A stretch of 20,140 nucleotides of DNA from Nanobdellota archaeon. GTDB taxonomy: Archaea; Nanobdellota; Nanobdellia; Woesearchaeales; JAHWHD01. Both the position numbers and the translations under genes were made by a program. Below the pieces are notes generated by a model that made no database searches, was not told the origin of the DNA, and saw only the letters and a program-made list of their open reading frames with translations. Where the stretch lies: the NCBI GenBank assembly GCA_034722435.1, contig JAYENX010000006.1, forward strand, positions 1 through 20,140, given 5' to 3'. This document shows positions 1 through 20,140 of this stretch, piece after piece; within the stretch, counting starts at the first letter, position 1, and the number at the start of each line of letters is the position of its first letter.

Positions 1-2
1 CA

Positions 3-548
3 ATTGTTAATTATCCAACATCAGACTTGTCAACAAGTGGACATACATTTAAACTTTTTAAAGGAAGTATAGTTGCTTTCAAGGTTAATGGCGATAAACA
101 TTCTGTCTATGTGAAAGATCTTCGAGGTGACGTTGTTACACTTAGGTTTAAGAGTGAAGAAGTGCTTGTTGATGTTAAAGAAGGCGAGACTGAGAGAGTT
201 GATTTAGATGCTGATGGTGAAGATGATATTGAAGTTTCACTTACTAAAATTGAAGGTAAGTTTGTAACTATTGACCTTAAACAAGTGTCGCCTCTTGAAA
301 GGATACAAGAGGAACTTGATACGGAAGCTGAAGAAGAAGATGTTGATGAAGTTATTTCTGATGGTTCTGCAGTGGATGAAGATGGAAATGTTATAGTGGA
401 TGGAGATAGGGCTGTAGTAGATTCTGAGATTACTTCTGAAACTGAAGGTAGTAGAAATTTAGTGCCTGCGCTTCTGGCAGTGTTGACTATTGCAGTGGTT
501 TTAGGAGTCTGGTATTGGGTTAAGAAGTCAAAGAAATTTAAAACATAA
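3..548 (+). CDS. 5'-truncated C-terminal part of a cell-surface/membrane-anchored protein
   Basis: The frame is open from base 3 (IVNYPTSDL...), so the TTG at 27 is probably not the real start. It has a beta-rich domain with a DxDxDG-type loop (DLDADGEDD), an acidic linker (ELDTEAEEEDVDE), a C-terminal hydrophobic helix (LVPALLAVLTIAVVLGVWYWV) and a basic tail (KKSKKFKT). Confidence 0.75.
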   Translation: MVNYPTSDLSTSGHTFKLFKGSIVAFKVNGDKHSVYVKDLRGDVVTLRFKSEEVLVDVKEGETERVDLDADGEDDIEVSLTKIEGKFVTIDLKQVSPLERIQEELDTEAEEEDVDEVISDGSAVDEDGNVIVDGDRAVVDSEITSETEGSRNLVPALLAVLTIAVVLGVWYWVKKSKKFKT

Positions 549-550
549 GC

Positions 551-580
551 TTTTTATACTTTCTTTTTTATTCTTATTTT
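551..580 (+). terminator. T-rich tract, probable archaeal intrinsic terminator
   Basis: Several oligo-T runs (tttttatactttcttttttattcttattttt) directly after the stop at 548. Confidence 0.4.
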
Positions 581-585
581 TAAAG

Positions 586-1302
586 GTGGTTAAATTCGAG
601 GTGGTGGAGTTAGATTCGTACATGGAGAAAATTGTAACTACAACTGTTGGTTCTGTTATTCCTAAAGTTCAGTTAAAGATTTCTAAAAAAAAGAAGTCCA
701 TACATAAGATAAAGGAAGAGGTTTATGATATTGTTGATGTTGAAGATTTAGTGTTATCTTTTAGACAAAGTTATACTGCAAAATTAAAAGATCATATGGA
801 TATGTTTAAAGCTCTTGAAAATTTTGAGTTGAAACGAGTAAATAAGTTAGTAGCTGATTTAAAGTTTCTTACAAAAGAAATTTCTATGAAGCAGTTAATT
901 AATAGTAATCTTGAAGGGTTGGCTGCTTATCTTGCGCGGTTAAAAGTTACGATACTTACGAAGGATTTGAAAGTTATTAAACGGATACTTAACAAGTTTG
1001 TAAAGCAAAAAGATTTGAATCTTGAATATGTATCTGAAGAGATTCGGGATTTTTCAGTTAAACTTGATAATCTTGAAAATACTTATATGAAGTTTATTGA
1101 TATGGTTAATCTGATTTCAGTAGGTTTAGAAAATAAAGTGTTGTTAAGTCATGAAGGCGTACATAAGATTGAAGATCTTAGAAATGTTGTAGTAAAACAG
1201 ACAGAACTTCTTTATCATATATCTGAAAGGTTTAAAGATGTATGTTTAGAGCTTAGAAAGTTAAGAGGATGTAAAAAGTTAATGTCTGAAGTGGGTTTAT
1301 AA
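586..1302 (+). CDS. Hypothetical all-helical/coiled-coil protein
   Basis: 238-codon ORF filling the gap between two genes, rich in Lys/Leu/Glu, with no motif I recognise. The start is uncertain (GTG 586, GTG 601/604 or ATG 622; GAGGTG/GGAG at 598-609). Confidence 0.7.
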   Translation: MVKFEVVELDSYMEKIVTTTVGSVIPKVQLKISKKKKSIHKIKEEVYDIVDVEDLVLSFRQSYTAKLKDHMDMFKALENFELKRVNKLVADLKFLTKEISMKQLINSNLEGLAAYLARLKVTILTKDLKVIKRILNKFVKQKDLNLEYVSEEIRDFSVKLDNLENTYMKFIDMVNLISVGLENKVLLSHEGVHKIEDLRNVVVKQTELLYHISERFKDVCLELRKLRGCKKLMSEVGL

Positions 1303-1320
1303 ACTATTATAACAACAATA

Positions 1321-1328
1321 TTTATAAA
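1321..1328 (+). promoter_or_regulatory. TATA box of ileS (probably leaderless transcript)
   Basis: TTTATAAA preceded by an A-rich BRE-like stretch, about 25 nt upstream of ATG 1353. No Shine-Dalgarno before the ATG. Confidence 0.55.
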
Positions 1329-1352
1329 TGAACTATTTCTTCTTTTTTAGTT

Positions 1353-4300
1353 ATGGTAGATAATTATAATCCTTTGGAATTAGAGTCTAAGATGTTGGAA
1401 TTTTGGGCAGAGAATAAAATTTGGGAACAGGCAAAAGAGAAAGGTAAAGGTAAAGAAGAATTTTATTTTTTACAAGGTCCTCCTTATACTTCTGGTAGAC
1501 TTCATATGGGTCATGCATGGAATAATTCTTTGAAAGATTTTGTTCTAAGGTATAAACGTATGGCTGGGTTTGATGTATGGGATAGGGCTGGATATGATAT
1601 GCACGGTTTACCAACTGCTCATAAAGTCATGGCAAAACATGGTTTGAAAGATAAACATGAGATTGAAGAGTTCGGTCTTAAAAAGTTTGCACAGGATTGT
1701 ATGGATTATGCTGTTGAAAAAGCAAAAGTGATGGATGAAGATCTTAAAAGGGTCGGTATATGGATGGATTTTGATAATGCATATTATCCTATAAATACTA
1801 ATTATATGGAAGGCGAATGGTGGCTTATTAAAAAAGCGCATGAGAATAATAGGTTGTATGAAGGTTTACGTACGCTTAGTTGGTGTTCTTCATGTCAAAC
1901 TGCTCTTGCAAAGCATGAGCAAGAGTATAAAGAGGTAACAGATAAATCAATTTTCTTAAAATTTCCTGTTAAAGATAAAGATGGTGAGTTTCTAGTTATA
2001 TGGACAACAACGCCTTGGACAATACCTTTTAATTTAGGTATAATGGTACATCCTGAATTGGATTATGTAAGGGCACAGGTTAAAGATGAAGTATGGATAC
2101 TTGCTAAAGGTTTAGCAGCTCCAGTGATTCAAACATTTACAGATGAGATGTTGCAAGTGGTTGAAGAGTTTAAGGGTGCTGAGCTTGATGGTTTAGAATA
2201 TGTTCATCCTTGGAATGGAGAGATTAAAGCTTATGCTGAGATGAAGAAAGTTCATCCAAAAATTCATACTGTTGTACTTTCAAGTGAATTTGTAGATTTA
2301 AGTGCTGGTACTGGTTTAGTACACATGGCTCCTGGTTGCGGTCCTGAAGATTATGAAGTTGGTCATAAAAATAATATTCCGCCTTACAATACTTTGAAAG
2401 AGAATGGGGTTTTTAATGAAACCATGGGTAAGTTTTCTGGATGGGTTGCTAAAACTGATGATTCTAAATTTATTGAAGAGTTGGATAGTACTGGTTTTCT
2501 TATAGCTACTAGTGATGTTGAGCACGATTATGCTCATTGCGAGAGATGTCATAGTCCGATTGTATATAGAACAACAAAGCAATGGTTCTTTAAAGTAGAA
2601 GATGTTAAGGATGAACTGGTAAAAGCTAATAATGAGATTTCTTGGGTGCCTGAAGCCGGTAAAAATGCTATGCGTGGATGGCTTGAACATTTAAGAGATA
2701 ATTCTATTACTAAGCAAAGGTTTTGGGGAACGCCTGTACCTATATGGAGATGTGAATGCGGGGATTATGATGTGATAGGTTCAGTGGAAGAGCTTCGAGA
2801 AAAAGCTGGAAGGGTTCCTGAGAATCTCCATAAACCGTGGATTGATGAAATTACTATACCCTGTAAAAAGTGTGGTAAGCCTATGAACAGGATTCCTGAC
2901 ATTTTGGATGTATGGATTGATGCAGGTACTGCTTCATGGAACTGTTTAGATTATCCTAAACGTGAAGATCTTTTTAATAAATGGTGGCCAGCTGATTTTA
3001 TACTTGAAGCTAAAGAGCAGGTGCGTGGTTGGTTTAACATGTTAATGGTGGCTTCAATAGTGTCAATGAATAAACCGATATCGTTTAAAGCTTGTTATAT
3101 GCATGGGATGTTAACAGATGTTGAAGGGGTGAAAATGTCAAAGAGTTTAGGTAACGTTATTTCGCCTTATGAAATTATTGATAGGCATGGAGCTGATACT
3201 CTTAGAACTTATGTATGCGGAACGCCTGCTGGTGAAGATATTAATTTTAGCTGGGATGAAGCAAAGTTAAAGCATAGAAATCTGACCATATTATGGAATG
3301 TTCATAAGTATCTTATTGATCTTTCTAAAGAGTTGGGTAAGAATCCGTTTACTGTAACTGCAGATATGGGTCTGGAAGAGAATTTTATCTTGTCAAGGTT
3401 GCATTCTACTATTAAGAAACAGACTGAAATATTTGATAAATATTTGTTAGATTCTGCGCCGGGTTGTGTTGAACAGTTATATCTTGAATTATCTCGTACC
3501 TATATTAAATTGGTTAGAGATAAAGCTGCTCTTGGAAGTGCAGATGAAAAGTGTGCAGTTTTATCTACAATTGGTACAGTGGTTTTGGAGTTATTAAAAA
3601 TATTTGCTCCAGTAGCGCCGTTCATTACGGAAGGTATATATCAAAATCTTAGAACTGAGTTTGATCTTAAACCTTTAAGTATACATCTTTATCCATGGCC
3701 TAAATGTAATGAGTCTTTGATAAATGAAGAGCTTGAGAGTTCAATGGCGATTGCTCAGAACGTTATCCAGAGCGTTTTATCTGCCAGAGATAAGTCTCAA
3801 GTAGGTTTACGGTGGCCTTTGAAAGAGGTAGTAGTTACAAGTGAAGGAGCTGGTAAGGCTGTTGAGTTGCTTAAGAATCTTATTAAGATTCAGACTAATG
3901 TTAAAGAAGTTAGGTTAGGGGTTGTAGAAGGTGTGAAAGAAACCATTAAACCTGATTTTTCGAAGATTAATCCTGAGTTTAAAGCGCGAAGTGCTGAAAT
4001 AATTGCGAGTCTTTCAACAACGTCAACTGAAAGTATCATGAAACATATTAAAGATAAAGGTGCTTATACGTTTGATGTGCGTGGTGAACAAGTATCGCTT
4101 AATATGAACCATTTTATATTTGTGAGAGAGGTTCCTGCACCGTACACTGCTTCAGATTTTAGGTTAGGTACTGTTTATTTGAGCCTTGACCAGGATGAAG
4201 CTTTGCTTGGTGAAGGGTTTGCCAGGGAGCTTATGAGGCGAGTTCAAGCTTTACGTAAAAAAGCTGGTCTGAGTAAATCTGATAAAGTTAATTTGACCGT

Positions 4301-4460
4301 AGATGCTGGTGAGCTTCAGTCTGCTTTTGAAGCGCATGTTGATCTTATCAAAGAAAAGTGTGGAGCTACTGTTCTAGTTTTTAGTTCTGTTGATACTGAA
4401 CATAAAGCTAAAGAAAAGGTTAAAGGTAAAGAGTTTGAGATTGGAATTGAAAAGGTTTGA
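1353..4460 (+). CDS. ileS: Isoleucine--tRNA ligase, archaeal/eukaryote-like long form
   Basis: GPPYTSGRLHMGH (HIGH), GYDMHGLP, CP1 editing motifs WTTTPWT and GTGLVHMAP..G.ED, QRFWG, DVWIDAG, QVRGWF, KMSKS, several CxxC zinc motifs, 1035 aa. Confidence 0.96.
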   Translation: MVDNYNPLELESKMLEFWAENKIWEQAKEKGKGKEEFYFLQGPPYTSGRLHMGHAWNNSLKDFVLRYKRMAGFDVWDRAGYDMHGLPTAHKVMAKHGLKDKHEIEEFGLKKFAQDCMDYAVEKAKVMDEDLKRVGIWMDFDNAYYPINTNYMEGEWWLIKKAHENNRLYEGLRTLSWCSSCQTALAKHEQEYKEVTDKSIFLKFPVKDKDGEFLVIWTTTPWTIPFNLGIMVHPELDYVRAQVKDEVWILAKGLAAPVIQTFTDEMLQVVEEFKGAELDGLEYVHPWNGEIKAYAEMKKVHPKIHTVVLSSEFVDLSAGTGLVHMAPGCGPEDYEVGHKNNIPPYNTLKENGVFNETMGKFSGWVAKTDDSKFIEELDSTGFLIATSDVEHDYAHCERCHSPIVYRTTKQWFFKVEDVKDELVKANNEISWVPEAGKNAMRGWLEHLRDNSITKQRFWGTPVPIWRCECGDYDVIGSVEELREKAGRVPENLHKPWIDEITIPCKKCGKPMNRIPDILDVWIDAGTASWNCLDYPKREDLFNKWWPADFILEAKEQVRGWFNMLMVASIVSMNKPISFKACYMHGMLTDVEGVKMSKSLGNVISPYEIIDRHGADTLRTYVCGTPAGEDINFSWDEAKLKHRNLTILWNVHKYLIDLSKELGKNPFTVTADMGLEENFILSRLHSTIKKQTEIFDKYLLDSAPGCVEQLYLELSRTYIKLVRDKAALGSADEKCAVLSTIGTVVLELLKIFAPVAPFITEGIYQNLRTEFDLKPLSIHLYPWPKCNESLINEELESSMAIAQNVIQSVLSARDKSQVGLRWPLKEVVVTSEGAGKAVELLKNLIKIQTNVKEVRLGVVEGVKETIKPDFSKINPEFKARSAEIIASLSTTSTESIMKHIKDKGAYTFDVRGEQVSLNMNHFIFVREVPAPYTASDFRLGTVYLSLDQDEALLGEGFARELMRRVQALRKKAGLSKSDKVNLTVDAGELQSAFEAHVDLIKEKCGATVLVFSSVDTEHKAKEKVKGKEFEIGIEKV

Positions 4461-4484
4461 TTAATAGATAAATTTTAATTAATA

Positions 4485-5657
4485 TTAACAATCAATAGTT
4501 ATTAAGGGGATAAGCATTTCATCGTCTGTAACCCCTGCATGATGTCCTTTACCGAATATTTTTGGTTTATTTTTATTTATGAGTCTATCTCTTAGAATGT
4601 AATTCTTTTTCATAATTAAAACATAATCTCCCACCCTGTCTAGAAGTTTTTTACTTGGTTTACCTAGTCCGTATAAATTATCTTTTATTAATTGTTCTCC
4701 TTTGAAGCACCAACAGTATTTAGATAGTTTAGTTTTAATAATTCTTTTGAAATCTTTAACTTTCCCTGGTCTTACAAAACAATCTCTGACTCTTGGTTCT
4801 CCTGTCATTGGTATGGTTAAACATTCTTTTAATCCTTTTATGTTCTCAACCCATAGTTCGTTTTTCTTTACAGTATCAATTAAACCGTGATCTGCTACAA
4901 TTATTAATTTTGTATTGGTATTGTTTAATGTTTTTGTTAAAGATTTTATTCTTTTATCAAGACCTTTGAAAATATGTTTTACTTCTTTACTGTTGATTCC
5001 TGTTGAGTGTGCCATACTGTCAAAGTTAGGGAAATATGCGTGGATAAATTTTCTTTTAGTTGAACGTTTCTTGATTATTTGTTTTATCTTTGTAAATGTA
5101 TTAATTTCTGAAGAGGTTGGGATGATTTCTGTATGGCTTGCGACATAAGTTGTGAATTCGCTATGAGCAATACTTTTATCGATTAAAGTGTAACATTTTG
5201 CTTTGAAACTTTTATGGAATGGTTTTATGTTCATGAAGTTTGTCATATTGAACCCGTATTTTGATAATGATGTTCGGCCAAAAAGGGGTGTGAATGGGAG
5301 GATGCTTGTGATGGCGCCCGTCTCTTTAAGATTAATATCCCACCCGGTTAATCCGTGTTGTTGTGGAGGGTAACCTGTATGGAAAGTTGTGTTTGCGCAT
5401 GTAGTTGTTGATAAGAAGGTTGAAGTTATCTGTGTTTTAAGATGTTTGTACATGAACGATTCTTTTTGTTTATTTAGAAATTTGTATCCCATCCCGTCAA
5501 TAACGATTAATACTATGTTCTTGAACTTTTTTAGTTCTTTTGATTGGAGAGATGGTAGTTGTTTATATTTATGTTTTTTACCATAGTTATTAGAAATTGA
5601 GCTCATTAAATTTACAATACTTCCGTTTTTGTAGTTTGGTTTATTGAATTTGTACAT
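4485..5657 (-). CDS. Alkaline phosphatase superfamily protein (type I phosphodiesterase / nucleotide pyrophosphatase-like)
   Basis: Metal ligands and nucleophile in the expected order: VLIVIDGMG, STFLSTT, AYFPNFDSMAH, IVADHG, C-terminal GHHAG. Confidence 0.9.
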   Translation of the reverse strand: MYKFNKPNYKNGSIVNLMSSISNNYGKKHKYKQLPSLQSKELKKFKNIVLIVIDGMGYKFLNKQKESFMYKHLKTQITSTFLSTTTCANTTFHTGYPPQQHGLTGWDINLKETGAITSILPFTPLFGRTSLSKYGFNMTNFMNIKPFHKSFKAKCYTLIDKSIAHSEFTTYVASHTEIIPTSSEINTFTKIKQIIKKRSTKRKFIHAYFPNFDSMAHSTGINSKEVKHIFKGLDKRIKSLTKTLNNTNTKLIIVADHGLIDTVKKNELWVENIKGLKECLTIPMTGEPRVRDCFVRPGKVKDFKRIIKTKLSKYCWCFKGEQLIKDNLYGLGKPSKKLLDRVGDYVLIMKKNYILRDRLINKNKPKIFGKGHHAGVTDDEMLIPLITIDC

Positions 5658-5679
5658 TTATCTATTTATTCATTTTTCT

Positions 5680-5695
5680 TTTATAATTGTTTCTG
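5680..5695 (-). promoter_or_regulatory. BRE-TATA promoter of the phosphodiesterase gene
   Basis: The minus strand reads agaaacaa-TTATAAA about 23-30 nt upstream of ATG 5657, consistent with a leaderless transcript. Confidence 0.45.
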
Positions 5696-5722
5696 TTTAA
5701 ATAGTGTTTTTTTAGCTATGCA

Positions 5723-5736
5723 AACCTTTAAATATT
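5723..5736 (+). promoter_or_regulatory. BRE-TATA promoter of the Sm gene
   Basis: aaccTTTAAATAtt; the same 14-mer recurs at 6160-6173 upstream of the next gene. Confidence 0.55.
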
Positions 5737-5793
5737 AATTTATTTTTCTTTTGACTATTGCCATTTGGTATTTAAATTATGGTTGGTGAAAAA

Positions 5794-5997
5794 ATGGAAA
5801 GACCTTTAGATGCTTTACAAGCTGCAAAAAATAAACGAGTTCTGGTTGAAGTATGGGATGGAACAAAGTATAAAGGTATTTTGAAAGCTTTTGATTTGAA
5901 TTCTAATATTGTACTTGAAAAGGTTGAACTTGAAGATGGTTCTATTAAAGAATGGATGTTTTTAAGGAGTGTTTTTGGGTTTGTTGTAGTAGGTTAG
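5794..5997 (+). CDS. Sm/LSm-like RNA-binding protein (SmAP), divergent
   Basis: Sm1 motif RPLDAL..AKNKRVLVEV.DG..Y.G.LKAFD.NSNIVLE and a degenerate Sm2 (MFLRSV). GGTGA at 5785-5789 favours ATG 5794 over 5779. Confidence 0.88.
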   Translation: MERPLDALQAAKNKRVLVEVWDGTKYKGILKAFDLNSNIVLEKVELEDGSIKEWMFLRSVFGFVVVG

Positions 5998-6016
5998 CTT
6001 TTGTGTAATGGGTTTT

Positions 6017-6142
6017 GTAGAAAGTCTTTCGTTCAAGGTGGTCGAGTAAAAAATTAAGATGTTGTAACATTGTCATCGACCACTTCCTGTTATATAAATA
6101 ATAGGTAACGCTTTCGCTGGCCAGTTTGGCAAGACTTTCTAT
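6017..6142 (+). ncRNA. Putative structured RNA (multi-stem), family unknown
   Basis: Perfect 11-bp terminal stem (6018-6028 / 6131-6141), a 10-bp stem (6036-6045 / 6076-6085) and an 8-bp hairpin (6086-6093 / 6098-6105). The imperfect pairs inside these stems are G-U on the + strand. Confidence 0.55.
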
Positions 6143-6159
6143 TAAGTTATCATAATCAG

Positions 6160-6173
6160 AACCTTTAAATATT
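6160..6173 (+). promoter_or_regulatory. BRE-TATA promoter of the wHTH / methyltransferase-kinase unit
   Basis: aaccTTTAAATAtt, identical to 5723-5736, followed by an AAGGTG ribosome-binding site before ATG 6220. Confidence 0.55.
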
Positions 6174-6219
6174 TGAATTATCTTAATTCTTTTAATCATT
6201 TATAAAAAAAGGTGTTTGT

Positions 6220-6684
6220 ATGGCTGTGATTTCGAAAGATGTTCCTTTGGTTGAGATTACCCTTAGAAGGTATGAAAAGCCAAGTGTTAATGATAGAGAT
6301 TTAGTTAGGAAACTTTGTCTTAGTACTGGTCTGTTGCAACCGGGAGATTCTAGGGATGTTATTGTCGATGTTCTTTATGTATTATTGAAAGCTTTCAAGG
6401 GAAAGAAAGAGATGAACTCTGAAGAGGTTCGTGATGAAGTCATTCAGTCTCGAAGAGGGTTTAACCTTACTTTAGTAGGTGTTGCTTCTTCTAATATAAG
6501 AAGGCAATTGAAACGGTTAAGGGATATGTATATTGTTGAGAAAAATGTTAATAATTATAGAATTACAGAGTTTGTTTCATTAACAGAAACGTTTGAAGAG
6601 AAAGTTGAACAATTCTTGCTTACGCAAGTTTTGTCAAGGGTTAAAGATTATTATAAAGAAGTTGATGAGAAGTTTTTGAAATAA
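6220..6684 (+). CDS. Winged helix-turn-helix protein, putative DNA-binding regulator
   Basis: Helix-helix (MNSEEVRDEV...ASSNIRRQLKRLRD) followed by a beta-wing (YIVEKNVNNYRI). Preceded by AAGGTG. Confidence 0.7.
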   Translation: MAVISKDVPLVEITLRRYEKPSVNDRDLVRKLCLSTGLLQPGDSRDVIVDVLYVLLKAFKGKKEMNSEEVRDEVIQSRRGFNLTLVGVASSNIRRQLKRLRDMYIVEKNVNNYRITEFVSLTETFEEKVEQFLLTQVLSRVKDYYKEVDEKFLK

Positions 6685-6685
6685 G

Positions 6686-7912
6686 ATGGAATTGTATCAA
6701 CCACAAGAGGATACGTATTTGATCCTGGAGCAGGTTCAAAAATTGTCTAGAGGGAAAGTTCTTGAAATGGGGACTGGTACAGGTATTCTTGCATTTGAAG
6801 CGCAGAAAAATGCTAAATGGGTGGTAGCTCTTGATATTAATCCTGATGCTGTGAAGTTTGTTGGGAATTTAAGGATTCTTAAAAAAATAAAAAATATGTT
6901 AGTAAGAGATAGTAATCTTTTCTCGTTTTTGAAGAATAATTTTGTTGATTATGATAAAAAACGTAAACAGTTTAAGTTAACTTTTGATAATAAAAAGAAT
7001 ACTAAGTTTGATACTATAATATTTAATCCTCCGTATCTGCCAATGCATAAAGGGGAAGAGCAGTCAGTTGATCTTTATGTGTCGGGTGGTAAATATGGTT
7101 ATGAGATTGTAGAAGATTTTTTGAATGATGTGAATGAGTATCTTGAACCTGAAGGTAATGTATTTCTAGTTTTTTCTTCTTTAACCAAGCAAAAGAAGGT
7201 TGAGGAGATTATCAATAATAATTTGCTTGAGTTTGAACAGTTGTCAAGCAAGAAAGTGTTTTTTGAGGAACTTTATTGTTATAGAATTTATAAGTCGAAT
7301 ATTTTGAAGATATTAGAGAAAAAAGGTATTACTAATCTTAAAAGGTTGACTAAAGGGCACAGGGGTTGGATATTTACTGGAATGTATAAAGGTAAAAAAA
7401 TAGTTGTCAAGAAACAAAGAGAAGATGTCGCAGCAATTACGAGGGTTGCAAATGAGATTAATTTTTTGAAGGTATTGAATAAGAAGGGGATAGGTCCTAA
7501 AATTATATTTTCTGGTAAAGATTATTTTGTTTATAAATTTATTTCTGGGGCTTTTATCAAAGATTTTGTGGAGGTTCAGGGTAAAGAAGCTATTAAACAA
7601 GTTTTCTTGGATGTTTTTAAGTTGATGTATAAACTTGACAAGCTTAAGACAAATAAAGAAGAAATGACTAGGCCGAGGAAGCATGTTATTATAGATAATA
7701 AATTGAAAGTGCACCTTATTGATTTTGAGAGAGCCACTAAGACTGAGAAACCTAAAAATGTAACTCAGTTTGTGCAGTATGTTTGTTCGCTTTCTGAAAT
7801 GTTAAACAAGAAAAAGTTTAAGATTAATATAGATAAGTTAAGGGATGCTTCTAAAGTTTATAAAAAGGATATGAGTATAAAGAATTATAAAAAAATAATA
7901 AATTTAATTTAA
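6686..7912 (+). CDS. HemK2/PrmC-like SAM-dependent methyltransferase fused to a C-terminal atypical (COG2112-like) Ser/Thr kinase domain
   Basis: N-terminal YQPQEDTYL, VLEMGTGTG (SAM motif I), ALDINPDA and IFNPPY. C-terminal LTKGHRGWIF (P-loop), VVK, NEI, GIGPK, KEEMTRPRKH, LIDFERA and NVTQF. Confidence 0.85.
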   Translation: MELYQPQEDTYLILEQVQKLSRGKVLEMGTGTGILAFEAQKNAKWVVALDINPDAVKFVGNLRILKKIKNMLVRDSNLFSFLKNNFVDYDKKRKQFKLTFDNKKNTKFDTIIFNPPYLPMHKGEEQSVDLYVSGGKYGYEIVEDFLNDVNEYLEPEGNVFLVFSSLTKQKKVEEIINNNLLEFEQLSSKKVFFEELYCYRIYKSNILKILEKKGITNLKRLTKGHRGWIFTGMYKGKKIVVKKQREDVAAITRVANEINFLKVLNKKGIGPKIIFSGKDYFVYKFISGAFIKDFVEVQGKEAIKQVFLDVFKLMYKLDKLKTNKEEMTRPRKHVIIDNKLKVHLIDFERATKTEKPKNVTQFVQYVCSLSEMLNKKKFKINIDKLRDASKVYKKDMSIKNYKKIINLI

Positions 7913-8757
7913 CTTTGGTATACGGGTTCAAGTTTTGGTATTTCTGGAACTTTGGAAATTGCATACGCGAGCCAGTTTGCATGAGGCTGTGTTTGGTCTT
8001 CAATTGTAGTGGTTATTTGGTTCTCTGCTAATAATTCTAGTTGTTCTTTAAAGTCTTTAGCAGATTGTACAATAATTGTTTTTCCTGTTAAAAATTTTTT
8101 TTGTGCTGTAATCATGTATGCGCAAGCTTTGTTATAAGCCATAACTAAATGTGGCAGGATTAAGCTGTCGGTAGGAGTTGTTACATCTATAAGCGCATCG
8201 TCTAAAGCTGGTAAGAAAATGTGTGCTTGGTTAGAGTTCCTTCTTAATTGTTCATATGCATAATCTTTTCTTGATTTAAATGAAGCTTTAAGTTCGGGGA
8301 CATTACGCATCGCGTATTGCATGAACTGAAGTTGTCTTATGGTTTGAACACGTCTTTTTTTGCTTTTGGCAGTAGCGTATTTCATGTTTTCTGTTACTGC
8401 TCTTGACATTGATTCAAGGTATTGGTCAAAAGCGTTATGGATATCTCTACCTCTGAACATTTTTCTGTCGAATTCAGTTGAGGATATTGCTGGTTGCAGC
8501 ATTGGAACAAGATTTTCTGGTAGTGAACTACTTGCCGCTTTCATAAGTACAAAGTAATCTGCTAAATGTGTTAGTGCTTTTGCTTCAAGTTGGACTTTGC
8601 CTGGTTCTGTTTCAAGAAAATCTGATACTTCTTCTTTATGTTGTCTAATCATTTCTTGATGTAGAGCACTTTTTCTGCGTAACATTTCAGTTAAAATCTT
8701 TTTTTCGCTTGTAGTAGGTAATCTACCTAAGAATTCTTCTAAATTTAATTCAGCCAT
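7909..8757 (-). CDS. Hypothetical helical protein
   Basis: 282-aa ORF with a GAGGGG ribosome-binding site just upstream and a 4-nt convergent stop overlap with the previous gene. No recognisable motif. Confidence 0.75.
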   Translation of the reverse strand: MAELNLEEFLGRLPTTSEKKILTEMLRRKSALHQEMIRQHKEEVSDFLETEPGKVQLEAKALTHLADYFVLMKAASSSLPENLVPMLQPAISSTEFDRKMFRGRDIHNAFDQYLESMSRAVTENMKYATAKSKKRRVQTIRQLQFMQYAMRNVPELKASFKSRKDYAYEQLRRNSNQAHIFLPALDDALIDVTTPTDSLILPHLVMAYNKACAYMITAQKKFLTGKTIIVQSAKDFKEQLELLAENQITTTIEDQTQPHANWLAYAISKVPEIPKLEPVYQS

Positions 8758-8881
8758 AATAAACCCCTCTTTAATTTTAAATATATATTATTAATGAAGT
8801 ATATTTAAAATCTTTTATAACTATTTCGCAAATTTATGTATGAAATGAGTTTTTACTTGAAAGTGTTGAATTGTTAGAGGA

Positions 8882-10069
8882 TTAGTCAATTAGGTTAGCA
8901 TTAACATTAAATTTTTTTAAACTGAAAAGTATCATGCTACCTATCATGATGGTTGCCGCTGCACCCATTAGAACTGAGTTGATGGAGTATAAATCTATAA
9001 GTTTACCTATGGATACGTATAGGCCTGCACCGATTAAGTTGTAGACTAAACTTTTTACTGATAATACTGTTGCTCTGCTTTGTGATTTAATATGGCTGTT
9101 AAGGTAATCTTCGAACACTATTTCTTGGAATGCGATGACTCCGTAAAATATTGCGAAAGCAATAATTAAAGCTGTAAATCCTGCTACGCTGAATACTATG
9201 TATAGAATAACGTGAGATACGAGGATAAATGTTAAAGATGCTTTTTCTTTAAGTTTATTTTCAATCTTATGTGTGTACCAGGATATTAATGCTCGGACGC
9301 CCATCATTCCTGCGAATAGTATACCAAAGAATTTTACATCAAGACCCGCGGATACGAGAAGAGGTTGTTGCCAAAAATCAAAGAAGAATTCTACGCCTAT
9401 ACTGGATAAAAAGAAAAAACCTATTAGCCACATGATTTGTTTATTTTTTAAAGTGTACTTCAAACCTTTAATTGTTTGGTTCCAATGATTTTTTAGGTTA
9501 AGTTTTTTGTGCCATTTATATGGTTCTACCATTGTAGATACAACTATTGCGGCTGCAATATATACTGCGCCGGTTACTATAAATCCTAGTCTTGGGTTTA
9601 TTGTAAAAAGGTAAGGTCCCAAGAATACTCCTATAATTGATGCTATTGTGTTATACGTATTGATTTTGCCTCTAATCTTTTTGTATTGTTTTCTTTTTCC
9701 TATTCTTTTTATAGAGTCGTAGAGAAGTGCTACGTCTGCACCTGATATGAATGAGAATGCAATTCCCATGATTAATGCAATCATGTAATAGTGCATGGGT
9801 AGGTTCATAAATCCAATCGCTACAAATCCTGTACCGTTGAGAATGCAAGATGTCATGACTGCTTTTTTTCTGCCAATCAAGTCTGCGAGTGCACCTGTTG
9901 GAAGTTCAAGTAAGACTATAACAATGGCGAATATTGTTTCATGAATACCTATGTTTGTAAAATTAAAACCTAGCCATAGGAGGTACAAAGTACTTATCAT
10001 CCATATTAGTCTAATATGGTCTATGGCGGAGTAAATGCCAAATTTCCAGATGTTGTCTCTAACATGCAT
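8882..10069 (-). CDS. MFS transporter
   Basis: About 12 hydrophobic helices in two halves, motif A (LPTGALADLIGRKK), GADVALLYDS, and RATVLS in the second half. Confidence 0.93.
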   Translation of the reverse strand: MHVRDNIWKFGIYSAIDHIRLIWMISTLYLLWLGFNFTNIGIHETIFAIVIVLLELPTGALADLIGRKKAVMTSCILNGTGFVAIGFMNLPMHYYMIALIMGIAFSFISGADVALLYDSIKRIGKRKQYKKIRGKINTYNTIASIIGVFLGPYLFTINPRLGFIVTGAVYIAAAIVVSTMVEPYKWHKKLNLKNHWNQTIKGLKYTLKNKQIMWLIGFFFLSSIGVEFFFDFWQQPLLVSAGLDVKFFGILFAGMMGVRALISWYTHKIENKLKEKASLTFILVSHVILYIVFSVAGFTALIIAFAIFYGVIAFQEIVFEDYLNSHIKSQSRATVLSVKSLVYNLIGAGLYVSIGKLIDLYSINSVLMGAAATIMIGSMILFSLKKFNVNANLID

Positions 10070-10090
10070 CGAGTGATTAATATAAATTGG

Positions 10091-10138
10091 ATTTATAAAT
10101 ATTTAGTAATTTAAAAAATAAAAGATAAGTTATATAAA
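10091..10138. promoter_or_regulatory. Back-to-back TATA boxes for the divergent MFS (-) and HAD (+) genes
   Basis: atTTATAAat at 10091-10100 lies about 25 nt from the MFS start; aaagataag-TTATATAA at 10121-10137 lies about 24 nt before ATG 10161. Both fit leaderless transcripts. Confidence 0.5.
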
Positions 10139-10160
10139 TTCGAGTTTAGTTATTTTTATC

Positions 10161-10766
10161 ATGATTAAAGTAATTTATTTTGATATAGGTGGCGTTATAG
10201 TTACTGACGGTTTTGCTAGGGCGGCTTCTTTATTTTCTAAAGAGTTAAACATTGATGAGGAAAAATTGTTTGATGCTTATATTAAAACAGATGATTGGAA
10301 ATATTCTGCAGGAAAGATTGGGATTGAAAGATGGGATAATTTTTTTAAAGAGTTAAATTTAAAAAATATCGATGTTCAAAAGTTTGTTGATTTATGGCAT
10401 TCCATATTTGTGCCAATAGATGAAACAATTAGTTTAATTCAGAAATTGCACGGAAAATATTTGTTAGGGATTTTAGCAGATCAACCTAAAGATATTTTAC
10501 CTTATTTTGAAAGATATTCATTTTTAGATTTATTTGATTTAAGAGTAATTTCTTGTGAAGTGGGTCATAGTAAGGATGAAGGGAATTTAAATATTTATGA
10601 AATTGCTGTAGATTTAGCAAAAGTAAAATCTGAAGAAATATTATTTATTGATAATAATCAAAAAAATTTAGATAATGCTGCTAAATTAGGTATTAAAACT
10701 TTACTTTATAAGAATAATGAACAACTTAAGAAAGAATTAGTTTCTTTTTCAATAAAACTTAATTGA
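10161..10766 (+). CDS. HAD-superfamily hydrolase, subfamily IA (YihX-like DxGG type)
   Basis: Motif I YFDIGGV, motif II LAD, motif III Lys in HSKDE, motif IV FIDNNQKN, then AAKLGIKT. Confidence 0.92.
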   Translation: MIKVIYFDIGGVIVTDGFARAASLFSKELNIDEEKLFDAYIKTDDWKYSAGKIGIERWDNFFKELNLKNIDVQKFVDLWHSIFVPIDETISLIQKLHGKYLLGILADQPKDILPYFERYSFLDLFDLRVISCEVGHSKDEGNLNIYEIAVDLAKVKSEEILFIDNNQKNLDNAAKLGIKTLLYKNNEQLKKELVSFSIKLN

Positions 10767-10813
10767 GTTTGATTTTTAATTGTAACTATAATTATTAAGA
10801 GTAACATTTTTAA

Positions 10814-11344
10814 ATGCGAACCATTATAATTCTTTATATGAAACTAACAGACGATACTGAAACCTTTGCGATTCCTATGGTCTCTTGCATTATTGAGAGG
10901 GTTAAGAAAGGTGAAACTGAAGTGTTGGTTCAGACTAGGTGGAAGCCTCAGGATGATCCTAAGTATTCAGGATTGTTTGAGTTACCCGGTGGTAAGGTTA
11001 GAAAGTTTGAGAATATTTTCAAGTGTCTCAAACGTGAAGTGTATGAAGAGACGGGTTTGAATGTTGTTAAGGTTACTTCTGAAAAAACTAAAAAGTATTC
11101 TGTTAAGAAAGATGGCGCGTTTGCGTTTAAACCGTTTTGTTGTATTCAGCAGGTTAAAGCTGGAAGGCCTTGGATAGGGTTTGTGTTTGTAGTTGAAGTT
11201 TCTGGTAGGCTTAAAAAGAACGGTGATGATACTAAAGACGTGCATTGGATAAAGAAAAAAGATTTGAAGACAATATTTGATAAAACTCCTAAAGAGATAT
11301 TTACATTGCATTTAGGTGCTTTGGATATGTATTTTAAGAGTTAG
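10814..11344 (+). CDS. Nudix hydrolase
   Basis: Exact Nudix box GKVRKFENIFKCLKREVYEETGL (GX5EX7REUXEEXGU). The start may be ATG 10838. Confidence 0.95.
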   Translation: MRTIIILYMKLTDDTETFAIPMVSCIIERVKKGETEVLVQTRWKPQDDPKYSGLFELPGGKVRKFENIFKCLKREVYEETGLNVVKVTSEKTKKYSVKKDGAFAFKPFCCIQQVKAGRPWIGFVFVVEVSGRLKKNGDDTKDVHWIKKKDLKTIFDKTPKEIFTLHLGALDMYFKS

Positions 11345-11353
11345 ACAATTTAG

Positions 11354-11361
11354 TTTTTTTT
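11354..11361 (+). terminator. T8 tract, probable terminator
   Basis: Eight consecutive T, 9 nt after the Nudix stop. Confidence 0.45.
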
Positions 11362-11403
11362 GATATTTCACTATTGATTTCTATAAAGTATATATCTAAT
11401 AAG

Positions 11404-11418
11404 GATAATGCATATATA
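11404..11418 (+). promoter_or_regulatory. Probable BRE-TATA promoter of the HAD / TPR-kinase operon
   Basis: GATAAT (fits BRE consensus RNWAAW) then gCATATATA, 47 nt before ATG 11451. The same 12-mer is at the same distance before trpS. Confidence 0.45.
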
Positions 11419-11450
11419 ATGTGCTCACTTATATTTAAATGGAGGTTGAT

Positions 11451-12428
11451 ATGAATTTAGAATCTAAATTTAAACATGTAAAGAAGGTTATATTAGATGC
11501 AGGTGGCTGCATTCTTAAGGTTGATAAGATTGAGTATTCTGATGAAGCTGTAATTCAAAATATATCTGCTAAATATATTTCAAGAGATTCTGATATTGAA
11601 CGGTTGGTCAGGGTTCTTTTTAGGGAGGTTAAGAATTTTGCAAATAGGATTCCTGGTGTAACTTATGATAAAATTATTACTTCAATATATGAAGGTGTTA
11701 ATTGGTATTTTTCTAAGACGCATAATGTTGAAAAGATAAAGAAACGTGTAAGGCGTGCGATTTTTCGTAAATCGAAGAGTAGATTACCTGATAAACATAT
11801 TTATATTGCTGAGGCAAAAAAGTTGAAGCATGTATATGAGGGTGATAAAGGTCTTCAGGCTTATGAATTTACAAAACAATTTCTTGAACATCTTAATCGA
11901 AGTTCGTTAGATTATGCAATACTTACGGATGCGCCTCATTCTGCGCAGGATATTAGGCATGCTTTGATGAAGTATGGTGTACCTCCTGAAAGAGTTATAC
12001 CTTCGCAAGAGATTGGAACATTAAAATCTGAGTCTGATCTTCCGTATATAGCTGCAATGTTATTATTGTATAAAGGTTGGGATGCATATCAAAGTTTAAT
12101 ACTTGAACGACTTGATGAAATTCAAGATAGGATAGGTTTACTTCGAGGGATGCGCGATCTTTCAAAAATTGTTAACGTGTTGGGTTTAGATGGGCAGAAG
12201 CTTAAGCAAGACTTTGCAAGTACTGCCGGGTTTTTTGATTCGCCAGAGGAACATTGGAGAGCTTATTCTTTAGGTTTGAGATCTTTTCATGTACAAAGAC
12301 AAGCATACATACATCACGGTTTTTTTACTGTTCCAGATCTTAGCCAGGCAATACCGCGGTTGGGGCAATTAGAGGAACGGCTTGAAAAGAATCCTGAGGC
12401 TAATAATTACGATATTCAAAATGACTAA
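11451..12428 (+). CDS. Divergent HAD-like hydrolase with an insertion
   Basis: ILDAGGC (motif I), ILTD (II), TLKS (III), FFDSPEEH..AYSLGLRSFHV (IV-like). GGAGG at 11441-11445 supports ATG 11451. Confidence 0.7.
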   Translation: MNLESKFKHVKKVILDAGGCILKVDKIEYSDEAVIQNISAKYISRDSDIERLVRVLFREVKNFANRIPGVTYDKIITSIYEGVNWYFSKTHNVEKIKKRVRRAIFRKSKSRLPDKHIYIAEAKKLKHVYEGDKGLQAYEFTKQFLEHLNRSSLDYAILTDAPHSAQDIRHALMKYGVPPERVIPSQEIGTLKSESDLPYIAAMLLLYKGWDAYQSLILERLDEIQDRIGLLRGMRDLSKIVNVLGLDGQKLKQDFASTAGFFDSPEEHWRAYSLGLRSFHVQRQAYIHHGFFTVPDLSQAIPRLGQLEERLEKNPEANNYDIQND

Positions 12429-15400
12429 TTCGAAAACTGGGATAGAGAAAAGAACTTTAGAGAGTTTACTTGATAAAGCTCAGAAGTATATTGAAGATGC
12501 AAAGTTTGCAATTGATGATTTTAATTATTCAAATGCTGTTATTTCGTGTGTTGCTTTGATTCATGTAGTGGGTAATCAGTTAGGTGATGTTCATCCTGAT
12601 GATAATTTAAAAACTAGAGTTAATGAAAGTCTTGACCTGATTAGGATGTCAATGACAGAATTAGGTAAGGCTGAAATTGAAACTTCTGAAAGTTATGACC
12701 AAATTTATCGAATTATGCAATTTCTTGAAAAGCCTGAACTGTTGAAAACTATACAGATGCCTTTGAAAGTGAAATCTTTATTGCACAGAGTCTTAGGCGA
12801 TCTTTGTTTTAAGGAGCATGATTATGAAGCTGCGGAAATAAGTTATAAAGCATCTCTTGCAGTAAAGCCAACTCCTGCTGATATGGTGCGGTTTAAGCAG
12901 AGAGGTCGTATAAAGACGTTTAAGAAAACTGATTTTAATACACGTTATTTACTTGCTACATCTTATCTTGAACATGCGAAATTTTTAATGGGTGATTTGG
13001 ATGTGCAAATTGAGGTTCGGGATACATCGTTTATGCAGGAAACTGTAAAACAGATTAAACAAAAGTTATCTCTTGCAGCATCAACGTTTAAAAGTGTAAT
13101 ATTTAAAGATAGGCGTCGAACGGTAAAACGTAATGCTCGAATTAATCTTGGTCATGTTTATCTTAAACAGTTAGAGCTTTATTCGAATTATCCTCGATTT
13201 TTGCATGGTACTAATCTGGAAAGGGATGCGAGAAGGTCTGCAGAACGTGCAAAGGCTGTTTTTGAAGAGGAGCTCGCAGAGGATAGTATAAAACAAGTGC
13301 ATCGGTCTAAAGCTTTTAAGCATAGGGGTTCTGAGAAAGATTTTGATAGTTTAATCTTTAATGATCCAATGAGTGATGATCTTCAATATTTTATGGGTTT
13401 ACTTTACATGTCAAAGTTTGTTGGTGCTGATAAGGGGGCTTGCGAATTTTTGAAAGCTGTTTCTTCAGATTCTGAGCATTATTCTGAAGCTAGATTAAAA
13501 CTTGCTATTGCGTTAAGTAATATTGGTGCACGTAATAAACAACCTTCTGAAGAAGCAATAAATATTCTTGAGAATCTTGTTAAATCTGAATCTAATTTGG
13601 ATGCGATGGTTCAGGCAGGAAGGCTTTATAGTGATTACGGAAATTATAATAAAGCTCTTAAACATTATGGTAAGGCTTATGCTTTAGCTCATAAATCAGG
13701 TGATAATCAGAAGCTTCTTCTTCAGGCGCTTGTTGGTCTTTGGACTTGTCATAGGAGGCAGTCGAATGTTGAAGATATTTATTTAAAAAATAAACATAGA
13801 AAAGCAGCTTCTAGGATTATGGGGAAAATAGTTGAGGTCCATGAACGAGTTGGAGATCTTGATGCAGTAATTAAACAATATAGTGAAATAATTAGTGCAG
13901 GTAGTAAACAAGAAGGGATTGATGTAATGGAGACTCTTGAATTGTGTTATCTTCGTAAAGGGTATTTGGAAGAAATCCTTAGACCTATCAACGATTCAAT
14001 TTCGGCTGATCCTGATAATTCTAGTAATTTTTTTGAGAGAGGATTGGTGCTTTATACTTTAGGTAATTATACTAAGGCTGCTGTTGATTTTAATCGTGCA
14101 TTGAATATTAAATTTCTTAGAGGTGGTTCGCTTGACGAGGTTGCTAGTTTATGTATGTTAGGTTGTTCTTATATGAATTCAGGTAGGAGGGCTTATGGAC
14201 ATAAAATGCTTAAGCGTGCGCTTGTAAAAACGTATAAACTTTCTGATATTGATTCCAGGTTTCAACAAGATCTTGATCCTGTGAGGCAGGTTTTTACGCT
14301 TCCTATTGAAGAGGTTTTAAGTTTTAAGATTAAGAGAGGATTGAATGTGGCTGAGGAATTCTCTAAATCTTATTACATGCATCAAAAACTTGAAAAGAAA
14401 AGTTTGATATCTGAACCTGTTGCTTTGATAAGGCATAAAGGTGAGCCACATTTTGTTACGCTTATACTTCATGGTGAGTCTTATGTTTCTTCTTTGAAAG
14501 ATGGTACCCTTGATAAAATTAAAAGATACGCTGTTAAAGCAATTGCTATGATGGCGAGATTGCATCATGAAGTTAATCTTGGAAAGAATAAAACTGGTAA
14601 TGTTTTTAAAAAAACCAAATCAGTTTCTCAAACTTGGACAACAGCTTTATTTGATTCTAAGAGGTATTTGTCTTTGTCCGAGTTTACTGGAATTAAGAGG
14701 GTGCATGATGCGTGGCGAGGTATTGATAGGTGTGCGAAATCTCTTGACGAACTTTTATATGGGGATAAGATAAAAGATCCTCTTCTTTATGGTGTTGTAC
14801 AGGGGGATTGTCATTGTGGTAACATAATCGATGTGAGCAGGCTTGATTATGATCCTTGTTTGAATCCAAGACACAGACCGTACGTGAGTTTTATTGATAA
14901 TGATCAGGCTCATTATGACCTTTTCTTTTCAGATCTTTATGATTTTCTTGAAGATATACGTAATCAGATACATACTACTAGTTTGAACAAAAACGATTTT
15001 GTGAGGCTTTATTTTTTGTTTAGAAAATCTTTGAATGATTCTAAGGGCGATTTTAAGAATTTGTTAACCGCTGCAATGAATTCTGATAGAAAAGAGTTTA
15101 TGCCTTATGTGGCTAGTTATGGTGATACGGACGAATATGTTGACATGTATGGACTTTATTGTCATGTGAGAGATCCAAAAACATTTGGGATGTTTAGGGC
15201 TTATGAAGCTTCACAAATAAAATCTCCTGATCAAGAGACTGCTGCGTTATATAATCGAAAAAGTAGTCAGATGTTGCACAATCTTGTAAATAATGCTGCA
15301 AGGATTTCAAATACGTACCCTGAGTTAAAATCTTTGAAAAATGTATGGTTACATTATATTAATAAGGGTGGTCTTGGAAATTATTTGAAATGTAATGAAT

Positions 15401-15468
15401 TGCCTGTTAGGAGTTCGAGGGTTAGAAAAGCTTATAGTTCTTTAATGCGTTTTTCTAGAGCTGCATAG
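12421..15468 (+). CDS. Large TPR-repeat protein with a C-terminal aminoglycoside-phosphotransferase/choline-kinase-like domain
   Basis: At least five clear TPR-like units (e.g. LGDLCFKEHDYEAAEISYKASLAVKP; AGRLYSDYGNYNKALKHYGKAY; RGLVLYTLGNYTKAAVDFNRAL). Kinase motifs MARLH, QGDCHCGN (14800-14823) and FIDND (14890-14904). ATG 12421 overlaps the upstream stop (ATGACTAA). Confidence 0.8.
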   Translation: MTNSKTGIEKRTLESLLDKAQKYIEDAKFAIDDFNYSNAVISCVALIHVVGNQLGDVHPDDNLKTRVNESLDLIRMSMTELGKAEIETSESYDQIYRIMQFLEKPELLKTIQMPLKVKSLLHRVLGDLCFKEHDYEAAEISYKASLAVKPTPADMVRFKQRGRIKTFKKTDFNTRYLLATSYLEHAKFLMGDLDVQIEVRDTSFMQETVKQIKQKLSLAASTFKSVIFKDRRRTVKRNARINLGHVYLKQLELYSNYPRFLHGTNLERDARRSAERAKAVFEEELAEDSIKQVHRSKAFKHRGSEKDFDSLIFNDPMSDDLQYFMGLLYMSKFVGADKGACEFLKAVSSDSEHYSEARLKLAIALSNIGARNKQPSEEAINILENLVKSESNLDAMVQAGRLYSDYGNYNKALKHYGKAYALAHKSGDNQKLLLQALVGLWTCHRRQSNVEDIYLKNKHRKAASRIMGKIVEVHERVGDLDAVIKQYSEIISAGSKQEGIDVMETLELCYLRKGYLEEILRPINDSISADPDNSSNFFERGLVLYTLGNYTKAAVDFNRALNIKFLRGGSLDEVASLCMLGCSYMNSGRRAYGHKMLKRALVKTYKLSDIDSRFQQDLDPVRQVFTLPIEEVLSFKIKRGLNVAEEFSKSYYMHQKLEKKSLISEPVALIRHKGEPHFVTLILHGESYVSSLKDGTLDKIKRYAVKAIAMMARLHHEVNLGKNKTGNVFKKTKSVSQTWTTALFDSKRYLSLSEFTGIKRVHDAWRGIDRCAKSLDELLYGDKIKDPLLYGVVQGDCHCGNIIDVSRLDYDPCLNPRHRPYVSFIDNDQAHYDLFFSDLYDFLEDIRNQIHTTSLNKNDFVRLYFLFRKSLNDSKGDFKNLLTAAMNSDRKEFMPYVASYGDTDEYVDMYGLYCHVRDPKTFGMFRAYEASQIKSPDQETAALYNRKSSQMLHNLVNNAARISNTYPELKSLKNVWLHYINKGGLGNYLKCNELPVRSSRVRKAYSSLMRFSRAA

Positions 15469-16396
15469 AAGCTTGTGTCTCTGCGGAGTGCATTATAGTG
15501 ACGACTATTAATGAGAGTCTGTTGAAGACAATAATATTTTCTGTTTTAAGCTTTTTAGATTGTGTGTTAATGTTATCAAAAATTTTTCTTCTTAGTTTAA
15601 GAATTTCAATTACTTTTTTATTGTCGAATTTGAACACTAATTCGTATAACAAATGAAGTGACTTGTTTACATCTTCTAATACCAATATGGCTTTTGGGTC
15701 AAGAATCCATTGTTCGCGAGCAATTTCGAGTGAAATATACTCGTATACTTCCGCAATTAGATCTAGTTCAGAAATTAGGTGATAACTTAAAGAGGTTTTT
15801 TTATAATTGCGATGTCCTCTTTTATTAAGGAGTCTGAGGCAGAAATTAACGAATTTGTTTATAGTTTTATATTTTACTTCTACATTGGATAGACCTTCGT
15901 AATTTTTCTTTTTTATATTTTGTAAGGTTTCCTTTGAGAGATCGGTTAGTAAAAGAAATATCCTTCTTAATACATTGTTGAATTCGTTTTCGGATATTTC
16001 TGATAATTGTTTTATGAGACAACTTTGGTCAGTGTGTCTAATTATTTCTACACCTATGAGTTCGTTAACTTTTTTTTGAATTGTGCTTAGAATTTTGACA
16101 TTCTTTTTCTTTTTTAAATCTCTGGTTAGAGGTTTATTAAAGTGTAGTTCGATTTCGTCAACTCCATTTCTGTAAATGGCTAAGAGGTAATGTTCAATTA
16201 AGAATTTTGGGAGATCTGTGATGTTAACTTTGGCGCATGACGAGGCGTAGTCTTTATCAGAACTTATAATTAAGTTTCTACCTTGTTCAAGCATTTCAAT
16301 TTCGTCACCTGCATTGAAATTATATTTTTTAATCCATTTAGCGGGTAAGGTGATTGTATGCGTTGAATGGCCTTGCTTAATTATCCTCCTTTTCAT
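15455..16396 (-). CDS. phoU: Archaeal phosphate-uptake regulator, AbrB/SpoVT N-terminal domain + PhoU-like domain
   Basis: MKRRIIKQG.STHTITLPAKWIKKY....GDEI (AbrB) followed by YRNGVDEI, GVEII and PhoU-like helical repeats. GGGGGTG immediately upstream supports ATG 16396. Confidence 0.85.
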   Translation of the reverse strand: MKRRIIKQGHSTHTITLPAKWIKKYNFNAGDEIEMLEQGRNLIISSDKDYASSCAKVNITDLPKFLIEHYLLAIYRNGVDEIELHFNKPLTRDLKKKKNVKILSTIQKKVNELIGVEIIRHTDQSCLIKQLSEISENEFNNVLRRIFLLLTDLSKETLQNIKKKNYEGLSNVEVKYKTINKFVNFCLRLLNKRGHRNYKKTSLSYHLISELDLIAEVYEYISLEIAREQWILDPKAILVLEDVNKSLHLLYELVFKFDNKKVIEILKLRRKIFDNINTQSKKLKTENIIVFNRLSLIVVTIMHSAETQASMQL

Positions 16397-16431
16397 ATAG
16401 CACCCCCTTACTATATATGTGGTGATTAAAC

Positions 16432-16447
16432 TATATAAATATTTCTG
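16432..16447 (-). promoter_or_regulatory. BRE-TATA promoter of phoU
   Basis: The minus strand reads CAGAAAta-TTTATATA, 36-43 nt upstream of the start. Confidence 0.55.
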
Positions 16448-16543
16448 TTTCAATAGTGAAAGTTAAATTAGTATATTTTTCTTTGGTATTGGAATATTTT
16501 CTGTTTTTATAAAATTTATTGAAATTGTTTCGACTTTGTACGG

Positions 16544-16558
16544 ATTATCGTCGATAAT
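16544..16558. promoter_or_regulatory. Perfect 7-1-7 palindrome, candidate operator
   Basis: ATTATCG-T-CGATAAT, 5 nt upstream of the trpS promoter candidate. Confidence 0.4.
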
Positions 16559-16563
16559 GGTTT

Positions 16564-16578
16564 GATAATGCATATTAA
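16564..16578 (+). promoter_or_regulatory. Probable BRE-TATA promoter of the trpS operon
   Basis: GATAATgCATATTAA, 47 nt before ATG 16611; matches the element at 11404. Confidence 0.45.
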
Positions 16579-16610
16579 AAAAAATCTCTTTTTAATTATT
16601 GGTGATGTTA

Positions 16611-17654
16611 ATGACTGATAAACAGACTGATAAACAGGTCGTATTAAGTGGGATGAGACCTACTGGAAAGCTACATGTTGGACATCTCGAAGGGGTGTTG
16701 AGAGAATGGGTTGATTTACAGAAAGAGCATGACTGTAATTTTTTTGTGGCTGATTATCATGCTATTACTACAAACACAAATACTAAAGATTTGAAACAGG
16801 ATACTTTTGATATGGTGAAAGATTGGATTGCTTTTGGAGTGGATCCTGAGAAAGCTAAAATATTTATTCAATCTATGGTGCCTGAACATACTGATTTGCA
16901 TACTATTTTTTCTATGCTTGTGAATCTTGGTAGACTAGAACGATTGCCTACTTTTAATGATTATATGCGAGAAATTATTAAGGTAGATGATAAAGATGTT
17001 AAACAGTTTAATGAGGCTAAACGAGCTAAAGTTAATTATGGTTTTCTGGGTTATCCCGTATTGCAAACTGCTGATATTTTGATTTATAAAACTAATATTG
17101 TTCCCATTGGCGAGGATCAGTTGCCGCATCTTGAACTTACGCGCGAGTTGGCGAAGAGGTTTAATCATCTTTATGGTGAAACTTTTCCTGTGCCAGAAGC
17201 TAAGTTGGGACATAAACCGCGAATTCTTGGAACTGATGGGAGAAAAATGTCGAAGAGTTACAATAATGTAATTTCGCCAATGGATGATCTTGATACTTTG
17301 TTTGCAAAAGTGCGCAGTATGGTGACAGATACTCAAAGAGGTTCTTTGAAAAATCCTGGGAATCCTTACAATTGTAGTGTGTTTGATTTACATGAAGTTT
17401 ATGATAAAGTTGGAAGTGAGAATATTTCTTCAAAATGTCGATCTGCCAATTTAGGTTGTGGTGATTGTAAAAAGATGTTGCCTGAGAAAATTTTTGAAGC
17501 TTATAAAACCTTTCGAGAGAAAAGAGTAGATATAACTGATAGTTATGTGGCAGAGGTTTTAAAGTCGGGATGTGAGAGGGCAAGAGTTATTGCTTCGGCC
17601 ACTATGAAGTTAGTGAAGCATCAAATGTTGATGGATTATCTGGGTGGTAAATGA
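16611..17654 (+). CDS. trpS: Tryptophan--tRNA ligase, bacterial type, with a putative [4Fe-4S] motif
   Basis: SGMRPTGKLHVGH (HIGH), ADYHA, YPVLQTADIL, VPIGEDQLPH, KMSKS, and C-x20-C-x6-C-x2-C (17373-17468). GGTGA at 16601-16605 supports ATG 16611. Confidence 0.95.
   Translation: MTDKQTDKQVVLSGMRPTGKLHVGHLEGVLREWVDLQKEHDCNFFVADYHAITTNTNTKDLKQDTFDMVKDWIAFGVDPEKAKIFIQSMVPEHTDLHTIFSMLVNLGRLERLPTFNDYMREIIKVDDKDVKQFNEAKRAKVNYGFLGYPVLQTADILIYKTNIVPIGEDQLPHLELTRELAKRFNHLYGETFPVPEAKLGHKPRILGTDGRKMSKSYNNVISPMDDLDTLFAKVRSMVTDTQRGSLKNPGNPYNCSVFDLHEVYDKVGSENISSKCRSANLGCGDCKKMLPEKIFEAYKTFREKRVDITDSYVAEVLKSGCERARVIASATMKLVKHQMLMDYLGGK
16614..16637 (+). repeat. Perfect 12-bp tandem duplication at the trpS 5' end
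   Basis: actgataaacag x2, encoding TDKQTDKQ. Confidence 0.9.
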
Positions 17655-19303
17655 TGGCTCAGATGAATGAAAGGAATAGTCAGTTTAAATTTCCTGAAAC
17701 TACAGATGGAATTCCTGAAGAAGGCATATCAGAAGAGAAAGTTTTGGAAGGGATAGATTTAGGGGGTCAGGATTGTTTGGCAAGATATGATAAGATCCTG
17801 ACAATGGCGAAGCCGGGAACTTCAGTTGATAAAATTTGTATAGCAGCAGAAAAAATTATGCAAGAGAAGTATAATACTAATGCGATAGATGGGGAGATGT
17901 TTAGAGGAACAAGAATTAAAGAACTTGAGGTTATTGCTATGACTGCTCAATTATTTGGTAAAGGCGGTAATAATCTTAAACAGTTAGGTTCGGGATTTCT
18001 TCTTAGTGGCGGGACAGAATCAATTAATCAAGCGCTTTGGATGTATAGGAATAAATTTTTTCATCATTATGGTCAAAATGGGGAGAATGATGTTCGAAAG
18101 ATTGGTGTTGGTAAGGCTTTACAAAATATGGCGCTTGCACGATTTGCTCAGACTCAAAAACTTGATGATATGCTTAAGTTACATAATCCTCGGATTTTAG
18201 TTCCTGTGAATATACATTTTAGTGAGAAGAAAGCTGCTGATTTGATGGGTTTAGGTGTAGATTCAATTGTTTATTATGATTTAGATAATAATTTTGATGC
18301 AGATCTTAGATCTGTTGAACGAGTTGTACAATCTGTTTATAATGCGGGTGATGATATTATAATGCATTATGCATGTGGTGGAGATGTTAATAGGGGTAAA
18401 GTGCATGATATAAGAAAAATTAATCAAGTTATAAGATCTTGTGCTGTTGAGCGTAATAATGAAATGAGGTTTTCTGAAAATCAGTTATGGGTTCCTCCTA
18501 CTGTTGTTGATTCTGCAGGTGCGTATATGTTTATAGGTCTTATGAAAGATTCTGAACAGTATAATGGTGGAATGCCTGAAGTATCTTTTAACATACCAGA
18601 TGTAGAAGCAATAATTGGTGATCCGCATAAACAACCAATGCCTTATAGTTGTGGTATGCTAATGTTAAAAACTTGGAAAGATGTAGTACATTCTGATTTG
18701 AGGGCGATTTGTAATACTAATTATTTGGATATGACTGATGCAAAAGTCCAAGATTCGTCTTCGATATTTGCAACTATACCTACTTCTAGAAGCGGTTCGA
18801 ATCCTATGGCGATTTGGGCATATTATATGTATTATGGATTGAAGGGTATGAGAGCTAAGAAAGAGAAAATTTGGAGTTTGGTTCAGGATTTTAAAGAATA
18901 TATTAATGATTCTAAGTATTATGAACTTGTGTGTGAACCCGAAACTCAGGTTGTTGGTTTTTATTTCAAAGGGCCTGGATTGAATGAACGGGTTCCAAAG
19001 GGGGTAAGTACGGGTAGAAATGGGCAGAATAATGTTAACATATATAGAGACATAAAACATTCGAGTGAACATTTTCATCATATTTCTCAGGATGAGAGTA
19101 TGCTAATTCGAACTTTGGAACAGCAGAATGAAGTAGATTCCTCTAATAATGGTGACAAGCTTAAGTACGCTGGTCTTTTTGTGACGGTGATGGAGCATAA
19201 TACTAAAGAAGGTGTTGATGATCTTAAAAAAGTGCTTGAGCAAGAGGGTAAGAAACATTATGAGATTGCAAAACGGGAGATTCCTAATCTTGTAAAATGG
19301 TAA
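17651..19303 (+). CDS. Group II PLP-dependent amino-acid decarboxylase (MfnA/S1P-lyase-like), divergent
   Basis: N-terminus FPE..G..EE.VL and F.GT...E.EVI.M, SGGTESI, HFS, VDSA, the PLP lysine motif GDPHK (18617-18631), TNYL and TSRSG. ATGA overlap with the trpS stop. Confidence 0.88.
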   Translation: MMAQMNERNSQFKFPETTDGIPEEGISEEKVLEGIDLGGQDCLARYDKILTMAKPGTSVDKICIAAEKIMQEKYNTNAIDGEMFRGTRIKELEVIAMTAQLFGKGGNNLKQLGSGFLLSGGTESINQALWMYRNKFFHHYGQNGENDVRKIGVGKALQNMALARFAQTQKLDDMLKLHNPRILVPVNIHFSEKKAADLMGLGVDSIVYYDLDNNFDADLRSVERVVQSVYNAGDDIIMHYACGGDVNRGKVHDIRKINQVIRSCAVERNNEMRFSENQLWVPPTVVDSAGAYMFIGLMKDSEQYNGGMPEVSFNIPDVEAIIGDPHKQPMPYSCGMLMLKTWKDVVHSDLRAICNTNYLDMTDAKVQDSSSIFATIPTSRSGSNPMAIWAYYMYYGLKGMRAKKEKIWSLVQDFKEYINDSKYYELVCEPETQVVGFYFKGPGLNERVPKGVSTGRNGQNNVNIYRDIKHSSEHFHHISQDESMLIRTLEQQNEVDSSNNGDKLKYAGLFVTVMEHNTKEGVDDLKKVLEQEGKKHYEIAKREIPNLVKW

Positions 19304-19875
19304 GGGCGAAAGCTTTTTTTGAAAAGTTTTTTCCTTTTCTTTCTTCTTTACCTTCTTTATCCGGGTTTACACTTTATGATTGTTGTTCTGGAGATGGTAA
19401 AGTTGGGGCGGAGTTTGACTCGCTTGGCCTTGAAAGAATAGTTTTTGTAGATGTTCATGAGGTGGGAAAATTTAAGACTATAACTTCTTCAATTCAAACA
19501 CCTTATGATCTAAATTGTAATGGTATTGAAAATCTTTCAATTAAGAAGCCTTCAATTCTTGTTGCAGTACATGCTTGTGGAAATTTAACTGATCTTATTA
19601 TTGAGGCCGCAGTTTCTTCAAAAAGTTATTTGGCAGTTATTCCTTGTTGTTATAATTCTAGAATGAAAAATTATACTTTGGGTGAACCGCCAGATAATCG
19701 TAAACTTTTATACGATTCTGAGAAAGATTATTATGATGCGTTTAGAGTGCAATTTTTGCGTGAACAAGGGTATTCGGTATTTTTGGAGAGAATTGATTCT
19801 AAGATAACGCCGATGAATAATGTGATTATAGGAATTCCTGGAAATTTTACGGGAAGTTCGAAGAAAGTTATATAA
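19297..19875 (+). CDS. SAM-dependent methyltransferase (Methyltransf_32-like; HACG/PCC motifs)
   Basis: LYDCCSGDG (motif I), FVD, VAVHACGNLTD and VIPCCY. ATGGTAA overlap with the decarboxylase stop. Confidence 0.85.
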   Translation: MVRAKAFFEKFFPFLSSLPSLSGFTLYDCCSGDGKVGAEFDSLGLERIVFVDVHEVGKFKTITSSIQTPYDLNCNGIENLSIKKPSILVAVHACGNLTDLIIEAAVSSKSYLAVIPCCYNSRMKNYTLGEPPDNRKLLYDSEKDYYDAFRVQFLREQGYSVFLERIDSKITPMNNVIIGIPGNFTGSSKKVI

Positions 19876-20048
19876 ATTGTCAACTTATTATATTTATCAT
19901 GAAAAAAATAATTAAGGGTGGTTGCCCCTGGCTGTTGTAAGTTTTCTTTTCTAATTAATTGTATTTGTGGATTTTGGTGGCGATTGTAATTTTCATTGAC
20001 TTAGTTTAGTTTCTATTTTCAAATCAATTTAGATGGAGGTAATAAAAA

Positions 20049-20140
20049 ATGGATAAATACGAGATAAAACATTATTTAAAAACTGAAGAAGGGATACAGG
20101 TTCCTGGTGATACTCTTGATCAAATAGTTGAGATGACTAT
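20049..20140 (+). CDS. 3'-truncated hypothetical protein
   Basis: GGAGGT at 20035-20040, then ATG 20049; the frame (MDKYEIKHYLKTEEGIQVPGDTLDQIVEMT...) is open to the window end. Confidence 0.6.
   Translation, partial: MDKYEIKHYLKTEEGIQVPGDTLDQIVEMT

Follow-up and report, generated by a model that had tools for sequence, protein, structure and literature searches.

Results of our analysis indicate that the structured element situated next to the Sm/LSm gene in the analysed window, i.e., the whole stretch of 20,140 nucleotides of contig JAYENX010000006.1 of a Nanobdellota archaeon (designated here genome G000), is with high probability an old, decaying and non-coding copy of a MITE, the family of which is presumably mobilised in trans by the DDE transposases of IS5-family insertion sequences (ISs). 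In the preliminary description of this DNA, the element had been proposed to be a novel non-coding RNA (ncRNA) or 3'-UTR element that forms an RNP with the divergent Sm protein, and a MITE with 9-bp terminal repeats flanked by TA had been named as the alternative. The alternative holds as far as the class of the element is concerned and fails in its details, as the repeats are of 18 bp and the target duplication is of 9 bp, instead of a 9-bp repeat and TA. The correction that this implies is that a well-folding, covarying and Rfam-negative element beside the gene of an RNA-binding protein is a transposon relic and not a new RNP. It is relevant to the annotation of DPANN genomes and to pipelines for the discovery of ncRNAs, as a pair of terminal inverted repeats looks like a closing stem with covariation.

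The whole MITE copy encompasses positions 6011..6148 (138 bp, no strand assigned) and is an old member of a subfamily that we call A-type. Its ends were set by comparison with the termini of a complete IS in locus L171, and its score with the covariance model R1, built from an alignment of 15 copies (A1), is 81.5 bits (E 7e-17). The stems listed in the preliminary description are present in the sequence at the positions given there, and the predicted plus-strand fold of positions 6010-6150 reproduces the architecture that had been read by eye, namely, a closing stem, a 10-bp hairpin around a small hairpin, an 8-bp hairpin, and a GCC/GGC hairpin. The minimum free energy (MFE) of this fold is -41.4 kcal/mol, as compared to -25.2 +/- 3.7 kcal/mol for shuffled sequences (z -4.4), none of which (0/200) was equally stable. 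The minus strand (MFE -34.2 kcal/mol; z -5.3 versus its own shuffles) folds about as well as the plus strand. The closing stem continues outward, imperfectly, to positions 6011/6148, and what had been described as stem P1 is the pair of 18-bp terminal inverted repeats of the element: the left one (6011..6028, plus strand) comprises the 5' strand of P1 with its outward extension, and the right one (6131..6148, plus strand) comprises the 3' strand of P1 with its extension. When 176 loci were scanned with a degenerate pattern, GGYTYTGTAGAAAGT, it matched just the window copy and two complete ISs. In the window copy, 11 bp of the terminal repeats are paired perfectly and the outer 7 bp imperfectly, with 4 mismatches. 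The places at which the left and right 9-bp target-site duplications are expected (6002..6010 and 6149..6157, respectively; no strand assigned) are eroded, with the match between them reduced to 4/9, which is not above chance, and no target duplication is recognisable at this copy; younger members of the family have perfect 9-mers at the equivalent positions of their flanks. From the four mismatches in the outer repeat and the 4/9 remnant of the duplication we infer that the window copy is old.

Inside the terminal repeats, the helix that is common to the family and designated here P2 is formed by a 5' strand at 6031..6037 (plus strand; 6031-6032 and 6035-6037 paired, with a conserved 2x2 loop between them) and a 3' strand at 6111..6117 (plus strand), after which comes a nearly invariant CTGGC (6117-6121). 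The pairing of CGTT with AACG, suggested earlier for this region, is not a helix of the family, as the covarying helix consists of 6031-6032/6116-6117 and 6035-6037/6111-6113. Hairpin P4 (6120..6130, plus strand; GCC, a 5-nt loop, GGC) abuts the right terminal repeat and is present in all subfamilies, with GCC/GGC replaced by GCU/AGC in two copies. The interior hairpin (6036..6085, plus strand), which is the P2 of the preliminary description together with its small inner hairpin, corresponds to the variable hairpin P3 of the family: every copy has a hairpin of 7-10 bp in this place, the stem of which is unrelated in sequence and encloses a large, AT-rich loop. The second interior hairpin (6086..6105, plus strand; formerly P3) is specific for the A-type and is present in the predicted fold of the window copy; its pairing is lost in a sister copy on contig C23, and in the other subfamilies this region is occupied by the motif GTCTTACGA.

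Diverged sister copies of the window element were identified with BLAST and nhmmer on contigs C23, C50, and C59 of G000, a genome assembly of 1.3 Mb with 33% GC, 60 contigs, and 94.5% completeness. Motif searches of this genome led to 16 full copies and to partial ones, and model R1 gave 17 matches on 14 contigs, which with two degenerate or partial copies make 19. The genome-wide copy number is therefore at least 17 dispersed copies in 1.3 Mb. The A-type sisters are decaying as well: the copy on C23 is devoid of interior pairing, that on C59 is degenerate, and that on C50 is a 5' half. Across the family, the copies are of 120-190 bp. All 19 copies of G000 are intergenic and lie beside unrelated genes, and 13 of them are located 26-111 nt upstream of a co-oriented gene, a bias that is not significant. 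On the plus strand of their contigs are 15-16 of the 19, which may be due to chance; the long ORFs of G000 are distributed about equally over the two strands (492 kb versus 539 kb), and the strand bias of copies is absent in genomes G074 and G004.

Outside G000, model R1 identified 11 copies in G001 (an unpublished genome congeneric with G000), 14 in G004, 3 in G041, at least 21 in G074, and 1 in G141. In the sample of the order, copies are present in 6 of 151 genomes, G000 included, and the remaining 145 have none detectable by this model. A sample of the whole class added G284, a further genome of this order, with 5 copies; the genomes of this sample from outside the order contain zero copies by model R1. 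The overall distribution, 7 genomes among roughly 170 sampled from the order, is thus patchy. A search of viral contigs with a specific pattern of the 3' end gave 0 matches. Of six copies of G001 that were examined, two are orthologous to copies of G000 and four have no counterpart there. The two genomes differ also in the insertion described here, since the window copy is missing from the Sm spacer of G001, although the spacers are too diverged for exact empty sites to be delimited. The unpublished genome G001 underlies the count of its 11 copies, the comparison of Sm spacers, the shared and unshared sites, and the compensatory changes in orthologous copies discussed below. Hairpins of about 35-40 nt with a terminal stem and a TTTCGCT junction were observed at G000:C1:17235-17275 and in the spacer between the Sm and 154-aa protein genes of G001 (L011). 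As far as can be judged from their sequence, these hairpins, which look like core-less mini elements, could be deletion derivatives or chance resemblances.

The Sm/LSm gene itself (5779..5997, plus strand; Pfam LSM domain PF01423, E 3.5e-10) is a neighbour that lies outside the element. The explanation by which the divergent Sm gene would be transcribed together with the element, and its product would bind the latter as a novel ncRNA or part of the 3'-UTR, draws on the position of the element, which is co-oriented with the Sm gene, begins 13 nt beyond its stop codon, and has no promoter of its own that is obvious in the interval, on its stable predicted fold, and on the U-rich tracts nearby. 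However, only one of the 19 copies of G000, the window copy, is near an Sm gene. Of the two U4G tracts that had been likened to Sm-binding sites, one falls within the coding frame of Sm, and the outermost bases of the left terminal inverted repeat (6011-6017) make up the other, so that the tracts are coding sequence and inverted repeat. In G001, the Sm and 154-aa protein genes are also adjacent, and the 116-nt spacer between them is without the element and holds only a hairpin of about 35 nt. Nor was an element found within 1.5 kb upstream of the downstream gene at any of its 80 orthologous loci in other genomes. G001 was the one other genome in which this gene pair could be recovered, given the excessive shortness and divergence of the Sm protein; in the unpublished genome G002, the 154-aa protein gene is not beside an Sm gene. 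Taking together the dispersal of copies, their lack in the G001 spacer and at the 80 orthologous loci, and the strand symmetry of pairing described below, we find no specific link between the element and the Sm protein, and regard the Sm RNP as scarcely credible.

Several observations concern the surroundings of the Sm gene. The gene at 4485-5657 (minus strand), between the genes of IleRS and Sm, is of the type I phosphodiesterase/nucleotide pyrophosphatase family, and in G001 the Sm gene directly follows that of IleRS. The protein of 154 aa encoded at 6220-6684 of the window belongs to no Pfam family and is conserved (50-86% identity) at more than 500 loci in Woesearchaeota/Nanoarchaeota genomes, and these relatives, from metagenome-assembled genomes, place the lineage of G000 in this group; in several genomes its gene is followed by the same methyltransferase-fusion gene. 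In the window, the latter (6686-7912) encodes a protein of 408 aa with an N-terminal small methyltransferase domain (PF05175 and relatives) and a C-terminal half that has no Pfam match at E <= 0.01.

In all copies of the family, the ends form a terminal helix of 18 bp, with 96.7% of its core cells paired. In 8 of 42 copies, perfect direct repeats of 9/9 immediately flank the inverted termini, as compared to 0.29% in a control in which the left flank of one copy was paired with the right flank of another among the 42 distinct copies (binomial P 5e-13). Repeats with at least 8/9 identities abut 12 of the 42 (control 3.7%, P 3e-8). Two of the perfect repeats come from the unpublished G001. The targets that were duplicated are rich in AT. 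The preliminary description had listed many dispersed copies flanked by target duplications as an outcome that would refute its RNP reading and point to a MITE, and this is what the family consists of (at least 17 copies in the window's genome, and perfect 9/9 duplications in 8 of 42). Three near-identical copies of another subfamily of G000, the B-type, have intact 9-mers, two of them clean and one with an extra partial duplication. Direct repeats of 20-21 nt flank the copy at G000:C3:34767-34900 and the G001 orthologue of the copy at G000:C9:15257-15386, each made up of a 9-bp duplication and, in the right flank, a second copy of the first 11-12 nt of the element; such an arrangement hints at an insertion beside or into an older end.

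The termini of the MITEs can be matched to those of ISs. The first 18 nt of B-type copies are identical to the sequence at the start of contig C33, where G000:C33:1-365 (L063) represents the left end of an IS5-family IS, truncated at the contig end, with the N-terminus of a transposase encoded after the 18-nt terminus. The reading frame in this region appears to be interrupted near its start. Full-length relatives of the C33 transposase are of about 305 aa with the PF01609 domain, and some of them are annotated as IS5-family proteins of Woesearchaeota. A complete IS of this kind is present in L157 (genome G015). It encodes a transposase of 305 aa (P0006; PF01609) that scores 145 bits with the NCBIfam IS5 model NF033579, the cut-off of which is 140. 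The IS is bounded by an inverted repeat of 20 bp without mismatches and by a perfect duplication of 9 bp, and its first 18 nt coincide with B-type MITE ends (18/18). In the case of the window copy, a matching IS is that of L171 (G080), which encodes an IS5-like transposase of 271 aa and is flanked by a perfect 9-bp duplication. The best model for this transposase is also NF033579, but its score of 101 bits is under the cut-off. The left end of the window copy is identical to that of the L171 IS in 15 of 16 bases and the right end in 13 of 16, with all three differences being C-to-T, and the left/right asymmetry of the IS is repeated in the window copy. Altogether, L157, L171, L167, L168, and L176 contain complete IS5-family ISs with 9-bp duplications, the ends of which match MITE subfamilies. 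Other IS5-family elements of the order are of 890-960 bp, mostly with perfect 9-bp duplications, and differ in their termini, and ISs with these other termini match other MITE subfamilies, including those of G041 and G004. The apparent covariation of P1 between subfamilies therefore reflects the fit of their ends to different transposase lineages.

These matches suggest, on the grounds of sequence, that the MITEs are moved by the transposases of these ISs. In such a mechanism, the transposase of a matching full-length IS would bind both terminal repeats and excise or copy the element, and insertion at staggered cuts 9 bp apart would give rise to the 9-bp target duplication. The targets would usually be AT-rich intergenic DNA near promoters, and the window copy would have been inserted between the genes of Sm and of the 154-aa protein downstream. 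The assembly of G000 contains no complete autonomous IS, and its truncated C33 copy fits the B-type termini and not the A-type ones of the window copy, and in G001, G004, G041, and G074 no such transposase was found at E <= 1e-10 or via PF01609/PF05598. The lack of a transposase in those genomes is weak evidence, because contigs with ISs tend to drop out of metagenome bins. The transposase tally covers 30 genomes and includes the unpublished G133. An IS66-family partner was considered on account of an element on contig C19 of G000 that shares a string of 10 nt with the window terminal repeat, and was rejected, as the IS5-type ISs match both ends in register and have the right duplication length. 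The entire 4.1 kb of contig C19 (L076:1-4138) consists of three adjacent ISs, namely, an IS5-family element (1-1193), a single-ORF IS66-family element with 13-bp inverted ends (1202-2769), and an ISH3/IS4-like element (2774-4091).

The family is devoid of coding capacity. The antisense ORF of 84 aa that spans the window copy (5945..6199, minus strand) belongs to no Pfam family and was judged to be spurious. A stop-free frame extends across the element in 13 of 42 members, with inconsistent strands and frames, and no reading frame is conserved across the element in these 42. Nor does the element resemble RNAs of known classes. A search of the whole window against Rfam gave nothing at the gathering score, a search at E <= 10 with the surroundings of the element and with 10 other copies gave only matches at chance level, and ARAGORN found no tRNA, in agreement with the earlier remark that the element is unlike tRNA, 5S, SRP, and RNase P RNAs. 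Inspected by eye only, C/D and H/ACA boxes, K-turns, and cores of hammerhead or other small ribozymes are absent or not conserved among the copies; the same kind of inspection indicated that motifs of tRNA-like or 5S-like layouts, attC sites, retron msr/msd, and TnpB/IscB guide RNAs are absent or unconserved.

Between the terminal repeats, the copies have in common a core that consists of the junction TCG-Y-TC, the 2x2 loop between covarying pairs, hairpin P3, the motif GTCTTACGA, and CTGGCC-loop-GGC, in which P3 is always there and its stem sequence is free. The consensus fold of alignment A1 obtained with RNAalifold has a long closing helix P1, a three-way junction, P2, P4, and a variable interior, with P2 composed of two pairs, the conserved 2x2 loop, and three more pairs. 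Among 43 distinct copies, the G-C pair of P2 is invariant and the Y-R pair is U-A in 28, C-G in 12, and U-G in 2, and each of the three further pairs is represented by 3-5 pair types. In the alignment of these 43 copies (A2), paired cells make up 95.6% of the consensus helices; the corresponding values are 70% for shuffles and 35-46% when partners are slid. Double or compensatory changes are present in 18 of 19 pairs. The pairing figures are inflated due to the fitting of A2 to the model. The two orthologous copies of G000 and G001 keep P1 and P2 by compensatory changes while their P3 stems are unrelated, a comparison in which neutral sites are probably saturated.

The preliminary description had regarded the G-U character of imperfect pairs on the plus strand as a sign of selection at the RNA level. 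At the family level, neither strand is favoured. Among the non-Watson-Crick cells of the consensus helices there are 20 G-U, 16 A-C, and 19 other, and the predicted fold is more stable on the plus strand in 20 and on the minus strand in 22 of 42 members (Wilcoxon p 0.95). With no strand asymmetry in pairing, the G-U argument fails, for the Sm RNP as well. A symmetric constraint of this kind fits inverted repeats or palindromes in DNA and not an RNA made from one strand. It would also fit a mobile element that moves as single-stranded DNA, either of the palindrome-associated IS200/IS605 type or attC-like, in which a recombinase recognises the folded hairpin, the more so that the pairing is strongly conserved and extends to interior hairpins of free sequence. 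However, fixed 9-bp duplications and the termini of DDE ISs are not features of HUH or tyrosine-recombinase elements, copies are single and dispersed and form no cassette arrays, and no R'/R'' core sites of attC were seen. We therefore consider such a mode of movement to be very improbable.

The core is common to subfamilies with different termini, in genomes of different families, and one core is combined with the termini of at least four IS lineages. A derivation of the MITE interior from an IS interior was considered and rejected, as no core was found in 20 IS loci by BLAST, motif scans, and the model; two short matches between the core and ISs were judged to be due to chance. Neither the conservation of a core of non-IS origin, nor the compensatory upkeep of P1 and P2 in the orthologous copies of G000 and G001, would be predicted for a MITE that is merely selfish. 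Another explanation is a functional structured element inside the MITE, or a domesticated MITE, the core of which would be a functional RNA or a cis-regulatory module, such as a 5' leader, terminator, insulator, or trans-acting sRNA, with the inverted repeats as its vehicle. In favour of such a function are the presence of the core in subfamilies with different IS termini and its absence from those ISs, the excess of paired cells over both controls and the covariation of 18 of 19 pairs, the conservation of unpaired motifs across genomes of different families, the compensatory changes in the two orthologous copies (where, as mentioned, neutral sites are probably saturated), and the position of 13 of 19 copies upstream of a co-oriented gene. 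Yet the pairing shows no strand asymmetry (20 G-U versus 16 A-C; stability 20:22), Rfam provides no match, the distribution is patchy, several copies are decaying, including those of the window's subfamily, the orientation bias is not significant, and the pairing figures are inflated by the model-fitted alignment. Moreover, selection at the level of the element or the hairpin-templated correction of quasi-palindromes can give rise to covariation without any function for the host. A functional core as the primary explanation of the element therefore seems improbable to us, though less so than transposition through single-stranded DNA.

For a non-coding MITE mobilised by IS5-family transposases, which is the explanation that we prefer, the role of the core may be sought at the level of the element. 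Our working guess is that the core helps to propagate a very short element, or that hairpin-templated correction of DNA keeps it palindromic. Selection at the element level, with the structure aiding the synapsis or recognition of an element of 130 bp, is possible, and so is a role of the core at the host level near promoters; we do not think that the core is a strand-specific RNA. A further reading, rather unlikely in our opinion, treats the core as an independent module of structured DNA or RNA, long kept and refitted with the repeats of at least four IS5 lineages, and required either for the mobilisation of a short element or for host regulation near promoters. If so, the family would represent a "TIR-swapping" structured MITE and not a simple deletion derivative of an IS.

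MITEs are to be expected in this lineage. In a census of 8220 archaeal genomes, MITEs were found in 20%, and the densest genomes include that of a Woesearchaea member with 105 MITEs per Mb (PMC11602168). The elements of that census were clustered at 95% identity, and their structure and IS partners were not described (PMC11602168). Our results add a documented pairing of MITEs with IS5-family ISs in Woesearchaeota, including the termini, the 9-bp duplication, and AT-rich targets near promoters. They also raise a modest question, namely, why a structured core that does not originate from ISs persists across subfamilies with different transposase lineages.

Among bacterial repeats, the Correia elements of Neisseria, ERIC/IRU, REP/BIME, RUP, and BOX are short, non-coding, intergenic, multi-copy, and palindromic, with predicted stem-loops. 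They are often located near promoters or gene ends, and some of their positions are conserved between related genomes. Correia elements generate TA duplications, and REP sequences, which are mobilised by HUH transposases of the RAYT type, give no duplication. The present family resembles all of these in its short, intergenic, multi-copy, and palindromic nature and differs from them in its duplications and partners, and we know of no counterpart among them to its three-way junction with the 2x2 loop and CTGGC.

The similarity to IS5 and IS903 is closer. IS903B, a member of the IS5 family, has repeats GGCTTTGTTGAA... with ends GGCTTTGTTGAATAAATC and a 9-bp direct repeat (PMC10569121). The 18-bp repeats of the present family begin GGC/GGT-T-TG...GAA and are likewise associated with a 9-bp duplication, and the resemblance of the partner ISs to IS903 is in their ends and in the length of the duplication. 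The partner transposases, of 271-305 aa, contain the DDE_Tnp_1 domain and match NF033579, and the termini of the MITEs are identical or near-identical to those of full-length ISs. The family described here differs from ISs of the IS903 type and from the MITEs derived from them in its hosts, which are Woesearchaeota (DPANN archaea), and in its interior, which is not a deletion derivative of the examined ISs, but a core joined to the termini of at least four lineages.

What the first reader, a model, noticed from the sequence alone, without database searches (positions are those of the whole stretch)
16611..19875. Coupled operon: TrpRS + PLP decarboxylase + methyltransferase, a candidate new tryptophan- or tRNA-linked pathway
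Seen: three genes joined by overlapping stop/start codons (ATGA at 17651-17654; ATGGTAA at 19297-19303) behind one promoter/operator. The TrpRS is bacterial-type in an archaeal context. Established: extra TrpRS genes occur in Trp-analogue biosynthetic clusters (indolmycin, chuangxinmycin) as resistance genes; Deinococcus TrpRS II partners NO synthase in Trp modification; PLP enzymes act on aminoacyl-tRNA (SepCysS, SepSecS); and a decarboxylated amino acid (agmatine) modifies archaeal tRNA. Three testable models (inference): (1) Trp to tryptamine to methyl-tryptamine, with TrpRS giving resistance or channelling; (2) tRNA- or adenylate-dependent Trp chemistry; (3) an RNA-modification system using an amine plus methylation. 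A secondary-metabolism-like operon would be unexpected in a reduced DPANN genome.
Basis: partly seen in the sequence, partly recalled or inferred. Interest (0 to 1): 0.88.

Follow-up and report, generated by a model that had tools for sequence, protein, structure and literature searches.

The report
Extra TrpRS coupled to rare decarboxylase
A tiny symbiotic-type archaeon carries a second, bacterial-type tryptophan-charging enzyme fused into one operon with a rare vitamin-B6 decarboxylase and a small methyltransferase, and this trio recurs in related archaea next to other tryptophan-linked genes, pointing to an undescribed tryptophan-centred pathway whose closest known analogue is the tyrosine/histidine "synthetase + decarboxylase" loci of lactic acid bacteria.

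Summary
Three + strand genes overlap by ATGA (17651-17654) and ATGGTAA (19297-19303): a bacterial-type TrpRS with a 4-Cys motif, a divergent group-II PLP decarboxylase, and a Methyltransf_32 methyltransferase.

The finding passes both of its own refutation tests.
- The genome also has a canonical archaeal TrpRS (contig C16) and a TyrRS, so this TrpRS is an extra copy.
- A TrpRS-like gene sits directly beside the decarboxylase homologue in 8 of 10 independent contexts examined, in both gene orders.
- The partner is either a bacterial-type or a divergent archaeal-type TrpRS.

Both the decarboxylase and the methyltransferase families are rare: about 20 hits each among 5.8 billion proteins. Relatives add tRNA-Trp genes, a TrpD-like phosphoribosyltransferase, BtpA, M20/AstE deacylases and chorismate-mutase-like genes. 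Two distant variants also carry an EF-1alpha paralogue.

None of the three genomes checked has TrpB or anthranilate synthase.

Best reading (about 0.4): tryptophan is decarboxylated to tryptamine, the amine is methylated, and a dedicated TrpRS protects or monitors Trp-tRNA charging. Substrate and product are untested.

The scan's earlier notes cover only this same stretch, not other DNA.

The parts
15455..16453 (-). Divergently transcribed 332-aa protein with an N-terminal AbrB/MazE DNA-binding domain and a PhoU-like body. It is a possible regulator and a frequent neighbour of the cluster.
   Evidence: PF04014 at 31.1 bits. The Atlas neighbours are MazE+PhoU archaeal clusters of 52-462 members. 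A homologous 310-325-aa gene sits in the same divergent position in the P0002 contig, L006/L007 and the P0034 contig. The family is widespread, so specificity for this cluster is not shown.
16454..16610 (+). Intergenic promoter/leader region of the operon.
   Evidence: AT-rich, with a GATAATG direct repeat (16553-16559, 16564-16570) and an ATTATCG/CGATAAT palindrome (16544-16558). A GGTGAT ribosome-binding-like site lies at 16601-16606. It is not conserved in relatives, and the operator function is inferred only.
16611..17654 (+). TrpRS2: an auxiliary bacterial-type tryptophanyl-tRNA synthetase with a 4-Cys ([4Fe-4S]-type) motif.
   Evidence: TIGR00233 at 290 bits, above the 176.75 cut-off. 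The best solved relative is 2g36 at 297 bits, with the four Cys aligned. HxGH, GEDQ, KMSKS and C255/C276/C283/C286 are invariant in 28 orthologues. The genome also has a canonical archaeal TrpRS and a TyrRS.
17651..19303 (+). Divergent group-II PLP-dependent amino-acid decarboxylase (550 aa). The proposed substrate is tryptophan or a close aromatic analogue.
   Evidence: PF00282 at 52.4 bits. MfnA TIGR03812 scores only 86 bits against a 299 cut-off. The AF2 model has pLDDT 81 and pTM 0.86. The top Foldseek hits are Tyr decarboxylases, CSAD, MfnA, DfoJ, S1P lyase and R. gnavus Trp decarboxylase, at about 15% identity. Invariant residues are GGTES, NxH189FS, D287AA, DPHK327, Y358 and TSR380. The family is rare: about 20 clusters among 5.8 billion proteins, and 39 representatives at E<1e-30.
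19297..19875 (+). Small class-I SAM methyltransferase (Methyltransf_32 family, 192 aa).
   Evidence: PF13679 at 33.4 bits (cut-off 27); TRM13 is below its cut-off. There are 19 homologues among 5.8 billion proteins. The model has pLDDT 90.7 and its PDB neighbours are generic class-I methyltransferases. It is found in the same clusters in L006, L010, L022, L023 and G133.
19899..19940 (+). Conserved micro-ORF MKKIIKGGCPWLL carrying a single Trp codon. It is a candidate Trp-sensing leader peptide for the downstream gene(s).
   Evidence: The 16-nt core GGTGGTTGCCCNTGGC is unique in the 1.3-Mb genome. It recurs as a GGCPW micro-ORF in L006 (9382-9450, overlapping the TrpD-like start codon) and in L010 (8300-8371). 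No stable RNA fold is predicted. The function is inferred.
20049..20140 (+). Start of the next ORF (MDKYEIKHYL...), cut off by the end of the contig.
   Evidence: Seen. It has no recognisable relative, so the cluster may continue beyond the assembly.

Best explanation
This is a tryptophan-dedicated module of three co-translated enzymes.

(1) TrpRS2 is a complete, catalytically competent bacterial-type TrpRS. It was acquired once by this archaeal group and is kept in addition to the housekeeping archaeal TrpRS. Shown: extra copy, intact motifs, own clade.

(2) The PLP enzyme is a true alpha-decarboxylase of the group-II fold. Shown: fold and the full catalytic residue set. Its substrate is most likely L-tryptophan, giving tryptamine. 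This is inferred from its obligate pairing with TrpRS genes and from the precedent in lactic acid bacteria.

(3) The methyltransferase modifies the amine product or a later intermediate. This is inferred from methyltransferases of at least two different families recurring next to the decarboxylase.

TrpRS2 is co-expressed so that Trp-tRNA charging is maintained, or the Trp pool is sensed, while free Trp is drained and tryptamine accumulates. Tryptamine is a competitive TrpRS inhibitor (established biochemistry, from my own knowledge). The tyrS and hisS copies in tyramine and histamine clusters are proposed to act in the same way.

In relatives the module is embedded in a larger Trp-centred cluster. 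It holds tRNA-Trp, a TrpD-like PRPP transferase, BtpA, M20/AstE deacylases and a chorismate-mutase-like protein, and its chemistry is unknown.

Confidence differs by layer. That the three genes form a conserved, Trp-linked functional unit with an auxiliary TrpRS: about 0.85. That the chemistry is Trp to tryptamine to a methylated amine: about 0.4.
For: Operon structure.

Extra copy. G000 has a canonical archaeal TrpRS (NF008927, 538 bits against a 478 cut-off) plus a TyrRS. G041, G042 and G071 likewise have three class-Ic synthetases each.

Synteny of a TrpRS-like gene directly beside the decarboxylase:
- P0002 contig
- L006/L007, with the order reversed
- L008/L009
- L010
- L011/L012, with a 606-aa archaeal-type TrpRS
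- L024
- L025, with two TrpRS-like genes
- G071

Methyltransferases:
- MT32 sits in the same clusters.
- Unrelated methyltransferases follow or flank the decarboxylase in G071, L011 and L025.

Phyletic pattern in 401 high-quality genomes of the phylum:
- decarboxylase in 3
- TrpRS2 in 6
- MT32 in 14
- all 3 decarboxylase genomes have both of the others

Catalytic residues and fold. The position of MfnA R371 is hydrophobic (F/L) in this family, which argues weakly against an acidic substrate.

Trp link: tRNA-Trp genes lie inside the clusters, and TrpD-like and chorismate-mutase-like genes are present. A single-Trp-codon micro-ORF is also conserved.

Precedent: an aaRS gene inside tyramine and histamine clusters is described as 'a general feature', and those aaRS copies form their own clades (PMC3315439). 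The TrpRS2 clade is likewise separate from bacterial sequences (99% SH-aLRT).
Against: - No substrate assay exists, and at about 15% identity to any characterised decarboxylase the specificity cannot be read from sequence.
- No precursor/product antiporter is in the operon. The nearest transporter, an MFS gene at 8882-10069 on the - strand, is 6.5 kb away and is not conserved in relatives. The energy-yielding logic of the lactic-acid-bacterial loci is therefore not reproduced.
- These genomes appear to be Trp auxotrophs: no TrpB and no anthranilate synthase were found in G000, G041 or G042. Destroying scarce Trp needs a rationale.
- TrpRS2 and MT32 also occur together without the decarboxylase (L022, G133). 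The decarboxylase occurs without an adjacent TrpRS in two contexts.
- The roles of the TrpD-like, BtpA and M20 genes are not explained by a simple tryptamine pathway.
- The decarboxylase is not depleted in Trp residues, which fits neither reading decisively.
Confidence: 0.4

Rival explanations
1. Trp-economy regulon. The genes are co-regulated by Trp availability but do not form one chemical pathway. TrpRS2, often with a tRNA-Trp gene, is a back-up or high-affinity synthetase for Trp scarcity. M20/AstE deacylases free Trp from N-acyl-Trp or peptides. The PLP enzyme, the methyltransferase, TrpD-like and BtpA handle other aromatic compounds, for example salvage of an aromatic amine with PRPP.
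For: - The genomes lack TrpB and anthranilate synthase.
- tRNA-Trp genes lie inside the clusters.
- M20/AstE deacylases recur.
- AsnC/Lrp-type amino-acid regulators are adjacent in L006, L010 and the P0009, P0011 and P0034 contexts.
- A conserved single-Trp-codon micro-ORF precedes the TrpD-like gene.
- Mukai et al. 2017 reached a similar view for other extra TrpRS clusters (PMC5370408).
Against: The tight start/stop overlap of TrpRS2 with the decarboxylase, and the adjacency preserved in both orders and with two TrpRS lineages, suggest more than shared regulation. TrpRS2 and the decarboxylase are not Trp-depleted, as starvation proteins often are. A decarboxylase is an odd member of a Trp-saving regulon.
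Confidence: 0.22
2. Translation-linked or tRNA-dependent chemistry. TrpRS2 charges a dedicated tRNA-Trp, or makes Trp-AMP. The PLP enzyme and/or the methyltransferase then act on the aminoacyl-tRNA, the adenylate or the tRNA itself. This would resemble SepSecS/SepCysS, GluQRS or D. radiodurans TrpRS II with NO synthase. In some lineages delivery would be by a dedicated EF-1alpha paralogue.
For: - tRNA-Trp genes are embedded in the clusters.
- A second, divergent EF-1alpha lies right after the TrpRS-like/decarboxylase-like pair in G042 and L025, while G042 keeps a canonical EF-1alpha elsewhere.
- TrpRS2 keeps its whole tRNA-charging apparatus.
- The MT32 family is distantly related to Trm13-type methyltransferases.
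- Multiple TrpRS paralogues sit in arrays in G289, G351 and L025.
Against: - An esterified carboxyl cannot be decarboxylated, yet the enzyme keeps the full decarboxylase residue set, including the loop Tyr and the TSR Arg.
- It has no similarity to SepSecS or SepCysS.
- The window's genome and G041 have only one EF-1alpha.
- All cluster tRNAs read the normal Trp codon (anticodon CCA), so no recoding signal is seen.
Confidence: 0.12
3. Resistance-type TrpRS. TrpRS2 protects against a TrpRS inhibitor, as auxiliary TrpRS genes do in indolmycin and chuangxinmycin producers. The inhibitor would be made either by neighbours in the community or by the cluster itself as a Trp-analogue natural product.
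For: TrpRS2 is a second, horizontally acquired TrpRS of a different lineage from the housekeeping enzyme. It is co-located with tailoring-type enzymes: a PLP enzyme, a methyltransferase, and a PRPP transferase in relatives.
Against: No core natural-product machinery is present in any of the loci examined. The His at the position where an indolmycin-resistance substitution is described (my recollection, not checked here) is invariant (H50). The clusters carry tRNA-Trp and regulators typical of primary amino-acid metabolism.
Confidence: 0.1
4. Ordinary housekeeping decarboxylase. This would be an MfnA/PanP-like Asp or Tyr decarboxylase supplying beta-alanine for CoA, lying next to trpS by chance.
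For: The best curated family hit is MfnA (TIGR03812, 86 bits), and MfnA supplies beta-alanine in many archaea (established knowledge).
Against: - The score is far below the MfnA cut-off of 299.
- The family was found in only 3 of 401 genomes of the phylum, so it cannot be a housekeeping function.
- Adjacency to TrpRS is conserved across 27-71% identity.
- The MfnA R371 position is hydrophobic in this family.
Confidence: 0.04

Closest known systems
Tyramine and histamine clusters of lactic acid bacteria (tyrS-tdcA-tyrP-nhaC; hisS next to hdcA/hdcP)
   Same: A second copy of the cognate aminoacyl-tRNA synthetase sits directly beside a PLP (or pyruvoyl) amino-acid decarboxylase. The cluster-linked synthetases form their own clade, apart from the housekeeping copy (PMC3315439). 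The top structural matches of the window's decarboxylase are exactly these enterococcal and lactobacillal Tyr decarboxylases.
   Different: The amino acid is Trp rather than Tyr or His, and the host is an archaeon. No antiporter and no T-box leader are present. A methyltransferase is added, and in relatives also TrpD-like, BtpA, deacylases and tRNA-Trp. The decarboxylase is only about 15% identical.
Extra TrpRS-A / TrpRS-A-like + ORF1 + tRNA-Trp(A73) clusters of DPANN archaea and CPR bacteria (Mukai et al. 2017, PMC5370408)
   Same: Additional TrpRS genes coexist with the canonical one in DPANN. They are clustered with tRNA-Trp and with partner ORFs of unknown function, and were interpreted as 'tryptophan metabolism and encoding'. 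Locus L024 carries both a tRNA-Trp/390-aa ORF/TrpRS arrangement of that kind and a TrpRS-like/decarboxylase pair.
   Different: The window's TrpRS is bacterial-type with a 4-Cys motif, not archaeal-type TrpRS-A. The passages of that paper I read or searched do not mention a decarboxylase or methyltransferase partner; 'decarboxylase' occurs 0 times.
Thermotoga maritima-type TrpRS with a [4Fe-4S] cluster (PDB 2g36)
   Same: It is the best solved relative (297 bits), and all four cluster Cys align and are invariant in the clade.
   Different: That enzyme is the sole housekeeping TrpRS of a bacterium. Here it is an auxiliary copy in an archaeon. Cluster binding was not tested.
MfnA (archaeal Tyr/Asp decarboxylase) and other group-II decarboxylases
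   Same: The fold and the PLP-binding and catalytic residues are shared.
   Different: The score is below the equivalog cut-off (86 against 299 bits). This protein is about 150 aa longer, with insertions. The R371-equivalent is hydrophobic. The distribution is sporadic and the genomic context differs.
Auxiliary TrpRS in antibiotic producers and D. radiodurans TrpRS II with NO synthase
   Same: A second TrpRS is functionally tied to Trp-modifying chemistry.
   Different: No NOS and no indolmycin- or chuangxinmycin-type genes are present. No interaction with the partner enzyme could be shown.

Membership tests
Tryptophan--tRNA ligase, bacterial type (TIGR00233 / PF00579) | Whole-protein score above the curated cut-off | tested here: met
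   290.2 bits against a 176.75 cut-off; PF00579 at 207.5 bits
Tryptophan--tRNA ligase, bacterial type (TIGR00233 / PF00579) | Class-I signature motifs (HxGH, KMSKS) and the Trp-recognising GEDQ Asp | tested here: met
   L21-H22-x-G24-H25, G167-E-D169-Q170 and K212-M-S-K-S216 are invariant or nearly so in 28 orthologues
Tryptophan--tRNA ligase, bacterial type (TIGR00233 / PF00579) | Aminoacylation of tRNA-Trp | not testable with these tools
   Needs an enzyme assay. Cluster-encoded tRNA-Trp genes in relatives have the archaeal A73, which bacterial TrpRS usually disfavours (from my own knowledge).
[4Fe-4S]-containing TrpRS subgroup (2g36-like) | Four-Cys motif in the anticodon-binding region | tested here: met
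   C255, C276, C283 and C286 are invariant and align with the Cys of 2g36. Metal binding was not tested.
Group-II PLP-dependent decarboxylase (PF00282) | Family score above the gathering threshold, and the fold | tested here: met
   52.4 bits against 27. Foldseek probability is 1.0 to Tyr decarboxylases, CSAD and MfnA, with TM 0.55-0.77.
Group-II PLP-dependent decarboxylase (PF00282) | Schiff-base Lys, pyridine-N Asp, ring-stacking His, and the catalytic-loop Tyr | tested here: met
   DPHK327, D287AA, NxH189FS and Y358 are invariant and align with the MfnA motifs
MfnA (TIGR03812 equivalog) | Score above the equivalog cut-off | tested here: not met
   86.4 bits against 299.4, so this is not MfnA
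aaRS-linked biogenic-amine locus (lactic-acid-bacterial type) | Cognate aaRS gene adjacent to the decarboxylase and additional to a housekeeping copy | tested here: met
aaRS-linked biogenic-amine locus (lactic-acid-bacterial type) | Precursor/product antiporter in the cluster | tested here: not met
   No transporter is in the operon or in any related locus
aaRS-linked biogenic-amine locus (lactic-acid-bacterial type) | The decarboxylase uses the amino acid of the neighbouring aaRS | not testable with these tools
   Needs an enzyme assay
Methyltransf_32 (PF13679) | Family score above the cut-off, and the class-I SAM fold | tested here: met
   33.4 bits against 27. The model has pLDDT 90.7 and a Rossmann methyltransferase fold. 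Atlas neighbours are all PF13679.
Trm13 tRNA 2'-O-methyltransferase (PF05206) | Family score above the cut-off | tested here: not met
   18.4 bits against 26
tRNA-dependent PLP enzymes (SepSecS / SepCysS) | Sequence-family membership | tested here: not met
   Only decarboxylase families are hit in NCBIfam and in the PDB
TrpRS-A / ORF1 system (Mukai 2017) | Archaeal/eukaryal-type TrpRS-A with an adjacent ORF1 | tested here: not met
   The window's TrpRS is bacterial-type, and no ORF1-like gene is in the window
Resistance-type auxiliary TrpRS | Altered inhibitor-binding residues, or a natural-product gene cluster around it | tested here: inconclusive
   No core biosynthetic genes are present. 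H50 is invariant. Inhibitor sensitivity cannot be tested here.

The most novel reading that the evidence does not exclude
The TrpRS paralogue, the PLP enzyme and the methyltransferase are the core of an undescribed tRNA-Trp-linked system in DPANN archaea. Cluster-encoded tRNA-Trp would also belong to it, as would a dedicated EF-1alpha paralogue in some lineages. The system would make or deliver a modified tryptophan, or modify tRNA-Trp, that is, a new translation-associated pathway. Alternatively, together with the TrpD-like PRPP transferase and BtpA, the core builds a new Trp-derived ribosylated metabolite.
Probability: 0.13. Interest if true: 0.92.

Novelty: new variant of a known kind. Interest (0 to 1): 0.66.

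Why it matters
If the reading holds, this would be the first 'aaRS + cognate decarboxylase' locus for tryptophan, and the first in archaea. It would place tryptamine-type amine production in genome-reduced, probably host-dependent DPANN cells, with possible roles in host interaction or signalling.

It also gives a concrete partner and testable chemistry to the puzzling surplus of TrpRS paralogues in DPANN and CPR organisms (PMC5370408).

The decarboxylase and methyltransferase are uncharacterised, very rare families. The wider cluster offers several cheap in-vitro tests that could reveal new Trp biochemistry or a new regulatory device in archaea. Its components include:
- a TrpD-like PRPP transferase and BtpA
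- M20/AstE deacylases
- tRNA-Trp genes
- an EF-1alpha paralogue
- a conserved single-Trp-codon micro-ORF

Tried and rejected
- Co-folding of TrpRS2 (alignment A3) with the decarboxylase (A2) gave no verdict (score 0.00). It is not evidence either way.
- tRNA analysis of the window's genome was uninformative. Only about 10-13 tRNA genes are assembled and none is tRNA-Trp.
- An Rfam scan of 16300-20140 found nothing above noise, so there is no T-box or other known leader.
- RNA folding of 19876-20060 gave z = +1.86, so no stable structure is predicted.
- A genome-contig scan for the 16-nt micro-ORF core returned only chance matches in GC-rich bacteria. The pattern was too short for 596 Gb.
- Trp content of the cluster proteins shows no consistent depletion.
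- No upstream promoter or operator motif is shared with relatives.
- No overlap links the end of contig C6 to another contig. The 30-aa ORF fragment at the contig end has no relatives.
- The PDB neighbours of the methyltransferase model are generic and do not separate small-molecule from RNA substrates.
- Canonical Trp synthesis by the cluster was rejected: TrpB and anthranilate synthase were found in none of the three genomes.
- The EF-1alpha in L011 is not the housekeeping copy, because G042 has a better-scoring one elsewhere.

Full report
**1. Observation**

The window is contig C6 (20,140 bp) of a 1.30-Mb, 60-contig archaeal genome that is 94.5% complete. ORF listing and direct reading confirm three + strand genes:
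- 16611-17654, with an alternative TTG start at 16599
- 17651-19303
- 19297-19875

The overlaps are ATGA at 17651-17654 and ATGGTAA at 19297-19303. The ATG at 16611 is preceded by GGTGAT (16601-16606).

Upstream lies a 145-bp AT-rich intergenic region with small repeats. Beyond it is a divergent gene (15455-16453, - strand) for an AbrB/MazE-PhoU-like protein. The 'operator' is plausible but unverified, because nothing upstream is conserved in relatives.

**2. The three proteins**

*Gene 1* is a bona fide bacterial-type TrpRS.
- TIGR00233 scores 290 bits against a 176.75 cut-off.
- The best solved relative is 2g36 at 297 bits, with all four Cys of its C-x(n)-C-x6-C-x2-C motif aligned.
- In an alignment of 28 orthologues, the HxGH, GEDQ and KMSKS motifs and the four Cys are invariant or nearly so.
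- The protein is therefore under selection as a complete synthetase.

*Gene 2* is a very divergent group-II PLP decarboxylase.
- PF00282 scores 52 bits. MfnA TIGR03812 scores 86 bits, far below its 299 cut-off.
- An AlphaFold model built from 19 homologues (pLDDT 81, pTM 0.86) matches Tyr decarboxylases, CSAD, MfnA, DfoJ, S1P lyase and R. gnavus Trp decarboxylase. Identity is about 15%.
- The profile alignment to MfnA maps GGTES, the ring-stacking His (NxHFS) and the DAA Asp onto invariant residues. The Schiff-base Lys (DPHK), a loop Tyr and a TSR Arg map likewise.
- The position of MfnA R371 is hydrophobic here.

*Gene 3* is a 192-aa Methyltransf_32 protein.
- PF13679 scores 33 bits against a cut-off of 27. 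Trm13 is below its cut-off.
- Its model (pLDDT 90.7) has only generic class-I methyltransferase neighbours.

**3.

(a) Is this the only trpS? No.
- The genome has three class-Ic synthetase genes. Contig C16 encodes a canonical archaeal TrpRS (NF008927, 538 bits against 478) and C58 an archaeal TyrRS.
- Other cluster-bearing genomes, G041, G042 and G071, also have three PF00579 genes each.
- For G041 and G042, tblastn shows these are the cluster copy plus a canonical TrpRS and a TyrRS. The two extra G071 genes were not classified.

(b) Is the neighbourhood syntenic elsewhere? Yes, strikingly.
- The decarboxylase family has only about 20 clusters among 5.8 billion proteins. It has 39 representatives at E<1e-30 among 1.84 billion, before a drop to generic decarboxylases.
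- In 8 of the 10 contexts examined, a TrpRS-like gene lies directly beside it.

| Locus | Arrangement |
|---|---|
| P0002 contig | TrpRS-decarboxylase |
| L006/L007 | decarboxylase-TrpRS-MT32 |
| L008/L009 | TrpRS-decarboxylase-tRNA-Trp |
| L010 | TrpRS-decarboxylase-CM-like-tRNA-Trp-TrpD-like-BtpA-MT32 |
| L011/L012 | 606-aa archaeal-type TrpRS-decarboxylase |
| L024 | 389-aa TrpRS-like-decarboxylase |
| L025 | two TrpRS-like genes-decarboxylase |
| G071 | TrpRS-decarboxylase-methyltransferase-like-M28/M20 |

- Two contexts have the decarboxylase without an adjacent TrpRS.
- The partner can be either a bacterial-type or a divergent archaeal-type TrpRS, and the gene order can flip. Both argue for functional coupling rather than inherited adjacency.
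- The MT32 family is equally rare, with 19 hits, and sits in the same clusters.
- Distant variants carry other methyltransferase families instead.
- The decarboxylase was found in 3 of 401 high-quality genomes of the phylum, bacterial-type TrpRS2 in 6 and MT32 in 14. All three decarboxylase genomes have the other two.
- It was not found in 40 relatives of the same order. Related genomes are not independent, so these counts are descriptive only.
- On a tree, the archaeal TrpRS2 sequences (about 30) are separated from the bacterial sample by a 99% SH-aLRT branch. This fits one acquisition.

**4. The wider cluster**

Recurrent neighbours are:
- tRNA-Trp(CCA) genes in L008, L010, L023 and L024. 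The L008 copy has the archaeal A73.
- A TrpD-like PRPP transferase with GMGGD, KHGS and GMDE in place of GTGGD, KHGN and GxDE (TIGR01245, 153 bits against 199).
- BtpA/SgcQ.
- M20 and AstE/AspA-type deacylases.
- A chorismate-mutase-like protein.
- HAD and low-molecular-weight phosphatases.
- A nucleoside hydrolase.
- AsnC/Lrp regulators.

G000, G041 and G042 gave no match for TrpB or anthranilate synthase. The cluster is therefore not canonical Trp synthesis, and these organisms are probably Trp auxotrophs.

The window's genome gave no match for BtpA or the TrpD-like gene. However, the contig ends 265 bp after the methyltransferase. Contig C10 begins with an M20-M24(-) arrangement like the one downstream in L008. 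The assembled operon may therefore be incomplete.

**5. Extra features**

*Micro-ORF.* Immediately after the methyltransferase lies a 13-codon ORF (19899-19940, MKKIIKGGCPWLL).
- Its 16-nt core, GGTGGTTGCCCNTGGC, is unique in the genome.
- The core recurs as a GGCPW micro-ORF in L006, where it overlaps the TrpD-like start codon, and in L010.
- The nucleotide conservation exceeds that of the flanking genes.
- No RNA structure is predicted.
- A single-Trp-codon leader peptide sensing Trp or charged tRNA-Trp is the obvious hypothesis. It is only a hypothesis.

*EF-1alpha paralogue.* In the distant variants L011 (G042) and L025, an EF-1alpha paralogue lies beside or near the TrpRS-like/decarboxylase pair.
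- In L011 it directly follows the pair. In L025 a 438-aa ORF of unknown family lies between.
- G042 has a better-scoring canonical EF-1alpha elsewhere (665 against 483 bits).
- The two paralogues are 54% identical to each other and 43-51% identical to canonical copies.

**6. Interpretation**

The closest known system is the biogenic-amine locus of lactic acid bacteria. There, a second tyrS (or hisS) sits beside the Tyr (or His) decarboxylase. Such aaRS copies form their own clades and are proposed to sense or safeguard the amino-acid pool. That arrangement is called 'a general feature' of tyramine and histamine clusters (PMC3315439).

By analogy, the decarboxylase substrate should be Trp, giving tryptamine. 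Tryptamine is a classical competitive inhibitor of TrpRS (my own knowledge). That gives a direct reason to co-express a distinct TrpRS. The recurrent methyltransferase would then methylate the amine.

I put about 0.85 on 'conserved Trp-linked functional unit with an auxiliary TrpRS' and about 0.4 on the specific tryptamine chemistry.

Weaknesses of the tryptamine reading:
- There is no antiporter.
- The hosts are Trp auxotrophs.
- The TrpD-like, BtpA and deacylase genes remain unexplained.
- TrpRS2 and MT32 also occur without the decarboxylase.

Rivals and their weights:
- Trp-economy regulon: 0.22
- tRNA- or translation-linked chemistry: 0.12
- Resistance-type TrpRS: 0.10
- Chance adjacency of a housekeeping decarboxylase: 0.04

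**7. Prior knowledge and novelty**

Mukai et al. [quoted passage not shown] These sit with tRNA-Trp(A73) and an unknown 'ORF1', and their function is unknown. L024 shows that such an arrangement can sit on the same contig as a TrpRS-like/decarboxylase pair.

The passages of that paper I read or searched do not mention a decarboxylase partner, and the word 'decarboxylase' does not occur in it. Full-text searches found no paper in the top-ranked results linking DPANN or Woesearchaeota to Trp decarboxylation or tryptamine, and none on a BtpA/phosphoribosyltransferase link in archaea.

I class the finding as a new variant of a known kind: an aaRS-linked decarboxylase locus, and an auxiliary TrpRS cluster. 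Its enzyme families are uncharacterised, and there is a modest chance (about 0.13) of something categorically new.

**8. What did not work**

The co-fold gave no verdict. The genome's tRNA set is too incomplete to analyse. The collection scan for the 16-mer was uninformative.

Noticed in passing
window 19899-19940; L006 9382-9450; L010 8300-8371: A conserved micro-ORF ends in ...GGCPW(x2-11). Its 16-nt core GGTGGTTGCCCNTGGC is almost identical at the nucleotide level and unique in the 1.3-Mb genome. In L006 it overlaps the start codon of the TrpD-like gene. It is a candidate single-Trp-codon leader peptide, which would be unusual for archaea.
   Followed up: partly
L011 7823-9142 (= G042:C10:70020-71303, L029); L025 6407-7696: A divergent EF-1alpha paralogue lies just downstream of the TrpRS-like/decarboxylase-like pair. 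In L025 a 438-aa ORF of unknown family lies between. G042 also has a canonical EF-1alpha (L027, 665 against 483 bits). The two paralogues are 54% identical to each other and 43-51% identical to canonical copies.
   Followed up: partly
L008 7954-8027; L010 8497-8572; L023 5406-5476; L024 8651-8725: tRNA-Trp(CCA) genes are embedded in the clusters. The L008 copy has G1-C72 and A73. The L010 copy has a poorly paired acceptor stem.
   Followed up: partly
L163 (G289:C1) 2430-3530, 3520-4569, 6357-7337; L162 (G351:C18) 5053-6078, 6080-7123: Arrays of two or three TrpRS-like genes, of archaeal and bacterial type, lie side by side in other genomes of the phylum. The G289 bacterial-type copy has an internal TAA.
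   Followed up: no
G000:C10:1-4300 (L038): The start of this contig carries a 398-aa protein with no family, then M20 (1612-2685), M24 (-) and a 195-aa gene (-). This resembles the M20...M24(-) segment downstream of the cluster in L008, so it may be the continuation of contig C6. No sequence overlap was found.
   Followed up: partly
L161 (G133:C5) 4136-7952: A TrpRS2-MT32-233-aa-AstE operon lies with a convergent chorismate-mutase-like gene and no decarboxylase. This shows that the TrpRS2/methyltransferase pair can exist without the PLP enzyme.
   Followed up: partly
whole genome G000: Only about 10-13 tRNA genes are detectable in the assembly, many with long predicted introns, and no tRNA-Trp. 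Seven contigs contain runs of N.
   Followed up: no
window 10161-15468 and relatives (P0002 contig, P0034 contig, L006, L008): HAD phosphatase, TPR/kinase-like and Ser/Thr kinase genes recur upstream of the AbrB-PhoU gene in several related loci. The conserved neighbourhood is therefore larger than the operon.
   Followed up: no
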